The notes beneath the pieces were generated by a model, which ran no database searches, was not told the DNA's origin, and was given only the letters and a program-made list of their open reading frames with translations. A stretch of DNA of 64,000 nt. Source: Gemmatimonadota bacterium (GTDB lineage Bacteria > Gemmatimonadota > Gemmatimonadetes > Gemmatimonadales > GWC2-71-9). Location: assembly GCA_024641745.1 (NCBI GenBank), contig JAHECL010000001.1:29846-93845 (forward strand). The letters are read 5' to 3'. How positions within the stretch are numbered: the first letter of the stretch is position 1; each line of letters opens with the position of its first letter. Of this stretch, positions 1 through 64,000 are shown piece by piece. The translations under genes were made by a program, and so were the position numbers.

Positions 1-415
1 CGTAGAACGCCTGCGAACTCCCGTTCCTGAACTGCTGAGTCCAGTTCTGCCCGCCGTCCTCGGTGTAGTAGATCTGTGAGGCCGGACCATTCCCGGCGCT
101 CATCAGCCAGGCGCGCTTCGCATCCAGCGCATGCAGGTCGCGGAACTGGAGCGAGTCTCCCCGCGGCACGACGCCGACCGTCCAGCTGGCTCCGCCATCT
201 TCGCTGCGCGCCCAGGTGCCGCCATGCCCGCTGACCCACACCACCTCGCTGCTGACCACGCTCACCGCCTGCAGGAGGTTGGTGGTGGGGACGGTCTGGG
301 TCGTCAGGACGGGAGGCGCGATGGCGGTCGGGTCGACCAGGATGGGCGGAGACGCAGAGGAACAGGCGAGCAGTGGTCCAGAGACAACGGTGACGGCCAA
401 GAGGAGGAGACGCAT
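1..415 (-). CDS. Partial BNR/Ycf48-like beta-propeller lipoprotein (N-terminal part; gene runs off the window)
   Basis: Not in the ORF track because it is open at the window edge. Manual minus-strand translation from the ATG at 415 gives MRLLLLAVTVVSGPLLACSS (lipobox LLAC). SEDGGASW and TEDGGQNW follow, matching Asp-box/BNR SxDxGxxW repeats. Confidence 0.6.
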   Translation of the reverse strand, partial: MRLLLLAVTVVSGPLLACSSASPPILVDPTAIAPPVLTTQTVPTTNLLQAVSVVSSEVVWVSGHGGTWARSEDGGASWTVGVVPRGDSLQFRDLHALDAKRAWLMSAGNGPASQIYYTEDGGQNWTQQFRNGSSQAFY

Positions 416-435
416 CGGTGCTCCAGGGCGAATGG

Positions 436-840
436 TCAGTCTCGCCGGCGGGCGGCGGGTTCCGGGGGCGCGGAAAAGTCGGCCTCCGCGGGCGGGCGGA
501 AGCGCAGGTCGAAGGCGAGGAAGAGCATCTTCGAGAATGGCAGGAACACCATTGGAGTGACGACCATCAACGCCGCCCCGCCGATGGTGATCACCTTCCA
601 CGGCGGGGACGGCCAGGTGGCCATCACCACCGCCGCGGCGGCGCCGGCGAAGAGGAGCTCGGTTGCCACGATGTTGAACATATACGACCCGACCCAGTAG
701 CCCGATTCACCACGCTCGAACCGAAGTCCGCACCGGGGGCAGCTCGGCGCGAACCGGAACCAGGAAAGGAGAGCCGGCCCGCCGCCGCACGCGGGGCAGC
801 GCAGACGAAGCGCCCGGGACAACAATTGCACGGTCGTCAC
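436..840 (-). CDS. DUF983 family membrane protein
   Basis: 134 aa ORF. Two Cys pairs (CPACGG ... CPRCG) are followed by two hydrophobic helices, the typical DUF983 layout. The GTG start overlaps the upstream stop (GTGA at 837-840). Confidence 0.75.
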   Translation of the reverse strand: MTTVQLLSRALRLRCPACGGGPALLSWFRFAPSCPRCGLRFERGESGYWVGSYMFNIVATELLFAGAAAAVVMATWPSPPWKVITIGGAALMVVTPMVFLPFSKMLFLAFDLRFRPPAEADFSAPPEPAARRRD

Positions 841-1367
841 GCGGCATCGTCCCGGACGACCATGATCGGGGCGTCCTCCGGCAGCCAGATACCGGGAAAG
901 GCGCGCACATCGGCGGTCGACAGTTCCCGTGGCGCGCCACCGGTGACCGTCTGCAGCCCGTCGTGGCCGAAGTGGAGATAGTACAGGGTCGGTCCGGCGT
1001 TGCGCGCGTGCTCCGCCACGAATGCCGTGAACTGCTGCGGCCAGTAGCCGCGCGGACGCGGCCGGCGCTCGAGGCCGCGGCGGTGCGCCTCCAGCGCCTG
1101 GATGACTCGTGTTCTGCTGTAGTCGAGGGCGCGGTAGCGGACGCGAAGCCTCGTCTCGTCCTCGCCGGGCACGGGCAGCCGCTCCGTGACCAGGTCACAC
1201 GAGCAGCTGCCGCGGAGGATCCGGGCGACCGTCTGCGCGTCGTGATGCCGCTCGCGCAGCGGCCCCTGCTCATTTGGGGGAAGGAGGTCGGCCGTCAGCC
1301 CCGGCGGGAGCATGGAACGCACCTCGCTCAGGGTCAGCGGGCTGGCGACGTAGAGAAAGAAACACAT
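837..1367 (-). CDS. Hypothetical protein
   Basis: 176 aa ORF with coding-like composition, translationally coupled to the DUF983 gene. No motif recognised. Confidence 0.5.
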   Translation of the reverse strand: MCFFLYVASPLTLSEVRSMLPPGLTADLLPPNEQGPLRERHHDAQTVARILRGSCSCDLVTERLPVPGEDETRLRVRYRALDYSRTRVIQALEAHRRGLERRPRPRGYWPQQFTAFVAEHARNAGPTLYYLHFGHDGLQTVTGGAPRELSTADVRAFPGIWLPEDAPIMVVRDDAA

Positions 1368-1409
1368 GGGCGGTCACGGGAAGTGGGTGTGCGCCGGCTG
1401 GCGTCCGGC

Positions 1410-1778
1410 TCAGGCGCCCGGATCCGGGCGGCGCCGTGCGCGTTCCGCCCTCCCCTCGAGAATCAGCGCCGCCGCCTCACCGGATGGGCCGCCGCGCCGG
1501 ACCAGCTGCTCCAGCGTGGCCGCCTCTTCGTTCCGGAGCTGGGCGGCGAGCATCACGATCGCCTGCCCCCGCGCGATGTCCTCCCGGCGGGCGAGAAGGT
1601 CGGTCCGGGCCCGCCAGGCCATGGCGGCGATGCCGAGCAGACAGGCGAAGAAGAGCGCCAGGCCCGACCAGGCGTACGCCGGCGGGACGACGTTCTGGAA
1701 CGCGGCCATGGCCGTCCCCAGGGCCACGATGCCTGCGACGGCGGTCAGTCGCACCAGGACGCGATTCTGCATCTCCAC
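1410..1778 (-). CDS. Hypothetical membrane protein
   Basis: 122 aa ORF with two predicted TM helices (LTAVAGIVALGTAMAAF and GLALFFACLLGIAAMAW). It lies 8 nt downstream of the GroES-like gene on the same strand. Confidence 0.45.
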   Translation of the reverse strand: MEMQNRVLVRLTAVAGIVALGTAMAAFQNVVPPAYAWSGLALFFACLLGIAAMAWRARTDLLARREDIARGQAIVMLAAQLRNEEAATLEQLVRRGGPSGEAAALILEGRAERARRRPDPGA

Positions 1779-1785
1779 CGTCCGG

Positions 1786-2163
1786 CTAGATCGGGAGTTC
1801 CTCGCGCACCAGCACGAGGATCGCGGCCAGCGGCACGACGAGGAATTTCCGCTCCTCGAAGGTGATCTCCACCGCCGCCTTCCGGAAGAAGATGGCGGTA
1901 TCTCCGGGCTTCGCCTGCATCGGCCGGTGCCGGGTCCCCTCCCGCCGGGTCGCCTTCCAGGGCTCCTCGTCGAGGGCGCTGAAGTCGGGCATCGGTTCGC
2001 CGGGTCCCGTCGCGACGATCAGTCCCGCCTGGACCGGCTGGCCTTCCAGTGCCGACGCGGGAAGGTAGAGCCCCACCCGGGTCCGATCCTCCCCCTCTTC
2101 GGGGGTGATCAGGACCCGGTCGCCCACCACCAGCAGCTGCTTCTTCGGAAAGTCCATCGGCAC
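1786..2163 (-). CDS. Divergent GroES/Cpn10-family protein with an internal insertion
   Basis: 125 aa. VGDRVLITPEEGEDRTRVGLYLP ... AGLIVATGPGEP ... KPGDTAIFFRKAAVEITFEERKFLVV follows the GroES pattern (GDRVLV..., GxVVAVGPG, GDxVLF...) but carries about 25 extra residues. No groEL is adjacent. Confidence 0.55.
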   Translation of the reverse strand: MPMDFPKKQLLVVGDRVLITPEEGEDRTRVGLYLPASALEGQPVQAGLIVATGPGEPMPDFSALDEEPWKATRREGTRHRPMQAKPGDTAIFFRKAAVEITFEERKFLVVPLAAILVLVREELPI

Positions 2164-2176
2164 TCCAGGGGACGGC

Positions 2177-2644
2177 CTACGCCTGGTGGATGGTCACGAG
2201 CTCGGTCACGCGCAGCCGGCGGACCATGCGGGGCAGGCGCAGCTCGACTTCGTCACCGATGCGGCGGTTCACCAGCGCCCGGCCGAGGGGAGAAGCGAGC
2301 GAGACGTGCCCTTCATCGAGGTCCATCATCTCGGCGAGCACCACCATGTAGATGTCGGTTTCCTCGCTGTCGAGGTCAAACACCGTGACCTTCGAGCCGA
2401 GCCCGACCCGGTCGGTCGGGGTCTCGGTGTTGGCCAGCTGGTGGAGCTGGTTCAGCCGCTGATGGAGCTGGCCGAGCCTCGCCTGCACGAATTGCTGGCG
2501 TTCGAGGGCGGCCTTGTACTCCGAGTTCTCCCGGAGGTCACCCATCTCCACGGCCTGGGCGATGGCCTGCGGGAGGGTGATGGTCAGCTCGTGCGTCAGG
2601 GCCTCGATCTCTCGACCGAGCTTCTCGCGCATTTCGGTGATCAT
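2177..2644 (-). CDS. greA: Transcription elongation factor GreA
   Basis: GDLRENSEYKAALERQ coiled-coil motif and a C-terminal FKBP-like domain (VSLASPLGRALVNRRIGDEVEL). I prefer the ATG at 2644 (MITEMREKL) over the track's TTG at 2659, which sits inside the terminator T-run. Confidence 0.9.
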   Translation of the reverse strand: MITEMREKLGREIEALTHELTITLPQAIAQAVEMGDLRENSEYKAALERQQFVQARLGQLHQRLNQLHQLANTETPTDRVGLGSKVTVFDLDSEETDIYMVVLAEMMDLDEGHVSLASPLGRALVNRRIGDEVELRLPRMVRRLRVTELVTIHQA

Positions 2645-2654
2645 GGGCGATTCC

Positions 2655-2700
2655 AACAAAAAAAGGACGTGCCCGAGAGAAGATCTCTCTCCTCGGGCAC
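2655..2700 (-). terminator. Intrinsic terminator-like hairpin plus U-run immediately upstream of greA
   Basis: Perfect 9-bp arms gtgcccgag (2669-2677) and ctcgggcac (2692-2700) with further inner pairing. On the minus strand they are followed by TTTTTTTGTT (complement of 2655-2664). Confidence 0.6.
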
Positions 2701-2796
2701 TCTCGATATTCTCTCACCAAAGATGCGGTGTCAGGGCCGATTTGGACAGGTGCGGCCCTAAGCGTCCATTTCACAACCATTTACCGGCCGACCCAC

Positions 2797-4089
2797 CTAT
2801 CCTGCCATCTCCCCCAGCAGCGCCAGGGCCTTGTCCACTTCTTCCGGCGAATTGTAGATGTGGCAGGCATGACGGACGCCGACCGGGTCGCCCATGCTCC
2901 GGACCCGGATCCGGCCCCGGGACCAGAGGTAGTCCTGGATTTCCCCACCCGTCCTGTTTTTCAGGCCGTAGACCGTTGTCCCACAGGTCAGGTCCGGATG
3001 GGTCGGCGAGACGATCACCGTCCCGGGGATGGCAGCCAGCCCGGTGCGCAGCTGCTCGGCCAGCGCGACGTCCCGCTGCTCGATCCGGCCGGAGCCGATC
3101 TGGTTGTGGAAGTCCGCCGCGACGCCGAGGCCGATCAGGAGGCTGAGGTTGCCGGTGCCGTACTGCATCAGCCGGAACATCGGGTCCGTCTCGTTGTCCC
3201 AGGCGCTTGAGGGGAGGGTGGCCCACAGCTCCTCCTGCCGGTCGGGACGCACGTACAGGAGTCCGGTGCCCTTCGGGCCCAGCATCCACTTGTGGGGTGA
3301 GGCGTAGAAGGCGTCGCAGCCGAGGGCCTGCACGTCCACGGCGATGTGGCCGAGGGACTGGGCACCATCCACGACGCTCCAGATGTTGCGTTCCCGGGCG
3401 AGGGCGCAGAGCCGGGCGACCGGGTAGCGAATGGCCCGTGAGCTGGAGATGTGGGGGATGGCCCAGACCCGGGTGCGGGAGGTGGTGGCGGCGAGGTAGA
3501 GATCGATCAACTGGTCGGGAGACGCCGCCGGCGCCGGGACGGTGATCTGTCGGACGACGATGCCGTCCCGCTTGGCGCGGAGGTCGTATCCCTTCCGCCC
3601 GCCCGGATGCGCCTGGTCGGTGACGACGACTTCATCGCCCGGCCGGAGGTCGAGGCCATTCGCGACGAAGTTCATGCCGAAGGTCGCGTTCTGGGTGAGC
3701 GCGACATCGCGTCCTGCGCAATTGAGGACCGTTCCCAGCTGGTCGCGGTACGCCATTTCTGGGTAGTACCCGGTGAAGAAGTTCTCGCTGTCCCCCTTGT
3801 AGTCCCAATCGGCGATGTCCCGGTCGATGTGCTGGAGGCTCGTGAGGACGGCTTCCTGGACGGCCCGCGGGCTGGAGCCCAGGGTCGCGGTATTGAAGAA
3901 GGCATCGGTGGTCGGGATGGTGAACTGGGTGCGGAGTTCCCGCCAGTAGGCTTCGTCGCGGAGTGCCCCGAATTCCGCAGGCATCCGTGAGGCCGGGCGC
4001 GCGGCGAGAGTGTTGCCGAGCCGGGGCCAGGCCACGGAGACGGCGAGCGGGGCAGAGAGCAGTCCGAGGAAGGAGCGGCGAGTGGTCAC
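2797..4089 (-). CDS. Class V aminotransferase-fold PLP enzyme (cysteine desulfurase / isopenicillin-N epimerase-like) with a Tat signal
   Basis: The track ORF 2797..4551 is trimmed to the GTG at 4089 (VTTRRSFLGLLSAPLAVSVA), a twin-arginine motif. ASPHKWMLGPKGTGLLYV is the PLP-lysine motif of class V enzymes. Confidence 0.8.
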   Translation of the reverse strand: MTTRRSFLGLLSAPLAVSVAWPRLGNTLAARPASRMPAEFGALRDEAYWRELRTQFTIPTTDAFFNTATLGSSPRAVQEAVLTSLQHIDRDIADWDYKGDSENFFTGYYPEMAYRDQLGTVLNCAGRDVALTQNATFGMNFVANGLDLRPGDEVVVTDQAHPGGRKGYDLRAKRDGIVVRQITVPAPAASPDQLIDLYLAATTSRTRVWAIPHISSSRAIRYPVARLCALARERNIWSVVDGAQSLGHIAVDVQALGCDAFYASPHKWMLGPKGTGLLYVRPDRQEELWATLPSSAWDNETDPMFRLMQYGTGNLSLLIGLGVAADFHNQIGSGRIEQRDVALAEQLRTGLAAIPGTVIVSPTHPDLTCGTTVYGLKNRTGGEIQDYLWSRGRIRVRSMGDPVGVRHACHIYNSPEEVDKALALLGEMAG

Positions 4090-4189
4090 GGGGCACCGTT
4101 GGAAAGGGATGCCACACAATTGGGCGCGGAGCGACGGACCGCAAGCCCCCTCTGCCCAAATCGGTGCCGCGGCCTTACCCTCAACACCT

Positions 4190-4870
4190 ATGCGAATCCC
4201 CGTCCTGTGCCTGGCCCTGCTGCCCGCCGCCCTCAACGCGCAGGCCTCGGTGGCCAACGCCGACTCCCAGCTGGTGGCGCCCGACCTGGTTGCGGAACAG
4301 CTGCTGGTCGATGTCCGTGCCGTCGACAGCACCATCCGGGTCGAGGTCCGGTATGCCGGTCCGAACAACTTCACCGGGGCCCCCCTGCCGGGGTACCAGG
4401 CCAATCGGGCGCTGCTGCGCTGGGAAGCGGCGGCGGCGCTTGCCCGGGTGCAGCAGCACCTGGCCGCGGAGGGACTGGGGCTCAAGGTCTGGGACGGGTA
4501 CCGTCCCGTCCGTGCGACCCTCGGGATGGTCGCCTGGACCGAGCGCACCAACCAGACCTGGCTCCTCGATTCGGGCTACATCGCGCGCCGGAGCCGGCAC
4601 AACCAGGGGGTGGCGGTGGACCTGACCCTGGTTGACCTGCATTCCGGGGTGGAACTCCCGATGGGGACGCCGTACGACACCTTCGGCGATGCGGCGCACA
4701 CCGCCAACGCCACCGGGGCGGTGAAACAGGCGAGGGACCATTTCGTAGAGGTGATGGCCTCCGAAGGATTCACCAATTACCCCATGGAGTGGTGGCACTT
4801 CTCGTACGTGGTCGAGGATCCGGTTCCATTCGACCTCGTCATCCGCGCCGCTCCATCCACCTCTCGCTGA
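4190..4870 (+). CDS. D-alanyl-D-alanine dipeptidase (VanX/DdpX, peptidase M15D) with a signal peptide
   Basis: Trimmed to the ATG at 4190 (MRIPVLCLALLPAALNAQA signal). SRHNQGVAVDLTL and PMEWWHF match the VanX zinc/catalytic motifs SxHxxGxAxD and EWWH. Confidence 0.8.
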   Translation: MRIPVLCLALLPAALNAQASVANADSQLVAPDLVAEQLLVDVRAVDSTIRVEVRYAGPNNFTGAPLPGYQANRALLRWEAAAALARVQQHLAAEGLGLKVWDGYRPVRATLGMVAWTERTNQTWLLDSGYIARRSRHNQGVAVDLTLVDLHSGVELPMGTPYDTFGDAAHTANATGAVKQARDHFVEVMASEGFTNYPMEWWHFSYVVEDPVPFDLVIRAAPSTSR

Positions 4871-4881
4871 CGAAGACCTCC

Positions 4882-6207
4882 ATGACCCCAGTCCGCCGGC
4901 TCGCCCTCATCGCCACCCTCCTCTGTTCACTCCCGGCCATCCTCCCCGCCCAGGTCGGCTCCCCCGCTGGACCCGTGCCGGTGGAGTACCTGACCGCCCG
5001 GCGCGCGGAGCTCCTGAAGCGGATGGGCAACGGGATCGCCGTCATTCCCTCTGCCGAGAAGCGGAGCATCGAGGGAGACTATCCGCAGGACAGCGACTAC
5101 CGCGAGAACAATGATTTCTTCTACCTGACGGGCATCGAGTCACCGGAAAGCTGGCTGGTGCTGGTGGCCAGGGACACCCTGGCCCCGCAGATCTACCTCT
5201 ACCTCCCGGCACGGGACTCGATGGCGGAACGGTGGACCGGTGCGCGGCTTGGCCCCGGTCCTGAAGCGACCCAGGTCACCGGGATCGATGACACCCGGGA
5301 CGCCGCCCTGGCGGAGAAGCAGCTACGCAGCATGGTTCGGACCAGCAAGGCGCGCGGGGGAAGCCTCTACCTGCTCCTGGGGCAGCAGGCGGCGAGCGAC
5401 ACCTTCTTCCAGCAGCTGGCGCTCGGGAGTGGGGCGGGGGTGACCGACCTGCGGCCCTCGCTGGCGGCGATGCGGCTCGTCAAGGACGCCGACGAATTGC
5501 GCCGCATGCGCATGGCCATCGACGTCACCGCCAAGGGGCACGTGGCCGCGATGCGGGCGGCTCACCCCGGGGCCTGGGAATACGAGCTCGAGGGGGTCGC
5601 GGAGGGCACCTTTCGCAGCCTCGGTGCCGAGCGCCTGGCCTATCCCAGCATTGTGGGGACCGGGATCAACGCCACCACCCTCCACTACGACAAGAGTCGG
5701 AGCCAGCTGCAGGCGGGGGAACTGGTGGTGATGGACATGGGGGCGGAATACGGCTTCTACGCGGCGGACGTGACCCGGACCATACCCGTCACCGGGAAAT
5801 TCACCCCGCGTCAGCGCGACATCTACAACCTTGTGCTCGCCACCCAGCAGGCGGCGCTTGATTCGATCCACCCTGGGCAGACGATGTCCCGGCTCGGCCA
5901 GATCGCCCGGGCGTACATGAAGGAACACTCCGGCGACCTCTGTGCGCCCGGGACCTGCGACCGGTACTTCATCCATGGACTCGGGCACTGGCTCGGAATG
6001 GACGTCCACGATGTCGGCGCCTATGCGACGCCGCTCGCGCCCAACATGGTCTTCACCGTCGAACCGGGCATCTACATCCCAGGAGAGGCGCTCGGTGTAC
6101 GGATCGAGGACGACGTGGTGGTGACGGAGACGGGGTACGAACTCCTCTCCGGCGGGGCGCCGCGGACGGCGGCCGATGTCGAACAGGTCATGAAGCGGAA
6201 GAACTGA
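4882..6207 (+). CDS. pepP: Xaa-Pro aminopeptidase (M24B) with a signal peptide
   Basis: Trimmed to the ATG at 4882 (MTPVRRLALIATLLCSLPAILPAQ). Shows the N-terminal AMP_N pattern (DSDYRENNDFFYLTG) and the M24 metal motifs DMGAEYGFYAADVTR, HGLGHWLGMDVHD, VEPGIY and IEDDV. Confidence 0.85.
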   Translation: MTPVRRLALIATLLCSLPAILPAQVGSPAGPVPVEYLTARRAELLKRMGNGIAVIPSAEKRSIEGDYPQDSDYRENNDFFYLTGIESPESWLVLVARDTLAPQIYLYLPARDSMAERWTGARLGPGPEATQVTGIDDTRDAALAEKQLRSMVRTSKARGGSLYLLLGQQAASDTFFQQLALGSGAGVTDLRPSLAAMRLVKDADELRRMRMAIDVTAKGHVAAMRAAHPGAWEYELEGVAEGTFRSLGAERLAYPSIVGTGINATTLHYDKSRSQLQAGELVVMDMGAEYGFYAADVTRTIPVTGKFTPRQRDIYNLVLATQQAALDSIHPGQTMSRLGQIARAYMKEHSGDLCAPGTCDRYFIHGLGHWLGMDVHDVGAYATPLAPNMVFTVEPGIYIPGEALGVRIEDDVVVTETGYELLSGGAPRTAADVEQVMKRKN

Positions 6208-6679
6208 GCTTCCACGCCGCGATGTTGCGGCGAATCTGGCGATCGTGGATTTCCAGGTGTTCGGCGTAGGCCCGGAGCCAGATCTCGGCGCCGTAGGCCC
6301 CCGCCTCGGTGTGGGTGCCGGTCCGGGCCCACTGCGCCTCCGTGAGCCGGTGGAGCAGGGGAACGGTGTTCGCGCGGACGGCGACGACGGTGGCCATCGC
6401 CAGGTCGAGCGGATGCGAGTGATAGTCCATTGTCTGGGCCCACCGCGCCTCATCATATCCCACGATCGTGGGATGCCGTTCCCCCAGCACATAGCGGATG
6501 CGACCGTGGCTGTTGACCTCCGAGTCCGCGCAATGGACGATCACCTCGTGCACTGACCACTTGCCGGGCCCGGGGCGCCACTGGAGTGCTTCGGCCGGTG
6601 TCGCCGCCATGGCGGTCGAGATGAGCGCCGGTCCTTCGGCGTAGCGCCGGATGCAGTCCAGGCGTTCGGCGGGGGTCAT
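6188..6679 (-). CDS. DinB-family (four-helix-bundle, metal-binding) protein
   Basis: The track ORF 6188..7705 is trimmed to the ATG at 6679 (MTPAERL...). WSVHEVIVHCADSE ... AEHLEIHDRQI shows the DinB-like His pattern. The rest of the long ORF is antisense to ctaC. Confidence 0.7.
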   Translation of the reverse strand: MTPAERLDCIRRYAEGPALISTAMAATPAEALQWRPGPGKWSVHEVIVHCADSEVNSHGRIRYVLGERHPTIVGYDEARWAQTMDYHSHPLDLAMATVVAVRANTVPLLHRLTEAQWARTGTHTEAGAYGAEIWLRAYAEHLEIHDRQIRRNIAAWKLSSSAS

Positions 6680-6794
6680 GACGGGCTCCTGGGTGGGGGA
6701 GATGACGGCGGCCGACGGTCGGCCGGCCTCAAGAATAGGCCGCCGTCCCGGGAAGGGCGACTGTGCGCCCCGGGATTCGACCCGGCTCGATTCA

Positions 6795-6823
6795 TTGACG
6801 CGGAGGCCTCCAGACGGTAAAAT
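6795..6823 (+). promoter_or_regulatory. Sigma70-like promoter of the cytochrome oxidase operon
   Basis: TTGACG (6795-6800), a 17-nt spacer, then TAAAAT (6818-6823), about 55 nt upstream of the ctaC ATG. It lies in one of the few AT-richer patches. Confidence 0.55.
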
Positions 6824-6877
6824 GCTGTCTGCATCACCACTTATCCCCAGCATTTTTCGCCGAACAGGACCAACGGA

Positions 6878-7972
6878 ATGGCCCTCAGGACTCCCTCCCT
6901 CCGGCGCGTCGCCCGGTGGGTGCCAGCACTGTGTGTTGCCCTGGCCATGCTCGTGCTGGCCGGGTGCTCGCCGGACGGCTACCCGCAGACCACGCTGGCC
7001 CCCAAGGCGGACTTCGCGGAACTGCTCGACAAGGTGTTCCGGCGGTCCTTCCAGCTGGCCACCATCGTCTTCTTCCTGGTGGAGGGGGCGCTGGTCTGGG
7101 CCCTGTTCCGCTTCCGCGGCAAGCCGGGTGACGCCGAGCCGGAGCAGACCCACGGGAACGCGATGCTGGAGGTGGTCTGGACTGTCATTCCCGCCGTCAT
7201 CCTGGTCTTCATCGCCATCCCGACTATCCAGACGATCTTCAAGACCGCCGAGGCCCCCACCGACAACCCGCTCGTGATCGAGGTGACAGGTCACCAGTGG
7301 TGGTGGGAGTTCCGGTACCCCGAATACAACCTGGTCACCGCCGGCGACATGCATGTGCCGGTCGGCCGGACGGTCGACCTCCGGATGACCACCGGCGACG
7401 TGGTCCACAGCTTCTGGACCCCGCAGCTGGCCGGCAAGCGGGATGTCTTCCCGAAACGTGACAACCGGCTCTGGTTCCGGACGGAGACCGCCGGCCTCTA
7501 CCCTGGCCAGTGCGCCGAGTTCTGCGGCACCCAGCACGCGCGGATGGCGTTCCAGGTCGTGGCCCAGGAACCGGCCGAGTTTGACGCCTGGAGGACGGGG
7601 CTGGCGGCGGTCGGCGCGCCGGCAGACTCGGGGGCGCCCGCGCCCGACTCGCTGGTGGCCCAGGGCCAGCAGCTCTTCGCCATGAAGGGCTGCGTCGGCT
7701 GCCACATGGTCACGGCGGTGGGCGCCCCGACGATGGTCGGCCCGAACCTGGCCGGCATCGGGAGCCGGACGATGATCGCCTCGGGCTGGCTGCCCAACAC
7801 TGACGAGAACCTCGCCCGCTGGATCATGAACCCCCAGGCCGTGAAAGTGGGCGTCCTGATGCCCAATCTCGGCCTCAATGACGAAGAAGCCACGGCGCTG
7901 GTAGCGTACCTCCGGTCGCTCCGCGTGGCCCCTGCCCCTGCGGCGGTCGCGACGACCGCCGCCGGCAACTGA
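6878..7972 (+). CDS. ctaC: Cytochrome c oxidase subunit II with fused C-terminal cytochrome c (caa3 type)
   Basis: Lipoprotein-type signal (LVLAGCSP), two TM helices, the CuA motif HSFWTPQLAGKRD...CAEFCGTQHARM, and a C-terminal CVGCHM haem c site. Confidence 0.92.
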   Translation: MALRTPSLRRVARWVPALCVALAMLVLAGCSPDGYPQTTLAPKADFAELLDKVFRRSFQLATIVFFLVEGALVWALFRFRGKPGDAEPEQTHGNAMLEVVWTVIPAVILVFIAIPTIQTIFKTAEAPTDNPLVIEVTGHQWWWEFRYPEYNLVTAGDMHVPVGRTVDLRMTTGDVVHSFWTPQLAGKRDVFPKRDNRLWFRTETAGLYPGQCAEFCGTQHARMAFQVVAQEPAEFDAWRTGLAAVGAPADSGAPAPDSLVAQGQQLFAMKGCVGCHMVTAVGAPTMVGPNLAGIGSRTMIASGWLPNTDENLARWIMNPQAVKVGVLMPNLGLNDEEATALVAYLRSLRVAPAPAAVATTAAGN

Positions 7973-7986
7973 CGAGAGGGTACGCG

Positions 7987-9819
7987 ATGTCCACGATTGC
8001 GATGGGACATGCCGGGACGGAAGCCGCCCCTGCCGAGAAGAAGGGACTCTGGAGCTGGATCACGACCGTGGACCACAAGCGGATCGGGATCCTCTACGGA
8101 GTGACCGCCTTCCTCTTCTTCCTTATCGGCGGGCTCGAGGCGCTGCTGATCCGGTGGCAGCTCGGGGCGCCCGACAAGACCTTCCTCAGCCCCGAGGCGT
8201 ACAACCAGCTGTTCACCATGCACGGCACCACCATGATCTTCCTCGGGGTGATGCCGCTCTCGGCGATGTTCTTCAACTACTTCATCCCGCTCCAGATCGG
8301 CGCGCGGGACGTGGCGTTCCCGCGGCTCAATGCGTACAGCTACTGGGTCTTCCTCTTCGGCGGCCTCGTCCTGAACGCCAGCTTTCTGTTCAACGCCGCG
8401 CCGGACATGGGGTGGTTCGCCTACGCCAACCTGACCTCGAAGCAGTTCAGCCCCGGCCTGAACGTCGATTTCTGGATCATCGGCCTGCAGATTCTCGGCA
8501 TCGCCTCGCTGGCCGCGGCGGTGAACTTCTTCGTGACCATCATCAACCTCCGTGCGCCCGGCATGAAGATGATGCGGATGCCGATGTTCGTCTGGATGAG
8601 CCTCATCACCCAGGTCCTCCTGCTGCTCGCCTTCCCGATCATCACGGTGGCCCTGGTCCTGCTGATGCTCGACCGGAACTTCGGTACCCACTTCTTCGTG
8701 CCGAGCGGCGGCGGCGATCCGGTGCTCTGGCAGCACCTCTTCTGGCTCTTCGGCCATCCCGAGGTGTACATCCTCATCCTGCCGGCGTTCGGCGTGGTGT
8801 CGGAAATCCTGCCGGTCTTCTCGCGGAAGCCGCTCTTCGGGTATGCCGCGATGGTCTTCTCCGGCTGCTTCATCGCCTTCCTCGGGTTCGGCGTCTGGAG
8901 CCACCACATGTTCTCCACCGGCATGGGCCCGATGGCGGACACGGTGTTTTCGCTGGGAACGATGCTCATCGCCATCCCGACCGGCGTGAAGATCTTCAAC
9001 TGGATCGGCACTGTCTGGGGCGGCTCGATCCAGTACAAGACCCCGATGTACTTCGCCCTCGGCTTCGTGGCGATGTTCATCATCGGCGGCCTGTCGGGTG
9101 TCATGCACGCCTCCCCGCCGGCTGACCTGCAGCAGACCGACAGCTACTTCATCGTGGCGCACTTCCACTACGTGCTCTTCGGCGGCAGCATCTTCGCCCT
9201 CACCGCCGGCGCCTACTACTGGTTCCCGAAGATGACCGGCCGGATGCTGAGCGAGTCGCTCGGCAAGGTGCATTTCTGGCTGATGTTCCTCGGGTTCAAC
9301 CTGACCTTCGCGCCGATGCACATCCTCGGCCTGAACGGGATGCCGCGCCGGGTCTACACCTACTCCGCGGGCATGGGCTTCGAGTTCTGGAACGCCATCG
9401 AGACCGCCGGGTCGCTGGTCCTGGGCTTTTCCTTCCTGGTGTTCATCTGGAACATCCTCCGGTCGCTGAAGGCCGGCGAGGTGGCCCCGGCCGACCCGTG
9501 GCATGGCGCGACGCTCGAGTGGTCGATCCCCTCGCCGCCGCAGGAGTGGAATTTTGCGGTGGAGCCCACGGTGGACGGGCGGGATCCGCTCTGGGAAGAG
9601 CGCCGGGCGAAGGGCGGCACGCTGCCGGAGCCGGAGCGCGTCAGCGGTGCGGGCATCCACCTGCCGAGTCCCTCGTACTGGCCGATCGTGACCGCGTTCG
9701 GCACCGCGATGACGCTCGTCGGCTTCCTGATGCACGTCACCCTCTGGGTCATCCTGGCGGGCCTGGCGATCACCATGCTCGGCATCTTCTCGTGGGCCTT
9801 CGAGCCCGCGGACCACTAG
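7987..9819 (+). CDS. ctaD: Cytochrome c oxidase subunit I
   Basis: 610 aa with 12 or more TM helices. Classic haem-copper motifs WFFGHPEVYILILPAFG (here LFWLFGHPEVYILILPAFG) and HHMF, VAHFHYV. Confidence 0.95.
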   Translation: MSTIAMGHAGTEAAPAEKKGLWSWITTVDHKRIGILYGVTAFLFFLIGGLEALLIRWQLGAPDKTFLSPEAYNQLFTMHGTTMIFLGVMPLSAMFFNYFIPLQIGARDVAFPRLNAYSYWVFLFGGLVLNASFLFNAAPDMGWFAYANLTSKQFSPGLNVDFWIIGLQILGIASLAAAVNFFVTIINLRAPGMKMMRMPMFVWMSLITQVLLLLAFPIITVALVLLMLDRNFGTHFFVPSGGGDPVLWQHLFWLFGHPEVYILILPAFGVVSEILPVFSRKPLFGYAAMVFSGCFIAFLGFGVWSHHMFSTGMGPMADTVFSLGTMLIAIPTGVKIFNWIGTVWGGSIQYKTPMYFALGFVAMFIIGGLSGVMHASPPADLQQTDSYFIVAHFHYVLFGGSIFALTAGAYYWFPKMTGRMLSESLGKVHFWLMFLGFNLTFAPMHILGLNGMPRRVYTYSAGMGFEFWNAIETAGSLVLGFSFLVFIWNILRSLKAGEVAPADPWHGATLEWSIPSPPQEWNFAVEPTVDGRDPLWEERRAKGGTLPEPERVSGAGIHLPSPSYWPIVTAFGTAMTLVGFLMHVTLWVILAGLAITMLGIFSWAFEPADH

Positions 9820-9846
9820 ACACTCACGACTGAGACGGACGGTCCC

Positions 9847-10485
9847 TTGGCGCACGACACCGCACACGCGATGCATCCCCCGACGGCTACCGGGCTCGAC
9901 ACCCGGAAGCTGGCGATCTGGACGTTCATCGGGTCGGAATGCCTGTTCTTCGCGACCCTGATTTCGAACTATCTCGTGTACAAGGGGCAGAGCCTGGTCG
10001 GGCCGCTCCCGCACGAAACGTCCCAGTGCATGCTGCACGGCCAGATGGCCACCTGCGAGCCGATCTTCGAGATCCCGCTGGTCACCTTCGGCACCGCGGT
10101 CCTGCTCTTCAGCTCCTTCTTCGTGGTGCTGGCGCTCAACGGCGCGCAAAAGGGGAATCGGAAGCAGTTGATCGGCTGGCTCTCCGCCACCGTCCTCTGC
10201 GGCCTCTTCTTCGTCGGCATGCAGGTCTACGAGTTCTATCACTTCTTCCACAAGGGGCTGGGCTACACGACCAACCTCTTCGGGTCATCGTTCTACACGC
10301 TGACCGGGTTCCACGGCACCCACGTGACCCTCGGCGTGATCTGGCTCGCCACGGTGCTCGTCCTGGCCATCCGCGGGAAGTTGCCGCCGGAGAAGGCGCT
10401 GAACCTCGAGATCGCCGCGCTCTACTGGCACTTCGTGGACGTTGTCTGGATCGTGATCTTCCCCGTCGTCTACCTGATGAGGTGA
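9847..10485 (+). CDS. ctaE: Cytochrome c oxidase subunit III
   Basis: 212 aa polytopic protein. FYTLTGFHGTHVTLGVIWL and YWHFVDVVWIVIF are hallmark subunit III motifs. TTG start. Confidence 0.9.
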   Translation: MAHDTAHAMHPPTATGLDTRKLAIWTFIGSECLFFATLISNYLVYKGQSLVGPLPHETSQCMLHGQMATCEPIFEIPLVTFGTAVLLFSSFFVVLALNGAQKGNRKQLIGWLSATVLCGLFFVGMQVYEFYHFFHKGLGYTTNLFGSSFYTLTGFHGTHVTLGVIWLATVLVLAIRGKLPPEKALNLEIAALYWHFVDVVWIVIFPVVYLMR

Positions 10486-10490
10486 TCGGC

Positions 10491-10838
10491 ATGGACGCCC
10501 AAGTCGCCACGCACGAACACGCCCATCCCGGCCCCGCGCTCTATCTGAAGGTCGCGGTGATCCTCTTCGTCATGACTGCGCTCGAGGTGCTGGCGTTTGA
10601 GGTGTCGCACCGGTCCGGCTGGCCGATGCACGGCCTGGTCCAGCCGCTGCTCAACGAGATTCTCATCATCCTCTCCGCCGCCAAGTTCGCGCTGGTGGCA
10701 ATGTTCTACATGCACCTGAAGCAGGACAGCAAGATCTTCAGCGGTCTGCTCGTCTTTCCGCTGATCATTGCCGCGGTCGTGATTCTCGCGCTCCTGCTGC
10801 TCTTCGCGTACCTGCGGGCGCAGCATCCGGGGATGTAG
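10491..10838 (+). CDS. ctaF: Cytochrome c oxidase subunit IV (prokaryotic CoxIV/CtaF family)
   Basis: ATG at 10491 inside the track ORF 9939..10838. About 115 aa with three TM helices. KFALVAMFYMHLK is typical of bacterial subunit IV. It immediately follows ctaE. Confidence 0.75.
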   Translation: MDAQVATHEHAHPGPALYLKVAVILFVMTALEVLAFEVSHRSGWPMHGLVQPLLNEILIILSAAKFALVAMFYMHLKQDSKIFSGLLVFPLIIAAVVILALLLLFAYLRAQHPGM

Positions 10839-10861
10839 CCCGCGCGGTGCCTGCAGGTCCA

Positions 10862-10895
10862 GCGGCCCCGCCCCGGCGGGGCCGCTTCGTCTTCC
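10862..10895 (+). terminator. Putative intrinsic terminator of the cta operon
   Basis: gcggccccgc / gcggggccgc 10-bp GC stem (10862-10885) followed by ttcgtcttcc. Confidence 0.5.
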
Positions 10896-10909
10896 GCCCG
10901 TGAGGATCC

Positions 10910-12304
10910 ATGCGCACGCTCCTGGTCCTGCTGCTGACGATTGCCGGTGTCTCGCCCGTCCTTGGCCAGGGCACGCGGCCGCCGAACTTCGACTCCCTTG
11001 CGGCGGAGGCGACGGCCTGGCTCCAGGCGTACCTGAGGATCCGCACGGTCAACCCCCCGGGCAATGAGACCGCCGGCGCCGAGTTCCTGCAGGCGGTCCT
11101 GGCCGGCGAGGGCATCGAGGCGGAAATCTTCGAGTATGCCCCCGGGCGCGGCAACCTCTACGCGAGGCTTCCCGGAACCGGTGCCAGACGACCGATGGTG
11201 CTCCTCAGCCACATCGACGTGGTTCCCGCCGACTCCGCGCTGTGGCGTGTGCCGCCCTTCTCCGGGGCCATCGTGGATGACGCCATCTGGGGGCGCGGGG
11301 CGCAGGACACCAAGGGGCTGGCGATCGTCCAGCTGGCGACGATGGTGGCGCTCAAGCGGCGGGGGATCCCGCTCTCCCGGGACCTCATCCTGATTGCCAA
11401 CGCCGACGAGGAGATAAGCTCGGAGGGGTCCCGCTGGTTCACGGCGCAGAAGACCGAACTGGTCCGGGGCGCCGAGTTCCTGCTGAACGAGGGCGGCGAC
11501 AACGTGATGGGGGCGGACGGCAGGTCGGTCTCCTACGGGCTCGCCGCCGGCGAGAAAGTGCCCTACTGGTTGCGACTGACGGTGCGCGGCGAGCCCGGTC
11601 ATGGCAGCCGCCCCCATCCGGGAAACGCCGCCCAGCGGTTGTCCCGGGTGCTGGGCCGCATCGCCGACTGGGAGACCCCGCTGGTGCTGACCCCGCCCGC
11701 CGCCGCGTACCTCGAGGCGCTTGCCACCAGGGAACCCGACCCGGTCCACCGCGCCTGGCTGGGGGATCCGGCGGCGGCGCTGCGCGATCCGGCCGCGGTG
11801 GCCTGGCTGACGGCCGACCGCTACCAGAATGCGATCCTCCGGAACACCGTCTCGATCACGGTGCTGCACGGCTCGTCCAGCACGAACGTGATCCCCGCGG
11901 AGGCGTCGGCCGACCTCGATGTGCGCCTGCTGCCGGGCCAGCGACAGGAGGACTTCCTGGTGCAGCTGCGAGAGGTCATGCGGGACACGACGGTCGTGAT
12001 CGAGGCGATCTCGACCCCCCGGACTGCCATTGCCTCTCCGGTGCGGGGTCCCGTGGTGCAGGCGTTTTCCGACGCGGTGGAAGCGATGGATCCCGGTGCG
12101 CTGGTCCTGCCCAGGATGCTGACCGGCTACACCGACAGCTACGACTACCGCCGCATCGGCATCGATGCCTACGGGATCGACTCGTGGCGCGCCACCGAGG
12201 AGGTGCACGCGACGGTCCACGGCACCAACGAGCGGGTGCCGGTCGCTGAGGTTAGGTTCGGGGTGGAGTTCTACTACCGCCTCGTGGAGCAGCTGGTGCG
12301 CTGA
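10910..12304 (+). CDS. M20/M28-type metallopeptidase (ArgE/DapE/ACY1/CPG2 family), secreted
   Basis: Signal peptide MRTLLVLLLTIAGVSPVLG. Motifs SHIDVVPAD, GRGAQDTKG and NADEEISSEG. Confidence 0.8.
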   Translation: MRTLLVLLLTIAGVSPVLGQGTRPPNFDSLAAEATAWLQAYLRIRTVNPPGNETAGAEFLQAVLAGEGIEAEIFEYAPGRGNLYARLPGTGARRPMVLLSHIDVVPADSALWRVPPFSGAIVDDAIWGRGAQDTKGLAIVQLATMVALKRRGIPLSRDLILIANADEEISSEGSRWFTAQKTELVRGAEFLLNEGGDNVMGADGRSVSYGLAAGEKVPYWLRLTVRGEPGHGSRPHPGNAAQRLSRVLGRIADWETPLVLTPPAAAYLEALATREPDPVHRAWLGDPAAALRDPAAVAWLTADRYQNAILRNTVSITVLHGSSSTNVIPAEASADLDVRLLPGQRQEDFLVQLREVMRDTTVVIEAISTPRTAIASPVRGPVVQAFSDAVEAMDPGALVLPRMLTGYTDSYDYRRIGIDAYGIDSWRATEEVHATVHGTNERVPVAEVRFGVEFYYRLVEQLVR

Positions 12305-12343
12305 CCGGCGCACCGCCGGGCGTCCTCCAGGTCGTGAGGTTCC

Positions 12344-12670
12344 GTGATCCGCTTATTCTGGTACTTGCTGATCGCCGCCTTCATCGGTGCCCTGCTCGTC
12401 GGCGCGTCGTATGCGGCGGCGTACGCGCGGATCGGTACGATCCTCGGCGCGCCGCCACCGAAGATGGGCGAGCGATCGGCGACGTTGCTCTGGAAGGGCG
12501 CGCCCGAATTGCCGGGGCATCCCAGGGTCTGGCGGTTCACCTTCGGCCCCACCCTCATTCCAGGGGCGAAGTCGGTCAGGATCTGGGTGGATCCGCTCGG
12601 GCGGATCGTCCGGATGGAGCCGCGGGACCTGGAGGCACGGCTGGCGGGGTTCCACGACCGGGGGTACTGA
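12344..12670 (+). CDS. Hypothetical membrane-anchored protein
   Basis: 108 aa with a GTG start and an N-terminal TM helix (LFWYLLIAAFIGALLVGASYAAAY). No recognised domain. Confidence 0.45.
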   Translation: MIRLFWYLLIAAFIGALLVGASYAAAYARIGTILGAPPPKMGERSATLLWKGAPELPGHPRVWRFTFGPTLIPGAKSVRIWVDPLGRIVRMEPRDLEARLAGFHDRGY

Positions 12671-12687
12671 GCCGGGGAAGCCCCTGA

Positions 12688-13311
12688 TCAGGGGCGGGTC
12701 AGCGCGATCGCGATGGTCGTTTCGAATGTCGCTGCGTACCCAGGTTCGAACAGCGCGAGGCCCGCCTCCTTGAGGCGGGCCTCTTCGTTTGCCTCGAACC
12801 GGGCGAGATCGAAGGGCCTGGCGGGCAGGGCGGCGTACGCCGGGAACTCGTCCTGGATGGGACACCCGTTCGGCAGGAGGCGACCATCATGCGACTCGAG
12901 CCCGAGCCCCATCATCCGGCAGACGGCGGGCCGCCCGGCATAGACGGCGCAGGCGCCGTCTTCGAGGCAGGGACAGGGCTCCTGGGCCAGGGCGTCACAA
13001 AGCGCGTCGAACGGGGCCTCGCCCAGCGTGCCGACGTCGTGGGGCGCCGGCCAGGCGGGCGCGAGCGCCAGCTGCCGGGCAGCGGATGCCCGGGCGCGTT
13101 CGAGCAGCGCCTCGCGCCGTCTGGGCGGCAGCGCGGCCACGGTCTCCCTCAGAAGGAGGATGTCGGCGGCGGAGATGTCGAAGGGACCGTGGCAGCAGGC
13201 GGTGCAGCCGGTGCGGCAGGGGATGACGCCGGGATGCTGCCTGCGGGCGTCGGCGGCGCAGGCATCGAGCGTCTCGAGCAGGGCGCGATACCGGCGCGCC
13301 GCCTCGCTCAT
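12688..13311 (-). CDS. YkgJ-family cysteine-cluster (zinc/iron-chelating) protein
   Basis: Trimmed to the ATG at 13311 (MSEAARRY). CRTGCTACCHGPF is the CxxxCxxCC cluster, with a second Cys-rich region (CPCLEDGACAVY...VCR). ATGA overlap with the upstream DUF423 gene. Confidence 0.7.
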   Translation of the reverse strand: MSEAARRYRALLETLDACAADARRQHPGVIPCRTGCTACCHGPFDISAADILLLRETVAALPPRRREALLERARASAARQLALAPAWPAPHDVGTLGEAPFDALCDALAQEPCPCLEDGACAVYAGRPAVCRMMGLGLESHDGRLLPNGCPIQDEFPAYAALPARPFDLARFEANEEARLKEAGLALFEPGYAATFETTIAIALTRP

Positions 13312-13685
13312 GCCTTGCGGAGGACGGCGAGGGTCAGGAAGAGCCAGCCAGCCATGAATGCCACGCCGCCAACCGGCGTGATCGCGCCGAGGGCACGGTT
13401 GCCGGTCAGCGCCATCGCGTAGAGCGAGCCGGAGAAGAGCACGGTCCCGAGTACGAACAGCCAGCCGGCAGCCAGGACGAGGAATCCCGGCCACCGGGTG
13501 ACCGCCTGCGCGACGACCAGCAGGGCGAGGGCGTGGTACATCTGGTAGCGGGCGCCGGTTTCGAACGCGGAGAGCATCGAGGGCTCCAGCTGCGTCCGGA
13601 GGGCGTGGGCGCCGAACGCCCCGGCGGCGACCGCGACGAAGGCCGAGAGGGCGCCCAGGGACGCGAAGCGGCGTTCAGCGTTCAT
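13308..13685 (-). CDS. DUF423 (YgdD/TMEM256-like) membrane protein
   Basis: Trimmed to the ATG at 13685 (MNAERRF). AAGAFGAHAL, four TM helices and GSLYAMALTG are typical of DUF423. Confidence 0.75.
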   Translation of the reverse strand: MNAERRFASLGALSAFVAVAAGAFGAHALRTQLEPSMLSAFETGARYQMYHALALLVVAQAVTRWPGFLVLAAGWLFVLGTVLFSGSLYAMALTGNRALGAITPVGGVAFMAGWLFLTLAVLRKA

Positions 13686-14367
13686 GGTGCTGGGCCGCCG
13701 CCTTCCGTGGACGAGCACGGTCGATCCATCCGCCGATGGCCGCCAGCGCGGTCAGCATGACGATCGCCCCGATGCCGATGGCGGTCACGATCGGCGGGGG
13801 CGGGCCGAGGGTGGTGGCGACATACGCCGCGGCGAGCAGCGCGGCGAAGCCGACCGCCAGGAGCGGCCGGACTTCGTGTTTCCGGGTTCCCCCGCCGAGA
13901 TAGAGCGCCAGGCCCAGGCCGAGCAGGCCGAGTTCGACGGTGAAGGTGAGCGGGATGCTGTTCCAGAGACCGAGGCCGATCTTCGCGCTGTCTCCGCCTG
14001 CCAGCGGCAGGTCGGGGATGTGGACAATGGCGTCGAGGAACCAGTGCGACGCCACGGCCAGGCCCACGATCAGGGCGGCCCGCCCGTGGCGGCTCGTGTC
14101 CTTGGTCGGCCAGGTATACCAGGCGGCCGCGGCGGCGGCAGCCCAGAGTCCGGCGGCGAGGAGACTGTGGGTAATCGGATAGGAGGTGAATTGCAGGGGG
14201 GAGGCCGCGGTCCAGCCGGGATGAATGATGACGCGTTCCCAGCCGAGGAGGATGGTGGCGCCCCACGCGATGTCCACCAGCTGGACGGCGACGAAGAGCG
14301 TGCCGAGCGACAGCCGCGGCTCGGCGCGCTTCAGCGCCAGCGCCACTCCGTAGTGTCCGATGAACAT
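13675..14367 (-). CDS. Polytopic membrane protein, possibly a membrane-bound metal-dependent hydrolase
   Basis: 230 aa with at least 6 TM helices. N-terminal MFIGHYGVALALK and internal HSLL/SHWFLDAIVH His motifs. The functional assignment is weak. Confidence 0.55.
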   Translation of the reverse strand: MFIGHYGVALALKRAEPRLSLGTLFVAVQLVDIAWGATILLGWERVIIHPGWTAASPLQFTSYPITHSLLAAGLWAAAAAAAWYTWPTKDTSRHGRAALIVGLAVASHWFLDAIVHIPDLPLAGGDSAKIGLGLWNSIPLTFTVELGLLGLGLALYLGGGTRKHEVRPLLAVGFAALLAAAYVATTLGPPPPIVTAIGIGAIVMLTALAAIGGWIDRARPRKAAAQHHER

Positions 14368-14371
14368 CGGC

Positions 14372-15286
14372 TCAGCCTTCCGCGGTCTTCAGGGACTCGG
14401 GCGAGACCGCCATGCCCATGGCGTGGTACCCGTTGTCGACGTAGACGACGCTTCCCGTGATCGCCGCCGCCATCGGGCTGGCCAGGAAGGCGGCGGTGTA
14501 GCCCACGTCGCTCGGATCCATCTTCCGGGGGAGCGGCGAGTTGGCGGCGCAGTACTCGATCATCATGTCGATGAAGCCGATGGCCGAGGCGGCGCGGGAG
14601 GCCCAGGGGCCGGCGGAGATGGTGTTGATGCGGATGCCGAATCGTCGGCCGGCCTCGTACGCCAGGGTGCGGGTGTCGGCCTCGAGCGCCGCCTTGGCGG
14701 TGGACATCCCGCCGCCGTAGCCCGGGACGGCACGTTCACCCGCCATGTAGGTCAGGGAGAGGAACGAGCCGCCCTCCCGCATCAGGGGGCCGAAGTTGCG
14801 GACGAAGGAGACGTTGCTGTAGGCGCTCACCCCGATGGCGGAGAGGTAGCCGGCGCGGGACGTGTCGAGCAGCTGGTTCTTGACCTCGGGTCCGTTGGCG
14901 AGGGAATGCACCACGATGTCGATCGGGCGGTCGCCGAAGTCACGCTGCAGTCCGGCGGCGATGCCCTGGATCGTGAAATCGCCATGGTCCCTGTATCGCT
15001 TGTTGTCACGGGTGTCGGCGGGCACATCGGCCATCGAATCGAAGGCGGCGTCGAGCGGGTAGATCTTCTCGAACGCCATCTTCCGCCCGTCGGAAAGCGT
15101 CATCGACTCGTCCATCTTGCCGCGCTCGAGCAGCTTCTGGAAGATGCCGAGGGCGGGGGGCCAGGTGCCGAGGCAGATGGTGGCCCCGGCCTCGGCCAGC
15201 GCCTTGGCGATGGCGAACCCGAATCCGCCGTCATCCGCCACACCAGCCACGAGGGCGCGCTTGCCGCGCAGGTCGATCGGAAGCAT
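14372..15286 (-). CDS. fabI: Enoyl-[acyl-carrier-protein] reductase (NADH), long plant/chlamydia-type FabI
   Basis: GVADDGGFGFAIAKALAEAGATICLGTWPPALGIF..., catalytic Y-x6-K region (YGGGMSTAKAALE) and INTISAGP. Confidence 0.9.
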   Translation of the reverse strand: MLPIDLRGKRALVAGVADDGGFGFAIAKALAEAGATICLGTWPPALGIFQKLLERGKMDESMTLSDGRKMAFEKIYPLDAAFDSMADVPADTRDNKRYRDHGDFTIQGIAAGLQRDFGDRPIDIVVHSLANGPEVKNQLLDTSRAGYLSAIGVSAYSNVSFVRNFGPLMREGGSFLSLTYMAGERAVPGYGGGMSTAKAALEADTRTLAYEAGRRFGIRINTISAGPWASRAASAIGFIDMMIEYCAANSPLPRKMDPSDVGYTAAFLASPMAAAITGSVVYVDNGYHAMGMAVSPESLKTAEG

Positions 15287-15353
15287 GCGGGACGTCCCAT
15301 GAGAAGAGGATGCGGTAATCTACCCCTCCCCGTATGGAGAGGTAAGAAGTGGG

Positions 15354-17915
15354 CTATTCGTTCCGGAGCGCGTCGAGTGGCGTCCGCCGGAAGAGGTCCA
15401 CCGAACTCCAGATGCCGGTGCCGGCGGTGAGGGCCACCACCCCGACCGCCAGGAGGAGCATCGGCGCGGCCGGCACGGCGAATTGCGTCTCGAAGAGCCA
15501 GTGGGCGAGCGCCCAGGCGCTCCCCAGGGCGAGGACAAGCCCTGTCAGCGCCGCCAGCGTGCCCAGGGCGAGGTACTCCGCCACCGCCACGCGGATCACC
15601 TGTGCCCGGCTGGCGCCCAGGGTCTTGAGCAGGACGGTCTCCCGGAGCCGCTGGGCGCGGCTCGTCGCCAGCGCGCCGAGCAGGACGATCAGCCCTGCCC
15701 CCAGGGTGAAGATCGCCATGAACCGGATGGCGGCGCCCACCTTGCCCAGGATGTCGTCGAGCGCGCGCTGGACGGTGGAGAGGTCGAGCGCCGAGATGTT
15801 GGCGAACCGTTCCACGACGGCCCGCTGGACGAGGCCGCGCTCCGAGGCGCTGTCCACCCGGACCAGCGTCACCAGCGTCTGCGGCGCCCTGTCGAGCACG
15901 CCGGGCCGGAAGACGACGAAGAAGTTGGTCTCGAAGCGGGCCCAGTCGACTTCGCGGAGGCTGGTGACGCGGCTCGGGATCGGCACCCCCTGCACGTCCC
16001 AGGTGATCTCGTCTCCGAGGCTGACCCCCAGTTCCTCGGCCAGCCCTGCCTCGACGGAGATGGACGCTGGCGCACCCGCGGAATCGGATCCCTCCCCCCA
16101 CCAGCGGCCCGCCGTCACCCGTTCACTCGCGACGATCGAGTCGCGATAGGTCGAGCGGTACTCCCGGCGGAGCGCCCAGCCCGCCGGCTGGCCGTCCACG
16201 TCGGTAGTGTCGCGGGAGTAGTCCTGCGCCGTCTTGCCGTTGATGGACTGGATCCGCATCGGGACGATGGGCACCGCCGGCGTGGGATCGAGGCCGCGCG
16301 CCCGGAGGAGCGAATCCACGCCCGCCGCCTGTCCCGGCTGGATGTCGAACAGGATCAGGTTGGCGCGCTTCGAGCCGCCGTCCACCCGGAGCGAGCGGAG
16401 CAGGTTGTGCTGCACCAGCAGGAGCGTGGCGAGGAGGAAGGTGCCGAACCCAAGCGACAGGACCACCGACACCGTCTGGTTGGCCGGCCGGTAGAGGTTG
16501 GCCAGCCCCTGCCGCCAGACGTAGGCCAGCCGGTGCGGAAACCAGCGGCGCAGCGACCGCACGAGGAGGAGGGCGGCTCCCCAGAGGCCGGCGATCGCCA
16601 CCCCGATGCCCCCGGCGAAGGCCAGCCCGCGCGGCAGGCTGTCGGCCTGCACGATGGCCATGAGCACGACGCTCAGCATCAGCGCCACGATGGCGACGGC
16701 GATCCACCGATCGCGCGGCGGACGCCCCGCCGTCTCGTAGGGCCGACGAAGGGTGGCGAGCGGCGAAATCCGGCGGACACCGAGCAGGGGAATGAGCGCG
16801 AATCCCACGGCGGTCCAGAGCCCGAGGCCGATGCCGGTGGCCAGCGCGGGCCAGGAGACCGACGGCGTCACCGTCACCGGAAGGAAGTCGCCGAGTACCC
16901 GGGGCAGCGCCTGTTCGACGCCGAGTCCCAGCGCGGCGCCGAGCATGCTCCCCAGCAACCCGATGCCTGCCGCCTGCACCAGGAAGAGCGCGAACACCGT
17001 CCGGCTGCTCCCGCCGAGGCATCGGAGGACGGCGACCGTCTCCATCTTCTGGCGGATCAGCACATGGATCGCGCTCGCCACGCCGAGTCCGCCGAGCAGC
17101 AGGGCCACGAGGGCGACGAGACCCAGGAAGCGTCCCAGTCGCTCCAGCGCGTTGCCGAGGCTGCGCTGCTCATCCTGGACGGTCCGCACGCGCACCCGCT
17201 CGGGGCGGAGGCGGGGGCGGAGGGAGTCGGCGATCGACTCCACTGCCGCGCCTGCCGGCAGCCGGAGATAGGTGTCATATTCGGCGCGGGCGCCGAACCC
17301 GAGCAGTCCGGTCTCCGGCACCAGCGCCCCGGGGATGAAGACACGTGGTCCGAAGGCGGTGGCGATCCCGACGTCGCCGGGGACGTGATCCACCGTGCCC
17401 GCGATCGGCAGGCGCAACTCGCCCAGCGCGAGGGTATCGCCGACCGAGGCGCCGAGCGCCGTCAGGAACGCCGGATCGACCAGCGCAATGCGTTCCCCCT
17501 GCAATCGCGGCCAGCTGCCCGCTGGAGAGGTGGTGATCTCCCCGAAGAAGGGCCAGGCCCCCTCGACGGCGGTCACCCGGACCAGTCGCACCCCGGTGCG
17601 GGTGGGGATGTATCCCATGGCGCCGAAGGTGGTGACGGTGGCGCGCTCCCGACAGGGCGATCCGCCCGCGCAGGCCAGCGAATCGGCGAGGGCGCGGAGG
17701 GAATCGGTGGGAACCGACCGGGATGACAGGAGCAGGTCGGCGCCGAGGAGTCCCCGCGCCTCGACGGTGATGGCGGACCGCAGATTGGCCGTGAAGGTAT
17801 TGATCGCGACGAGCGCGGCGGTGCCGGTGGCGATGGCGGCCACCAGCAGGAGCAGGCGCCGCCGTGACGCCCGCCCCTCCCTCCACGCCAGGCGCAGCAG
17901 GGCGCGCAGCGTCAC
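15354..17915 (-). CDS. ABC transporter permease, FtsX/MacB-type double module (YbbP-like)
   Basis: 853 aa with ten TM segments in two FtsX-like repeats separated by large periplasmic loops. The GTG start overlaps the stop of the upstream ATPase gene. Confidence 0.85.
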   Translation of the reverse strand: MTLRALLRLAWREGRASRRRLLLLVAAIATGTAALVAINTFTANLRSAITVEARGLLGADLLLSSRSVPTDSLRALADSLACAGGSPCRERATVTTFGAMGYIPTRTGVRLVRVTAVEGAWPFFGEITTSPAGSWPRLQGERIALVDPAFLTALGASVGDTLALGELRLPIAGTVDHVPGDVGIATAFGPRVFIPGALVPETGLLGFGARAEYDTYLRLPAGAAVESIADSLRPRLRPERVRVRTVQDEQRSLGNALERLGRFLGLVALVALLLGGLGVASAIHVLIRQKMETVAVLRCLGGSSRTVFALFLVQAAGIGLLGSMLGAALGLGVEQALPRVLGDFLPVTVTPSVSWPALATGIGLGLWTAVGFALIPLLGVRRISPLATLRRPYETAGRPPRDRWIAVAIVALMLSVVLMAIVQADSLPRGLAFAGGIGVAIAGLWGAALLLVRSLRRWFPHRLAYVWRQGLANLYRPANQTVSVVLSLGFGTFLLATLLLVQHNLLRSLRVDGGSKRANLILFDIQPGQAAGVDSLLRARGLDPTPAVPIVPMRIQSINGKTAQDYSRDTTDVDGQPAGWALRREYRSTYRDSIVASERVTAGRWWGEGSDSAGAPASISVEAGLAEELGVSLGDEITWDVQGVPIPSRVTSLREVDWARFETNFFVVFRPGVLDRAPQTLVTLVRVDSASERGLVQRAVVERFANISALDLSTVQRALDDILGKVGAAIRFMAIFTLGAGLIVLLGALATSRAQRLRETVLLKTLGASRAQVIRVAVAEYLALGTLAALTGLVLALGSAWALAHWLFETQFAVPAAPMLLLAVGVVALTAGTGIWSSVDLFRRTPLDALRNE

Positions 17916-18592
17916 GCGGGGGTGTCCGAGACGAGGCGTCCGTCGGCCAGCCGGAGGATGCGCCGGGCGCGGCCGGCCAGTTCCGGGTCGTGCGTCACCA
18001 GCACGAGGGTCGTGCCGGCCTCCCGGTTGAGGTCGGTCATCAGGTCGATGATCCCGGCGCCGGTGCGCTGGTCGAGGTTGCCGGTCGGCTCGTCGGCGAA
18101 GAGGATCTTCGGACGGGTGCAGAAGGCGCGCGCGAGCGCCACCCGCTGCTGCTCGCCGCCCGACAACTGGGCGGGATAGTGATCGGTTCGGTCGCCGAGT
18201 CCGACCCGCGCGAGCAACTCGCGAGCGCGGCTGGCGTCCGACTCTCCCCGGAGTTCGAGCGGCACCTGCACATTCTCGAGCGCCGTGAGCGTCGGAATCA
18301 GCTGGTACGCCTGGAAGACAAAGCCGACCTTGGCCCCGCGGAGGGCGGCGCGCTGGTCCTCGTCCATCCCGCTCAGTTCCTCCCCGTCCAGCCGGACCGT
18401 CCCGGCGGCCGGCCGGTCGAGCCCGGCCAGCAGCCCCAGCAGCGTGGTCTTGCCGCTGCCGGAAGGCCCGACGATGGCGACGAACTCGCCGGGGGCCACC
18501 TCGAAGCTGATATCTTGCAGGACCGTCAGCATCCCGGTGCCGGATCGGTACGACTGGGTCAGGTTTTCACAGCGCAGCATCTGGACTCCCAT
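17912..18592 (-). CDS. ABC transporter ATP-binding protein (YbbA/LolD-like)
   Basis: Walker A GPSGSGKTT, signature LSGGEQQRVALARA and Walker B ILFADEPTGNLD. Start chosen at the ATG at 18592 (MGVQMLRCENL); 18604 or 18580 are also possible. Confidence 0.88.
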   Translation of the reverse strand: MGVQMLRCENLTQSYRSGTGMLTVLQDISFEVAPGEFVAIVGPSGSGKTTLLGLLAGLDRPAAGTVRLDGEELSGMDEDQRAALRGAKVGFVFQAYQLIPTLTALENVQVPLELRGESDASRARELLARVGLGDRTDHYPAQLSGGEQQRVALARAFCTRPKILFADEPTGNLDQRTGAGIIDLMTDLNREAGTTLVLVTHDPELAGRARRILRLADGRLVSDTPA

Positions 18593-18602
18593 GGCATTCT
18601 GC

Positions 18603-19283
18603 ATGTCCCGAATGATAGCCCACCCCGCCGTCGTGGCCCTGCTGGCCGGGTCGCTCCTCGCCTGTGGTGCCCCTGATACGCCGAGGCCCCCGGACAGTTC
18701 CGTCCCCTCTGCCGAGGCGCCGGTCATCCTGGTGGTCGGGACCAGCCTGACCGCCGGTCTCGGCCTCGACCCTGATGACGCCTATCCGGCGGTGCTGCAG
18801 CGAATGATCGACTCGGCGGGCCTGACCTACCGGGTCGTGAATCGCGGGGTGAGCGGGGAGACGTCGGCGGGGGCGGTGCAGCGGGTGGACTGGCTGATGC
18901 GCCAGCCAGTCGCCGTCCTGATCCTCGAGACGGGGGCCAACGACGGGTTGCGTGGCCTCGAGCCCGATTCCCTGCGCAGCAACCTGCGGACGATCGTCAG
19001 GAGGGTGCGCGAGCAGCGCCCCCGGCCCGCCATTCTCCTGCTCGGCATGGAGGCGCCGCCCAATCTCGGCGCCGCCTATACCAGCCAGTTTCGTGCGGTG
19101 TATGCCGAGGTCGCGCAGGAATTCGGGCTGCCGATCGTTCCCTTCCTCCTTGCCGGGGTGGGCGGCGTGGACTCGCTGAACCAGGCGGACGGGATTCACC
19201 CGACCGCTGCCGGGCAGCGGCAGGTGGCGGCGCTCGTCTGGAAGGCGCTTCGCCCCCTGCTGGCCACGCCGGCAGGTTCCTGA
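18603..19283 (+). CDS. tesA: SGNH/GDSL hydrolase, TesA-like arylesterase / acyl-CoA thioesterase I (lipoprotein signal)
   Basis: ATG at 18603 inside the track ORF 18285..19283. Lipobox LLAC. SGNH blocks GTSLTAG, GVSGET, ETGANDG and DGIHPTAAG. Confidence 0.85.
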   Translation: MSRMIAHPAVVALLAGSLLACGAPDTPRPPDSSVPSAEAPVILVVGTSLTAGLGLDPDDAYPAVLQRMIDSAGLTYRVVNRGVSGETSAGAVQRVDWLMRQPVAVLILETGANDGLRGLEPDSLRSNLRTIVRRVREQRPRPAILLLGMEAPPNLGAAYTSQFRAVYAEVAQEFGLPIVPFLLAGVGGVDSLNQADGIHPTAAGQRQVAALVWKALRPLLATPAGS

Positions 19284-19301
19284 CGGGGCGCGCACCGGAT
19301 G

Positions 19302-20270
19302 TCAGGGGGGGAGCCGGGCCGCCAGCTGGAGGTTCGTGACGGGGACGGCGAGGGTGCCGAACCGGGCCTCCGGCGCGCGGGCGTATCGCAGGTCGATGAA
19401 GTGCACCACCGTGAGGCCGCCGCGGCGGTCGACGACATAGGTGGGGTACCGGGCCCAGGAGAGGAAGGTCGCGGCGGCCGCTGTTGATGCCGCCGCGCTC
19501 ACCGCCGGATCCTCCTCGTCATTTGCGTCGGGCGGCATCCGCTTCGGCCAGTGTCCCGTCCCCTGCAGGTTGCCGCCGGTCCGCATCTCCCCGACCAGGT
19601 ACGCGTCGCCCTCATCCACCACGACATCCCGACGGAACGGCGTGACGGGGACCGGTGATGCGAGTATCCGCTGGACCGGGACGCCGGCGGCCCGCAGTTC
19701 GAAGCGGGCCTGCGAGGCCGTCAGCCTCCCGAGTGCGAACATGCCGGCGGCATAGGTCGTCGCGATCGCGAGGGCTGCCCGCGCAGGGCGGTGCCAGTCG
19801 GTCCGCCCCCGTCGCTCCCACCGGAGGCTCAGGACGACGCCCGTCCCCAGCATCAGCCACGCCCACACATCCACGATGAACAGCGTGTCCCCGTAATACC
19901 ACCGGTCCGAGAACGGCATCAGCCATCGCACGCCATAGGTGTTCAGCAGGTCCAGCAGCGGATGGCTCAGCACGCCGATCGCCGCAAGCAGCACGAGCGG
20001 TCGGAACCGGGCGTGGCGGTGCGACACCAGCCGGTCGTACCCGACCATGAGCCCCGCGAGGAGGAACGGCCAGACCGCGAGGGCCAGGACCCCGTGCGTC
20101 CAGCCGCGGCGGAAGGCGAGCCCTGCGCCGCTGCCCCAGGCCAGGCTGATGGCGTCGACGTCGGGAAGGTTGGCCGCGATGAGCAGGGTCGCGGTGCCGA
20201 GCGCTGATCGCTTCTTCAGGCCGGACTGCGCCAGGGCGGCACCGACCAGCGTATGGCAGAGGTTGTCCAT
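19302..20270 (-). CDS. YdjM-family membrane-bound metal-dependent hydrolase with a C-terminal extracytoplasmic domain
   Basis: Trimmed to the ATG at 20270. MDNLCHTLVGAALAQ ... NLPDVD ... WTHG ... SHPLLDLLN is the typical PF04307-like motif series. Confidence 0.75.
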   Translation of the reverse strand: MDNLCHTLVGAALAQSGLKKRSALGTATLLIAANLPDVDAISLAWGSGAGLAFRRGWTHGVLALAVWPFLLAGLMVGYDRLVSHRHARFRPLVLLAAIGVLSHPLLDLLNTYGVRWLMPFSDRWYYGDTLFIVDVWAWLMLGTGVVLSLRWERRGRTDWHRPARAALAIATTYAAGMFALGRLTASQARFELRAAGVPVQRILASPVPVTPFRRDVVVDEGDAYLVGEMRTGGNLQGTGHWPKRMPPDANDEEDPAVSAAASTAAAATFLSWARYPTYVVDRRGGLTVVHFIDLRYARAPEARFGTLAVPVTNLQLAARLPP

Positions 20271-20278
20271 TGAGGAAG

Positions 20279-22189
20279 TTAGGCGGGGGAAGGAAGGACG
20301 GCCGCCCGGATGCGGCGGCGCTGGCCCGGGGTCAGCATGTCGCGCTCGATGATGCGCTTCACGACGCCGGCCACGAACCCGTACCCGCGGGCGTCGGAGG
20401 TGAGCCAGCGCTGCCATTCGAGCTCGTCCAGCGCAGCGCGGAGGCCGCTCGCCGGGAGTTCGGTCGCGCGGCCGAGGTGCTCCGGCGTCACCCGCCCACC
20501 GAGGGCCGCGGCCGCGGCCAGCGCCTGCTGTGCCGGCCCGGAGAGTCGCCGATAGCCGATCCGGACCGCCGCAACGACGGTGTCGGGCAACTCGCCGGGC
20601 GTCGTCTCGGTGAGCGTGTGAAACGGCTTGGGCCAGGTGCCCGATTCCTGGAGCAGGTCCAGCCCCGACGACACCGCATGCAGGATTTCGACGGCGAGCA
20701 GCGGCACGCCGGCGGAATCAGCCGCCACCCGGCGGGTGAGCCGATCGACGGCTTCTGCGACGTAGTTCGGGAAGACGGCCGCCGCCATCGCGCGCAGCGC
20801 CGCCTCGTCCAGCGGCTCGAGCTCGATGGCATCGCCAGGGATGTCCCGGCGCAGCAGGGTCCGCAACGCGTCCAGGGTCTCGCAGGGCGTGGTCGGTTCG
20901 GCGGTGAACAGCAGCAGCACCGGGGCGTCCGGCAGGTCGCGCGGCAGCGCGGCGAGGCTTTGGAGCGATTCCGGGTCGAGATGATGGCAGTCATCCACCA
21001 CGATGAGCATTGGCTGCTCTTCGACCGCGGCCCGAACCAGCTCGGTGAACGCCCGGGGCAGGGGGGCGGGTTCCACGTCGGCCGCGCCCCGGAACTTGTC
21101 TGCCCATTCGGGGATGTGGGCCGCGAATGCCGCGTGCGCCTCCGCCGGCGCCCCCGCGATCCCGGCGGTCCCGAGCAGCCCACTGCGGCCGAGGGCCAGG
21201 AGGCCGCTCCACGGGGAGGCCCGGTCCGCCTCGACACCGCGGACGGTGAGGACCGCGCCTCCATCCAGCGACACACGGCTCTCGACTTCCTCCGCGAGCC
21301 GGGTCTTCCCGAGCCCCGCGTCCGCCAGCACCACGGTCACTTCGGTCTGGCGGCCTCCGACGCAGCGGCGCCACGACTTCGACAGCCGCTCCATCGCATC
21401 TGCCCGTCCGGCGAGTGGCAGTCGGCGGGTCAGCGCCACGCGTGCTTCCAGGCTCTCCGGTGCGGGGCCCAGCCTGCCGTTCCTGATGCGATCCACGAGG
21501 CCCGACACCGTCACATCAGGCTCAACCCCCAGTCGCTCCTCGAGGGAATGCTTGTGCCCTTCGAAGCGCTGCAGCGCGGCAGCGCGATCGCCCGCGATCG
21601 TCAGGGCCCGCAGCAGCACATTGATGGCGGCTCCCGAGGTCGGCAGCATCGCGTGGGCGCGCTCGCCGAGCCGCACGCTTTCCAGGGTCGCGCCGCTGGA
21701 CAGCGCCAGGTCAGCGGCCTCGACGAGTGCGGTGACCGCGCGGCGTTCCCACTGGGTCCGCTCGGCGGTGAGCCAGTCCTCGAACCCGGATTCTCCCGGG
21801 ACGGCGAACCCTTCCATCAGCGTGCCATCGACCAGGGCCGCCGCGGCCGCCCAGTCCTTCGCGGTTTCGCACGCGGCGAAGGCGTCGAGGTCGAGCGCCA
21901 CCGCGCCAGGTTCGATTCGTATCGAGATGGGGTCGGTGTGAATCGCCCCCTCCCCCAGGGCGCGCCGCAGCACACGCAGCGCCTCGTTGAGCGAGTGCCG
22001 GGCGGCGGATTCCTGACTGGCTCCCCAGAGCAGGCCGGTCAGGTGTTCCCGACTGCGGGTGTGCCGGGGCGAAAGGGCGAGGTAGGCCAGGAGCGCCAGG
22101 TTCTTCTTCCACAACAACTCGGCCGGCGGTGGCGCTCCGTCCACCGTGACCTCGACGGAGCCCAGGAGTCGGAGCGCGATCATCGGCAT
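20279..22189 (-). CDS. SARP/AfsR-type regulator: winged-helix + BTAD + AAA/STAND-like ATPase
   Basis: Trimmed to the ATG at 22189 or 22183 (MPMIALRLLGSVEV). N-terminal OmpR-like wHTH, then a BTAD region (LDLDAF...RALTIAGDRAAALQRFEGHKHSLEERLGVEP). Walker A LADAGLGKTRL and Walker B MLIVVDDCHHLD. The start overlaps the kinase stop. Confidence 0.75.
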   Translation of the reverse strand: MPMIALRLLGSVEVTVDGAPPPAELLWKKNLALLAYLALSPRHTRSREHLTGLLWGASQESAARHSLNEALRVLRRALGEGAIHTDPISIRIEPGAVALDLDAFAACETAKDWAAAAALVDGTLMEGFAVPGESGFEDWLTAERTQWERRAVTALVEAADLALSSGATLESVRLGERAHAMLPTSGAAINVLLRALTIAGDRAAALQRFEGHKHSLEERLGVEPDVTVSGLVDRIRNGRLGPAPESLEARVALTRRLPLAGRADAMERLSKSWRRCVGGRQTEVTVVLADAGLGKTRLAEEVESRVSLDGGAVLTVRGVEADRASPWSGLLALGRSGLLGTAGIAGAPAEAHAAFAAHIPEWADKFRGAADVEPAPLPRAFTELVRAAVEEQPMLIVVDDCHHLDPESLQSLAALPRDLPDAPVLLLFTAEPTTPCETLDALRTLLRRDIPGDAIELEPLDEAALRAMAAAVFPNYVAEAVDRLTRRVAADSAGVPLLAVEILHAVSSGLDLLQESGTWPKPFHTLTETTPGELPDTVVAAVRIGYRRLSGPAQQALAAAAALGGRVTPEHLGRATELPASGLRAALDELEWQRWLTSDARGYGFVAGVVKRIIERDMLTPGQRRRIRAAVLPSPA

Positions 22190-25098
22190 CCCTCCGTGTG
22201 CAGCGACTCCATCCGCTCCCGGGCCGCGGTCAGGGAGGCGTCGGCGTCGTGCCAGAGCTCCCTGACCCTCGTGAGCATGCGACAGGCACGGTCCCGTTCC
22301 CCCGCGGTGAGCAAGAGGCGGGCGTGGTCCACCCGGGCGGCCACACTCGCCACGGCGTCCACTTCCATCTTCTGTGCCTCCCCGGTCGGAAAGCCATAGG
22401 TGTCGGAGTTCTCGTACCAGAGAATCTCGCGCAGCGCCTCGTCTGGCCGGTCCGTTGCCTCGAACCACCGGGCTCGCGACAGGTGCAACAGACTCCGTGC
22501 GAAGATGTCATGACCCGGAATCGGCGAATCCCAGCCGAGCAACTCGGCGGAGCTGGTCAGCGCGGCTCGCGGGTCGTCGGCACCCTGGAGAATCGCCGTG
22601 GCCAGCCGCGCCAGGTGAGCGGTGCTGCTGTCGGCGATGCCGAGACGGGCGAGCGCCGACACCAGGGTGGCCGCGGTCGCCGTATCGCCTCGACGAAGGG
22701 CGTCGAGCGCAAGTGTCCATGTCGCGCGGTCGGGATGCGCGCCCCCGGTCGCCTCAGCCACGAGCCAGCGCCTGGCCGAGGCCTCCTCCGCCTCTCCCGC
22801 GCGGCCTGCGCCAAGCACTGGCAGCATGAGCCGCCATTGATGCCGCTGGAGCGTCGCCTCAGGGGTCTTGAAGAGCGCCGCGGCCGAGTCGATGTAGGCG
22901 AGGCCGGGCGAGACCTGTCCCCAGGTGAGGTGCGCCAGGCCTCTCGCCTCGAGTCCGCTGGCCCGGTCGGTCGAGAGGAGGCGGGACGCCAGGATGGCGC
23001 CGACCTTGTCCTGGCCCTCCGGAGCGTCGAAGGTGGCGCTGAAGCGGAAGAACCTTGCGAGCAGCCGGAGATCCTCGGCGTCGCTGAAATGTTCGAGGTA
23101 CCAGAGCTTCGCCCGCGCCCGCCACGGTACCCAGCGGATGTCGTATCCGAGCTGCAGGAAGGCCACGATGGGGGACTTGACGGTCGCGCGCGCGTTGAGC
23201 CGCTGCCGCTCCGCAAGCCAGCCGCGGGCGGCATCCCGGGCACCGAGGCGTGTCTTGCCCCACACGAGGTGGTCATATGCAGGAAACGGCACGCCGCCCT
23301 GGCTGGTCTGGACCGCTCCCTCGAACCGGTCGAGCGACACGGAGAGGTCGCGCCCGAGCAATGGTCCACGATGGAATTGCTCGCTTGCGTAGAGCAGGAG
23401 GAAAGGGCTGACGTCGGAGTATGCCGCGGCCAGCGCGTCGAACGCGGCGAATCGCCGCACCAGGTTCGGCTCGGCCATCGCCCGGACCAGTCCCGACTCC
23501 AGCGGGGGGAGCTGATCTGCGCAGCAGGCCGCAAGCTGGGCGACATCTTCCCACGAGTATTGGCGCGCCCACACCCTGGCGACCACCATCCGCCAGCGCG
23601 AGAGCACGAACGTCGTGTCGAGCCTGGACGCCGCCAGGAACGACTCCGCGGCCGACTCCCACTCGTCGTCATCGAACAGGGCCTCGCCCCGAAAGAAGAC
23701 CAGGGCGGCCTCGGGGTTGCGACTGGCAAGGTTCCGTGCATCGCCGACGGGGCGGCCGCTCACCTGCGTCCCGATGGCGAGTGCGGCCAGCCGGCCGAGA
23801 TCGCTCGATTGGCTTGTGCTGTTGACCTCGATGGCCGGCAGCGGTGTGCTGCCCGTCGAGTCCGTGATGGTCAGCGTGAGGGTCAGCGTGTTCTCCCTCG
23901 CTTCGATGAGGCCGGTCACCACCCGATCCACATCGAGCGCCTGACGCGCCGCGGCCGGCCCGTCCATCGGGTGCGTCTGTTGCCAGGCCGCTGAGCGCGG
24001 ATAGGACGCCCTGCTCAGTTGCGGGAAGTAGGCGAGGTTGATGTCGGTGGCGGCCGAGACATTCAGGCCGAGTGAGTCATCCGATCCCCCGAACGCGGCA
24101 AAGGGCAGCACGGCGATCGATCGATGATTGCCTGACTTCCTGGGCGGTAACAGGGCGCGGACGACCGCTCCGGCCACCAGGAGCGCCGCCACTCCGACGC
24201 CTGCCAGGAGGAGGCGCCTGCGGCCGTTCTTCTTCCGGTCGAACGCACGCCGCACCGCATCCATCGAGGGCCATCGCTCGGCGGGATCTGCGGCGAGGGC
24301 GCGCTTGAGCACCGACGCCATCGGTCCCGGCACGCCGCGCCAGTCGGCGCTGGATGGGGCCGCAATCGCCTTCCATGGCCGTCCGCATGCCGCCTGGTAC
24401 AGCACCGCGGCACCGGAGTACTGGTCCGACCGCTCCGTCGCGGGTTCCCCGCGCAGCTGCTCGGGGGACATGTAGCCCCGGGTGCCAAGCAGCGACCCTT
24501 CCCCGGTCAGTTCGCGATCATCATGCGTCTCGTCCCGCGCGATGCCGAAGTCACCGAGGAGTGCACGGCCACGGACGAAGAAGATGTTGTGCGGCTTCAC
24601 GTCGCGGTGGATGATGCCGGCCCCGTGCGCGGCGGCGAGGGCCCGGAGCAGGTCGTGGCCGAGCCGGGTCAGGTCGGCCAGGGGGAATGGCCCGGCGGCC
24701 AGCCGATCGGCGAGGGTCTGACCCTCGATGAAGTCCATCACGTAGAAGGGGAGGCCATCGCGCTCGTCGGCACGGTGGACGGGGACGATGTTCGGGTGCT
24801 GCAGCCGGGCGAGGAGTCGCGCCTCCTGGAGGAAGCGCTCCCGCGCGACCGCGGTGGCCAGCTCGGGTCGCAGCACCTTGATGGCGACCTGCCGGTCGAG
24901 CGCCACCTCCCGGGCACGGAACACGATGCCCATGCCTCCGGCGGCGAGTCGGCCGTCCAACTCGAACTCAGGCTCCAGCGCTTGTTGCAGCCGTTCCAGC
25001 AGTGGGTCGTCCAAGCCGCCTCGCCAGGCCACGGGAGTAGTGCAGGCCGAGGGAACGGGGGGAAGCCCTAATGTTGGGTCCGCTGAGGGGCGCGTCAA
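22180..25098 (-). CDS. Membrane Ser/Thr protein kinase with a large extracytoplasmic/TPR-like C-terminal region
   Basis: Hanks kinase motifs GGMGIVFRA, VAIKVL, HRDVKPHNIF, DFGIA and GTRGYMSPEQ. A single TM helix (LLLAGVGVAALLVAGAVV), then SIAVLPFAAFG (TolB-N-like module) and about 600 aa of helical repeats. Confidence 0.9.
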   Translation of the reverse strand: MTRPSADPTLGLPPVPSACTTPVAWRGGLDDPLLERLQQALEPEFELDGRLAAGGMGIVFRAREVALDRQVAIKVLRPELATAVARERFLQEARLLARLQHPNIVPVHRADERDGLPFYVMDFIEGQTLADRLAAGPFPLADLTRLGHDLLRALAAAHGAGIIHRDVKPHNIFFVRGRALLGDFGIARDETHDDRELTGEGSLLGTRGYMSPEQLRGEPATERSDQYSGAAVLYQAACGRPWKAIAAPSSADWRGVPGPMASVLKRALAADPAERWPSMDAVRRAFDRKKNGRRRLLLAGVGVAALLVAGAVVRALLPPRKSGNHRSIAVLPFAAFGGSDDSLGLNVSAATDINLAYFPQLSRASYPRSAAWQQTHPMDGPAAARQALDVDRVVTGLIEARENTLTLTLTITDSTGSTPLPAIEVNSTSQSSDLGRLAALAIGTQVSGRPVGDARNLASRNPEAALVFFRGEALFDDDEWESAAESFLAASRLDTTFVLSRWRMVVARVWARQYSWEDVAQLAACCADQLPPLESGLVRAMAEPNLVRRFAAFDALAAAYSDVSPFLLLYASEQFHRGPLLGRDLSVSLDRFEGAVQTSQGGVPFPAYDHLVWGKTRLGARDAARGWLAERQRLNARATVKSPIVAFLQLGYDIRWVPWRARAKLWYLEHFSDAEDLRLLARFFRFSATFDAPEGQDKVGAILASRLLSTDRASGLEARGLAHLTWGQVSPGLAYIDSAAALFKTPEATLQRHQWRLMLPVLGAGRAGEAEEASARRWLVAEATGGAHPDRATWTLALDALRRGDTATAATLVSALARLGIADSSTAHLARLATAILQGADDPRAALTSSAELLGWDSPIPGHDIFARSLLHLSRARWFEATDRPDEALREILWYENSDTYGFPTGEAQKMEVDAVASVAARVDHARLLLTAGERDRACRMLTRVRELWHDADASLTAARERMESLHTEGCR

Positions 25099-25137
25099 GC
25101 GTGGGGGAGAACGAGGCGGCGCCTCGGGTGCGCTGGC

Positions 25138-25539
25138 CTATTTCGTCGCCGGGTGGCTCAACGTCCAGACGTAGGCCGCCACCGCCTTCACCTGGGCCTC
25201 CGAAATGGTGCTGCCACCCTTCGGCGGCATCACGATACCGCTCTTCGATTCCTTTGCCGGAACGCCCGTCGTGACCTGCTGGACGATCTCGGCGTAGCTC
25301 CCCTTGGAGTGGAGCCAGGTGCCGTCGGTCAGGTTCGGGCCGACCCCGCCCTTGCCGTCCGGTCCGTGGCAGGCGAAGCAGATCCCCGCGCCCTTGAAGA
25401 TCCCGGCGCCTTCGGTGACCATCGCCGGCGTGACGCCCTCGGGAAGCGATGTGGCAGCTTGCGCCTCGGCCTGGGACGCCATGCAGGCGCCCCAGGTCAG
25501 TACGACGACGATGGCGCGGGACAGCGGGCTGGCGATCAT
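25138..25539 (-). CDS. Periplasmic class I c-type cytochrome
   Basis: Signal peptide, a single CFACHG haem site, and a distal Met in GIVMPPKGG. Confidence 0.85.
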   Translation of the reverse strand: MIASPLSRAIVVVLTWGACMASQAEAQAATSLPEGVTPAMVTEGAGIFKGAGICFACHGPDGKGGVGPNLTDGTWLHSKGSYAEIVQQVTTGVPAKESKSGIVMPPKGGSTISEAQVKAVAAYVWTLSHPATK

Positions 25540-25550
25540 CGTGTCACCTC

Positions 25551-26759
25551 TCAGAACGCAGTCGTGAAGCCGGCGGTCAGCCGGTTCAGTTCGCGAAAGA
25601 ACTCATAGCCATATTCGCCGTAGAGCCGGAAGTTGCGGTACACCAGGTACCCCCCGCCCACGGCGATCGACTCGTACCGGTCCAGCCCGACGGGAGTGCC
25701 GAGCTTGACGTTCAGGACCGGTGCGCTGGCCTCGATGTAATTGTACAGCCCGTATCCATACCAGCGGCTCCCCACGGGGCGCACCAGGAGTTCGGCGAAT
25801 CCGCCGTCGGTGTCCACCAGGGGCTCGCCAGGGATGAAGTTGGCCTCGGTGTCGTTCCGGGAGACGTACTGCAGGTTCAGCTCGAACACCCCCGCGGCGA
25901 GGGTCGCATCCGCCCCCCACATGGTGATCGCATTGTTCTGGTCGGGGAATCCGTATGCCTCCCCGTTCTGCCGGCCCGTGTACCCCAGGAGGCCGAGGCG
26001 GACATGATCGCCGAAGTCACGGGTGAGATGCCCGAACAGGTTCTTGTTCGCGTCGTTGTCGTACCGGAGCAATTCGTTCGCAGCGGGAATGCCGTCCCCG
26101 TTGACCAGGGAGGCGGTCAGGGTGAAGCCGGCCAGGTCCGCGGAGGCCATGACCCCCCGGTCATAGGTGAGGTTCGCCGGCTGCAGCCCGACCAGCACCT
26201 TGTAGATCGCGTAGTCCTGCACTTCGAGCCGGAGCTCCCGCTTGTACACCGGGTCGGACACCTGGAACTGTCCGAAGACGAGATCGACCGGCGCACCGCC
26301 GATGTCGTTCCAGTGGATGAAGGCGTCTTCGACTCCCGCCACCTCGCCGCGTTCCGCAAGGAGGAAGTAGATGTAGTACGAGAGCTTCTTCGAGAGCGTG
26401 CCGCCGGAGAGGAGTTTGAGGTTGTAGGGCAGCTGGAAGTCGGTGGCCGCGTTGCCGTCGGCGTACAGCTGCGCGTAGGCGTCGAGGCGAAGTGCGAGCG
26501 GGAGGCTCGCGGGGAGTGTCAGAAGGTCATCGCCGGTCGCGATGGTGTCGCGCGGCTCTTCATCGAAGGCCATCCGGAAGCCGTTGCCCGCAAACTCGTT
26601 GCCGAAGGCAGTGAGTGCGGGGAAGGGATTGTGGCAGAGCGAGCAGCTGACCCGATACTTGCGGGCGAACACCGGCAGGGCCAGGAGTGCGGACGGCGCG
26701 GTCAGGGCCAGCAGCAGGGCCACGGAAGCGCCGCGGATGGCGGTGCGGGCAGACGGCAT
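25551..26759 (-). CDS. Predicted outer-membrane beta-barrel protein with an N-terminal CxxCH haem-binding motif
   Basis: The track ORF 25551..27227 is trimmed to the ATG at 26759 (GGAGGA 5 nt upstream; alternative start at 26786). Signal peptide ...LLALPVFA, then RKYRVSCSLCHNPFPALTAFGNEF. Alternating amphipathic strands continue to the C-terminus AGFTTAF, a terminal aromatic typical of OMPs. Confidence 0.6.
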   Translation of the reverse strand: MPSARTAIRGASVALLLALTAPSALLALPVFARKYRVSCSLCHNPFPALTAFGNEFAGNGFRMAFDEEPRDTIATGDDLLTLPASLPLALRLDAYAQLYADGNAATDFQLPYNLKLLSGGTLSKKLSYYIYFLLAERGEVAGVEDAFIHWNDIGGAPVDLVFGQFQVSDPVYKRELRLEVQDYAIYKVLVGLQPANLTYDRGVMASADLAGFTLTASLVNGDGIPAANELLRYDNDANKNLFGHLTRDFGDHVRLGLLGYTGRQNGEAYGFPDQNNAITMWGADATLAAGVFELNLQYVSRNDTEANFIPGEPLVDTDGGFAELLVRPVGSRWYGYGLYNYIEASAPVLNVKLGTPVGLDRYESIAVGGGYLVYRNFRLYGEYGYEFFRELNRLTAGFTTAF

Positions 26760-26857
26760 TGCTCCTCCACGACGACGGTTCGACATCCTCCACCCGAAGA
26801 ATGCCCGGCGGAGGATGAAGAAAGGAGGAACAGGCGCTGAAGAATGCTGGAGGGACC

Positions 26858-28144
26858 CTACTCGAACCGATGGAGCTCGACGCGCCGATTTCGTTCCCGC
26901 CCCTCGGCGGTCAGGTTGGAGGCGATCGGGTCGGCGGGGCCGTATCCGAGGGCCGTCAGCCGGTCGGCAGGGATCCCCGCCGCGACCAGGTAGGCGCGCA
27001 CTGACTGCGCGCGCGCCAGCGACAGTCGCTCGTTCACCGCACGGCTTCCGGTGTCGTCGGTGTATCCGGCGACCTCGATGCGCACCGAAGGCGCGGCGAG
27101 CAGCGAGGTGGCGGTGGCGCGCAGGGACGCCCTCGCCGCCGGGGACAGCTCGGCGCTCCCCGACTCGAAGGTGACATCGCCCAGCACCAGGCGCGCGGGT
27201 GCCGGCGGCGGGGTCGGTCTCGGACACCCCAGCGCCTCCACCGCCACACCGGGCGCGGTGCCGGGGCAGCGGTCCCGCTCATCAGGCACGCCGTCGCCGT
27301 CCGAATCGGGGAACGGCCGGCCCGCCGGGCACCCGAAGGGGTCGGTCTCGGTTCCCGGTGGTGTGGCGGGGCAACGATCGAGCGCGTTCGCCACGCCGTC
27401 GCCATCCAGGTCGGCACTGCAGCCGGTGAGATCCACCAGCTGGCCCGCCGGGGTGCCGGGGCACTGGTCACCACCATCGATGACGCCGTCTCCGTCGCTG
27501 TCCCGCGGCAGCAGGCAGCCCGTCGGGTCCACCGGTGCATCCCGCGCGGTGCCGGGGCACCGGTCCTCGGCGTTGGGGACACCGTCCCGATCGCTGTCCC
27601 GGGGCGTGAGGCGGCCGGCGTACACCGAGAGGCCCGCCTGGGCGCCGATGGTCCAGGTGCGATTCGCGGTGCTGCCCGGCTCGGCGAGGTAATCGGCGGT
27701 GCCCTCAAGGCGAAGTCCCAGTCGCGGGCCGAACCCGAACCGGAAGCCGACCAGCCCCCCCGGCCCCTCTTCCCGCAGGGCGAGCCCGCGGGAAAACCGG
27801 CTCTGGGAGTACCCGATGCCGAAGAGGGCGGTCGTCCGGCCCTGCAGCGGCAGGTGAACGAGCAACCGGCCGGTCACGCTGCTGGCCTCGACCGACGTCG
27901 AGTCGGGGAGGTTGCTGACGGAATAGCTGCCGGCCAGTTCCAGACTGAGCTTCCGGGTGACGAAGAACCCCACCTCGGCGCCAATCCCGATCCCGTTGTC
28001 GAGCGCGAGGGAATCGGGATAGAAGGAGTACCGTGCCATCGGGACGAGCTCGATGGTCGTTCCGTGCTGTGCGGCGGCCAGGCCTGGCGATCCGAACGCC
28101 AGGGCGGCCGCGGCGATCACGGCGGCGAGGGTGTGACGTGGCAT
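26858..28144 (-). CDS. OmpA-family outer-membrane protein with thrombospondin type 3 Ca-binding repeats
   Basis: Start taken at the ATG at 28144 (MPRHTLAAVIAAAALAFG). An N-terminal barrel, then four DxDxDGVxDxxDxCPxT repeats. C-terminal OmpA_C motif VAGYTDDTGSRAVNERLSLARAQSV. Confidence 0.85.
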   Translation of the reverse strand: MPRHTLAAVIAAAALAFGSPGLAAAQHGTTIELVPMARYSFYPDSLALDNGIGIGAEVGFFVTRKLSLELAGSYSVSNLPDSTSVEASSVTGRLLVHLPLQGRTTALFGIGYSQSRFSRGLALREEGPGGLVGFRFGFGPRLGLRLEGTADYLAEPGSTANRTWTIGAQAGLSVYAGRLTPRDSDRDGVPNAEDRCPGTARDAPVDPTGCLLPRDSDGDGVIDGGDQCPGTPAGQLVDLTGCSADLDGDGVANALDRCPATPPGTETDPFGCPAGRPFPDSDGDGVPDERDRCPGTAPGVAVEALGCPRPTPPPAPARLVLGDVTFESGSAELSPAARASLRATATSLLAAPSVRIEVAGYTDDTGSRAVNERLSLARAQSVRAYLVAAGIPADRLTALGYGPADPIASNLTAEGRERNRRVELHRFE

Positions 28145-28234
28145 CGGGGAAAGATACCGCCGCCCCGCCGCGCGGGCGATGGCGGGGGACACTAGATTGA
28201 GGGACGTTCATCGCATCCCTCATGGAGCCGGAAG

Positions 28235-29263
28235 ATGATCCAGGTCAATCCCCGTCAGCGGCGAGCCGCCGCCCTGATCATCCTGCTGGGCATTGCCATC
28301 GTCCTCGCGCTCTCCCCCTTCATGTCCGGGCTCCTCGCCGCCCCCGTCTTCTACGTCATCTTCGAGCCGCTCTATGCGCGGTTTGCCCGGCGCGCGAGAC
28401 CGTCGCTGAGCGCGGGGTTGACGGTCTTCGTGGCGGTGCTCCTGATCCTGGTGCCCGGCTCGTGGCTGCTCGCGATGATCGTGGGGCAGGCGCAGGATGT
28501 GGTGACCAGCCTGGTCAGGAGTCCGCTGCTCGGCCGGCTCCAGGACCTCACGATCGGTGGCTACGCCGTCGGTCCGGAGCTGGTGAAGCTGGGGCAGACG
28601 GTGGTCGGCGGCATCGGCCGCGGGGCGTTTGCGGCGGTCGGCACCGCCACGCTGATGGCGTTCAACCTCGCCATCGCCTTCTTCGTCCTCTATTTCATGC
28701 TGGTGACGGAAGGGCGGGCGTGGCTGGTGATTCGCCCGTACATCCCGTTCAGTACCGCGAGCGCCGAGCTGCTCCGGGAGCGGTTCCGCGCCGTCACCAT
28801 CTCGACCGTCATCGGCACGGGGGTGACCGCCACCATCCAGGGCGTCCTGGTCGGGATGGCGTTCACCGTGACCGGGCTGCCCAACGCCGCCTTCTGGGGG
28901 GTCGTCACCGTCGTCTTCGCCATCCTCCCGGTCGTCGGCAGCGGGCTCATCTGGATCCCGGCGGCGGTCGCGCTCTACCTCGAGGGCGCGCACGGCTATG
29001 CGATTGGGATGGTCGCCTTCGGTGCCATCGTGGTCGGGAACATCGACAACGTCATCCGGCCGATCGTCTTCCGGCGGTGGGCGCAGACCCACCCGCTCAT
29101 CACGATTCTCGGCGCCTTTGCCGGCGTGCGCTATCTCGGCCTCCTCGGCCTCCTCATCGGCCCGCTCGCGCTTTCCTACTTCTTTGAGCTCGTACGGATG
29201 TACAACGAAGAGTATGTCAGCCTCAGCGGCGAGGATCGGCCGTCGCAGACGCCCTCCGCTTGA
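28235..29263 (+). CDS. AI-2E family transporter (PerM/UPF0118)
   Basis: 342 aa with about 8 TM helices. GxxxxxGLPNAAFWGVV ... NIDNVIRP is the characteristic region. Confidence 0.85.
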   Translation: MIQVNPRQRRAAALIILLGIAIVLALSPFMSGLLAAPVFYVIFEPLYARFARRARPSLSAGLTVFVAVLLILVPGSWLLAMIVGQAQDVVTSLVRSPLLGRLQDLTIGGYAVGPELVKLGQTVVGGIGRGAFAAVGTATLMAFNLAIAFFVLYFMLVTEGRAWLVIRPYIPFSTASAELLRERFRAVTISTVIGTGVTATIQGVLVGMAFTVTGLPNAAFWGVVTVVFAILPVVGSGLIWIPAAVALYLEGAHGYAIGMVAFGAIVVGNIDNVIRPIVFRRWAQTHPLITILGAFAGVRYLGLLGLLIGPLALSYFFELVRMYNEEYVSLSGEDRPSQTPSA

Positions 29264-30177
29264 CCGCGCCGGAGCGCCCGTCCACCCTCCGCCTGGTCCT
29301 GGCCTGGGCGGCGGTCTACCTGATCTGGGGATCCACCTACCTCGGCATCCGCTTCGCCATCGAGTCGATTCCCCCCTTCCTGATGGCGGGATCGCGGCAC
29401 TTCCTGGCGGGACTGCTGCTCTACCTCTGGAGCCGGCTGCGGCAGGGCGTGCCCGCGCCGGCATGGGGAGACTGGGTCCGTGCCGCCGGTCTCGGCGTCC
29501 TGATGCTGGTGACCGCCAACGGGGCGACGACCTGGGCGGAGCAGCTGGTCCCGAGCGGGCTCACGGCGCTGATCGTCTGCACCTCGGCGCTCTGGCTGGT
29601 GCTGCTGGACTGGCTCTGGCGGGGTGCCGCGCGGCCGGGCGGGCGGACCGTCGCGGGGCTGGTCGCAGGCTTCGGCGGCGTGGCACTGCTCGTGGTGCCG
29701 GGAAATTTCGCCGGCGGGGACCATGTCGACCTGGTCGGCGCGGTCGTGCTGACCGGCGCCGCGCTGAGCTGGTCGGTGGGCTCCATCTACGCCATCAAGC
29801 TTGGGCGTCCGAAGCACGCCACGCTGTTCGTGTCCCAGCAGATGATCGTCGCGGGGTGCATCCTGGTGGCGGTGGCCGGCATGTCGGGGGAGTTGAATGC
29901 TTTCTCGCTGGCCAGCGTGACCACCACCTCGGCCACCGCGTATCTCTACCTGGCTGTGTTCGGATCCCTCATTTCGTATTCCGCCTATTTCTGGCTCATC
30001 CGGCACACCACCCCCGATCGCCTCGCGACGATATCATACGTCAACCCGCTCGTCGCGGTGATCCTCGGCTGGGGGCTGGCCGATGAGGCGCTCAGCGCCC
30101 GCACCCTGGTCGCCGGCGCCGTGATTCTTCTCGCCGTCGGCCTCATCACGACGACCCGCGTCCGTCGCACCGGCTGA
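29260..30177 (+). CDS. EamA/DMT-superfamily transporter
   Basis: 305 aa with ten TM helices in two EamA repeats. The TTG start overlaps the previous stop. Confidence 0.85.
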   Translation: MTAPERPSTLRLVLAWAAVYLIWGSTYLGIRFAIESIPPFLMAGSRHFLAGLLLYLWSRLRQGVPAPAWGDWVRAAGLGVLMLVTANGATTWAEQLVPSGLTALIVCTSALWLVLLDWLWRGAARPGGRTVAGLVAGFGGVALLVVPGNFAGGDHVDLVGAVVLTGAALSWSVGSIYAIKLGRPKHATLFVSQQMIVAGCILVAVAGMSGELNAFSLASVTTTSATAYLYLAVFGSLISYSAYFWLIRHTTPDRLATISYVNPLVAVILGWGLADEALSARTLVAGAVILLAVGLITTTRVRRTG

Positions 30178-30228
30178 CCGCGGTTGCGCCCTGGCGGAAG
30201 CGGGGCACCCTACGGGAGGGAGCGCACC

Positions 30229-30792
30229 ATGCCATCTCCACGACTGCACATCGCATTGCCGCCCTGGGTGGACCCGTTCGTCGACTGGGAGCGGCGCTAC
30301 GCGACGATCGAGGACCGGATGGACCTGGTCATCGAGCTCGGGCGGGAACAGGTACGCCGGGCCACCGGGGGACCGTTTTCCGCGGCGGTCTTCGAGCGGG
30401 ACACCGGATCGCTCGTGACCGTCGGCGTCAACCTGGCGGTACCCTCCCACAACTGTGTCCTGCATGCCGAGGTCGTGGCGCTGATGCTCGCCGGTGCCCG
30501 GCTCCACAGCCACTCGCTCCGCGCCGAGGGGATGCCGGCACACGAACTGGTGACCTCCTGCGAGCCGTGCGCGATGTGTCTGGGGGCCATCTTCTGGAGC
30601 GGCGTGGCCCGGCTGGTGACCGGCGCCACCAAGGGGGACGCTGAGGCCATCGGCTACGACGAGGGACCGGTCTTCGCCGAGTCGTATGCCTACCTCGAGC
30701 GGAAGGGGATTGAGGTCGTCCGCGAGGTCCGCCGGACCGGGGCGCAGGCGCTGCTCGCGGCGTATGTGGCGGGCGGCGGAGTCATCTACTGA
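30229..30792 (+). CDS. CMP/dCMP-type zinc deaminase (nucleoside/guanine/tRNA-adenosine deaminase-like)
   Basis: ATG at 30229 with GGGAGGGA upstream. Zinc motifs HAEVVAL and CEPCAMC. Confidence 0.8.
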   Translation: MPSPRLHIALPPWVDPFVDWERRYATIEDRMDLVIELGREQVRRATGGPFSAAVFERDTGSLVTVGVNLAVPSHNCVLHAEVVALMLAGARLHSHSLRAEGMPAHELVTSCEPCAMCLGAIFWSGVARLVTGATKGDAEAIGYDEGPVFAESYAYLERKGIEVVREVRRTGAQALLAAYVAGGGVIY

Positions 30793-31808
30793 TGGACGGG
30801 CTCCCGCGGCGCCGCCTTGGCCGGACCGACCTCGAGATCACGTCGCTGGGCCTTGGTACCTGGGCGATCGGCGGGCCGTGGGCGTTCGGCTGGGGTCCGC
30901 AGGAAGACTCGGATTCGGTCGCCGCCATCCTGCGGTCCGTCCAGTTGGGCATCAACTGGATCGACACCGCCGCAGTCTATGGACTGGGACACGCCGAGGA
31001 GGTGGTCGGCCGGGCGCTGCGGGGCGTGCCGATGGCCGACCGTCCGTATGTCTTCACGAAGTGCGGACTGGTCTGGGATGAGGCCGACCGGTCGAAGGAG
31101 CCATGGCGAGTGCTCGGACCGGATTCGATCAGGACGGAGTGCGAGGCATCCCTTCGCCGGCTCGGGATCGACCGCATCGACCTGTACCAGTTCCACTGGC
31201 CGGATGAGACGGGGGTCGCGGTCGAGGATTCGTGGGAGACGGTGCAGCGGCTGGTGGACGAGGGGAAGGTGCGGTGGGCCGGCGTCTGCAATTTTTCGGT
31301 GGATCTCCTGAACCGGTGTTCCGGTCGTGGGACGCTCGCCTCCCTCCAGCCTCCCTTCTCGCTGATTCGGCGCGGCATCGCCGCCGCCGAACTCCCCTGG
31401 TGCGGCGCCAACGAGGTCGGGGTGCTCGCCTACAGCCCGATGCAGTCGGGATTGCTGACGGAGCGTTTCTCCCGCGCCCGACTCGACGCACTGCCCGAGG
31501 ACGACTATCGCCACCGGGGACGGGAATTCACGGCCCCGCGACTCGAAGCGAATCTCGCGCTGCGCGACGGCCTGCGGCCGGTGGCCGCCCGGCTCGGCGT
31601 GTCCATCGCCGAGCTGGCCATTGCCTGGGTGCTGGCGTGGCCCGAAGTCACCGGCGCCATCGTGGGTGCCCGTTCGGCGAGCCAGGTGGATGGATGGATC
31701 GGGGCGGCGGCGGTCCAGCTGTCGTCCGAGGACCTGGACGAGATCGCCGCCGTCGTCCGGCGGTCAGCAGCGGGGGAGGGCCCGGATCGTCCGGACGTCG
31801 CGCGCTAG
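30792..31808 (+). CDS. Aldo/keto reductase
   Basis: LGLGTWAIGG, IDTAAVYG, DLYQFHWPD and IVGARS are canonical AKR blocks. TGATG overlap with the deaminase gene. Confidence 0.9.
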   Translation: MDGLPRRRLGRTDLEITSLGLGTWAIGGPWAFGWGPQEDSDSVAAILRSVQLGINWIDTAAVYGLGHAEEVVGRALRGVPMADRPYVFTKCGLVWDEADRSKEPWRVLGPDSIRTECEASLRRLGIDRIDLYQFHWPDETGVAVEDSWETVQRLVDEGKVRWAGVCNFSVDLLNRCSGRGTLASLQPPFSLIRRGIAAAELPWCGANEVGVLAYSPMQSGLLTERFSRARLDALPEDDYRHRGREFTAPRLEANLALRDGLRPVAARLGVSIAELAIAWVLAWPEVTGAIVGARSASQVDGWIGAAAVQLSSEDLDEIAAVVRRSAAGEGPDRPDVAR

Positions 31809-32536
31809 CGGCCGGGGGGAAAGATCGAGACGGCGGATCCGACAGCCAGGTGTGTCGCCTGCGGCTGCCGCCCGTTGAGGACGGCCCATTCCGGCCCGTA
31901 GAGGGCGCCGAAGTCCACCTCGAAATCGAGGGTGCGCACCGGGCGGAGCGCCCATTCCGGATGCTCGATGCGCAGGACGATCGGGACGCCCTTCCGGTTC
32001 CGCCCGTATGCCCATCGCCGCCCGAAGAGGTGGTGCGGGGCGTCCGCCGCCGAAGCCGGGATGGAGGTCTGGTCGGCGGTCATCCGCACGAAGTAGCGCT
32101 GGTCCTTCCACCGCCAGCGGTGTTCCACCACCAGTTCGTCCCCGAGGCTCTGCGTCCGGCTCTCGATCGGCGCCGAGCGAAACGGCTCGTTGAAGCGGAG
32201 GCGACCGATCGCCGCGGCGAGCGGACTGGGCACCAGTTCCCGGATGGCGACGACCCCACGCCGGTCGCCCTGCCGGACGTAGGTGCGGAAGTTGATCTCG
32301 GGAAAGTCCACGAACCCGGGAATCCGGCGGCCGCGAACCCGGGTGTCCACGAAGTCGAATGCGATGAGGGAGACCAGGGCGCGGCCGTCGGTCAGGTCGG
32401 GCTCGATGTCCCGCGGGAGCCATGGCCGGACCAGTGCGGCGTCCACCTCATAAGTGAGGAGCACCAGGTTGGTCCAGCGGGCCGTCAGGGAGGGACGCCG
32501 CCGTTCGGGAAGGCCGGGAGGGGGTAGGGAGGTCAT
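31805..32536 (-). CDS. DUF2071 (YqjF-like) protein
   Basis: 243 aa. ARWTNLVLLTYEVD...LVRPWLP ... SLIAFDF ... NFRTYV is the pattern characteristic of DUF2071. Confidence 0.7.
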   Translation of the reverse strand: MTSLPPPGLPERRRPSLTARWTNLVLLTYEVDAALVRPWLPRDIEPDLTDGRALVSLIAFDFVDTRVRGRRIPGFVDFPEINFRTYVRQGDRRGVVAIRELVPSPLAAAIGRLRFNEPFRSAPIESRTQSLGDELVVEHRWRWKDQRYFVRMTADQTSIPASAADAPHHLFGRRWAYGRNRKGVPIVLRIEHPEWALRPVRTLDFEVDFGALYGPEWAVLNGRQPQATHLAVGSAVSIFPPGR

Positions 32537-32638
32537 GGAGTATGGTCGTAGTATACTCCGGTCGTGTGCGGGGAAGCGATGCGTGCCGCGTCGTCACGGA
32601 CTGCAGAGGAGAATGATCGGGTGACCGAGCCGGGAAAG

Positions 32639-34495
32639 ATGTCCGTGGGCAGGCGGATGGGCCGGTGGGTATGGGGGGCGATCCGTCGCAGCCTCCGCCC
32701 GTCGGGGCTCGTCCTCATCTACGATCCCCGGTATGTGGCCCAGCTCGGGTCGGTCCCGATGGACCCCCTCCGGGCCGAGATGGTCCTCGCCTTTCTCGCC
32801 GACGAGGGACTGGTGCGCCGCCGGGAACTGCGCCGCCCGCAGCCCGCGTCGATGAAGAATCTCCGCCGGGTGCACACCGACACCTACCTCGAGTCGCTGG
32901 AGCGCCGCGAGGTCATCGAGCAGATCGTGGGCGCCCCGCTCACCGAGGCGGAGGCGCAGGGGCTCGTGGAACTCCAGCGCCTTGCCGCCGGGGGGACGGT
33001 GCTCGCGGCGGTCAGCGCGCTGCGCACCGGGCTGGTGGCGGTCAACCTCGGCGGCGGATTTCACCACGCCGCCTCGAACCGCGGGATGGGCTTCTGTGCG
33101 CTGAACGACATCGCGATCGCGGTGGCGCGGGTCCGCGCGCGGGGGTTCGGCGAACCTGTCCTGGTCGTGGACCTGGACGTCCACGACGGCAACGGCACCC
33201 GCCTCCTCTTCGCGGAGGATCCCACCGTCCACACCTTCACGATCCATAACCAGGACTGGGCGCCGCAGGAGGCGGCGGCGGCCACCGTGATACCCCTCGG
33301 GACCGCCGTGGGCGATGCGACCTACCTGAAGACGCTCCGGGAGGCGTTGCCTCCCGTGGTGAAGCAGGTGCGGCCGGGGCTGGTGATCTATGTCGCGGGT
33401 GTCGACGGCGCCTCCGATGACATGGTGGGCGACTGGAACATCACGGCGGAGGGGATGCTGGCGCGGGACCAGTTCGTGATCGAGCAGGTGCGCAGTGGTG
33501 AGGCCGAGATTCCCCTCGCCATCGTGCTCGGCGGCGGCTATGGCGGGAATGCCTGGCGCTATACCGCCCGCTTCCTCGGCTGGCTCGCCGCGGGGCGGCC
33601 GGTGGAGCCGCCGACCAACACGGCGATGCTGATCCGACGCGCGCAGGAACTCCATCGTCTCCTTCACGAGGGCGCGCGCGAGCTTCCCCCGGCCGCCGAC
33701 TGGGCGCTCAGCCCCGAGGACGTGGCGGCCCTCCAGCCCGGCAGCGGCATCGCGCCCCGCCGTCTCCTCGGTCGGTATTCGGCGCAGGGCGTCGAGCTCC
33801 TCCTGGAGCGGCTGGGCATCCTCGGCCAGGTCCGTGCCCTCGGCTTTGACCAGCCGACGCTGGAGCTCGACTTTCACCTCGACGATTCCGATACCGTCCG
33901 GCTCTTCGGCGACGCGGCGCGCACCGAGCTGCTGATGGAAATCCGCTTCCGCCGCGACCGGGCAAGCATTCCCGGCATGGAGGTGCTCTTTCTGGAATGG
34001 GTGCTGCTCCAGAATCCGCGCCGGACCTTCCCCTCAGGCAAGCACTCCATTCCGGGCCAGAAACATCCCGGCCTCGGCATCCTGCGGGACGTGATGGCCT
34101 GGCTGGTCGTGCTCAGCGGCGAACTCGGGCTCGATGGCCTGCTCTACATGCCCGCCGGCTATTTCGTTGCCACCTTCGGAAGCCGGTTTCTCGACCCGAA
34201 GGGGCAGGCTCGCCTCGAGGCGATGCGACGCGCCCTGGCCAGTCTCCGGCTGGTGGCGGCCACGCGAGCCGTCGAGGAGGGGAGGGTGGTGAACGCCTCG
34301 AACGGGGAGGTGGTGCGATGGGCGCCGGCGCCGATGGTGATTCCGGTGTCCCCGCGCCTGCGGGCCCGCGTGGAGGGGCCGGAGTACGAGGAGGCGCTCG
34401 AACGGGAACTTTCGACCCTGTCCTACCGATTGCGCCTCCCGGGCGAGGGAGAGCCCCGGCCTGGGGCCGATGAGACCGGCGGTCGGGCGCATTGA
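32639..34495 (+). CDS. Histone deacetylase/acetylpolyamine amidohydrolase-family enzyme with a ~300 aa uncharacterised C-terminal extension
   Basis: GGGFHHA, FCALNDIAIA, DLDVHDGNGT and YVAGVDGASDD are HDAC-fold catalytic/zinc motifs in residues ~60-330. The remaining ~290 aa have no motif I recognise. The start is uncertain (ATG 32639 versus GTG 32564). Confidence 0.8.
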   Translation: MSVGRRMGRWVWGAIRRSLRPSGLVLIYDPRYVAQLGSVPMDPLRAEMVLAFLADEGLVRRRELRRPQPASMKNLRRVHTDTYLESLERREVIEQIVGAPLTEAEAQGLVELQRLAAGGTVLAAVSALRTGLVAVNLGGGFHHAASNRGMGFCALNDIAIAVARVRARGFGEPVLVVDLDVHDGNGTRLLFAEDPTVHTFTIHNQDWAPQEAAAATVIPLGTAVGDATYLKTLREALPPVVKQVRPGLVIYVAGVDGASDDMVGDWNITAEGMLARDQFVIEQVRSGEAEIPLAIVLGGGYGGNAWRYTARFLGWLAAGRPVEPPTNTAMLIRRAQELHRLLHEGARELPPAADWALSPEDVAALQPGSGIAPRRLLGRYSAQGVELLLERLGILGQVRALGFDQPTLELDFHLDDSDTVRLFGDAARTELLMEIRFRRDRASIPGMEVLFLEWVLLQNPRRTFPSGKHSIPGQKHPGLGILRDVMAWLVVLSGELGLDGLLYMPAGYFVATFGSRFLDPKGQARLEAMRRALASLRLVAATRAVEEGRVVNASNGEVVRWAPAPMVIPVSPRLRARVEGPEYEEALERELSTLSYRLRLPGEGEPRPGADETGGRAH

Positions 34496-35607
34496 GGCGG
34501 CTCCTCCCGGGATTCGGCTTCCTGACGTGCTGCCTCGTGGTGCTGCTCGGCGCCCTGGCGCCGGCCATCGCCTGGCGGCTCCTGCCGCATCGTCCGCTGG
34601 GTGTGGTCATCGTCGACAAGACGGTTCCCGACACCTCCTACCGCGGGCATCGTGCCGTCATCTGGGTGCTCAACCACATGAAGCTCGTCCATCCCGGCTC
34701 CCTGGCGCCGTACGATGCCGCGATCGACTACGCCGGTTTCGTCCCGCTGACCAGCCGTGCCTGGTCGGTGCGACAATTCCCGGAGCTGCTGGGTGCCAAT
34801 CGGCTGGTCTACGTGGCGGATACCTACGGGGTCACGGCAGGGGACCTGGGCGCTGGCACGGAGGCCGGCGGCGGGCGTCTCCTCTTCGGCGGGCTCTCCG
34901 AGGAAGATCTGGAGACGCTGGAACGGGCGGCACGCGGAGGGGTCACGCTGATCGCCGAGTTCAATCTGGCAGCGGAGCCTACCGCCGATTCGGTACGACG
35001 GCGCTCGGAGGCGCTCTTCGGCTTCCACTGGTCGGGGTGGACGGGGCGGCGCTCCACCGACCTTTCGGTTGACGTTCCCGGGTGGGCGATCGCCGCCTGG
35101 GAGGCGCAGGCGGGCACGGCGTGGTCATATGCCGGCCCCGGCTTCCTGCTGGTCCACCAGGATGGCCGTATCGTGGTCCTTGCCGCACGGGATCTCGAGG
35201 GTGCGGGGCTGCACTTCCTTCCGACTTCGGCGGGCGATTCGCTCGGGATGCGTCCGGCCTCCGCCCCGCAGGGGTGGTTCGACCTGGTGGAGCCGGTGGA
35301 TGCCGCGGTGCTGGGGCTGTATCGCTGGAGCGTGACCCCGCAGGGCGATTCCACGCTCGCGGACGCCGGCATTCCCCGGACGGCCGCCGCCGTGCTCGGG
35401 CGCAGGGCAGGCTCCTCCCGTGTGTTCTACCTGGCCGGCGACTTCGCGAACGCACCCCGCATTCCCCCGTGGACCGAGCTGCGCTGGGGAGCGGCCGTTC
35501 ACCGGCTGGTCCCTGAATGGTGGCTGCCGCCCAACGACGCCTTCTTCTGGCGCGCCTACGTCCCGCTGTTGACCCACATCCTCGACTGGGCGTCCGGCAC
35601 GACGTAG
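34492..35607 (+). CDS. Hypothetical membrane-anchored protein, translationally coupled to the HDAC-family gene
   Basis: 371 aa. The TTG start overlaps the HDAC stop (TTGA at 34492-34495). N-terminal TM helix (FGFLTCCLVVLLGALAPAIAW). The central LFGGLSEEDLETLERAARGGVTLIAEFN is faintly GldG/ThuA (class I GATase-like) in style. Confidence 0.55.
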   Translation: MRRLLPGFGFLTCCLVVLLGALAPAIAWRLLPHRPLGVVIVDKTVPDTSYRGHRAVIWVLNHMKLVHPGSLAPYDAAIDYAGFVPLTSRAWSVRQFPELLGANRLVYVADTYGVTAGDLGAGTEAGGGRLLFGGLSEEDLETLERAARGGVTLIAEFNLAAEPTADSVRRRSEALFGFHWSGWTGRRSTDLSVDVPGWAIAAWEAQAGTAWSYAGPGFLLVHQDGRIVVLAARDLEGAGLHFLPTSAGDSLGMRPASAPQGWFDLVEPVDAAVLGLYRWSVTPQGDSTLADAGIPRTAAAVLGRRAGSSRVFYLAGDFANAPRIPPWTELRWGAAVHRLVPEWWLPPNDAFFWRAYVPLLTHILDWASGTT

Positions 35608-35661
35608 GACTCGAGGTACCCCCAGGAAGCTGCCGGCGCCTTGCGCGATGGCGATCGGCTG

Positions 35662-35684
35662 GTGCATATTTACCCATTATGCAC
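35662..35684 (+). promoter_or_regulatory. Candidate ArgR operator (ARG-box-like palindrome) overlapping the argG start codon
   Basis: GTGCATA-N9-TATGCAC, with perfect 7-bp inverted arms at 35662-35668 and 35678-35684. It is the only AT-rich patch in the intergenic region, and its right arm contains the argG ATG (35679). Confidence 0.45.
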
Positions 35685-36875
35685 AATTCACCCGGCATTG
35701 TCGCCCTGGCCTTCTCGGGCGGACTCGACACCTCGTACTGCGTCCCCCGGCTCGCCGAGCAGGGGTGGACAGTGCACACCGTCTACGTCAACACCGGCGG
35801 GGCTACCGCGGAGGAGCGGACCGGCATCCGGCGGCAGGCGGAGGCGGTCGGCAGCGCCGGCCACCACGAGATCGACGCGCGGGCGCTGGTCTTCGACCGG
35901 TTCGTCCGCTTCCTCATCCAGGGCAACGTACTCCGGGGTGGCGTCTATCCACTCAGCGTGGCCGCCGAGCGGACCCAGCAGGCCATCTCGGTGATCGAGG
36001 TGGCCCGCGGCATCGGCGCCTCCGCCGTCGCCCACGGCTCGACCGGGGCGGGCAACGATCAGGTGCGATTCGACGTCACCCTCCGGGTGCTCGCCAGCGA
36101 CCTCGCCATCATCACCCCGATCCGCGACGAAGGGCTCTCCCGGAGCCAGGCCATCAGCTACCTGGAGGACCGGGGTTTGCCCGTCCCGTCGAAGGCGGGC
36201 GCCTACTCGATCAACGCGGGACTCTGGGGCACGACCTGGGGCGGTGGCTGGACCCACGACACCTGGGCCGGTCCGCCGCCGGAGCTGCTCGATCCTCCCG
36301 CCGACGTCCCACCGGTCCGCGAGGTGATCATTGGCTGGGAGCACGGCCTGCCCGTCGCGCTCGACGGCGCTCCCCTCGACGGGGTGGATCTGGTGCAGGC
36401 CCTCAATGAACTCGCCGTGGCCTACGGATTCGGACGCGGCATTCATGTCGGGGAAACCGCGCTCGGCATCAAGGGGCGGATCGGCTTCGAGGCCGGTGCC
36501 GCTGTGCTGCTGGTTGCGGCGCACCGCGAACTGGAAAAGCTCGTCCTGACGAAGTGGCAGGCCTTCTGGAAGGATCAGCTGGCCACCTTCTACGGCGATC
36601 GGCTCCACGAGGGGCAGTACTTCGACCCCGCCCTCCGAGACATCGAGGCCCTGCTGACCAGCTCGCAGGCACGGGTCGTCGGCGAGGTCCGGGTGCGGTT
36701 GGCTCCCGGTCGGTTCCAGGTGGTCGGGACCCGCAGTCCCCATTCCATGATGGATGCACGGGTGGCCACGTACGGGGAGGAAAACCGCCTCTGGACCGGC
36801 GACGAGGCACGGGCCTTCGCGCGGGTGGCCGCAATTCCCGCGATGCTGGCGTCGCGCGCCGGGGCGCCGGACTGA
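35679..36875 (+). CDS. argG: Argininosuccinate synthase
   Basis: Trimmed to the ATG at 35679 (MHNSPGIVALAFSGGLDTS, the ATP-PPase motif). Also AHGSTGAGNDQVRF and GRIGFE. Confidence 0.92.
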   Translation: MHNSPGIVALAFSGGLDTSYCVPRLAEQGWTVHTVYVNTGGATAEERTGIRRQAEAVGSAGHHEIDARALVFDRFVRFLIQGNVLRGGVYPLSVAAERTQQAISVIEVARGIGASAVAHGSTGAGNDQVRFDVTLRVLASDLAIITPIRDEGLSRSQAISYLEDRGLPVPSKAGAYSINAGLWGTTWGGGWTHDTWAGPPPELLDPPADVPPVREVIIGWEHGLPVALDGAPLDGVDLVQALNELAVAYGFGRGIHVGETALGIKGRIGFEAGAAVLLVAAHRELEKLVLTKWQAFWKDQLATFYGDRLHEGQYFDPALRDIEALLTSSQARVVGEVRVRLAPGRFQVVGTRSPHSMMDARVATYGEENRLWTGDEARAFARVAAIPAMLASRAGAPD

Positions 36876-37936
36876 TGGTCACCACCACCCGCATCCGGCT
36901 GGACCGGATCAGTTCCTCCACCCGGAACGCCCACCTCGCCTCCGAAGTGATCGTCGGCCGGGACATCGTCGCCGCGGAGGGCTATGTCCTCGCGGTGCGT
37001 CTGCTGACCGACAAGTCGTCGTACAACACTGTCGAGGACCTCGCCGGGCGGCTGGTGTCCCTGCGGAAGGGCGATGTCCTCGCGGGCACCCTTGGCAGCC
37101 GGCGTGCGCTCCGCGGGTACGCCGGGGAGGTGCCGGCCCACATCGCCGTGGGCGACACCATCGACGTGCTGAACCTCGGGGGCGTGCTCGGACGGTGTAC
37201 CTCGGCCAACCCGGACATCGGTCCGCCGTTCGCCGCCGAAGTGCTCGGCGCCATCCTGGCCTTCCCGGCCCTCGGAGACCGGGTCGGCCGGCCGGCGCAC
37301 ATCCGGGACGGAGCCGTGCCCATCAGCGAGACGCTCGCCCTCGACGCCCTGGTCATCTACATCGCCGGCACCTGCATGAACGCCGGGAAGACCGTCGCGG
37401 CAACGGAGCTGGTGCGCGGGCTCACGCGCAGCGGGCGCCGGGTGGCGGCGGCCAAGTTGACCGGCGTCTCGCTCATGCGGGATACCCTCGCGATGCAGGA
37501 CGCCGGGGCGATCGCCGCCATGACGTTCAATGATGCCGGGGCCGCCAGCACGCATGCCGGCATGACCGTCGCCGTCGCCAAGGGCCTCTTCAACCGGCTG
37601 CAGGAGACGGCGCGACCCGACGTGATCGTGGCAGAACTCGGCGACGGCATTCTCGGCGAATACGGCGTGCAGGACATCCTCCGCGATCCGCAGCTCTCCG
37701 CGGCGGGGCACGCGTGGGTCATGGCCGCGCCCGACCCGGTCGGTTGCTGGGGCGCCGACCAGCTGATGCGCGGCACGTACGGACTCCCGATCACGGTGCT
37801 CACCGGGCCCGCCACTGACAACCAGGTCGGCCGTGACTATATCAGCGCATCGCTCGGCATTCCCGCGCACAACGCCCTGCGCGACGCCGAGGGCCTGCTC
37901 GCCACCGTCGTTGCCGCGCTCGAGGCGGGCCGGTGA
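36875..37936 (+). CDS. Uncharacterised two-domain P-loop protein (BioD/CobQ/DUF1611-like Walker A) inside the arg operon
   Basis: The ATG at 36875 overlaps the argG stop (TGATG). 353 aa. An N-terminal ~165 aa domain, then IYIAGTCMNAGKTVAATELVRGL (Walker A) and DVIVAELGDG (Walker-B-like). The following argC start overlaps its stop. Confidence 0.6.
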   Translation: MVTTTRIRLDRISSSTRNAHLASEVIVGRDIVAAEGYVLAVRLLTDKSSYNTVEDLAGRLVSLRKGDVLAGTLGSRRALRGYAGEVPAHIAVGDTIDVLNLGGVLGRCTSANPDIGPPFAAEVLGAILAFPALGDRVGRPAHIRDGAVPISETLALDALVIYIAGTCMNAGKTVAATELVRGLTRSGRRVAAAKLTGVSLMRDTLAMQDAGAIAAMTFNDAGAASTHAGMTVAVAKGLFNRLQETARPDVIVAELGDGILGEYGVQDILRDPQLSAAGHAWVMAAPDPVGCWGADQLMRGTYGLPITVLTGPATDNQVGRDYISASLGIPAHNALRDAEGLLATVVAALEAGR

Positions 37937-38961
37937 GGATCGCCGTCATCGGTGCCGCCGGCTACGTCGGCGGGGAACTGCTCCGCCTGGCCCTGCAGCA
38001 CCCGGACATCACCGAGGTGGTGGCGACCAGCCGGAGCCAGGCGGGGCGTCCCATCGCCGAGGTGCACCCCGCGCTCGGTGCACTCACGGACGCGCGCTTC
38101 GCCGGGCTGACCCCCGCCGAGGCCTCGCGCGGGCAGGACGTCGTCTTCCTTGCGCTCGAGCATGGCGAGTCGTCGCGGGTGGCGGGCGAGGTCTTCGACG
38201 CCGCACCCGGCCTCGTCGTGGATCTCGCCGCCGACTTCCGCGTGCGCGACCTGCGGCTCCACGAATCGTACTACGGGGTGCATGCCGCGCCGGAGTTCGT
38301 CTCGCGGTTCACCTACGCCCTCGCCGATGTGCTCGGCACGGAGCTGCGCGGTGCGGAGGCGCTCGCCGCGCCCGGATGCTTTGCCACCGCCGCCCAGCTG
38401 GCGCTCTACCCGCTCCGGAATGCGGGGGTGGCCGACATCCCCGCGCTCTTCGGAGTAACCGGTTCGAGCGGTGCGGGCGTCCATCCCAGGCCGACGACCC
38501 ACCATCCGGCCCGGGCAAACAACCTCTTCGCCTACGGTGTCCTCCATCACCGCCACGACGCGGAGGTCCTCCAGGCCTGGCGTGGCTGGACGGCGTCTCC
38601 CTCCGCCACGGCACGACTGATGACGCACTCCGGTCCCTTCGTGCGGGGAATTCACCTGACGATGCATGCCACCGTCGCCCCCGAATTCGCCGCGGACGCC
38701 GGTGCCCGGTATGCCGGCGCCTATGCCGGCCGTCCGTTCGTGCGTGTGACGGAGCAGCCGCCGGAGTTGACCCACGCCGTGGGGACCAACGTGGCGCTGG
38801 TCCACGCCGCCGGAAACGGGGTGACCGGAGAGGTGCAGGTGATGGTGGCGCTCGACAACCTGATCAAGGGCGCCGGCGGGCAGGCGCTGCAGGCGATGAA
38901 CCTCGCCCTCGGCCTCGATGAGGCGGCGGGCCTTCGCCTGGCGGCACCCTTCCCATGTTGA
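37933..38961 (+). CDS. argC: N-acetyl-gamma-glutamyl-phosphate reductase
   Basis: MRIAVIGAAGYVGGELLRL Rossmann start and the active-site APGCFATAAQLALYPL. Confidence 0.9.
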   Translation: MRIAVIGAAGYVGGELLRLALQHPDITEVVATSRSQAGRPIAEVHPALGALTDARFAGLTPAEASRGQDVVFLALEHGESSRVAGEVFDAAPGLVVDLAADFRVRDLRLHESYYGVHAAPEFVSRFTYALADVLGTELRGAEALAAPGCFATAAQLALYPLRNAGVADIPALFGVTGSSGAGVHPRPTTHHPARANNLFAYGVLHHRHDAEVLQAWRGWTASPSATARLMTHSGPFVRGIHLTMHATVAPEFAADAGARYAGAYAGRPFVRVTEQPPELTHAVGTNVALVHAAGNGVTGEVQVMVALDNLIKGAGGQALQAMNLALGLDEAAGLRLAAPFPC

Positions 38962-40106
38962 GCGAGCCCCAGGACGCCCTGCTGCCGGTCTACGCCCAGA
39001 TGCCGATCCGCCCGGTCTCGGGGCGAGGGGCGTGGCTGGTGGACGAGGACGGCGCCGAGTGGCTCGACGCCTACGGCGGGCACGCGGTGGCGGCGACAGG
39101 TCACAGCCATCCGCGTGTCGTCGAGGCGGTCGCCGCGCAGGCTCGCCAGCTCATGTTCTACTCCACCGCGGTGCCGCACCCCCTGCGGTCGCGGCTGGCC
39201 CGGGAACTGGTGGCGCGGTGCCCCGACCCGCTCGGCCGGGTCTTCTTCTGCAACTCGGGCGCCGAGGCCAACGAGAACGCGCTGCACCTCGCGCGCAAGG
39301 CGACGGGGCGCACCGGGGTGGCTTCCGTGACCGGCGGCTGGCATGGCCGCACCGTCGCCACGCTCGCCTGCTGCGACGGCCCGAGCTACGAGGCCGGGGC
39401 GCTCCGCGCCGGGATGGCGCTCTCCAGCCGCGTCGCCTTCAACGACATCGGCTCCCTGGACGCCACGCTCGACGACCGCATCGCCGCGCTGCTCGTCGAG
39501 CCGGTGCAGGGGATGGCCGGCGCACGCGACTGCTCGATGGAGTTTCTCACCGCGGCCCGCCGGATCTGTGCAGAGCGGGGCATCGCCCTCGTGTTCGATG
39601 AGGTGCAGTGTGGCGTCGGACGCAGCGGCGCCTTCACCGCGGCGGAGCGCTACGGGGTCGTGCCGGATGCGCTCACCCTCGCCAAGGGACTCGGGTCGGG
39701 GTATCCCATCGGGGCGGTCGTCGCCGGGCCGATGCTGGCTGACGGCGTCGGTGTCGGGGACCTGGGAAGCACCTTCGGCGGAGGGCCGGTCGCCTGTGCG
39801 GCCGCGCTGGCCACCCTGGAGGTCATCACCGACGAGGATCTCGTCGCGAACGCGATCCGCGTGGGGGCGCACCTCGCCGTCGGTGCGCGCGCGCTGGGTG
39901 CCAGGAAAGTCTGGGGGCACGGTCTCCTGCTGGGGCTCGATTTTTCCCGCCCCGCCAGGGAGCTGCAGCGGGCGCTCTTCACGCACCGGATCCTTACCGG
40001 CACCGCATCGGATCCGGAGATCCTCCGGCTGATGCCGCCGCTCACCCTTTCGATCCAGGAGGCCGACGTGCTGCTTGCCGGTCTGCGCGAGGTGCTCGCG
40101 GCATGA
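38955..40106 (+). CDS. argD: Acetylornithine (N-acyl-ornithine) aminotransferase, class III PLP
   Basis: GGHAVAATGHSHPRV, FFCNSGAEANE, DEVQCGVGRSG and TLAKGLGSGYPIG (PLP lysine). Confidence 0.9.
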   Translation: MLSEPQDALLPVYAQMPIRPVSGRGAWLVDEDGAEWLDAYGGHAVAATGHSHPRVVEAVAAQARQLMFYSTAVPHPLRSRLARELVARCPDPLGRVFFCNSGAEANENALHLARKATGRTGVASVTGGWHGRTVATLACCDGPSYEAGALRAGMALSSRVAFNDIGSLDATLDDRIAALLVEPVQGMAGARDCSMEFLTAARRICAERGIALVFDEVQCGVGRSGAFTAAERYGVVPDALTLAKGLGSGYPIGAVVAGPMLADGVGVGDLGSTFGGGPVACAAALATLEVITDEDLVANAIRVGAHLAVGARALGARKVWGHGLLLGLDFSRPARELQRALFTHRILTGTASDPEILRLMPPLTLSIQEADVLLAGLREVLAA

Positions 40107-41119
40107 AGCGGGACTTCCTCGCCGTGGAAGACTGGTCCCGCGCCGACGTCGAGTCGCTGCTGTCGCTGGCCGCGCGGGTGAAGCGTGGAGAGATTGACGG
40201 CGGCCTGGAGCGCAAGGTGCTCGCGATGGTCTTCCTCGATCCCAGTCTCCGCACCCGGACGAGCTTTGAGACCGGAATGTTCCTGCACGGCGGGCACGCG
40301 GTGGTGCTGGAGCCGGGGAAGGGAAGCTGGGCGCTCGAGACGGAGGACGGGGTGGTGATGGACCGGGACACCGTCGAGCACGTGACGGAGGCGGCCCGGG
40401 TACTCGGCCGGTACGCCGATGCGCTGGCGGTGCGCGCCTTCCCTCGCGGAAGCGACTGGGCCACGGCCCGACAGGACGCGATCCTGGCGCAGTTCGCGCG
40501 GCACTGCGAGAAGCCGGTCATCAACCTCGAGTCGTCGCGCCGGCATCCCTGCCAGGAACTGGCGGACGCCTTCACCTTGCGCGAGCAGCTCGGCGAGACC
40601 CGCGGGAAACGGTTTGTCCTCACCTGGGCCTGGCATCCGAAGGCGCTGCCCAGCGCCGTGCCGGTGAGTGCCGCCCTCGCCGCGGCGCGGATGGGGATGG
40701 ATGTCACGATCGCCGCGCCGCCGGGCTGCGACCTCGATCCGGAGGATGTGGGCTGCATCGAGGCGCTCGCCAGCGAGGCCGGCGGGGGCAGCGTGACCGT
40801 CGACCACGACCAGGCGGCGGCCATCGAGGGCGCCGATGCCGTGTACGCCAAGTCGTGGGGGCCGGTCTCGCTCTACGGCCAGCCGGAGGCGCAGCGCGCG
40901 TGGTTCGACCAGCATCGCACCTGGCGGCTGACTGACGGACTCATGCGCTCGACCCGCGGCGGGCGCGGCATCGCGATGCACTGCCTGCCGGTGCGGCGCA
41001 ACGTGGAAATCGACGATGCGGTGCTCGACGGCCCGCAGTCGGTGGTGGTGGACGAGGCGGAGAACCGGCTGCATGTGCAGCGGGCGCTCCTCCTCACGAT
41101 GATCGGGAGCAGACGGTGA
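40103..41119 (+). CDS. argF': N-acyl-L-ornithine (acetyl- or succinyl-ornithine) carbamoyltransferase-type transcarbamylase
   Basis: Carbamoyl-phosphate motifs SLRTRTSFE, HPCQELAD and HCLPVRR are present. The OTCase ornithine loop DxxxSMG is replaced by AVYAKSWGPV, as in the AOTCase/SOTCase branch. Confidence 0.8.
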   Translation: MKRDFLAVEDWSRADVESLLSLAARVKRGEIDGGLERKVLAMVFLDPSLRTRTSFETGMFLHGGHAVVLEPGKGSWALETEDGVVMDRDTVEHVTEAARVLGRYADALAVRAFPRGSDWATARQDAILAQFARHCEKPVINLESSRRHPCQELADAFTLREQLGETRGKRFVLTWAWHPKALPSAVPVSAALAAARMGMDVTIAAPPGCDLDPEDVGCIEALASEAGGGSVTVDHDQAAAIEGADAVYAKSWGPVSLYGQPEAQRAWFDQHRTWRLTDGLMRSTRGGRGIAMHCLPVRRNVEIDDAVLDGPQSVVVDEAENRLHVQRALLLTMIGSRR

Positions 41120-42051
41120 GCATCGATACCTCGAAGGGCATCGCTGGACTGAAGGGGGCGCTCCGCTACGTCCGCGCCTATCGCGACCAGGTATTCGTGG
41201 TCAAGCTGGGTGGCGAGGTGCTGGCGGATCCGCGGGCGGTGGACGGGATCGCCGCGCAGGTGTCGCTGCTGTCGAGCCTCGGCATCCGCCTGGTCGTGGT
41301 CCACGGCGGGGGCCCGCAGGCCAGCGCCCTCAGCCGCCGGATGGGGCATGAGCCCCGGATCGTCGCCGGGCGACGCGTCACCGATGATGACGCCCTCGCC
41401 GTGGCGAAGATGGTCTATGCGGGACAGCTGAACGTTGACCTGCTCGCCTCCTTGCGCGCCCACGAAGCCCAGGCCGTCGGGTTGAGCGGGGTGGATGCCG
41501 ACCTGATCACGGCGCACCGCCGTCCGCCGGTGGCGGTGGTGGACGATGCGGGCAAGACCGAGACGGTGGACTACGGACATGTCGGGGACCTGGACCGCGT
41601 CGACCCACGGGTGCTCGTCACCCTCCTCGAGGCCCGCTTCGTCCCGGTCGTGGCCAGCCTCGCCGGCGATCGTGAGGGCCACGTGTACAACGTCAATGCG
41701 GATACGGTGGCGGAATCGCTGGCCGTGGCGCTCCGGGCCCAGAAGCTCATCTTCCTCACCGGGGCGCCGGGGGTGCTGCGTGACCGGGAGGATCCGTCGA
41801 GCCTGGTCGCCTTTGCGGACCCCGACGACCTGGCCAGCCTCCTCGCCAGCGGCGCGGTGGCCGGAGGCATGCGTCCCAAGGTGGAGGCGTGCATCCGCGC
41901 GGCGACCGGCGGCGTCGAGCGCACCCACATCATCGACGGGCGGGTGCCCGATGCACTGCTGCTCGAGGTGTTCACCGGCGCCGGCTGTGGCACCATGATC
42001 GTCGGCCGAAAGGAGAAGGCGACCTATCTCGGCGTCGACCTGGCCGACTGA
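41116..42051 (+). CDS. argB: Acetylglutamate kinase
   Basis: VFVVKLGGEVL, LVVVHGGGPQ and NVNADTVA are AAK-family ArgB motifs. Confidence 0.9.
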   Translation: MSIDTSKGIAGLKGALRYVRAYRDQVFVVKLGGEVLADPRAVDGIAAQVSLLSSLGIRLVVVHGGGPQASALSRRMGHEPRIVAGRRVTDDDALAVAKMVYAGQLNVDLLASLRAHEAQAVGLSGVDADLITAHRRPPVAVVDDAGKTETVDYGHVGDLDRVDPRVLVTLLEARFVPVVASLAGDREGHVYNVNADTVAESLAVALRAQKLIFLTGAPGVLRDREDPSSLVAFADPDDLASLLASGAVAGGMRPKVEACIRAATGGVERTHIIDGRVPDALLLEVFTGAGCGTMIVGRKEKATYLGVDLAD

Positions 42052-42073
42052 AGTCGGGCTCCTCCGGGAGCTC

Positions 42074-43105
42074 GTGGCCATCCCGTCCGTCAGTGGCGAA
42101 GAGGAGGCGGTGGCCCGGTTCGTGGAGACACGCGCCCGCGACTGGGGCCTCGCGGCCGTCCGTGATGCCGCCGGCGTATCCGTGCGCGTCCCCGGCCGGT
42201 CCCCGGGCCGGACGCTGGCGCTGGTCTCGCACCTCGACGTGGTCCCGCCGGGGGCGGGGTGGACGCGGGATCCCTTCACGCCGGTCATCGAGGACGGGCG
42301 GCTCTACGGGCGCGGTTCCGGCGACGCCAAGGCTTCGGTGGCCGCCATGCTGACGGCGGCGTACCGGGTGGCGGAGGCGGGTGGTCCGGAGGTCGGAGAC
42401 CTGCTGGTCCTGCTCGGACTGGGCGAGGAGACGCGGCACACCTCGATGCCCGGCCTCGTGGCGCGTGCCGGCCCCGTCGATGCCGCCATCGTCGGTGAGC
42501 CGACCGACCTCGACTTCGCCGTCGCCCAGCGCGGCCTCATGATGGTGGACCTGGTCGCCCAGGGCGACCAGCGGCATGCCGGTCGGGTCCACGAGGACGG
42601 TCCCTTCACCAATGCCCTCACGGCCCTCGCGCGCGACCTCGTTCGCCTCGAGGGACTGTTCCTCGACCGGCCCCATCCGATCCTGGGGCATCCCACCGTC
42701 ACCGCCACGATGCTGACGGCCGGGGTCAGCCGCAACGTGACGCCACCCTCGGCCAGGGCGGTCCTCGACGTGCGGAGCACGCCCAGCTGGACGCATGAGG
42801 AACTGGCCGAGGGACTTCGCACCGCGCTGGAGTGTGAGGTGGTCGTGACCTCGGACCGGCTGGTGCCGTGCGAAACTCCGCCGGCGTCTGACCTGCTCGC
42901 TGCCTGCGCCGCACTCCGTCCCGAGTCGGTCGCGTACGGGAGTCCGACCTGTTCGGACTGGGTCTTCCTCCGGCACCTGGATGCGGTCAAGTGCGGACCC
43001 GGCAGCAGCCGCCGCTCGCACACCGCCGATGAATGCGTAGATTTGGGTCAGGTGTCCGCCGCGCAGCGGTTGTATGCCGACCTCGCACGGGAGTACCTGA
43101 CATGA
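42074..43105 (+). CDS. argE: M20-family deacylase (acetylornithine / acetylcitrulline deacetylase-like)
   Basis: GTG start with GGGAG upstream. IPSVSGEE, SHLDVVPPG, GRGSGDAKAS and GLGEETRH. Confidence 0.75.
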   Translation: MAIPSVSGEEEAVARFVETRARDWGLAAVRDAAGVSVRVPGRSPGRTLALVSHLDVVPPGAGWTRDPFTPVIEDGRLYGRGSGDAKASVAAMLTAAYRVAEAGGPEVGDLLVLLGLGEETRHTSMPGLVARAGPVDAAIVGEPTDLDFAVAQRGLMMVDLVAQGDQRHAGRVHEDGPFTNALTALARDLVRLEGLFLDRPHPILGHPTVTATMLTAGVSRNVTPPSARAVLDVRSTPSWTHEELAEGLRTALECEVVVTSDRLVPCETPPASDLLAACAALRPESVAYGSPTCSDWVFLRHLDAVKCGPGSSRRSHTADECVDLGQVSAAQRLYADLAREYLT

Positions 43106-44499
43106 CGCGCCGCCGTTCATCCCCGCGCACCCTCTGGTCCCCCTCCGACGACCCCGACCGCCTGATGCTCGATTACACGGTGGGGGAGGATCGGCTGTGG
43201 GACATGCGGCTCCTCGCCTGGGACGTCTACGGGAGCCTTGGACACGCAGAGGGTTTGCGTGCGTCGGGCCTTCTGAGCGCCAGCGCCCATGCCAGGTTGC
43301 GTGCGGCGCTCCGGCGGGCGCTCCGTGAGGTGGAGGAGGGCGTGCTCGTGGTGGACCTCGTGCACGAGGACGCGCACAGCGCGGTCGAGGACTGGATCAC
43401 CCAGCGGCACGGCGTCGACGGGGAGCGGCTGCACACCGGCCGCTCCCGCAACGATCAGGTCGCCTGTGACATCCGGCTCTACCTGAAGCAGCAGCTGCTC
43501 GACCTCCACGAACTGGGCGCCGACGTGGCGGACGCCTTGCTGGCGTTTGCCCGGCAGCATCGCGACGTGCTCTGGCCCGGGTACACCCACACCAGGCGCG
43601 CGATGCCATCCTCGGTGGGACTCTGGGCCGCAGCCTATGCCGAAGGGCTGCTGGATACCCTCGAATCGCTCCCGGCGCTGTGGACCCGGGTGGACCGTTC
43701 GCCGCTGGGCAGCGCCGCGGGATATGGCGTCCCCCTCCCGCTCGATCGCGAGGCGACGGCGCGTGCCCTCGGCTTCGCGGCCGTCGAGCACAACGTGGCC
43801 GCGGTCCAGCTCGGCCGGGGCAAGCTGGAGGCGGCGGTCCTCGCCTGGTGCGGGGAGCTCGGACACGACCTGGCGCGGCTCAGCGCCGACGTCATCCTCT
43901 TCAGCGCCGCGGAGTATGGCTACCTGCACCTTCCGGCCAGGCTGGCGACCGGGTCCAGCATCATGCCGCACAAGCGGAATCCCGATCTCTTCGAACTCAC
44001 CCGCGCGCGGGCGGCCTCGGTCCACGGCGATCATGCCGCCGTGGTCCAGGTCGCGTCGCGCCTGACCGGAGGCTATCACCGCGATTTTCAGCTGGTGAAG
44101 GAACCGCTCTTCCGCGGGGTGCAGCGCACCCGCGAGATGCTCTCGATGCTCGCCGTGGCCATCCCGACGCTGGGCGTCGACGCGGCGCGGTGTGCCTCGG
44201 CCCTGACCGGCGACGCGCTGGCCACCGATGAGGTGATGCACCGGGTCGAGGCGGGGGTGCCGTTCCGGCGCGCCTACCGCGATGTGGCGGCGGAGTTCAA
44301 GGCGGGCGCCCGGTTCCCCGCGCCGAGCCGGCGCGACATGCTGGCGCGGCGGCGCTCCACCGGCGGCCTCGGCAACCTCGGGCTGCCGGCGGTCCGGGCG
44401 CGGGTTCGGGTGCGGCGCACCTGGGGCAGGGGGGAGCGGAGGCGCTTCGAGAGCGCCCTCCGTCGGCTGGCGGGCGGCGGACCGGGGCCGAAACTGTGA
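43102..44499 (+). CDS. argH: Argininosuccinate lyase
   Basis: The ATG at 43102 overlaps the argE stop (ATGA). HTGRSRNDQV, PGYTHTRRAMP and the signature GSSIMPHKRNPD. Confidence 0.9.
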   Translation: MTRRRSSPRTLWSPSDDPDRLMLDYTVGEDRLWDMRLLAWDVYGSLGHAEGLRASGLLSASAHARLRAALRRALREVEEGVLVVDLVHEDAHSAVEDWITQRHGVDGERLHTGRSRNDQVACDIRLYLKQQLLDLHELGADVADALLAFARQHRDVLWPGYTHTRRAMPSSVGLWAAAYAEGLLDTLESLPALWTRVDRSPLGSAAGYGVPLPLDREATARALGFAAVEHNVAAVQLGRGKLEAAVLAWCGELGHDLARLSADVILFSAAEYGYLHLPARLATGSSIMPHKRNPDLFELTRARAASVHGDHAAVVQVASRLTGGYHRDFQLVKEPLFRGVQRTREMLSMLAVAIPTLGVDAARCASALTGDALATDEVMHRVEAGVPFRRAYRDVAAEFKAGARFPAPSRRDMLARRRSTGGLGNLGLPAVRARVRVRRTWGRGERRRFESALRRLAGGGPGPKL

Positions 44500-44948
44500 G
44501 CGGCGACCGGCGGAAGCGCCACCAGAAGATCCTCGAGCTCATCGGCACGCGGGAGCTGCGCACCCAGGAGGAGGTCGCTGCGGCGCTGGCGGAGGAGGGA
44601 TGGTCGGTGACGCAGTCGTCGGTGAGTCGCGACATCGCCGCGCTCCGGCTGGTCAAGGTGGACGGGACCTATCGTCGTCCCGTCCTGGTGGCCCGGCCGA
44701 CAGACGATCCCGACCTCCACCGCATCGCCGCCGCCCTCATCGGCGTCGAGACGGCGGGCGACGCCCTCCTCGTGCTGCACACCCCGCCCGGTGAGGCGAG
44801 CCCCGTGGGGGCCGCGCTCGACCGTCTCGCCTGGGCCGGCGTGGTCGGGACCATCGCAGGGGACGATACGATTTTCGTGGCCGTGCGTGATGCGGCGGCA
44901 CAGCGCGCCGTGCTCCGTGAACTCCGGAAGGTCACCGCACTCCGCTGA
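44496..44948 (+). CDS. argR: Arginine repressor
   Basis: The GTG start overlaps the argH stop. Winged-helix ILELIGTRELRTQEEVAAAL...TQSSVSRDI and the C-terminal oligomerisation/arginine-binding GTIAGDDTIFV. Confidence 0.85.
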   Translation: MSGDRRKRHQKILELIGTRELRTQEEVAAALAEEGWSVTQSSVSRDIAALRLVKVDGTYRRPVLVARPTDDPDLHRIAAALIGVETAGDALLVLHTPPGEASPVGAALDRLAWAGVVGTIAGDDTIFVAVRDAAAQRAVLRELRKVTALR

Positions 44949-44977
44949 CCCCCTTCGTCTCCACCTTCGAGGACCGC

Positions 44978-45343
44978 ATGGCGCGCACGACCTTCATTGA
45001 GCACAAGGGTGTCAGGATCGCCTTCCTGGATTTCGCCCATGTCGAGGCGCCGCCGGAGGCCCTGGCGGCCATCGAGGAAGCCGCTCGCCTCGTGCAGGCC
45101 GAGCCCTTTCGCAGCGTGCGCACGCTGACCCACGTGACCGGGAGCCGGTTCAACGGTGAGGTGCTGGAGGCGATCAAGCGGCTGGCCGTGAACAACCGCC
45201 CCCACGTGATCGCGGGGGCGGTGGTCGGGCTGTCCGGCCTGCAGAAGGTGGTCTACACCACGGTGATGCGCTTTGCAAAGCGAAGCATCCCGGCCTTCGA
45301 CAACCTCGACGCAGCCAAGGACTGGCTCGTCGCGCAGTCCTGA
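44978..45343 (+). CDS. Hypothetical protein (possible STAS/SpoIIAA-like fold)
   Basis: 121 aa ORF with coding-like composition, 30 nt after argR. The fold assignment is only an impression. Confidence 0.45.
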   Translation: MARTTFIEHKGVRIAFLDFAHVEAPPEALAAIEEAARLVQAEPFRSVRTLTHVTGSRFNGEVLEAIKRLAVNNRPHVIAGAVVGLSGLQKVVYTTVMRFAKRSIPAFDNLDAAKDWLVAQS

Positions 45344-45364
45344 GGTCTCGCCGCGTCGGGCCGG

Positions 45365-46372
45365 TCAGCGGATCACCGGCGCTCCGTAGCGGACGGCGGT
45401 GATCTCCGCGAGGATCGCGAGCGCGGTCTCTGCCGGCGACCGTCCACCGAGCGCGAGGCCGATCGGTCCATGCAGGCGGTCGAGCTCGGCCTCCGCCAGG
45501 CCGGCCGTGCGCAGTCGTTCGCGCCGGGCCACCTGGGTCTTCCTCGATCCGATCGCCCCCACATACATCGCCGGTGACCGCAGGGCGATCATCAGCGCTG
45601 GATCATCGAACTTCGGGTCGTGGGTCAGGACCGCGACGGCGGTGGCGGAGTCGATCCCGGCCTTCGCCAGCGCCTCGTCCGGCCACCCCAGGATCAGCTC
45701 GTCGGCGAGGGGAAAGCGGTCGGGCGTCAGGAAGGCCGGGCGCCCGTCGGCGATGATGGTGCGGTAGCCGAGCGCCCGGGCCAGGGGAACCAGCTCGGCG
45801 GCGACGTGGACCCCGCCGAAGACCACGAGCCGCGGTGGTCGGGGAAAGACCTCCAGCAGCACCGCGGTGTCGGCGCCGTCGACCTGCAGGCGGGCGGTGC
45901 GGGACAGCCCGGACCGGAGGGCATCCATCGCGGCGTGCGCGGCCACCGACTCGTCCGTCGTGGTGGCATCGTCGAAGGTCGTAGTGCGACCGATCGCCGG
46001 ACCCTCGAGGACCGTCAGCACCACGGTCCCGCCCGGTCCGCGCGCCGCCTCCAGCACCGCGTCAGGCACCGACGGCTCCACCAGCACCTCCAGTGTCCCG
46101 CCGCACGCCAGGCCCACCTCCCAGGCACGCGCGTCGGAGATCCCGTACCGGACCAGCGCGGGCGTCCCGCGGGCCATCGCCGCCCGGACCTCCTCGGCCA
46201 CGGCGACCTCGACGCACCCTCCCGAGACCGACCCCGCCATGCCGCCCTGCGGCGTGACCAGCATGACCGCCCCCGCCGCCTGGGGCGCGGAGCCCCAGAC
46301 GGCGGCGACGACCGCCCGGCCCACCGGTCCCGCCTCCCGCAGGCGGGCGTAGTCGGCGAGGAGTGGCCGCAT
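45365..46372 (-). CDS. xdhC: XdhC/CoxI-family molybdoenzyme maturation protein
   Basis: N-terminal XdhC_CoxI pattern (VWGSAPQAAGAVMLV...GSVSGGCVE) and a C-terminal Rossmann-like domain (LVVFGGVHVA...). Confidence 0.85.
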   Translation of the reverse strand: MRPLLADYARLREAGPVGRAVVAAVWGSAPQAAGAVMLVTPQGGMAGSVSGGCVEVAVAEEVRAAMARGTPALVRYGISDARAWEVGLACGGTLEVLVEPSVPDAVLEAARGPGGTVVLTVLEGPAIGRTTTFDDATTTDESVAAHAAMDALRSGLSRTARLQVDGADTAVLLEVFPRPPRLVVFGGVHVAAELVPLARALGYRTIIADGRPAFLTPDRFPLADELILGWPDEALAKAGIDSATAVAVLTHDPKFDDPALMIALRSPAMYVGAIGSRKTQVARRERLRTAGLAEAELDRLHGPIGLALGGRSPAETALAILAEITAVRYGAPVIR

Positions 46373-46379
46373 CAGCGCG

Positions 46380-47921
46380 CTAGCGGTTCCGGCCGTACTG
46401 CTCGTGGCTGGACACCCAGTCGGAGGAGGAGATCGCGGACGCCAGCGAGATTTCGCCGGCCAGGACCACCCCGGCGATGATCTCCGCCAGCTTGTTGACC
46501 TTGTTCTTTCCGCGGCAGCCCAGGATGTCGAGCGATTCGCCCTGGGTGGGCAGCCCGGTCCCGCCGCCGTGGGTCGCGATGATCAGTGACGGGATGGTGA
46601 TGGAGAGGTACATGTCGCGGGACTTGGTGAGTTCGGCGTAGAGGATCGCCGCGGACGACTCGGCCACGTTCGCCACGTCCTGGCCGGTGGCGATGAAGAG
46701 CGCCGTGATCCCGTTGGCCGAATGGGCCCCGTTGTTGTTGGCCCCGCTGATGAAGGCCCCGACGTTGGCGACGCCGTGGTGGTAGACCAGGCTCTCCGGC
46801 TCGACCCGCATCTGCTGGATGAGGACATCGCGCGGCACCGTCACCTCGGCCGTCACCCGCTTGCCGCGGGTCCGCATGACGTTGATCTGGGACGCCTTCT
46901 TGTCGGTCGCGAAGTTCGACTCGAGGTAGAAGTGGGCGATCCCGGCGTAGTTGTCGAGGATCCAGCTGCAGGCCGCGAAGGTGGCCCGCCCGACCATGTT
47001 CTGCCCGGCGGCGTCCCCGGTGCTGTAGTTGAAGCGGAGGAAGACGAACTTGTTGGACTGGTACGGATCGACATACTGCAGCCTGGCGACGCTGGAGGTC
47101 GCCTCCGCCTCCTCGCGGATCTTCGGCATCTGCTCGCTCACCCATTTCACGAACTCCCGCCCCGACCGCGCGTCTTCGAAGACGAACACCGGGGCGCGCT
47201 GCATCGCGTCGCCCACGACCGTGCAGCGGGCGCCGCCGGACAGGTTGATGACCTTGATGCCCCGGTTGTAGGACGCGACGAGGGTCCCCTCCGAGGTGGC
47301 CATCGGGACCAGGAAGTCGCCCTTCGCGTGCTCGCCGTTGATCGTGATCGGCCCGGCGATGCCCATCGGCACCTGGGCCGCGCCGATGAAGTGCTCGCAG
47401 TTGCCCTTGGTGAGGTGGGGGTCGAAGGAGTGCTTGCCGATGTGCAGGATCTTGGCGCCGGTCTCCTTCTCGATGAACTCCTGCCGCATCCGGATCGCGG
47501 CCTCGGAATAGTCGTCCTCGGCGTCCCGGGGGATGCGCACCAGGGTGTGGGTCCCCTCCTGGATGGAATCTTCCACGTCGAAGCTCAGCTTGCCGAAGCT
47601 CTTGGTCTTGACCGACAGGGCGATGGTGTGCTTGCCGGGGCCGACCGGGGGGTGCCTGGCGACGAGGGAGAAGACGGTGCCGACGGGGAAGTCGATGGCG
47701 CTTCCCCCGGCAACGGCGTCCGCCGTGACGATCCTCCCTCCGGGCAGGTGGATCGCCACCTGCTCGAGCGGCATCGACGTGCCGTCGATGCTGACCGAGA
47801 GCACCGCCGTGATGTCGACGCTGCTGAGGCGGTTCTTGATGCTGAACCGGACGCCCTGCTCCACGTTCGTCAGGCTGCCCAGGGTGTAGAGCTTCTTGAG
47901 GAGGAGGGTGGGGATGAACAT
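46380..47921 (-). CDS. Class I hydroxymethylglutaryl-CoA reductase with a novel ~130 aa soluble N-terminal domain
   Basis: Catalytic-core motifs align with class I HMGR: TSEGTLVASYNRG (Glu), GDAAGQNMV, TDKKAS (Lys), ATGQDVANV (Asp), HGGGTGLPTQ and SSHEQY (His). Start preferred at the ATG at 47921 (GGAG upstream); the track uses the GTG at 47966. Confidence 0.8.
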   Translation of the reverse strand: MFIPTLLLKKLYTLGSLTNVEQGVRFSIKNRLSSVDITAVLSVSIDGTSMPLEQVAIHLPGGRIVTADAVAGGSAIDFPVGTVFSLVARHPPVGPGKHTIALSVKTKSFGKLSFDVEDSIQEGTHTLVRIPRDAEDDYSEAAIRMRQEFIEKETGAKILHIGKHSFDPHLTKGNCEHFIGAAQVPMGIAGPITINGEHAKGDFLVPMATSEGTLVASYNRGIKVINLSGGARCTVVGDAMQRAPVFVFEDARSGREFVKWVSEQMPKIREEAEATSSVARLQYVDPYQSNKFVFLRFNYSTGDAAGQNMVGRATFAACSWILDNYAGIAHFYLESNFATDKKASQINVMRTRGKRVTAEVTVPRDVLIQQMRVEPESLVYHHGVANVGAFISGANNNGAHSANGITALFIATGQDVANVAESSAAILYAELTKSRDMYLSITIPSLIIATHGGGTGLPTQGESLDILGCRGKNKVNKLAEIIAGVVLAGEISLASAISSSDWVSSHEQYGRNR

Positions 47922-48045
47922 GCGGACGGATCTCCGGGGTCGGGGCGGGCTGGGGTCGGCGGACACCTTGTATCTATCACGGATGCAACGACTTCGCCAG
48001 CAGCCCGGCCGGACAGGCTCCGGGCGTCGCCGGGGGGCCGCGACC

Positions 48046-48102
48046 CCGGATTACCGCAATGCGGCAATCCGGGGTTGACATTTTGCCGCAGTGCGGTATA
48101 TT
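48046..48102. promoter_or_regulatory. Divergent regulatory region: two CCGC-N3-GCGG palindromes around a sigma70-like promoter for phaR
   Basis: A 27-bp near-perfect palindrome at 48046-48072 (CCGGATTaCCGCAaTGCGGcAATCCGG, 12 of 13 pairs). TTGACA at 48075-48080. A second palindrome CCGCAGTGCGG at 48086-48096 fills the 16-nt spacer. TATATT at 48097-48102. Confidence 0.5.
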
Positions 48103-48128
48103 CCGGGCAGTTCTGAGGAGGACACATC

Positions 48129-48605
48129 GTGCGACTGGTCAAGCGGTACGGCGGCGGAAGCCGAAAACTCTACGACACCGAGGAGAGCCGGTACGTCTCG
48201 CTCGACGAGGTGGCGGTCTGGGTCCGGGAAGGCCAGGAGGTGCAGGTGCTGGAGAGCGGGACCGGGGAGGACGTCACGCGGCAGGTGCTCGCGCAGATCA
48301 TCCTCGAGGGCGAGAAGCAGGGCCGGTCCCTGCTGTCCGTTGACCTCTTTCACGACGTCATCCGGCGCGGGGAATCCGCGCTGCAGGCCCGGGTGGAGCA
48401 GTTGCAGGAAGGGGTGGACCGGCTGATGAAGGCCTCCGTGGACCACCTCCCGCCGGTCCGGGACGCGCGCGACGAAATGGAGGCCCTGCGGGAGGGGATT
48501 GCCAGCCTGGAGGCGGCATTGCAGGACCTCGAAGCGCCGCGGCCCGCGTCCGGCGGGCGCAGGAAGAAGGGGACAACGACCCGGCGTCGCCGGGCTGAGG
48601 GATAG
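48129..48605 (+). CDS. phaR: Polyhydroxyalkanoate synthesis repressor PhaR
   Basis: GTG start with GAGGAGG upstream. N-terminal VKRYGGGSRKLYDTEESRYVSLDEV matches the PhaR DNA-binding motif (IKKYxNRRLYDTxxSxYVTLxDL). A coiled-coil and a basic tail follow. Confidence 0.8.
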   Translation: MRLVKRYGGGSRKLYDTEESRYVSLDEVAVWVREGQEVQVLESGTGEDVTRQVLAQIILEGEKQGRSLLSVDLFHDVIRRGESALQARVEQLQEGVDRLMKASVDHLPPVRDARDEMEALREGIASLEAALQDLEAPRPASGGRRKKGTTTRRRRAEG

Positions 48606-48668
48606 ACGGCAGGCAGTCGTATCGACAAACCCACGGACCGCACCGCGGTCTGACACCAGGAGGACGTT

Positions 48669-49097
48669 ATGGCACGCACCAATCGCAACAGCACCGCCCT
48701 GATGGTCAAGGACAATGCACAGCACATCTGGCTCGCCGGACTCGGCGCGCTGGCCACGGCCGGTGAGGAAGGCAACCGGGTCTTCGAGGATCTGGTCGAG
48801 AAGGGCGCCAAGCTCGAGAAGACCGGTCGGGCCCGCCTGGAGAAGGTGTTGAACAAGGCCCAGGGACGCGCCCGCAGCCTGCGCGGCGACGCGGAAGGCG
48901 CCATCGGCCGCGTGTCCGCCCCGATCGACGCCGGTGTCGCGACCGCGCTCAACAAGCTCGGCATCCCGACCCGGAAGGAAATCCTGGCCCTCACCCGTCG
49001 TGTCGAGGAGCTGACCCGCACGGTGCAGTCCGCCAAGAAGAAGGCGCCGGCCCGGAAGCGCGCCGCCAAGAAGGCGGCCCGTCCGGCGGCCAGGTAA
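48669..49097 (+). CDS. Phasin / PHA granule-associated protein with a Lys/Ala-rich histone-like tail
   Basis: VKDNAQHIWLAGLGALATAGEEGNRVFEDLVEKG ... LGIPTRKEILALTRRVEEL matches the TIGR01837-type granule-associated protein pattern. C-terminal KKKAPARKRAAKKAARPAAR. Confidence 0.8.
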   Translation: MARTNRNSTALMVKDNAQHIWLAGLGALATAGEEGNRVFEDLVEKGAKLEKTGRARLEKVLNKAQGRARSLRGDAEGAIGRVSAPIDAGVATALNKLGIPTRKEILALTRRVEELTRTVQSAKKKAPARKRAAKKAARPAAR

Positions 49098-49108
49098 GGA
49101 CGCGCGCC

Positions 49109-50374
49109 ATGCCCGCCAAGGCAGGGCGCGGCAGGAAACGCCCCCGGATCGGCCTCGCGCTGGCCGGGGGCGGCCCGGAGGGCGCGGTCTACGAGATCGG
49201 CGCCCTCCGCGCGCTGGATGAGGCGCTCGACGGCCTCGATCTGCACCAGCTGGACATCTATGTCGGGGTCAGCGCCGGGGCGTTCATCGCCGCGTCGCTG
49301 GCCAACGACCTGACCACGGCGCAGATGGTGCGCGCCCTGGTCAAGCACGAGGCGGGCGAGCACCCCTTCGTGCCCCAGACGTTCTTCACCCCGAATTATC
49401 GTGAGTGGGCCAAGCGGAGCCTGATGCTGCCCCGGCTCTTTGCCGACGCCATGCTGGAGTTCCGGCGGGGTCCCGAGGAGCAGACCCTCTTCGAGTCGCT
49501 CACCAAGATCTCGCGGGCGCTGCCGGTCGGCCTCTTCGACAACGAGCCGATCCGGCGGTATCTGCAGCGCACCTTCAGCATCAAGGGGCGGAGCGACGAT
49601 TTCCGGAAGCTGCGCCAGCGGCTGATCGTCGTCGCCACCGACCTGGAGAGCGGCCGCCCGATTCTTTTCGGCTCCAGCGGCTGGGACCACGTCCCGATCT
49701 CCACCGCGGTCCAGGCGAGCACCGCCGTGCCGGGATTCTACCCGCCGGTCGCGGTGGAGGGCCGGAACTGCGTAGACGGCATCCTCCTGAAGACGCTGCA
49801 CGCGTCGGTGGCGCTCAAGGACGGCGTCGACCTGCTCCTGTGCGTGAATCCGCTGGTGCCCGCCGACCTGCGGGAAGCGGTGGACGCGGGGCACCTCAAG
49901 GAGGGGGCGCTCATCAAGAAGGGACTCGCCACCGTGCTCAGCCAGACGGTGCGGACCCTCATCAACTCGCGCCTCGAGGTGGGGATGGCGGCGTACCAGA
50001 CCCGCTTCCCCGACTCCGAGGTGCTGCTCTTCCAGCCGGAACGGAACGAGTTTGACCTCTTCTTCAGCAACATCTTCAGCTTCCGGTCCCGTCGGCGGGT
50101 GTGCGAGCTGGCCTATGACGCCACGCGCCGGAACCTGCGCGCACGGCGCAAGACCCTCGCCCCGATGTTGAAGCCGTACGGGATCACCCTGCGGGAGGAT
50201 GTGCTCGACGAGCCGCGGGATCTCTGGAGGAGCGTGGGATTGGATCAGTTCAGCGAGCGGGATCCCGTGACCAGCCAGTTCTCGACGGCGCTCGATGACC
50301 TCGAGGTGGCGGTGACGAGCGAGATGCCGATCCCGCCGGCGTCAGGCGGGCGGGCGCGGGGGACGGGGCGGTAG
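49109..50374 (+). CDS. Patatin-like phospholipase
   Basis: Oxyanion GLALAGGGPEG, nucleophile elbow GVSAG, and the catalytic Asp region CVDGIL. Confidence 0.85.
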   Translation: MPAKAGRGRKRPRIGLALAGGGPEGAVYEIGALRALDEALDGLDLHQLDIYVGVSAGAFIAASLANDLTTAQMVRALVKHEAGEHPFVPQTFFTPNYREWAKRSLMLPRLFADAMLEFRRGPEEQTLFESLTKISRALPVGLFDNEPIRRYLQRTFSIKGRSDDFRKLRQRLIVVATDLESGRPILFGSSGWDHVPISTAVQASTAVPGFYPPVAVEGRNCVDGILLKTLHASVALKDGVDLLLCVNPLVPADLREAVDAGHLKEGALIKKGLATVLSQTVRTLINSRLEVGMAAYQTRFPDSEVLLFQPERNEFDLFFSNIFSFRSRRRVCELAYDATRRNLRARRKTLAPMLKPYGITLREDVLDEPRDLWRSVGLDQFSERDPVTSQFSTALDDLEVAVTSEMPIPPASGGRARGTGR

Positions 50375-51550
50375 CGGGCGGTCGGACAGCCGCCACATGA
50401 AGGCGCCCTGCCGTTGCGCCCGCTCCGCTTTCGAGACGCCGCGGTAGCCGCAGGGCGGTCGCCGGAACATCCGCGCCAGCGTCAGCAGCGGCCACCCGAA
50501 CGGCAGGTAGAACCCGATCAGGTCCCAGTCCCGGAGGATCCGGTGCAGGGCGTTCCGGGCAGGCGGTCGACCGGTGTCCCGCGCCCGGCGCACGAATGAA
50601 ATCGGCCATCCCGTCGGCAGCACCCACCGCAGCTTGCCCCACCCCGCCTTCAGCGCCTCCCAGAGATGCCCCGCATCGTACGGGCGCCTGCCGTGTGTGC
50701 TGACCAGGTCGTCGAGCTGGACCTGCATCTCCTGCCGGACACGTTCCGCCGTGCGCTGGAGGGTGGGGCGGTCCGGTTCTGCGAGGTTGGTGAGGCCCGC
50801 CTGGGTCAGGTACGCCCCGACGTCGATCGGCTCCCCCAGCACGAAGATCGTCCGGGCCGGGAAGGCGAGGTACCAGATCCACGGGAAGATGATGGCCAGG
50901 ATGCCCGCAGGGAGCGGGAGGAACGGCACCCCGAAGAACCGCTGCATCAGCCGGTCGAGCGGCGGGAACACATATCCGAAGGGATTGATCCACTCTGCGT
51001 TGATCATGTAGACCGGGACCACCGGCGTCCGGTGGCGCGCGCAGAGCAGGACGAAGCTGGTGCTGAAGCGCTGCAGCTGATACCGGCGGTTGAACCCCTT
51101 CCCGATGCCCGGCACGCCTTCCGGGAAGTACAGGATCCGGTCGCCGCGGGCGAGCAGGCGGTCGAAGTTGTCGAACAGCATGTCCACACCGCCGCCCCGG
51201 CGCCAGAAATCGTCCAGCCCGAACGGCCGCATCCACCAGGTATACGAGAGTTCCTTCTCGTAGACCGCGCGCAGCTTCCGCGCCGGGTCATAGCCGTCCT
51301 GCCGCCAGAGGGCGGCGTCCAGAATGATCGCGTCATACGGGAAGGCGTTGCCGCTGTGGTTGGCGGCCAGGACGACCGGGCCATCGTCCGGGAGGTTGTC
51401 GCGGCCGAAGATGACCGGCCGGAAGTAGTGGTCCAGCATGGGGCCGAGCACGTCGTCCATCATCATCCGGCTGAACGCGGGGTCGAACGGCTCCCAGCTC
51501 TCGGGAGGTTCCACCGGCGGATCAGCGGGACGGGGGACGTGCCGGCTCAC
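50342..51550 (-). CDS. LPLAT/PlsC-superfamily acyltransferase (atypical motif I)
   Basis: VLAANHSGNAFPYDA and YFPEGVPGIGKGF correspond to acyltransferase blocks I and III. The canonical HX4D spacing is not kept. Hydrophobic C-terminal half. Confidence 0.7.
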   Translation of the reverse strand: MSRHVPRPADPPVEPPESWEPFDPAFSRMMMDDVLGPMLDHYFRPVIFGRDNLPDDGPVVLAANHSGNAFPYDAIILDAALWRQDGYDPARKLRAVYEKELSYTWWMRPFGLDDFWRRGGGVDMLFDNFDRLLARGDRILYFPEGVPGIGKGFNRRYQLQRFSTSFVLLCARHRTPVVPVYMINAEWINPFGYVFPPLDRLMQRFFGVPFLPLPAGILAIIFPWIWYLAFPARTIFVLGEPIDVGAYLTQAGLTNLAEPDRPTLQRTAERVRQEMQVQLDDLVSTHGRRPYDAGHLWEALKAGWGKLRWVLPTGWPISFVRRARDTGRPPARNALHRILRDWDLIGFYLPFGWPLLTLARMFRRPPCGYRGVSKAERAQRQGAFMWRLSDRPLPPRPPRPPA

Positions 51551-51554
51551 AGGA

Positions 51555-53237
51555 TCAGCCGCCTTTGCGGACCGCGAGGACCAGGGCGATCACGAAGAAC
51601 GGCACATACAGCAACCACGCCTGCGGACCCACGAAGCCGAGGATGATGGCGCCGGCCACCAGGGAAAATCCCGCGATGAGCGTTCCGCGCAGCCCCGCGA
51701 AGGGGTTCTCGCTGCTTCGCTTCGCGGTCTTCTCCATGACCCGCAGCCCTTCGGTGATGAGGAGCGGCATCTTGACCAGGGCATCCACAAGGTCGGGCGC
51801 GCCCCGGAGCCCTTCCTGTGCCAGCCGCACCGGGCTGAACTGCTGGATGAACACCCGGCGGACGTGCCGCTTCGACACGTCGGCCACGTCGAACCCCGGC
51901 AGGAGGATCTGCCCCACGCCCTCGAAGGTGACCAGCGCCTTCACCATCAGCACCATCTCCACCGGAAAGAACATCCGATACTGGGCGCCGCGGCTCACCG
52001 ACTCCAGGATGAGCTGCCCGAGGGAGAAGCTGTCGAAATTCGCGTTGCGGCGCCAGCGGCTCGAGACCTCGGCGACGTCGCGCCGGAAGCCGGCCGGATC
52101 GCCCCCGCGCCCCGGTTCGGCGGCGGCCGAGAGGTACCGCGCCGCATTCTCGGCGTCTCCCATCACCAGGGCGTAGTAATAGTAGAGCAGGGTGCGCCGC
52201 AGTTCGTCGTGCATCCGCCCCACCATCCCGAGGTCGATGAACCCCGCCTTGGGGCCCGGCAGCACGATCAGGTTGCCGGGGTGCAGGTCGGCGTGGAAGA
52301 AGCCGTCCTTGTAGATCATCCGGATGATCGCCTCGGCGCCGAGGTCGACCAGCTTCTCGCGGTCTTCCAGCGACATCGCCTGCACCTTGGCCGAGTCCGG
52401 CCGCCGGCCGTCGAAGAATTCCATCGTGAGGACGCGTTCGCCGCTGAACTCACGATAGATCTTCGGGAAGACGATGCCTGGCTCATCGACGAAGTTGGCC
52501 GCGAAGGTCTCCGCATTGTCGGCTTCCCGCCGCAGGTCCACCTCGCGCAGGGTGTATTCGGAAAACTCCCGGATGATCCGCTTGGGGCCGAACCGGGGGA
52601 AGGCGATTTCGAGGACCCAGCCGGCCATCGACAGCAGCCTGGCGTCCCGCCGGAGGATGGCGGGGATGCCCGGCTTGACGGCCTTGATGATGACGGGGTC
52701 GCCGTCCCGGGTGGTCGCGCGGTGCACCTGCCCGATGGAGGCGGACCCGAGCGGCACCTCGTCGATGCCCAGGAACATCTCGTCGAGCGGCCGGCCGAGA
52801 TTTCGGGTGATCAGCTCGCAGAAGACCGGAAAGGGCACCGCCGGCAGCGTGCTCAGGAGGTGCTTGAGCTCCTCGGTGATCGGCTTCGGGAGGATGTCTT
52901 CCCGGAGGCTGAGGATCTGTCCGAGCTTGATGTAGGTGGGGCCCAGGCGCTCGAGCCGCCGGCGGAGCTGCACGGGGAAGGGGAGGTCGCGCAGGCTCCG
53001 GTCGAGGAAGGGCCGGGTGAAGAAGTTGAGCAGCCGCTCCAGCGCGTACCCGAGGCCGCGTCCCCGGAGGGTGCCACGCCGCCCCTCCACGTCGACCGCG
53101 AGCGCGCCGAACACCAGCCCGAAGAGGTGGCGCTGGGTCGTCAGGAACCGCCGGAAGAGGCTCTGCCGTGGCAGGGCCTGGTACACCTCGAAGGTGACGG
53201 CGGCGTCTGGGGCGTCCGCGACGGTGGATGGCGGCAT
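51555..53237 (-). CDS. ABC1/UbiB-family atypical kinase
   Basis: KLGQILSLRED, PLGSASIGQVHRA, FFHADLHPGNLIV and IDLGMVG. Two C-terminal TM helices. Confidence 0.85.
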   Translation of the reverse strand: MPPSTVADAPDAAVTFEVYQALPRQSLFRRFLTTQRHLFGLVFGALAVDVEGRRGTLRGRGLGYALERLLNFFTRPFLDRSLRDLPFPVQLRRRLERLGPTYIKLGQILSLREDILPKPITEELKHLLSTLPAVPFPVFCELITRNLGRPLDEMFLGIDEVPLGSASIGQVHRATTRDGDPVIIKAVKPGIPAILRRDARLLSMAGWVLEIAFPRFGPKRIIREFSEYTLREVDLRREADNAETFAANFVDEPGIVFPKIYREFSGERVLTMEFFDGRRPDSAKVQAMSLEDREKLVDLGAEAIIRMIYKDGFFHADLHPGNLIVLPGPKAGFIDLGMVGRMHDELRRTLLYYYYALVMGDAENAARYLSAAAEPGRGGDPAGFRRDVAEVSSRWRRNANFDSFSLGQLILESVSRGAQYRMFFPVEMVLMVKALVTFEGVGQILLPGFDVADVSKRHVRRVFIQQFSPVRLAQEGLRGAPDLVDALVKMPLLITEGLRVMEKTAKRSSENPFAGLRGTLIAGFSLVAGAIILGFVGPQAWLLYVPFFVIALVLAVRKGG

Positions 53238-53270
53238 CAGGGTCTAATAACCCGCTTCACGAGGGAGAGG

Positions 53271-54800
53271 TCAAGAGGCGGGCGGCTCCGGCAGTTCACG
53301 GGCATAGGCCGGGAAGCGGAATCGCATTTCGGGTCCCAGGATGCCGCCGTGGCCGAGCGCGGCGACCGAGCCGGGGGAGAGCCGCTCCCCGGCCATGATC
53401 CGCGGGAGGAGGAGGTCGGCGGCGGTCGCAAGTCCGAAGGCGCCGCAGCGCGGGAGGCCGAGGAGCTGGGTGTCGCCAAGGCGCGCCAGCCAGAGCATCG
53501 ACCCGGGGTGTGCCGGCACGCCGCGGCGGAAGAGCTCGCCGCCCAGCGACTGCAGCGCGGTGAAGAACGGGGCGAGGGGATCCCCCGCGGAAACGCCGCC
53601 GATCAGGAGGACCCCTGCCCGCCGTCGCACCGCGAGTTCCTCCAGCGCCTCGCGGGCGAGTGCCGCGGCGTCGTCCGGGGAGGGGGCGTCCGTCGCCCTG
53701 ACCCCGAGGAAGCTCCCGCCCAGCGATTCGGCGCGCAGGCGCGACGCGACCTCGAACCGCTCCAGGGCCTCGGGAGCAAGCGCCTCGGTCGCGACGGCGG
53801 CGACACCCAGGCCGGCGTAGGGTCGCACCGCCACCAGGGGGGCGTGGGCCGTCGCCTGCCGGGCGCCCTCGGCCACCGCCGCCTCGGCCACCACGTGGGG
53901 GGCGACCTTGATGCAGGCGACGACCTCCCCTTCCTCCACCGGCTGGTGGTTCCAGCGGGTGAAGAGTTCCAGCGGATCGATGGCGTTGACCGCGTCGATG
54001 CCGGGAAGGGAGAGGGCGAGCACCCCGCGACCGCCGGCGACCAGGTCGACCCGGCCCTGCGTGCCGGCTCGGACGTGGGTGCCGGGCCCCGCGGCGGCGG
54101 CGGCGAGCCGGTGCGCGGCATCGGCCTCGTGCAGTTCGTGCCGGCCGACCCAGGCAAGCCGCACCGGCTCCGGCAGCGCACCGCCGGCCGCCGCGTCGCG
54201 CAGCATCCCGGCCTCGACCGCGTCGAGCCGGTGCCCCTTCGGGAGGCGTCGGTCGGCGAGGGTGACCCCGCCGAGGAGGACGGCGCCCGGCAGCGTGTCC
54301 GGCGGGATGGAGAGCAGGCCGGCGGCGTCGAGCCGGTAGGCGCCGCTGGGTGGCGCCGCGGCGAGCGTCGTGGCGACGTTGGCCCAGAACCGTTCGGTGA
54401 ACTGCCGCAGCGTCTCCTCGACCATCCCGCGGCCGAATCCCGCGAGCATGCCGTGGACGGCGGTCACCGAACTCCATTCGAGCCGGGTGCGGTCGGCGTC
54501 GATCAACTCGAGACGCACCAGCGTCTCGACATCCAGCGTCGAACCGGGGGCGGTGCCGGTGGCCCGCAGGCGGAGGCGCTCGGGGTGATGCAGGTCGTGC
54601 AGCTCCGCCTCCAGCACGACGTGCACCCGGACCAGTCCGGAGCCGACGCTGCACTTCACCGAGTACCGTCCCGGCCCCCGGACAGTGAAGGACTCCGCCC
54701 CCGGCGTGCAGGCCGCCATCGTTTCCCCGTCCTGCAGGTGCCGCCAGACTGCCTCTCGCGGGGAGGTGAGTTCGGGGGATCCGCCAAATTCGAAGATCAT
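53271..54800 (-). CDS. Fusion protein: CoxG/SRPBCC domain + MoeA-like molybdopterin-binding domain
   Basis: The track ORF is trimmed to the ATG at 54800 (MIFEFGGSPEL), which overlaps the mocA-like stop (ATGA). The N-terminal ~140 aa is CoxG-like. The C-terminal LLIGGVSAGDPLAPFF...FRRGVPAHPGSMLWLARLGDTQLLGLPRCG resembles the MoeA/MoCF-binding domain. Confidence 0.65.
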   Translation of the reverse strand: MIFEFGGSPELTSPREAVWRHLQDGETMAACTPGAESFTVRGPGRYSVKCSVGSGLVRVHVVLEAELHDLHHPERLRLRATGTAPGSTLDVETLVRLELIDADRTRLEWSSVTAVHGMLAGFGRGMVEETLRQFTERFWANVATTLAAAPPSGAYRLDAAGLLSIPPDTLPGAVLLGGVTLADRRLPKGHRLDAVEAGMLRDAAAGGALPEPVRLAWVGRHELHEADAAHRLAAAAAGPGTHVRAGTQGRVDLVAGGRGVLALSLPGIDAVNAIDPLELFTRWNHQPVEEGEVVACIKVAPHVVAEAAVAEGARQATAHAPLVAVRPYAGLGVAAVATEALAPEALERFEVASRLRAESLGGSFLGVRATDAPSPDDAAALAREALEELAVRRRAGVLLIGGVSAGDPLAPFFTALQSLGGELFRRGVPAHPGSMLWLARLGDTQLLGLPRCGAFGLATAADLLLPRIMAGERLSPGSVAALGHGGILGPEMRFRFPAYARELPEPPAS

Positions 54801-55411
54801 GAGCCGGGGCGATCCAGGTCGGCGAGGTCCACCGGCGTGTCCACGTCGGGGTTGGCGCCGTCGACGTCGACGTGGACGACCAGATCGCGCGCGGCGGCGA
54901 GCGCCGCCCCGAGCCCCCGGTCGCCGTCGAGTCGCTGGGCCAGACCCCAGGCGTCCCGGTCGAGCAGCACGGGATGGCCCGGCTCCAGGGGGGCCGCCGT
55001 GTAGCGGGGCCTGACCACCGCGCCACCCCCGAGCTGCCAGGCACGGATCACTTCTTCGGCGGCGTCCACCGGGACCGCAGGCTGGTCGGCGAGGAAGAGC
55101 AACACGCCGTCCGGCTGGGGAGAAAGACCCGCGAGCGACGCCAGGCCGAGCCGGAGGGAGTGGGACAGCCCGAGCTCGGGTTGCCGGTTCGGTACCACGC
55201 GCAGCCCCGCCTGCCGGCACAGCCCATCCACGCCATCATCGCCCGCCCGTACCACCGCCGCCGTCCCGGCGAGGAGGCCGCGCTCGCGGAGCGCCGCGAT
55301 CGTGTCGATCGCGTGGCTGACCAGGGGACGGCCGCGCCAGCGGGCCAGCAGCTTGTGGCTGCCGAACCGGGTGCCGGATCCGGCGGCGAGGAGGAGCGCA
55401 TGCGGGAGCAT
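54797..55411 (-). CDS. mocA: MobA-like nucleotidyltransferase (molybdenum cofactor cytidylyltransferase MocA-like)
   Basis: LLLAAGSGTRFG...HKLL and the LADQP motif. Start chosen at the ATG at 55411 (MLPHALLLAAG). Confidence 0.8.
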   Translation of the reverse strand: MLPHALLLAAGSGTRFGSHKLLARWRGRPLVSHAIDTIAALRERGLLAGTAAVVRAGDDGVDGLCRQAGLRVVPNRQPELGLSHSLRLGLASLAGLSPQPDGVLLFLADQPAVPVDAAEEVIRAWQLGGGAVVRPRYTAAPLEPGHPVLLDRDAWGLAQRLDGDRGLGAALAAARDLVVHVDVDGANPDVDTPVDLADLDRPGS

Positions 55412-55453
55412 GGCGGGAAGGATACCCCGAACCCGCGCCATTCGGCGCGGGTC

Positions 55454-56482
55454 CTACCGGAGGATCAGGTAGGTGATCGCGGCGATGGCCGCGCTCATCG
55501 GGATGGTGAGGACCCAGGCCCAGACGATGGTGCCCGCCACTCCCCAGCGCACCGCGCTCAGCCGGCTGGCCGAGCCGACGCCGACGATCGCGCCGGTGAT
55601 GGTATGGGTGGTACTGACGGGGATGCCCATCGACGAGGCGATCATGACGGAGATGCCGCCCGCGGTCTCGGCACAGAAACCGCCGAAGGGGCGGAGCTTG
55701 GTGATGCGGGTGCCCATCGTCTTGACGATCCGCCACCCGCCCATCGCCGTGCCGAGCGCAATCGCCGAATACGCGGCCATCTCGACCCAGAGCGGGATGG
55801 TGTCGGCGTTGGGGACGTACAGGATGTGGAGCAGCCCGGTCTGTTCCATGAAGAGCGCCTGGGTGGCCACCAGCAGTCCGACGATGATGCCCATCGTCTT
55901 CTGCGCGTCGTTGGCGCCGTGGCTCAGGGAGTAGAGCGCCGCCGACACGAGCTGCAATCGCCTGAACAGCTTGTCCATCGGGCCGGGACTTTGGCCACGA
56001 AGGGCCCATGACAGGATCACCGTCAGCCCGAGTCCCAGCGCCATGCCGAGCATCGGGGAGATCACGATGAAGAGGATCGGCTTGATCCAGCCGCTGACGA
56101 TGAGCGCGCCGGCGCCGGCCTTGGCGACCGCGGCGCCGCCGTATCCCCCGAGCAGGGCGTGGCTCGAGGAGCTGGGGAGACCGAGCCACCAGGTGATGAG
56201 GTTCCAGACGATGGCGCCGATGAGGGCGGCCAGCACGACGTTGGGGCCCACCGCAGACGGATCGATCAGCCCCTTGCCGATCGTCTTCGCCACGGCCGTG
56301 CCGACGATGAAGGCCGCGGCGAAATTGAAGAACGCCGCCCAGACGACCGCCACCCCGGGCGTGAGCACCCGGGTCGAGACCACCGTGGCGATGGAATTCG
56401 CGCTGTCGTGGAAGCCGTTGATGAAGTCGAAGACCAGCGCCACGCCGATGATGGCGATGACAAACCCGACCGATGGCTCCAT
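55454..56482 (-). CDS. pit: Inorganic phosphate transporter, PiT family
   Basis: INGFHDSANSIAT and SHGANDAQKTMGI are the duplicated PiT signature motifs. Confidence 0.9.
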   Translation of the reverse strand: MEPSVGFVIAIIGVALVFDFINGFHDSANSIATVVSTRVLTPGVAVVWAAFFNFAAAFIVGTAVAKTIGKGLIDPSAVGPNVVLAALIGAIVWNLITWWLGLPSSSSHALLGGYGGAAVAKAGAGALIVSGWIKPILFIVISPMLGMALGLGLTVILSWALRGQSPGPMDKLFRRLQLVSAALYSLSHGANDAQKTMGIIVGLLVATQALFMEQTGLLHILYVPNADTIPLWVEMAAYSAIALGTAMGGWRIVKTMGTRITKLRPFGGFCAETAGGISVMIASSMGIPVSTTHTITGAIVGVGSASRLSAVRWGVAGTIVWAWVLTIPMSAAIAAITYLILR

Positions 56483-56484
56483 GA

Positions 56485-57105
56485 TCAGGCGTGCTTGATG
56501 AAGATCGACTCGAGCACGTTGGCGACATCCTCGGCGTAGTCGAGGGTCTTCTCCAGCGTGTCGTAGATCTCCTTCCAGCGGATCACGAGGAGGGGGTCCG
56601 GATGGCCCTTGAACATTTCACCGAGCCAGTAGTGGTAGATCGCGTCGCCGTCTTCCTCCATGCCCTTCACGGCGATGCAGGCCTCGAGGACCTCGTTGTT
56701 CTTCGACTTGTCGAGGTGCTTCACGGCAGTCAGCAGCTGCTCGGTGGCCCCAACGATCGTCTCGGCCAGCAGGACCGCCCCCTTCGGGGCGTCGCCGGCG
56801 TGGAACACCTGCACCTTGCGGGCGCAGCCGTCCATCAGGTCCATCACGTCGTCGAGACGGGAGGCCAGGGTGTGGATGTCTTCGCGGTCGAGGGGGGTGA
56901 TGAAGGAGCGGTCGAGGCGGGTCACGACTTCATGAGTGATCAGGTCGGCCTCGTGCTCCAGCCGCTTGATCGATTCGACGATGGGAAGCCGCCGATCCAT
57001 TTCCGTGCCCAGCAGGACCTTCAGTTGCTTGGCGGCTTCGACGTTGAGGGTGGCGACCTTGGTGAAGAGGTCGAAGAACCGTTCGTCCCGCGGCAGGAGG
57101 CGCAT
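56485..57105 (-). CDS. DUF47/PhoU-like Pit accessory protein (TIGR00153 type)
   Basis: 206 aa. ERFFDLF...IKRLEHEADLITHEV...DREDI...LEKTLDYAEDVANVLE. It lies directly upstream of pit. Confidence 0.85.
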   Translation of the reverse strand: MRLLPRDERFFDLFTKVATLNVEAAKQLKVLLGTEMDRRLPIVESIKRLEHEADLITHEVVTRLDRSFITPLDREDIHTLASRLDDVMDLMDGCARKVQVFHAGDAPKGAVLLAETIVGATEQLLTAVKHLDKSKNNEVLEACIAVKGMEEDGDAIYHYWLGEMFKGHPDPLLVIRWKEIYDTLEKTLDYAEDVANVLESIFIKHA

Positions 57106-57217
57106 CGCATTATCCCGGTGAGGTTCACCTGACGAACTGCCCGGCGGGAAGATACGCTGACCGGGTTCCCGCGCAAGCAGGAAGGGAAGGGCGGAGGTCG
57201 GGTTTGGCGTTGTAAGG

Positions 57218-57865
57218 CTAGTCGCCCAAAAGGGTTAGCAATTCGGCCGGTGTTTCGAGCCAGTGGGATGGTTCTGCGGCGGCGAGGTCCGAGCGGCTGA
57301 ACGGACCCCAGAGCACGGCGCCGGTCCGGACCCCGGCGCCGCGCCCGGCGTGCATGTCGTGCAGGCTGTCCCCCACGTAGATGGTGGTGGCGGGATCGGC
57401 GCCGAGCTGGGCGACGGCGAGATCGACCGGTTCGCGATGGGGCTTGGGATTGGTCACGTCGTCGGCGCCGACCACCACATCCATCGCATCTTCGAGCCCC
57501 ACGAGGCGAAGCCCGCGGAAGGCGCCGATCCGGTTCTTGCTGGTCACCAGGCCGGTCCGGCAGCCGGCCGCGCGGACGGCGCGTACCATCTCGACCGTGC
57601 CCGGATAGGCCGTCACCCGGCTGTCGTGATGGAAGATGTTGTATTCCCGGTAGGTGGCGATCAGCGCGTCCATCTGCTCCTCGTCGTGGGCCCACTCGGC
57701 AAACTGGACCCGCAGGGGCGTGCCGATCCCGTCCAGCCATTCCTGGTCGGTCTTCGGCGGAATGCCGTGCACCGCGAGGGTGTGGTGGTAGGAGTCGATG
57801 ATGAGTCGGATCGAGTCGATCAGGGTCCCGTCGAGGTCGAACAGGACAGTCTTGAGGGATGGCAT
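57218..57865 (-). CDS. HAD-superfamily hydrolase (phosphoglycolate phosphatase / PpaX-like)
   Basis: The track ORF is trimmed to the ATG at 57865. LFDLDGTLIDS (DxDGT), VTSK and VGDSLHDMHAG. Confidence 0.85.
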   Translation of the reverse strand: MPSLKTVLFDLDGTLIDSIRLIIDSYHHTLAVHGIPPKTDQEWLDGIGTPLRVQFAEWAHDEEQMDALIATYREYNIFHHDSRVTAYPGTVEMVRAVRAAGCRTGLVTSKNRIGAFRGLRLVGLEDAMDVVVGADDVTNPKPHREPVDLAVAQLGADPATTIYVGDSLHDMHAGRGAGVRTGAVLWGPFSRSDLAAAEPSHWLETPAELLTLLGD

Positions 57866-57879
57866 GGGGCACAAAATAG

Positions 57880-57925
57880 TGGATACGCACGAGGGGCGCA
57901 CCGCGAGATGCGGTGCGCCCCTCGT
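57880..57925 (-). terminator. Putative intrinsic terminator after the lipoprotein gene
   Basis: Perfect 16-bp stem (57889-57904 and 57910-57925) with loop gagat. On the minus strand it is followed by CTATTTTGT. Confidence 0.5.
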
Positions 57926-57951
57926 CGTCGCCTGAGGCGCCCCCGTCTGCC

Positions 57952-58395
57952 TCAGGGAGCGCGCGTGGCCATGACCCACATGCTGACGGAGGAGTCGGCG
58001 TCTGCCGTCGCATAGTGGGCGACCGACGGACCCGCCAGGTTGCCGTCCGTCAGGCGCATCGACCCCGTGACCTCCACCGCCATTCCCGCGCGAAGGACAC
58101 TCTCGTACGGCCCGACGCTGGTCAGGATGCTGTCGCCCGATACGGTGATCGTCATCGGCAGGGGATTCCTGCCCGGCAGGTTCATCGTCCACCCCGCCGG
58201 GTCCGCGGAGCCGACAATGGTGAACTGCACAATGACGCTGTCGGTGCCCGCCAGGGTGGCAGTGGTATTCCACGTCCCGGCCAGGTCGGCGAGGTTGATC
58301 GCAGGCGCGGCGGCGGCGTCCGCCACCGGCGGGGCGTCCGATTTTGCGCACGCGAGGGAAAGCAGGGCACCAAGGGCCAGGGCTAGTCGACGCAT
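57952..58395 (-). CDS. Lipoprotein of unknown function (paralog A)
   Basis: Lipobox LSLACAK. 147 aa, about 60% identical by manual alignment to the ORF at 60124-60576. Confidence 0.6.
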   Translation of the reverse strand: MRRLALALGALLSLACAKSDAPPVADAAAAPAINLADLAGTWNTTATLAGTDSVIVQFTIVGSADPAGWTMNLPGRNPLPMTITVSGDSILTSVGPYESVLRAGMAVEVTGSMRLTDGNLAGPSVAHYATADADSSVSMWVMATRAP

Positions 58396-58490
58396 TCCAT
58401 CCTCCAGGGAGACTGAGGGGATTCCCGCTGCGGCACACCGGATCGCTGCCTAACCTACCCGGCGATCGGATGACGGCAACCCGGCCCCGA

Positions 58491-58589
58491 TCAGGCGCTG
58501 CCAGCCAGGTGCTGCGCCAGCCACTGCTTCGCGAGCCGGGCCACCTCCTCGAGGGAAGCGGGCAATCCGGGGTGGGCAATGGTCGACAT
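58491..58589 (-). CDS. Candidate small protein (32 aa)
   Basis: The ATG at 58589 is preceded by GGGGAGGA at 5-nt spacing. Sequence MSTIAHPGLPASLEEVARLAKQWLAQHLAGSA. It lies just downstream of the PRTase gene on the same strand. Confidence 0.3.
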   Translation of the reverse strand: MSTIAHPGLPASLEEVARLAKQWLAQHLAGSA

Positions 58590-58615
58590 GGATCCTCCCC
58601 GCGGCCGCCTCCCCT

Positions 58616-59287
58616 TCAGGCGACCGGTCCCGCCATCGAAGTCGAATGGCGGGCGGCGTCCAGCAGGTGCTGGACCTCGTCGTCGGTGGTCTGACCGAAG
58701 TCCTCGTACCACTGACCGACCCCGCCGAACTGCCGCGGGGTCAGGACGGCGACGCATTCGTCCGCCCGGCGGCTCATGGCCCGCGCCGCTTCCTCCGAGG
58801 CCACCGGGACCGCGACGATGACCCTGCGTGGGCGCTGCGCCCGGACGCCGGCGACCGCGGCGGCCATGGTCGCACCGGTGGCCAGGCCGTCGTCGATCAG
58901 CAGCACCGTCCGGTTGCGGAGGTCGGGGGCGGGGGTGTCGCCGCGATAGAGACGCTCCCGTCGCGACAGTTCCGCCAGTTCCGCGCGGGTCACGCGTTCC
59001 ACGACGGTCGGCGTGATGCCGAGCGGCTGGATCACCTCGTCGTTCAGCACCCGGACGCCGCCCTCGGCGATGGCGCCCATGGCGAGTTCCTCGCGACCCG
59101 GCACCCCCAGCTTGCGCACCAGGAACACATCGAGAGGCGCCCCGAGCGCCCGGGCGACTTCCCAGGCCACCGGGACTCCTCCGCGTGGCAGGGCGAGCAC
59201 CTGCACCGAGGGATCCCCGCCCCAGCTGCCCAGGCGGTGCGCCAACTGCCTTCCCGCCTCACGGCGGTTCCGAAAGCGTGTCAGCAT
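58616..59287 (-). CDS. Phosphoribosyltransferase-family protein (stand-alone type I PRTase fold)
   Basis: Start at the ATG at 59287 (MLTRFRNRREAG). ALPRGGVPVA and the PRPP loop VLLIDDGLATGATM. Confidence 0.8.
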   Translation of the reverse strand: MLTRFRNRREAGRQLAHRLGSWGGDPSVQVLALPRGGVPVAWEVARALGAPLDVFLVRKLGVPGREELAMGAIAEGGVRVLNDEVIQPLGITPTVVERVTRAELAELSRRERLYRGDTPAPDLRNRTVLLIDDGLATGATMAAAVAGVRAQRPRRVIVAVPVASEEAARAMSRRADECVAVLTPRQFGGVGQWYEDFGQTTDDEVQHLLDAARHSTSMAGPVA

Positions 59288-59320
59288 CGGCCCTCCTCCT
59301 TCCACGCGGCGTTGGCGGTC

Positions 59321-59767
59321 TCACACCATGAGCGGCCCCGGGGTCGAAATCCGCTCCAGGACTTCCTCCACCAGTTTCGGGTCATCGGGGCCGACCTGCC
59401 GTGCAAGGTCCGCCTGGGTCACGATGCCGACCACGCCGTCGTTCCGGTCGAGGACCGGAAGCCGCCGGACCTTGTACCGCTCCATCAGGCGGGCGATTTC
59501 ACCCAGGCTGGCATCGATGCCGACGGTCACCAGCGGGTCGCGCGTCATGTGGTCCCGGACCTGGCAGTCCACCAGGTGGTCCTCGGCGAGGCAGCGGATG
59601 ACGATATCCCGATCGGTGAGCACGCCCCGGAGCCGGCGGTGCGTGGCATCATCGACCACCGGCAGCATTCCGACGTCGAGAGTGCGCATCAGGCGGGCGG
59701 CATGAGAGATGGTATCGTCGACGTTGACCACGGTCGGGTTGGTCGTCATGAGTTCGAGGGCGTTCAT
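59321..59767 (-). CDS. CBS-pair domain protein
   Basis: ATG at 59767 with GGAGGA 6 nt upstream. Two CBS motifs (MTTNPTVVNVDDTI...GMLPVVD and MTRDPLVTVGIDASL...RRLPVLD...GIVTQADL). Confidence 0.85.
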   Translation of the reverse strand: MNALELMTTNPTVVNVDDTISHAARLMRTLDVGMLPVVDDATHRRLRGVLTDRDIVIRCLAEDHLVDCQVRDHMTRDPLVTVGIDASLGEIARLMERYKVRRLPVLDRNDGVVGIVTQADLARQVGPDDPKLVEEVLERISTPGPLMV

Positions 59768-60123
59768 GGAAGTCCTCCTGCGGTTGCGGCGCTTCCGGGA
59801 GCCGCCGTGCCCGGGCGGGATTCGACCCGGTGCCCTCACCATGCCACCGCGGTACCGAAGGGAGGGGGAAGCTGGGATGAGGTTCTCTTAAGAGAGGGAG
59901 CCGGTCCTGGCGGGCTGGATGCCGCGGCCCAGGGGCTTCGCCTGCGGGAGACAGAGCTCGGCGATGCACTGGCCCAGGCAGGGGGCAGCATGGGATCAGG
60001 AGTCGCCTCGGAGGCGGCGCGCCGGTGCCTCATCGAGGTGCTCGCGTTCGAATGGACGCGCGGAAGGGCGCACCGCGGCATCCGGCGCGCCCTCCTCGCA
60101 TCGGCCAGCGTAGCGGAAGGCTC

Positions 60124-60576
60124 TTACGGCGCCCTGGTCGCGGTGATCCAGAGGTTCAGGACGGAGTCCGGCCCGGTCGTGGCGTAGTGCGCGACCGACG
60201 GGCCGACGAGGGCGCCGTCAACGAGGCGCATCGAACCGTTCACCGACACCTCTACCCCTGGGCGCAGGGCGCTCTCATACGGCTCGGACTGGATGAGGAT
60301 GCTGTCGCCCGAGACGCCCACCGACATCGCCACCGGCTGCTCCCGTCCCGAGAATGTCATGCTCCAGTTCATCGGATCGGCCGAAGCCGTCATGGTGAAC
60401 GTGACGAGGACGCTGTCGCTGCCGACGGCTGTGGTGACGGCGGTCCATTGACCGGCCAGGTCGGTGAGGTTGATGGTGGGCGCCGCGGACGCGTCGGCCA
60501 CCGGGGGAGCATCCTGCTTGGCGCAGGCGGCCACGAGGAGAGTGCTGAGCGCGAGAGCCGGGACGACGCAACGCAT
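60124..60576 (-). CDS. Lipoprotein of unknown function (paralog B)
   Basis: Trimmed to the ATG at 60576 (MRCVVPALALSTLLVAACAK lipobox). It shares DAPPVADA..AP.INL.DLAG.W, SGDSIL, PYES, GSMRL.DG.L.GPSVAHYAT and the terminal ATRAP with paralog A. Confidence 0.6.
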   Translation of the reverse strand: MRCVVPALALSTLLVAACAKQDAPPVADASAAPTINLTDLAGQWTAVTTAVGSDSVLVTFTMTASADPMNWSMTFSGREQPVAMSVGVSGDSILIQSEPYESALRPGVEVSVNGSMRLVDGALVGPSVAHYATTGPDSVLNLWITATRAP

Positions 60577-60752
60577 CTTCGACCTCCAGACGAGGGGGGA
60601 TGGCTGCCCAGGGGCCGTGTGCACCTGTGCGAGCGCCAAGTTACCCACCGCCCCACACCGCGCAAGCGGTGCCGGAGCGGCGCCCCGCGGCGGGCCAGTC
60701 TGGCGGAACGCCCGCCGGAAGCGTCTATTGGACTCCCAAAGGAGACTCCCTC

Positions 60753-61229
60753 ATGTCCCAGCATCCTCGCTTCGCGAAGTCGGCGCTGATCTTCCCTGCG
60801 CTGCTCTTCACTCTTTCCCTCCCGGTGGCCGCCCAGACACCTGAGTTCCATCCCTCTCCGGATTCGGTGCTGAAACGGATGCCGTTCTCCGAGGCGGTCC
60901 GGGTGGGAAACATGCTGTACCTCTCGGGGCAGATCGGCAGTCTCCCCGGCACGCTGACGCTTGCGCCCGGGGGGATCGGACCGGAGACCCGGCAGACCTT
61001 CCAGAACATCGCCGCCATCCTGGAGCGGCACGGCGCCTCGCTCAAGGACGTGGTGAAGTGCACGGTCTTCCTGGCGGATATCGGGGAGTGGGGAGCCTTC
61101 AACAGCGTCTACCGGGAAGTATTCGCCGCCCCATACCCTGCACGGAGTGCGCTGGGGGGGGTGGAGCTGGTGTTCGGTGCGCGCGAGGAGGTCGAATGCA
61201 TGGCCGTGGTGCCCTCTCCGCCCGAGTAG
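60753..61229 (+). CDS. RidA/YjgF/L-PSP family protein with an N-terminal signal peptide
   Basis: ATG at 60753 with AAGGAG upstream. Signal ALIFPALLFTLSLPVAAQ. RVGNMLYLSGQIG, TRQTFQNI, KCTVFL and PARSA...VEC are RidA blocks. Confidence 0.85.
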   Translation: MSQHPRFAKSALIFPALLFTLSLPVAAQTPEFHPSPDSVLKRMPFSEAVRVGNMLYLSGQIGSLPGTLTLAPGGIGPETRQTFQNIAAILERHGASLKDVVKCTVFLADIGEWGAFNSVYREVFAAPYPARSALGGVELVFGAREEVECMAVVPSPPE

Positions 61230-61330
61230 CGCCGAGGGGCGGATGAGCGCTGTTGCGTCGCCTCCAGGATGCACCTAGCTTTCGCGCACGGGGCCGGACG
61301 ACTTCCCGCTTCCCCCGTGGAGCCCTCACC

Positions 61331-63766
61331 ATGACAAGCTTGAATCGCGCCGTGCTGAACTGCGGCACCCTGCTGCTCGCCCTCGCGGCCTGCCAGTCAC
61401 CCGAGCGCGCGCCCGCGGCCGCCGGCGGCATCGACCGCACGGTCCTCCCGATCGTCGCCCCGACCTACCCGCCCGTCACCGCGCTCGATGCGCGCACGGT
61501 CACCGCGCCCCCCGGCTTCGAGGTCACCGCGCCGGAGGGGGCGCCCAACGTGGTGATCGTCCTGATCGACGACATGGGTTTCGGCATGTCGAGCGCGTTT
61601 GGCGGCGGCATCCCGATGCCGGCCCTCGACAGCCTGGCCGGAGAAGGGCTCCGGTACAACGCCTTCCACACGACCGCACTCTGCTCGCCGACGCGCGTGG
61701 CGCTCCTCACAGGGCGAAACCACCACTCGAACAATGCCGGCGCGATCATGGAACTCGCGACCGCCTTTCCCGGCAATACCGGCATTCGGCCGCTCAGCAT
61801 CACCCCGGTCGCGGAAATTCTCCGGCAGAACGGGTACAGCACGGCGGCCTTCGGGAAATACCACGAGACCCCGCCGTGGGAGGTGAGCGTCTCCGGGTCG
61901 TTCGATCGGTGGCCCACGCGCTCGGGGTTCGACAAGTTCTACGGCTTCATCGGCGGCGAGACCAACCAGTGGTCACCGCTCCTCTGGGATGGGACGACGA
62001 TGGTCGAGCCGTCCCGGGACCCGAACTATCACTTCACGGTGGACATGACGGACCAGGCCATCGGGTGGATGCAGGCCCAGCACGCGATGACCCCGGCAAA
62101 GCCGTTCTTCGTCTATTTCGCCACGGGAGCGACGCACGCGCCGCACCATGTGCCCAAGGAGTGGATCGCCAAGTTCAAGGGGAAGTTCGACGGCGGGTGG
62201 GACAAGTACCGCGAAGAGACGCTCGCCCGCCAGATCAAGCTCGGCGTGGTGCCCCCGGGGACGCCACTCGCTCCGAAGCCGGACGCGATCAAGGACTGGG
62301 ACACGCTCACGCCGGACGAGCGGAGGCTGTTTGCGCATCAGATGGAGGTCTTCGCCGCCTTCGGGGCGCAGACCGACTACGAAATCGGCCGCCTCCTCGG
62401 GTCCCTCAGGACGATGGGCGTGGCCGACAACACGCTCGTCCTCTACCTGGTCGGGGACAACGGCACGAGTGCCGAGGGCGGGATGAACGGCATGTTCAAC
62501 GAGATGACGTACTTCAACGGCGTGAACGAAACCGTGGCCGACCAGTTGAAGCGCATCGATGAGCTCGGCGGGCCCAACACCTTCCCCCACTTTTCCGCGG
62601 GCTGGGCGGTGGCGGGCGACACGCCCTTCGAGTGGACCAAGCAGGTGGCGGGCAGCTTCGGCGGCACCCGGAATCCGCTCGTCATTTCCTGGCCGGCGCG
62701 AATCAAGGACCGCGGTGGCCTGCGGAGCCAGTTCGAGCACGTCACGGACGTGACACCCACGATCCTGGAGGCGACGCGGATTCCGGCGCCGAAGACGGTG
62801 AACGGCGTCGCGCAGCAGCCGATGGAAGGGGTGAGCATGGTCTACACCTTCGACAGCGCCGGGGCCAAGACCCGGCACCCGGTGCAGTACTTCGAGATCG
62901 CCGGGAATCGCGGCATCTACAGCGACGGCTGGCTGGCGGGCACGGTCCACCGGGCGCCCTGGGACTTCGTCCCGCGCCAGCCGCTCGACCAGGACGTCTG
63001 GGAGCTCTACAACACGACGGTGGACTTCAGCCTGGCGAATGACCTTGCGGCGAGCGAGCCCGAGCGGCTCAAGCAGATGCAGGCGCTGTTCATGTCCGAA
63101 GCGGCCAAGTACAATGTCCTGCCGATCGACGACCGGAGCATCGAGCGCTTCGACGCGGCGCAGGCCGGCCGGCCGGACCTCATGGGCGGGCGCACCACGC
63201 TGACGGTGTATCCCGGCATGCACGGCATGATGGAGAACGCCTTCATCAACGTGAAGAATCGTTCGAACGAGATGGTCGCCGAACTCGTCGTCCCACCCGC
63301 GGGCGCCAATGGCGTGATCCTCGCCCAGGGCGGGCGCTTCGGGGGCTGGACGCTCTATGTGAAGGGCAACCGGCCGATGTTCGCCTACAATTGGCTCGGC
63401 CTCGAGCTCTTCACCGTGCGCGGGTCGGCGCCGCTGCCCGCAGGCAAGGTGACCCTGCGGTACGTCTTCTCGTACGACGGCGGCGCGCCCGGGTCGGGCG
63501 GCGTCGAGAGCATCTACATCAACGGGACGAAGGTGGCGGAGGGACGGATCGGGAAGACACATGCGAACATGTTTTCGCTGGATGACGCCGCGGACGTTGG
63601 CATGGATGAGGGCACCCCGGTCACGACCGACTATCCGCAGTGGGGCAATGGATTCACGGGAACGATTGAGCGCGTGACCATCACGACGAACGAACTGAAA
63701 CTGACTCCTGGCGCGCGGGACTCGCTGGACGATCGGGACGCCGCCATCCAGGAAAGCATCGAGTAG
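61331..63766 (+). CDS. Arylsulfatase (formylglycine-dependent type I sulfatase), lipoprotein
   Basis: Start at the ATG at 61331 (lipobox LALAAC). Sulfatase signature CSPTRVALLTGRNHH, GKYHE and GDNGTS. Large C-terminal domain. Confidence 0.9.
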   Translation: MTSLNRAVLNCGTLLLALAACQSPERAPAAAGGIDRTVLPIVAPTYPPVTALDARTVTAPPGFEVTAPEGAPNVVIVLIDDMGFGMSSAFGGGIPMPALDSLAGEGLRYNAFHTTALCSPTRVALLTGRNHHSNNAGAIMELATAFPGNTGIRPLSITPVAEILRQNGYSTAAFGKYHETPPWEVSVSGSFDRWPTRSGFDKFYGFIGGETNQWSPLLWDGTTMVEPSRDPNYHFTVDMTDQAIGWMQAQHAMTPAKPFFVYFATGATHAPHHVPKEWIAKFKGKFDGGWDKYREETLARQIKLGVVPPGTPLAPKPDAIKDWDTLTPDERRLFAHQMEVFAAFGAQTDYEIGRLLGSLRTMGVADNTLVLYLVGDNGTSAEGGMNGMFNEMTYFNGVNETVADQLKRIDELGGPNTFPHFSAGWAVAGDTPFEWTKQVAGSFGGTRNPLVISWPARIKDRGGLRSQFEHVTDVTPTILEATRIPAPKTVNGVAQQPMEGVSMVYTFDSAGAKTRHPVQYFEIAGNRGIYSDGWLAGTVHRAPWDFVPRQPLDQDVWELYNTTVDFSLANDLAASEPERLKQMQALFMSEAAKYNVLPIDDRSIERFDAAQAGRPDLMGGRTTLTVYPGMHGMMENAFINVKNRSNEMVAELVVPPAGANGVILAQGGRFGGWTLYVKGNRPMFAYNWLGLELFTVRGSAPLPAGKVTLRYVFSYDGGAPGSGGVESIYINGTKVAEGRIGKTHANMFSLDDAADVGMDEGTPVTTDYPQWGNGFTGTIERVTITTNELKLTPGARDSLDDRDAAIQESIE

Positions 63767-63772
63767 GGGGGC

Positions 63773-64000
63773 TCAGCGCTCCGCCAGTTCGGCCCAGCGC
63801 ACGTTGCTGAGCCGCTCGTCCAGCGTGAGGTAGAATCGCGTCCCGTCGGAGGTGAGGGTCGGTCCGTTCACCCGGCCCATCGCGTCCTGGAGGTCCACCA
63901 GCCGCCGCGGCTTCCCGCCCGGGAGCGGCATCGCCCAGATGCCGCCGCGGCCCGACCCCTCGTGTCCCAGAAACCAGAGGTCGCTGCTTCCGTCGTCCCA
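63773..64000 (-). CDS. Partial (C-terminal 75 aa) protein, probably a TolB-like/WD40-like beta-propeller blade
   Basis: Not in the ORF track. Manual minus-strand translation: WDDGSSDLWFLGHEGSGRGGIWAMPLPGGKPRRLVDLQDAMGRVNGPTLTSDGTRFYLTLDERLSNVRWAELAER, stop TGA at 63773-63775. The IWxMxLxGGxPRRL pattern is typical of TolB-like repeats. Confidence 0.45.
   Translation of the reverse strand, partial: WDDGSSDLWFLGHEGSGRGGIWAMPLPGGKPRRLVDLQDAMGRVNGPTLTSDGTRFYLTLDERLSNVRWAELAER

What the first reader, a model, noticed from the sequence alone, without database searches (positions are those of the whole stretch)
25138..28144. Envelope operon: OmpA with TSP3 repeats, a beta-barrel carrying a CxxCH haem motif, and a soluble cytochrome c
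Three same-strand genes have short gaps. The middle protein has a signal peptide. Right after the predicted cleavage site comes RKYRVSCSLCHNPFPALTAFGNEF, a canonical haem c attachment site. About 370 aa of alternating strand-like sequence follow, ending in ...AGFTTAF, the terminal-Phe signature of outer-membrane barrels. A barrel with its own covalently bound haem, encoded next to a periplasmic mono-haem cytochrome, would be a minimal fused porin-cytochrome. That differs from the known MtrAB/PioAB arrangement, which uses separate multihaem and barrel proteins. It could mediate electron exchange across the outer membrane or haem/iron handling.
Basis: partly seen in the sequence, partly recalled or inferred. 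Interest (0 to 1): 0.66.

Follow-up and report, generated by a model that had tools for sequence, protein, structure and literature searches.

The report
Cyc2-type fused cytochrome-porin gene
The middle gene encodes an outer-membrane barrel with its own haem-binding site, but this design is already known as Cyc2, the candidate iron-oxidising protein of many bacteria, so this is an unannotated new member and not a new kind of system.

Summary
Three minus-strand genes encode an OmpA/TSP3 protein (26858-28144), a 402-aa protein (25551-26759) and a 133-aa monohaem cytochrome c (25138-25539).

The middle protein has a signal peptide, then ALPVFARKY-RVS-CSLCH-NPF-PAL. AlphaFold2 predicts a confident 16-strand beta-barrel (pLDDT 87.5) ending in Phe. 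Its best structural matches are V. cholerae OmpT and the phosphate porins OprP and OprO.

The "minimal fused porin-cytochrome" is not new. The N-terminus matches the published defining motif of Cyc2 exactly (AxPxFAR[Q/K][T/Y]...CXXCH...PXL; Keffer 2021). The length, single haem site and 16-strand OprP-like barrel also fit. Cyc2 is a fused monohaem cytochrome-porin and an Fe(II) oxidase in Acidithiobacillus, Mariprofundus and Leptospirillum.

CxxCH is kept in 155 of 156 full-length homologs. A scan of reference genomes finds the motif in many phyla. Cyc2 homologs have already been reported in Gemmatimonadota, the source phylum here.

The downstream cytochrome c is a frequent partner (41 of 97 loci). 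The OmpA gene is adjacent only in close relatives. Iron oxidation in this heterotroph-type lineage is inferred, not shown.

Verdict: new member of a known kind, low interest.

The parts
25551..26759 (-). cyc2 homolog: 402-aa fused monohaem cytochrome-porin precursor (stop codon included)
   Evidence: ORF and start codon context. No Pfam or NCBIfam hit. 3174 homologs; 1566 representatives at E<=1e-3. Matches the Cyc2 diagnostic motif.
26679..26759 (-). Signal peptide, residues 1-27 (MPSARTAIRGASVALLLALTAPSALLA)
   Evidence: Read directly from the sequence: basic n-region, hydrophobic core, AxA-like end. AF2 gives helix 4-19 followed by a low-confidence linker 21-28. A27 is conserved in 132/148 family members. 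SignalP was not available.
26613..26681 (-). Cyc2 cytochrome motif, residues 27-49: A-L-P-V-F-A-R-K-Y-RVS-CSLCH-NPF-P-A-L
   Evidence: Exact match to AXPXFAR[Q/K][T/Y]...CXXCH...PXL (PMC8406198). One match in the window and none in 100 shuffles. P29, A32, R33, Y35, C39, C42, H43, P47, L49 and G53 are invariant in 111 aligned homologs.
26631..26645 (-). CSLCH haem c attachment site (C39-H43)
   Evidence: Sequence. CxxCH is present in the first 90 residues of 155/156 full-length homologs found by similarity.
25554..26495 (-). 16-strand beta-barrel porin domain (residues 89-402), C-terminal Phe
   Evidence: AF2 model m5f606d2451d0. Foldseek PDB top hits are OmpT 6ehe (3.8e-13), OprP 2o4v (2.2e-12) and OprO 4rjw (2.6e-11).
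25138..25539 (-). Periplasmic monohaem class I cytochrome c (133 aa; CFACH at 25366..25380). Likely electron acceptor of the Cyc2 homolog; Cyc1-like in position.
   Evidence: Pfam PF13442 and PF00034. 11-nt gap to cyc2. Orthologs lie downstream of cyc2 in other Gemmatimonadota loci (E 1e-19 to 1e-45). A CxxCH ORF lies directly downstream in 41/97 motif loci.
26858..28144 (-). OmpA-family protein: N-terminal small barrel, TSP3 repeats, C-terminal OmpA domain. An upstream neighbour, probably not a functional part of the module.
   Evidence: Pfam. Adjacent only in 83%-identity relatives L001-L003 and in L124. Replaced by HSP20, aconitase or other genes at 57-59% identity.

Best explanation
The middle gene encodes a member of the Cyc2 family, an outer-membrane 16-strand porin with an N-terminal monohaem c-type cytochrome module fused to it.

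Shown here:
- The diagnostic Cyc2 motif, a single conserved CxxCH, a signal peptide, a confident 16-strand OprP/OprO-like barrel and a C-terminal Phe.
- Profile-level homology to the Acidithiobacillus-type and Mariprofundus sequences.
- A frequently co-located periplasmic cytochrome c gene.

Inferred by analogy with the characterised Cyc2 proteins (A. ferrooxidans Cyc2, Mariprofundus Cyc2PV-1, Leptospirillum Cyt572):
- The precursor is exported by Sec, and haem is attached in the periplasm by the cytochrome c maturation system.
- The barrel inserts in the outer membrane with the small cytochrome module at or in its periplasmic mouth.
- Dissolved Fe2+ enters the pore and reduces the haem.
- The electron passes to the soluble 133-aa cytochrome c encoded 11 nt downstream, and from there to a terminal oxidase. 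A caa3 oxidase whose subunit II carries a cytochrome c domain lies 15 kb away in the window.
- Fe(III) is therefore formed outside the periplasm.

Confidence is about 0.93 that this is a Cyc2-family fused cytochrome-porin, and about 0.5 that its physiological substrate is Fe(II).
For: - Motif: ALPVFARKY-x3-CSLCH-x3-PAL matches the published AXPXFAR[Q/K][T/Y] / CXXCH / PXL definition. It aligns with the Cyc2PV-1 peptide QTGAACLSCHFQTFPALNAFGR in 10 of 21 positions with one gap.
- Size: 402 aa, above the 365-aa family cut-off.
- Haem site: CxxCH is kept in 155/156 full-length homologs.
- Structure: AF2 gives a 16-strand barrel, pLDDT 87.5. Foldseek top hits include OprP 2o4v and OprO 4rjw, the same templates reported for Cyc2PV-1.
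- Homology to known Cyc2 types: hhalign of the window family against the Acidithiobacillus-type group gives 99.1% probability, E 1.3e-18; against a Mariprofundus sp. sequence it gives 98.8%. The window protein aligns over its full length at 33-36% identity with a family that includes a Gallionellaceae protein.
- Gene order: the Acidithiobacillus locus L027 has cyc2 followed by a dihaem cytochrome, the order of the first two rus-operon genes as I recall it.
- Partner cytochrome: 41/97 motif loci have a CxxCH ORF directly downstream, and the partner is orthologous across Gemmatimonadota.
- Prior reports: Cyc2 homologs have been reported in Gemmatimonadota MAGs. L088, a MAG whose isolate name (Dive96) matches a sampling site of one of those studies, is 42.5% identical.
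Against: - No biochemical or expression data exist for this protein or its roughly 400-aa subfamily.
- The closest named relatives are Gemmatimonadales MAGs, a lineage not known to oxidise iron.
- Keffer et al. warn that function should not be transferred to distant Cyc2 homologs without context.
- The cluster (1, 2 or 3) was not assigned, because the FeGenie HMMs and the reference tree were unavailable.
- Barrel peptides of Cyc2PV-1 found no match in my set.
- No oxidase, rusticyanin or carbon-fixation genes sit next to the locus. The caa3 oxidase is 15 kb away and may simply be housekeeping.
- Two of four relatives at 57-59% identity lack the downstream cytochrome c.
- No conserved distal haem ligand (Met or His) was found.
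Confidence: 0.6

Rival explanations
1. It is a Cyc2-family fused cytochrome-porin, but Fe(II) oxidation for energy is not its job in this heterotroph-type lineage. It might exchange electrons with other soluble extracellular donors or acceptors (humic or quinone shuttles, Mn, chelated Fe(III)), or oxidise Fe2+ only as detoxification.
For: - The literature states that Cyc2 may have additional functions and that distant homologs need verification.
- Most new Cyc2-like sequences occur in putative heterotrophs.
- The marine Gemmatimonadota study could not tell iron oxidation from iron reduction.
- Genomic neighbours vary: aconitase, HSP20, thioredoxin, rhodanese, and cupredoxins 4 kb away.
Against: - All three biochemically tested Cyc2 proteins oxidise Fe(II).
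- The narrow OprP-like pore inferred for Cyc2 favours small ions over organic shuttles.
- The cytochrome motif is fully conserved, which suggests conserved chemistry.
Confidence: 0.3
2. OmpA/TSP3, the barrel and the cytochrome c form one dedicated three-gene envelope operon. In it the Ca-binding, peptidoglycan-anchored OmpA protein is a functional partner of the haem barrel.
For: The three genes share a strand with a 98-nt gap. No terminator or promoter match lies between OmpA and cyc2. The arrangement is kept in three relatives at 83% identity. One Chlorobiota locus (L124) also has an OmpA-domain ORF directly upstream.
Against: At 57-59% identity the upstream gene is HSP20, aconitase, a LysR regulator or something else. 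Only 2 lineages among about 120 motif loci show an OmpA-like upstream ORF. OmpA/TSP3 proteins are common stand-alone envelope proteins.
Confidence: 0.07
3. It is an ordinary anion or phosphate porin whose N-terminal CxxCH is incidental, carries no haem, or serves haem or iron uptake.
For: The best structural matches are general and phosphate porins. There is no direct evidence of haem attachment.
Against: CxxCH and 9 flanking positions are invariant across 111 homologs at 30-88% identity, and CxxCH is present in 155/156. There is no Pfam Porin_O_P or other porin-family hit and no PDB sequence relative. A c-type cytochrome is the recurrent neighbour.
Confidence: 0.03

Closest known systems
Cyc2 fused cytochrome-porin family (Cyc2PV-1 of Mariprofundus ferrooxydans, Cyc2 of Acidithiobacillus ferrooxidans, Cyt572 of Leptospirillum)
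   Same: - Signal peptide, then AxPxFAR[Q/K][T/Y]-CXXCH-PXL, a single haem site, and a roughly 16-strand OprO/OprP-like barrel over 365 aa with a C-terminal aromatic residue.
- Often followed by a periplasmic c-type cytochrome gene.
- Profile homology of 99% probability to the Acidithiobacillus-type group.
   Different: - Shorter (402 aa, against about 430-490 aa in the Gallionellaceae-type family and in the Acidithiobacillus and Mariprofundus sequences recovered here).
- It belongs to a compact subfamily shared with Ignavibacteria, Melioribacteraceae, Chloroherpeton, Kapabacteria and Longimicrobiales (41-49% identity).
- It has 3 rather than 4 residues between CXXCH and PAL compared with the Cyc2PV-1 peptide.
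- Its partner is a monohaem cytochrome, not the dihaem one found downstream at the Acidithiobacillus locus.
- It is not embedded in a rus-like oxidase operon.
- The host is a Gemmatimonadales-type organism, presumably heterotrophic, with no demonstrated iron oxidation.
MtrAB / MtoAB / PioAB porin-cytochrome complexes
   Same: An outer-membrane barrel combined with c-type haem to move electrons across the outer membrane.
   Different: Those systems use a separate decahaem cytochrome threaded through a 26-strand barrel. Here there is one polypeptide, one haem and 16 strands, and no multihaem gene is adjacent.
Phosphate/pyrophosphate porins OprP and OprO (PDB 2o4v, 4rjw) and general 16-strand porins (OmpT, OmpU, OmpC)
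   Same: Barrel fold and strand number. Foldseek E 1e-11 to 1e-13, TM about 0.55.
   Different: 11-17% identity, no Pfam porin-family hit and no PDB sequence hit. These porins have no N-terminal cytochrome module.

Membership tests
Cyc2 fused cytochrome-porin | N-terminal signal peptide | tested here: met
   Basic n-region (R5, R9), hydrophobic core 11-26, ALLA|L site. AF2 helix 4-19. Read from the sequence only; no SignalP run.
Cyc2 fused cytochrome-porin | Single CXXCH haem-binding motif near the N-terminus | tested here: met
   CSLCH at residues 39-43 is the only CxxCH in the protein. Conserved in 155/156 full-length homologs.
Cyc2 fused cytochrome-porin | AXPXFAR[Q/K][T/Y] motif upstream of CXXCH, stated to be unique to Cyc2 | tested here: met
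   A27-L-P-V-F-A-R-K-Y35. The FAR-x5-C spacing is the same as in the Cyc2PV-1 peptide.
Cyc2 fused cytochrome-porin | PXL motif downstream of CXXCH | tested here: met
   P47-A-L49, with Pro as the 4th residue after His. The Cyc2PV-1 peptide has Pro as the 5th, a one-residue difference.
Cyc2 fused cytochrome-porin | Length of at least 365 aa | tested here: met
   402 aa.
Cyc2 fused cytochrome-porin | 16-strand beta-barrel porin domain structurally like OprO/OprP | tested here: met
   AF2 gives 16 strands, pLDDT 87.5. Foldseek finds 2o4v and 4rjw among the top 4.
Cyc2 fused cytochrome-porin | Sequence similarity to known Cyc2 (published blastp cut-off 1e-5) | tested here: met
   - phmmer: 1.4e-11 to a Mariprofundus sp. 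protein and 2.9e-7 to an Acidithiobacillus sp. protein, against a small database.
- hhalign: 99.1% and 98.8% probability.
- The anchors are MAG proteins, not the biochemically tested sequences themselves.
Cyc2 fused cytochrome-porin | Match to a FeGenie Cyc2 HMM and placement in Cluster 1, 2 or 3 of the reference tree | not testable with these tools
   The HMMs and reference alignment were not available. UPGMA on identities groups the window protein with the Gallionellaceae-, Chlorobiota- and Ignavibacteria-type sequences and apart from the Acidithiobacillus type. This is not a phylogeny.
Cyc2 fused cytochrome-porin | Covalent haem, outer-membrane location, Fe(II) oxidase activity | not testable with these tools
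   Requires expression, haem staining, fractionation and Fe(II) assays.
MtrAB/MtoAB/PioAB porin-cytochrome complex | Separate multihaem (decahaem) cytochrome plus 26-strand porin | tested here: not met
   One CxxCH and 16 strands. The only other CxxCH proteins in the window are the 133-aa monohaem cytochrome and CoxB.
OprO/OprP phosphate-selective porins (Pfam Porin_O_P) | Sequence membership in the porin family | tested here: not met
   No Pfam or NCBIfam hit at E<=0.1. A profile search of PDB sequences finds no porin. Only the fold is similar.

The most novel reading that the evidence does not exclude
The compact (about 400-aa) Cyc2 subfamily shared by Gemmatimonadota and the Ignavibacteria/Chlorobi-related lineages, paired with its own monohaem cytochrome c, may not be a dedicated lithotrophic iron oxidase. 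It may instead be a general outer-membrane redox gate that lets abundant soil and sediment heterotrophs harvest or dump electrons on soluble extracellular species (Fe2+, chelated Fe, humic shuttles). That would make cryptic iron or shuttle redox cycling a common heterotroph trait.
Probability: 0.2. Interest if true: 0.55.

Novelty: new member of a known kind. Interest (0 to 1): 0.2.

Why it matters
Cyc2 is the main genetic marker used to infer microbial Fe(II) oxidation. This gene adds one more unannotated member, labelled 'hypothetical protein' and missed by Pfam and NCBIfam, in a Gemmatimonadales genome.

The practical value is annotation. The locus should be labelled as a Cyc2-like fused cytochrome-porin plus a periplasmic cytochrome c. 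It also illustrates how widespread the family is in phyla not known as iron oxidisers.

It does not open a new mechanism. The open question, whether such homologs in heterotrophs really oxidise iron, is already recognised in the field.

Tried and rejected
- Pfam and NCBIfam scans of the middle protein gave no hit.
- A profile search of PDB sequences found nothing relevant.
- The afdb50 fold library was unavailable. I therefore could not match the model to annotated AlphaFold Cyc2 entries.
- The look-up of encoding contigs on the 100%-identical protein P0001 had no record. I used relatives at 83% and 57-59% identity instead.
- The promoter and terminator scan of 24900-28400 was uninformative: no promoter, and one terminator-like site upstream of the ompA start at the level seen in shuffles.
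- I tested whether OmpA/TSP3 is a conserved partner and rejected it.
- I tried to anchor the barrel to the validated Cyc2PV-1 with its published tryptic peptides. Only the haem peptide matched family members, and not the window protein itself at blastp-short thresholds.
- My genome scan forced 3 residues between CH and PxL, so it excluded PV-1-like sequences, which have 4. Conservation of the motif within the 120 scanned loci is circular for that reason. The independent evidence is the similarity-based set.
- I searched for a conserved distal haem ligand and found none.
- Model coordinates were not retrievable, so the haem position relative to the barrel lumen could not be measured.
Full report
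**What is there**

The window is about 70% G+C. On the minus strand between 25138 and 28144 lie three genes.

- The first, 26858..28144, encodes a 428-aa protein with a signal peptide. Pfam finds an N-terminal small OMP barrel (OMP_b-brl), three thrombospondin type-3 repeat stretches (E 3.3e-14) and a C-terminal OmpA peptidoglycan-binding domain (E 9.7e-23).
- After a 98-nt gap comes a 402-aa ORF, 25551..26759, whose ATG is preceded by GGAGGAGCA.
- Eleven nucleotides after its stop starts a 133-aa protein, 25138..25539. It has a signal peptide, CFACH and a VMPP segment, and it hits Cytochrome_CBB3 (PF13442) and Cytochrom_C (PF00034).

**The middle protein**

It has no Pfam or NCBIfam match. 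Its N-terminus reads MPSARTAIRGASVALLLALTAPSALLA | LPVFARKYRVSCSLCHNPFPALTAFGNEF, and its C-terminus is ...AGFTTAF.

A search of 5.8 billion proteins returns 3174 homologs. The closest named ones are all 'hypothetical protein' from Gemmatimonadales or Gemmatimonadota MAGs. An exhaustive HMMER search of 1.84 billion cluster representatives gives 1566 at E<=1e-3 and 100 at E<=1e-30.

Among the 156 full-length homologs retrieved by similarity, 155 keep a CxxCH in the first 90 residues, always with the same spacing to an upstream FAR. In a 111-sequence alignment spanning 30-88% identity, P29, A32, R33, Y35, C39, C42, H43, P47, L49 and G53 are invariant. Invariant positions continue along the whole barrel.

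**Structure**

AlphaFold2 on that alignment gives a confident model: mean pLDDT 87.5 and pTM 0.83. It has a signal helix (4-19), a small N-terminal module with short helices (30-35, 51-58; pLDDT 67-83, modelled without haem) and 16 beta-strands between residues 89 and 401.

Foldseek against the PDB returns 16-strand porins. The top four include V. cholerae OmpT (6ehe, 3.8e-13), OprP (2o4v, 2.2e-12) and OprO (4rjw, 2.6e-11). No solved structure is a sequence relative. The second refutation test (not a barrel) also fails. Model coordinates were not retrievable, so I could not place the haem site relative to the lumen.

**What it is**

The architecture and the motif are those of Cyc2. Keffer et al. 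2021 (PMC8406198) describe Cyc2 as follows:

- a signal peptide and a single CXXCH;
- a fused 16-strand porin with structural homology to OprO and OprP (4RJW, 2O4V);
- a family-defining AXPXFAR[Q/K][T/Y] motif before the CXXCH, said to be unique to Cyc2;
- a PXL motif after the CXXCH;
- a minimum length of 365 aa.

The window protein reads A-L-P-V-F-A-R-K-Y, RVS, CSLCH, NPF, P-A-L. That is an exact match, and it is 402 aa long.

The tryptic haem peptide of the biochemically validated Cyc2PV-1 is QTGAACLSCHFQTFPALNAFGR (Table S1). It aligns to KYRVSCSLCH-NPFPALTAFGN in 10 of 21 positions. The spacing from FAR to the first Cys is identical, and there is one residue fewer before PAL.

Profile-profile comparison of the window family with the 'FARQTG' group gives 99.1% probability, E 1.3e-18. 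That group contains an Acidithiobacillus sp. protein whose gene is followed by a dihaem cytochrome, the same order as the first two rus-operon genes as I recall that operon. The confident part of the alignment covers the signal peptide, the cytochrome module and the first strands. A Mariprofundus sp. sequence gives 98.8%. The weak conservation of the barrel is itself a described property of the family.

**Distribution**

I back-translated the motif into a pattern of about 42 bits. It occurs once in the window and in none of 100 shuffles.

All 120 hits encode the motif in frame. The median ORF length is 437 aa, and 68 of 95 long complete ORFs end in Phe.

Hosts include Acidobacteriota, Gemmatimonadota, Nitrospirota (including Ca. 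Nitrospira defluvii), Zetaproteobacteria/Mariprofundus, Acidithiobacillus, Betaproteobacteria, Gammaproteobacteria, Myxococcota, Ignavibacteria, Chlorobiota, Eisenbacteria and Krumholzibacteriia.

The window protein belongs to a compact subfamily of about 390-416 aa. Its members include other Gemmatimonadota (47-60% identity), Longimicrobiales, Melioribacteraceae, Ignavibacteria, Chloroherpeton and Kapabacteria (41-49%). It is 33-36% identical over its full length to a family of about 430 aa that includes a Gallionellaceae protein, and about 19% identical to the Acidithiobacillus type.

I could not assign it to the published Clusters 1-3, because the FeGenie HMMs and the reference tree were not available.

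The published record already lists Cyc2 homologs in Gemmatimonadota (PMC9769843; PMC11316326). A MAG whose isolate name (Dive96_bin3.88) matches the 'Dive96' sampling site of the first of those studies carries a 42.5%-identical member of the same subfamily.

**Neighbours**

The cytochrome c gene directly downstream is a recurrent partner.

- It is present in relatives at 83% identity (L001-L003).
- It is present in two of four relatives at 57-59% identity. L004 has two copies next to a Rieske/cytochrome b and multihaem cluster, and L125 has one. L126 and L127 have none.
- Orthologs (E 1e-19 to 1e-45) follow cyc2 in other Gemmatimonadota and Longimicrobiales loci.
- Across all motif loci with room downstream, 41 of 97 have a CxxCH ORF immediately downstream on the same strand. 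It is often dihaem, as at the Acidithiobacillus locus.

The OmpA/TSP3 gene is different. It is adjacent only in the 83%-identity relatives and in one Chlorobiota locus. Elsewhere it is replaced by unrelated genes. I regard it as a neighbour and not a component, although co-transcription here is not excluded. No promoter or terminator match lies in the 98-nt gap.

**Most likely mechanism**

By analogy with characterised Cyc2 proteins, I infer the following chain:

1. The precursor is exported.
2. Haem c is attached to C39 and C42, with H43 as the axial ligand.
3. The barrel inserts in the outer membrane with the small cytochrome module at its periplasmic mouth.
4. Dissolved Fe2+ entering the narrow pore reduces the haem.
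5. The electron passes to the soluble monohaem cytochrome c and on to a terminal oxidase.

The window encodes a caa3-type oxidase at 6881..10485, and its subunit II has a C-terminal cytochrome c domain. It is a plausible sink, but it is not linked to the locus.

The architecture, the conservation and the partner gene are shown here. Haem attachment, localisation, substrate and direction of electron flow are inferred.

Keffer et al. caution against transferring function to distant homologs, and the host lineage is not a known iron oxidiser. I therefore put family membership at about 0.93 and Fe(II) oxidation as the physiological role at about 0.5. The main rival (about 0.3) is a Cyc2-family protein with another redox partner or a detoxifying role. 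A haem-less ordinary porin, a haem or iron uptake role, and an obligatory three-gene OmpA operon are all unlikely.

**Novelty and verdict**

The contrast it drew with MtrAB/PioAB is the same contrast made in the Cyc2 literature.

This is a new, unannotated member of a known kind, in a phylum where homologs have already been noted. The remaining value is annotation: neither Pfam nor NCBIfam covers the family. The locus also bears on a question the field already recognises, namely whether Cyc2 homologs in heterotrophic phyla oxidise iron. Interest is low, about 0.2.

Noticed in passing
window 6881..10485 (+): A caa3-type cytochrome c oxidase cluster: CoxB with a fused C-terminal cytochrome c domain (CVGCH), CoxA and CoxC (Pfam COX2+Cytochrom_C, COX1, COX3). 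It lies about 15 kb from the cyc2 locus and is a possible but unlinked electron sink. Only three CxxCH proteins are encoded in plausible genes of the window.
   Followed up: partly
window 20279..25098 (-), compared with L001-L003 11616..18683: In this window the cytochrome c gene is followed directly by a 972-aa Ser/Thr kinase and a BTAD/AAA_16 regulator. In relatives at 83% identity, about 7 kb of other genes (ABC transporter, GntR, ECF sigma and anti-sigma) lie between the cytochrome c gene and a large Pkinase-domain gene that may be the counterpart (orthology not checked). This suggests an indel or rearrangement next to the locus.
   Followed up: no
window 25554..26759 (-), protein residues 27-90: Across 148 Cyc2-family sequences, no Met or His other than the CxxCH His is conserved at 50% or more. 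The sixth haem ligand of this family cannot be read from the sequence.
   Followed up: partly
L011, L042, L044, L051, L098 (Gemmatimonadota/Gemmatimonadales genome contigs): Gemmatimonadota genomes carry several very divergent Cyc2 types (17-24% identity to the window protein) that fall in different similarity clusters, including the Acidithiobacillus-like 'FARQTG' type. The phylum has therefore acquired or kept the family more than once.
   Followed up: partly
L004 12206..21194 and L126 11352..13191: In a 59%-identity relative, cyc2 and two cytochrome c genes sit beside a Rieske/cytochrome b (with a fused cytochrome c) and several multihaem cytochrome genes. In a 57%-identity relative, large cupredoxin-domain proteins lie 4 kb downstream. 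Both hint at varied electron-transfer wiring.
   Followed up: no
Keffer 2021 Table S1 compared with window residues 43-49: The Cyc2PV-1 haem peptide has four residues between CXXCH and PAL, whereas the window protein, the Gallionellaceae-type representative P0187 and the 120 genome-scan hits (which were selected with that spacing) have three. Any motif-based scan with fixed spacing, including mine, will miss one of the two classes.
   Followed up: partly

Follow-up and report, generated by a model that had tools for sequence, protein, structure and literature searches.

A gene in a 64-kb stretch of DNA from an uncultured Gemmatimonadales bacterium (Gemmatimonadota; 64,000 nucleotides, hereafter the window) encodes what is, by its sequence, a genuine soluble class I HMG-CoA reductase, and across phyla the most consistent partner of this reductase is an ABC1/UbiB-family kinase. 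Taken alone, the reductase is unremarkable, its protein family being catalogued already, and the claim of an earlier, sequence-only reading of this DNA that it carries a new domain falls. What seems to be unreported is its setting beside one ABC1/UbiB-type kinase and lipid-storage genes in several bacterial phyla. The reductase is tied both ways to one orthologous kinase of this type, and to the lipid-storage genes, in four or five phyla. What ABC1/UbiB proteins do biochemically has been unclear for decades, and a conserved bacterial two-gene unit with a well-understood enzyme would provide a simple experimental handle on them. It would also raise the question of what purpose mevalonate serves in phyla that are commonly presumed to depend on the MEP pathway.

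Table 1. Features of the reductase locus, in window coordinates.
Feature	Position	Strand	Details
xdhC-family maturation factor	45365..46372	-	start 8 nt downstream of reductase stop
HMG-CoA reductase CDS	46380..47921	-	513 aa, class I, soluble, architecture PF25653 + PF00368
Catalytic domain	46389..47495	-	residues 143-511; PF00368 match; aligned to 6hr7, 8ecg, 1dq8
Linker	47505..47558	-	residues 122-139; pLDDT 60-67 in both models
N-terminal beta-sandwich domain (HMG-CoA_red_N, PF25653)	47559..47903	-	residues 7-121
Promoter-like block 5' of reductase, CTGGCGAAGTCGTTG..GTGATAGATACAAGG	47966..48000	-	conserved in 14 Gemmatimonadales loci
Extended -10-like TGATAGATA in this block	47971-47979	-	
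Palindromic operator 1, TTACCGCAATGCGGCAA	48051..48067	.	just upstream of phaR -35 hexamer
phaR promoter, TTGACA-16-TATATT	48075..48102	+	11/12 consensus positions; promoter kept by 14 relatives
Palindromic operator 2, TTGCCGCAGTGCGGTAT	48083..48099	.	between phaR -35 and -10, overlaps -10
PhaR-like regulator	48129..48605	+	PHB_acc_N DNA-binding domain only, Pfam E 3.7e-22
Phasin-family protein (PF05597)	48669..49097	+	E 1.6e-31
Patatin-like lipase	49109..50374	+	Pfam E 4.1e-25
PlsC-type acyltransferase (PF01553), long C-terminal extension	50342..51550	-	Pfam match
ABC1/UbiB-family atypical kinase	51555..53237	-	Pfam ABC1 E 9e-61

The window encodes a class I reductase of a widespread subfamily

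The open reading frame that the sequence-only reading had placed at 46380-47921 is real, as homologue length and upstream conservation agree. A GTG-extended form would reach 47966. Homologues are all ~513 amino acids long with first residues MFIP, and in an alignment of relatives the conservation of the DNA 5' of the gene ends exactly at the ATG at 47921; for these two reasons we set the start there. An exact look-up of the protein found no identical sequence on record.

The protein matches the HMG-CoA_red profile PF00368 over positions 2-368 of 368 (425.2 bits against a gathering score of 27; E 2.8e-127), and Glu211, Lys341, Asp415, and His506 align to the human catalytic residues E559, K691, D767, and H866. 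The motifs quoted earlier as marks of a class I enzyme (TSEGTLVAS, TDKK, GQDVANV, SSHEQY, GDAAGQNM, and HGGGTG) could all be located and line up with human and plant HMGR; ESNFATDKK is the cis-loop sequence, and DAAGQNM and HGGGTG are the cofactor motifs. The assignment to class I held up on these motifs and on two further comparisons. The class I model TIGR00533 scores 349 bits and the class II model TIGR00532 37.5 bits, and matches in the PDB have E-values of 1e-79 to 1e-58 for class I enzymes, compared to 1e-7 or weaker for class II. The best solved relative is the HMG-CoA reductase 6hr7 (E 6e-79), which along with 6hr8 we take to be an archaeal enzyme, and the plant and human enzymes come next. 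The TIGR00533 score (349.2 bits) does not reach the equivalog cutoff of 441.8 bits, so the protein represents a divergent subfamily rather than the curated equivalog.

In an alignment of 52 family members from several phyla, with a mean column identity of 80%, the counterparts of human E559, R590, D690, K691, K692, K735, N755, D767, and H866 are invariant and that of H752 is nearly so. R590, D690, K691, K692, K735, H752, and N755 are presumably the residues of human HMGR that hold the HMG carboxylate and 3-hydroxyl. The family does differ from characterized class I enzymes in having Glu-Ser at human Ser684-Gly685 of the cis-loop (ESN versus SGN), DAAGQN in place of DAMGMN in the first cofactor motif, and Ser at the position of human Arg627, which we assume contacts the 2'-phosphate of NADPH. 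Given these three changes, cofactor preference or fine specificity could differ. With its standard Glu/Lys/Asp/His set, the enzyme would convert the HMG-CoA thioester to mevalonate in two NAD(P)H-dependent reductions; the activity, cofactor, and direction of the subfamily are predictions drawn from these residues.

The reductase belongs to a widespread and very strongly conserved bacterial subfamily, already catalogued as PF25653 + PF00368, an architecture found in >8000 database proteins. We confirmed 531 relatives on genome contigs and kept 80 loci, from Gemmatimonadota, Chloroflexota, Acidobacteriota, Bacteroidota, Calditrichota, and KSB1 (64-70% identity). In a rough neighbor-joining tree, its members cluster tightly, and a long stem separates them from 6hr7 and the plant and human enzymes. 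A phylogeny had been proposed as a check for horizontal acquisition; besides agreeing with class I, the data reject a recent transfer (GC3 of 0.96, local GC in line with that of the window, stable synteny among relatives of 80-93% identity), but an older transfer between phyla is likely because the Gemmatimonadales sequences group with Aridibacter and not with Longimicrobia in the rough tree. Literature searches turned up no paper on the subfamily or its N-terminal domain, and none on isoprenoid pathways of Gemmatimonadota.

The N-terminal domain has structural relatives

The sequence-only reading described an apparently beta-rich N-terminal domain that it did not recognize and took to be new. 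Such a domain of ~120 amino acids does exist, with ten strands in an AF2 model (pLDDT 87.8; the full-length monomer model reaches only 76), but it is not new, having both a Pfam family and solved structural relatives. The N-terminus matches PF25653 over positions 1-115 of 115 (111.6 bits against a cutoff of 27; E 2.3e-33 to 4e-32). Foldseek searches with the domain returned 8qvc_B (E 1.4e-7, TM 0.63-0.74) and matches to the beta subunits of C-glycoside deglycosidases at E 1e-7 to 1e-4. Profile searches matched 9m3b_B DgpB1 (E 7.8e-6) and DUF6379 (E 2.7e-4), and the PF19906 CGDB model scored 14.8 bits (E 0.026), below its gathering score of 27.6. The HMM and structure searches suggested earlier for these residues thus gave a family, PF25653, and kinship to the C-glycoside deglycosidase beta subunit (DUF6379/CGDB); the profile matches and the predicted fold support this homology at the superfamily level only.

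C-glycoside deglycosidases combine a catalytic subunit, a TIM-barrel protein of the sugar-phosphate isomerase type, with a non-catalytic beta subunit. A Pfam scan of the 64-kb window detected no AP_endonuc_2-type gene, the type of that catalytic partner. In the reductase, a linker predicted with low confidence, and probably flexible, would join the 115-residue beta-sandwich to the catalytic domain. We infer that the N-terminal domain is an assembly or docking module rather than a membrane anchor or a second active site. Stand-alone N-domain proteins of 118-122 amino acids also occur; in Anaerolineae their genes lie in varying contexts (ribosomal S15/PNPase; URO-D/FGGY; radical SAM) that are not conserved and say nothing about function.

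Conserved palindromes lie on the phaR promoter, apart from a promoter-like block of the reductase

We scanned the ~55 open reading frames of the window against Pfam, leaving out mis-called long antisense frames (e.g., 51438-55004). The neighbors listed in the sequence-only reading, xdhC, a PhaR-like gene, a phasin gene, and a patatin gene, were all found. Given its 8-nt distance from the reductase stop on the same strand, xdhC is probably co-transcribed with the reductase, an adjacency that is lineage-specific, the close Gemmatimonadales relatives being the only ones with xdhC near the reductase. The PhaR-like protein scores 88 bits against the TIGR01848 equivalog, below the cutoff of 109.45, and no gene for PHA synthase, ketothiolase, or acetoacetyl-CoA reductase (phaC, phaA, phaB) was found in the 64-kb window. 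The kinase scores 307.8 bits against TIGR01982 UbiB, below the cutoff of 487.55; by this score it is an ABC1-family paralogue and not UbiB proper, and its C-terminal tail is apparently hydrophobic.

The reductase and the PhaR-like gene are divergent, as had been claimed, and 14 genomes keep this arrangement. The region between them is not, however, filled with palindromes: only two are conserved among the 14 relatives, both on the phaR promoter, and the other GC-rich inverted repeats lie in a spacer that varies in length and shows little conservation. The 17-bp operator consensus has three matches in the window, compared to 0.41 expected by chance, and a search for the phaR promoter found one site versus 0.0 expected. 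On the reductase side, a block that is nearly invariant in the 14 Gemmatimonadales loci, amid flanking DNA that varies, is a putative promoter (Table 1). No operator palindrome overlies this block or lies 5' of the phasin gene, other than a one-mismatch core at 48638. Control of the reductase by PhaR, which the sequence-only reading had entertained, is not indicated because the conserved PhaR-type palindromes overlap only the phaR promoter and the reductase has a conserved block of its own. The palindromes may autoregulate phaR, and the reductase, probably along with xdhC, would be transcribed from the conserved block upstream of it.

The reductase gene is linked to one kinase gene across phyla

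The full gene set is present in 14 of 14 close relatives. More widely, Gemmatimonadota, Acidobacteriota, KSB1, and some Calditrichota and Bacteroidota have an orthologous kinase of the ABC1/UbiB family next to the reductase, and the kinases found there in other phyla are 47-60% identical over their full length. An ABC1 gene lies within 10 kb of the reductase in 7/8 other Gemmatimonadota loci and in 14/21 Acidobacteriota loci, in 12 of them immediately downstream on the same strand. The acyltransferase is often beside both genes, and patatin, phasin, and PhaR sometimes are; KSB1 has all five partner genes near the reductase. Acyltransferase orthologues (34-53% identity) occur near the reductase in Longimicrobia, KSB1, Calditrichia, Cytophagia, and Flavobacteriales, and patatin orthologues (57-58% identity) in Thermoanaerobaculia. 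In an unbiased Pfam census of 31 diverse loci, the top families were ABC1, AMP-binding, phasin, ArsA, PHB_acc_N, WS_DGAT, and patatin. PhaR neighbors were counted from first-round phmmer hits only, leaving out second-round HMM hits (Arg/Ala-rich tails, antisense frames), and a clustering of open reading frames from 83 loci, which yielded a giant cluster of high-GC antisense frames, served as a lead only.

The linkage also holds when started from the kinase. Among informative metagenome contigs carrying the kinase, 28/34 also bear the reductase: 6/6 at kinase identities of at least 80% and 22/28 at 50-70%, compared to 0/25 for distant ABC1 paralogues. Chloroflexota (0/20 loci) and most Bacteroidota have the reductase without the kinase and lipid genes, and the coupling is therefore not universal.

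The reductase is not part of a mevalonate operon. As the sequence-only reading had stated, the window has no other mevalonate-pathway gene, and the Pfam scan of its ~55 open reading frames found no MEP family either. Genes for HMG-CoA synthase, mevalonate kinase, phosphomevalonate kinase or decarboxylase, and IDI were absent beside the reductase throughout the 64 kb; no MVD homologue lay within 10 kb of the reductase in 83 related loci, and no mevalonate-pathway family recurred near it in the census of 31 diverse loci.

Possible roles of the reductase

We lean toward an explanation that, taken as a whole, we consider somewhat probable: a genuine class I HMG-CoA reductase, encoded outside a mevalonate operon, works with a kinase/lipid-gene set in the supply or control of prenyl lipid. 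The core of the cross-phylum set is the reductase and one specific ABC1/UbiB-family kinase, often joined by the acyltransferase and, in some lineages, by the patatin lipase, the phasin, and the PhaR-like regulator. The reductase would supply or control a mevalonate-derived (prenyl) lipid in coordination with lipid-body or membrane-lipid turnover. It would count against this explanation if the lower mevalonate pathway were truly missing from the genome, as mevalonate would then be without a known fate.

The sequence-only reading instead proposed a reductase re-tasked to another 3-hydroxyacyl-CoA (3-hydroxybutyryl-CoA or acetoacetyl-CoA, from a PHA or storage-lipid pool), controlled by PhaR and outside isoprenoid synthesis. 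Part of this stands, as storage-lipid genes do recur beside the reductase across phyla (PhaR-like, phasin, patatin, WS/DGAT, and acyltransferase genes), no mevalonate genes are nearby, the cis-loop and cofactor motifs have family-specific changes, and the divergent reductase/phaR layout is conserved in 14 genomes. A changed substrate, however, is not supported, and is unlikely, because the HMG pocket is invariant (H752 nearly so): R590, D690, K691, K692, K735, H752, and N755 all have conserved counterparts, and the pocket suits a C6 hydroxy-dicarboxylate rather than a monocarboxylic acyl chain, whether short or long. PHA synthase, ketothiolase, and acetoacetyl-CoA reductase are missing from the window, the conserved PhaR-type palindromes are confined to the phaR promoter, the PhaR-like protein falls under the cutoff of the PhaR equivalog, and it is the kinase, not PhaR, that accompanies the reductase most constantly. 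We therefore regard the re-tasked enzyme as very unlikely.

A housekeeping mevalonate reductase, whose companion pathway genes would lie elsewhere in the genome and whose lipid neighbors would have no functional meaning, is also unlikely, if less so. Genomes hold only a few ABC1 genes, and chance is hard to invoke for a linkage to an orthologous ABC1 kinase that runs both ways across several phyla. Fitting the housekeeping role are the intact catalytic machinery under very strong purifying selection, a GC3 of 0.96 typical of a well-adapted native gene, the unrelated contexts of the Chloroflexota reductase genes, and the occurrence of the family in Chloroflexota and Bacteroidota, the phyla that hold most reported bacterial mevalonate genes (PMC6107057). 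Yet the Chloroflexi mevalonate enzymes analyzed by Hoshino and Gaucher include HMGR-II, which suggests that the class I protein is an additional reductase there; the paper does not discuss the subfamily itself, and Gemmatimonadetes and Acidobacteria go unmentioned in its main text, a weak point against the housekeeping role (PMC6107057). We give as little credence to the oxidative direction as to the re-tasked enzyme; here mevalonate, or a related diol acid released from stored or scavenged lipid, would be converted to HMG-CoA and on to acetyl-CoA and acetoacetate. Pseudomonas mevalonii has a catabolic class II enzyme that works in this direction, the reductase is an orphan with respect to nearby mevalonate genes, Ser at the human Arg627 position may relax the preference for NADPH, and some loci have a patatin lipase, acyl-CoA synthetase, acyl-CoA dehydrogenase, and thiolase near the reductase. 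Against this, class I HMG-CoA reductases, to our knowledge, all work biosynthetically, and no HMG-CoA lyase or mevalonate transporter gene was seen next to the reductase. Class I enzymes are also described as exclusively NADPH-using (PMC13488460).

Going beyond the favored explanation of prenyl-lipid supply or control, the reductase subfamily and the adjacent ABC1/UbiB-family kinase might constitute an undescribed functional pair, a possibility that we put forward tentatively and hold to be doubtful. In its strongest version, the kinase/ATPase would regulate the reductase, or pass prenyl-lipid intermediates to or from it, the pair would act at a lipid body made by the acyltransferase, patatin lipase, and phasin, and the beta-sandwich domain would be the docking element. 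If true, this would be a bacterial counterpart of the eukaryotic HMG-CoA reductase that is under kinase control, and it would offer a tractable way to study what UbiB/ABC1 proteins do biochemically, which is still unclear; the pair could also occur in lineages that otherwise use the MEP pathway.

Comparison with known systems

The solved class I HMG-CoA reductases (6hr7/6hr8, human 1dq8, and Arabidopsis 8ecg) have a catalytic domain homologous over its full length to that of the window reductase (E 6e-79 to 1e-59), with the same Glu/Lys/Asp/His set, HMG pocket, and C-terminal His helix. The window reductase differs from them in ESN versus SGN, DAAGQN versus DAMGMN, Ser at Arg627, and a long separate branch. 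It has an N-terminal beta-sandwich, whereas 6hr7 has no extension; eukaryotic HMGRs have an N-terminal membrane domain. Among the PF25653 + PF00368 bacterial reductases it is simply a member, with the same architecture and length, 64-93% identity, and no structural difference. These proteins are annotated as 'hydroxymethylglutaryl-CoA reductase (NADPH)' in thousands of genomes, and we found no functional study of any of them in the literature.

The C-glycoside deglycosidase beta subunit (DgpB, CarC/DfgB; PF19906) shares its fold, and detectable sequence homology, with the N-terminal domain. Solved structures show this small subunit complexed with a second one, and it also occurs fused to its partner (8un2_A). 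Unlike in those enzymes, the domain here is fused to a reductase of unrelated fold, and sugar-metabolism genes are absent nearby. Orphan class II HMGRs, such as those of Burkholderia cenocepacia, Delftia acidovorans, and Pseudomonas mevalonii, have genes that lie apart from those of a mevalonate biosynthetic pathway. Besides being of the other class, they lack the N-terminal beta-sandwich and lie in a different context from the window reductase; class II enzymes use or prefer NADH (PMC13488460).

The window resembles the PhaR/PhaP regulon in having a PHB_acc_N regulator, palindromic TGC/GCA-rich operators over the regulator's own promoter, and a phasin gene after it. That regulon belongs to the PHB granules of Cupriavidus necator and Paracoccus denitrificans. 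Unlike it, the window has a sub-cutoff PhaR in which no second PhaR domain was detected, and phaC, phaA, and phaB are missing from its 64 kb. The lipase, acyltransferase, and ABC1 kinase partners point to neutral-lipid rather than PHB bodies. On cyanobacterial lipid droplets, ABC1K kinases occur together with a DGAT-like acyltransferase and enzymes of prenyl-lipid metabolism (PMC12223511), and HMG-CoA reductase was not seen in the parts of the droplet proteome table that were examined. The association in the ABC1K droplets is known from proteomics in phototrophs, whereas the window set is inferred from gene neighborhood in non-cyanobacterial phyla. The likeness to these droplets, the plastoglobules of plant plastids and the cyanoglobules of cyanobacteria, lies in their bringing together kinases of the ABC1/UbiB family, an acyltransferase, a protein that coats the surface, and prenyl-lipid enzymes (PMC12223511).

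Gene limits, class and HMG pocket

An ORF listing of the window gave the reductase gene a longer, GTG-started frame. All homologues, close and distant, are 507-517 aa long and start MxIP, and when the upstream DNA of 14 related genomes is aligned, conservation starts exactly at ATG 47921. These observations fix the limits in the table and agree with those of the sequence-only reading.

That the gene encodes an HMG-CoA reductase is well supported and, in our judgement, very likely. In Pfam, HMG-CoA_red (PF00368) matched with E 2.8e-127 over the entire profile and HMG-CoA_red_N (PF25653) with E 4.1e-32 over all 115 profile positions. The NCBIfam class I NADPH model scored 349 bits (below its trusted cutoff of 441.8), compared with 37.5 bits for the class II 'degradative' model. 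The closest solved structures are all class I, with 6hr7 (E 5.6e-79), which we take to be an archaeal enzyme, ahead of Arabidopsis and human; class II structures matched at E 1e-7 or worse. The class I identity proposed earlier is thus upheld. More than 8000 proteins in a large protein collection have the PF25653 + PF00368 architecture, many annotated at source 'hydroxymethylglutaryl-CoA reductase (NADPH)'; the subfamily is catalogued but functionally uncharacterised, and the window protein is a further member.

We matched active-site residues by aligning the protein with HMMER to human HMGR (1dq8) and to Arabidopsis HMGR1. Glu211, Arg220, Asp340, Lys341, Lys342, Lys354, His400, Asn403, Asp415 and His506 correspond to human E559, R590, D690, K691, K692, K735, H752, N755, D767 and H866, residues with roles in HMG binding in the published human structures. 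Across 52 family members from several phyla (mean column identity 80%), all ten are invariant, His400 nearly so. The HMG pocket is intact and does not vary across these family members, which leaves the proposed activity on another 3-hydroxyacyl-CoA without support. The family does differ in its cis-loop (Glu334-Ser335-Asn versus Ser684-Gly685-Asn in human HMGR), in its first cofactor motif (DAAGQNM versus DAMGMNM) and in a Ser aligned with human Arg627, which contacts the NADPH 2'-phosphate. From the alignment, these three differences may bear on cofactor preference and do not suggest another acyl substrate.

Coordinates of the features discussed (window positions unless a locus is named)
Feature	Position	Strand	Remarks
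Reductase gene	46380-47921	-	513 aa
GTG-started frame	46380-47966	-	528 aa
Conserved block upstream of reductase	47966-48000	-	CTGGCGAAGTCGTTG....GTGATAGATACAAGG, also given as CTGGCGAAGTCGTTG...GTGATAGATACA; extended -10-like TGATAGATA
Palindrome, first copy	48051-48067		17 bp, consensus TTGCCGCAnTGCGGCAA; flanks -35 hexamer of phaR promoter
Palindrome, second copy	48083-48099		17 bp; overlaps -10 hexamer of phaR promoter
Third consensus match	63632
phaR promoter	48075-48102		sigma-70-like, TTGACA-16-TATATT, 11/12 positions
PhaR-like gene, window	48129-48605	+	PHB_acc_N domain only
PhaR-like gene, locus L005	11678-12148		PHB_acc_N domain only
Arginine-biosynthesis string	35517-44948		argG, ORF without assignment, argC, argD, argF-like, argB, argE-like, argH, argR
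CoxG/SRPBCC ORF	53271-55220	-	649 aa; domain only at residues 148-286; Arg/Pro-rich N-terminal stretch
Ser/Thr protein kinase (972-aa ORF), then BTAD/AAA_16 transcriptional-activator-type protein	20279-25098	-	ORFs overlap as called
ArsA/Get3-type ATPase, locus L027	8690-9862		C-terminal HSP20-like domain; directly upstream of reductase, same strand
Truncated reductase copy, locus L023	13407-14432		N-terminal domain + first 153 catalytic-domain positions only

The N-terminal domain

The N-terminal domain, previously described as new, is curated Pfam family PF25653 and has solved structural relatives, the beta subunits of C-glycoside deglycosidases (CGDs). As a single sequence, residues 1-139 matched no solved chain; the family sequence profile matched DgpB1 (9m3b_B, E 7.8e-6) and DUF6379 chains (E 2.7e-4). 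AlphaFold2, given a 53-sequence alignment, confidently modelled residues 1-140 as nearly all-beta with ten strands (mean pLDDT 87.8; linker 121-139 low-confidence), and the model's 17 best Foldseek matches in the PDB were all CGD beta subunits or fused forms, led by 8qvc_B (E 1.4e-7, TM 0.63-0.74, identity 20-22%). Homology to the CGD beta subunit is therefore supported by both sequence profile and predicted fold. In solved CGD structures the small subunit is bound to a second one; it is non-catalytic, and the active site is on its partner. By analogy, the reductase domain would serve in assembly, docking or regulation. A full-length monomer model was of moderate quality (pLDDT 76) and poor at the cis-loop and C-terminal helix, as expected, since in HMGR dimers the other subunit completes both elements.

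Searching 1.84 billion cluster representatives with residues 1-140 returned 482 relatives, including complete stand-alone N-domain proteins 118-122 aa long, most of them from Anaerolineae. PF19906 (CGD beta subunit) was a second, sub-threshold Pfam match in these proteins and weak in the window domain. The stand-alone genes showed no conserved genomic context in the loci examined. Some of these HMG-CoA_red_N proteins (P0214, P0298 and others, loci L088-L093) are annotated at source as HMG-CoA reductase, and at L090 a mevalonate decarboxylase-like gene is two genes away.

Gene linkage of the reductase to one ABC1 kinase subfamily

In the window, an ABC1/UbiB-family kinase and an acyltransferase lie on the minus strand, and a PhaR-like regulator, a phasin and a patatin on the plus strand; the patatin and acyltransferase 3' ends overlap. 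The reductase and then xdhC, which starts 8 nt past the reductase stop, are on the minus strand, divergent from phaR. Relatives of 84% identity keep exactly this order, as do 14/14 Gemmatimonadales genome loci; the xdhC-reductase adjacency occurs only in this close group.

The most constant partner of the reductase is the ABC1 kinase, found within 10 kb at 14 of 21 Acidobacteriota loci (in 12 it follows the reductase directly on the same strand), 7 of 8 other Gemmatimonadota loci, the KSB1 locus and 2 of 11 Bacteroidota loci, and at none of 20 Chloroflexota loci. These kinases are orthologous to that of the window (full-length identity 57-60% in Thermoanaerobaculia, ~50% in Longimicrobia, 47% in KSB1), as are the acyltransferase (34-53%) and patatin (41-58%) where present. 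Reliable first-round phmmer hits placed a PhaR-like gene within 10 kb at seven loci in five lineages outside the Gemmatimonadales group (two Acidobacteriota and one each of Thermoanaerobaculia, Longimicrobiaceae, KSB1, Calditrichia and Cytophagia); in Aridibacter 127 bp separate it from the reductase, and a WS/DGAT wax-ester/triacylglycerol synthase is close by. An unbiased Pfam census, covering 201 ORFs around the reductase at 31 diverse non-Gemmatimonadales loci, was topped by ABC1 (5), AMP-binding acyl-CoA synthetase (5), phasin (4) and ArsA-type ATPase (4), followed by PHB_acc_N (3), WS_DGAT (2) and patatin (2). The earlier idea of a tie to storage-lipid metabolism holds up, with an ABC1/UbiB-family kinase, not PhaR, as the core partner.

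We also approached the linkage from the other side, scanning metagenomes with the window kinase and searching the matched contigs for the reductase (counts of informative contigs are our reading of the contig table). All 6 sufficiently long contigs with kinases of at least 80% identity (the Gemmatimonadales arrangement) carried it, as did 22 of 28 at 50-70% identity with at least 600 bp upstream, mostly directly upstream of the kinase on the same strand, and 0 of 25 at 31-42% identity (other ABC1 paralogues). By these counts the association is bidirectional and specific to one kinase subfamily. Scoring 308 bits against UbiB model TIGR01982 (cutoff 487.55), the window kinase is not UbiB proper; its C-terminal tail reads as hydrophobic and may span the membrane.

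Several other neighbours were recorded. The ArsA/Get3-type gene of L027 has counterparts, likewise just upstream of the reductase and on its strand, at further loci of Longimicrobia and Rhodothermales (L028, L041, L047, L055, L057, L073, L079, L085). The arginine string ends just before the reductase region and is conserved in relatives. The CoxG/SRPBCC ORF probably has an over-called start; in relatives (L001-L003) the gene called next upstream of the kinase is an NTP_transf_3 gene. With xdhC, these two genes suggest that molybdoenzyme maturation genes lie scattered around the cluster. Farther off is the Ser/Thr protein kinase pair in the table.

The upstream region shared with phaR

The phaR promoter is strong (1 site versus 0.0 expected), and the palindrome consensus has three window matches at no more than 3 mismatches (0.41 expected), the third far off. 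Both palindromes and the promoter are kept in 14/14 relatives, a layout that we take, from PhaR studies in other bacteria, to be that expected for PhaR autoregulation. A separate block ~45-80 bp upstream of the reductase ATG is nearly invariant in 14 genomes; it is a putative promoter and could also be a regulator binding site. The GC-rich spacer between the two varies widely in length and sequence, and the other inverted repeats, probably those noticed earlier, fall within it and are not conserved. The earlier description of a shared region filled with palindromes is not confirmed; two palindromes are conserved, both on the phaR promoter, and the divergent arrangement stands.

A window search with the consensus found no operator copy overlapping the reductase block or preceding the phasin gene, apart from a core with one mismatch at 48638. 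PhaR control of the reductase is not indicated, the operators lying on the phaR promoter only, and given the operator-free reductase block it would be possible only at a distance. Both tabulated PhaR-like proteins score below the PhaR equivalog cutoff, with no PHA synthase nearby, and may regulate neutral-lipid bodies rather than PHB.

Distribution and ancestry

In a species-representative genome collection we confirmed 531 relatives and kept the best 80 loci. Among these 80, the 80-93% identity tier consists entirely of uncultured Gemmatimonadales/Gemmatimonadaceae MAGs; the 64-70% tier includes Longimicrobia, Roseiflexaceae, Herpetosiphonaceae, Anaerolineae, Caldilineae, Thermoanaerobaculia and other Acidobacteriota, Cytophagia, Saprospiraceae, Rhodothermales, Calditrichia and KSB1. 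In a rough, not robust neighbour-joining tree of the catalytic domain, the family has a long stem and shallow crown, apart from 6hr7, plant and human, and most phyla are coherent. Gemmatimonadales group there with Aridibacter-type Acidobacteriota, not Longimicrobia, which hints at an old inter-phylum transfer. Reductase GC3 (0.96) is the highest of the window ORFs and local GC is ordinary, so the gene is not a recent arrival. In the KSB1 MAG of L023, a second, truncated copy that follows the full-length gene at a distance of ~1.9 kb may be a pseudogene, frameshift or assembly artefact.

Mevalonate genes and possible role

Pfam scans of ~55 window ORFs turned up genes for arginine biosynthesis, a cytochrome oxidase operon, transporters and regulators but no enzyme of the mevalonate or MEP pathway, confirming the earlier observation that no other mevalonate-pathway gene is in the window. 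No mevalonate diphosphate/phosphate decarboxylase homologue lay within 10 kb at 83 related loci, and the census held no recurrent mevalonate family, in a listing that beyond the top 25 gives only families seen more than once, so that isolated cases are possible. Hoshino and Gaucher (PMC6107057) include HMGR-II in the set of Chloroflexi mevalonate enzymes that they analysed; their class I reference, a myxobacterial sequence, has an accession distant from those of the mevalonate genes of the same organism, and their main text does not mention Gemmatimonadetes or Acidobacteria. Indirectly, this is consistent with an extra or stand-alone reductase.

In our best reading, the reductase would form mevalonate, its activity coordinated with a membrane or lipid-body module, and the beta-sandwich domain would serve as its docking or assembly element. 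If the lower mevalonate pathway is absent, this reading leaves the use of mevalonate unaccounted for. The functional link to the kinase is suggested by genomic association; we found no published report of such multi-phylum, bidirectional linkage, which may interest the UbiB/ABC1, bacterial isoprenoid and lipid-droplet fields. The closest described analogy to this gene neighbourhood is with the ABC1K-bearing lipid droplets found in cyanobacteria and plastids, in whose proteome ABC1 kinases occur together with a DGAT-like acyltransferase and prenyl-lipid enzymes (PMC12223511).
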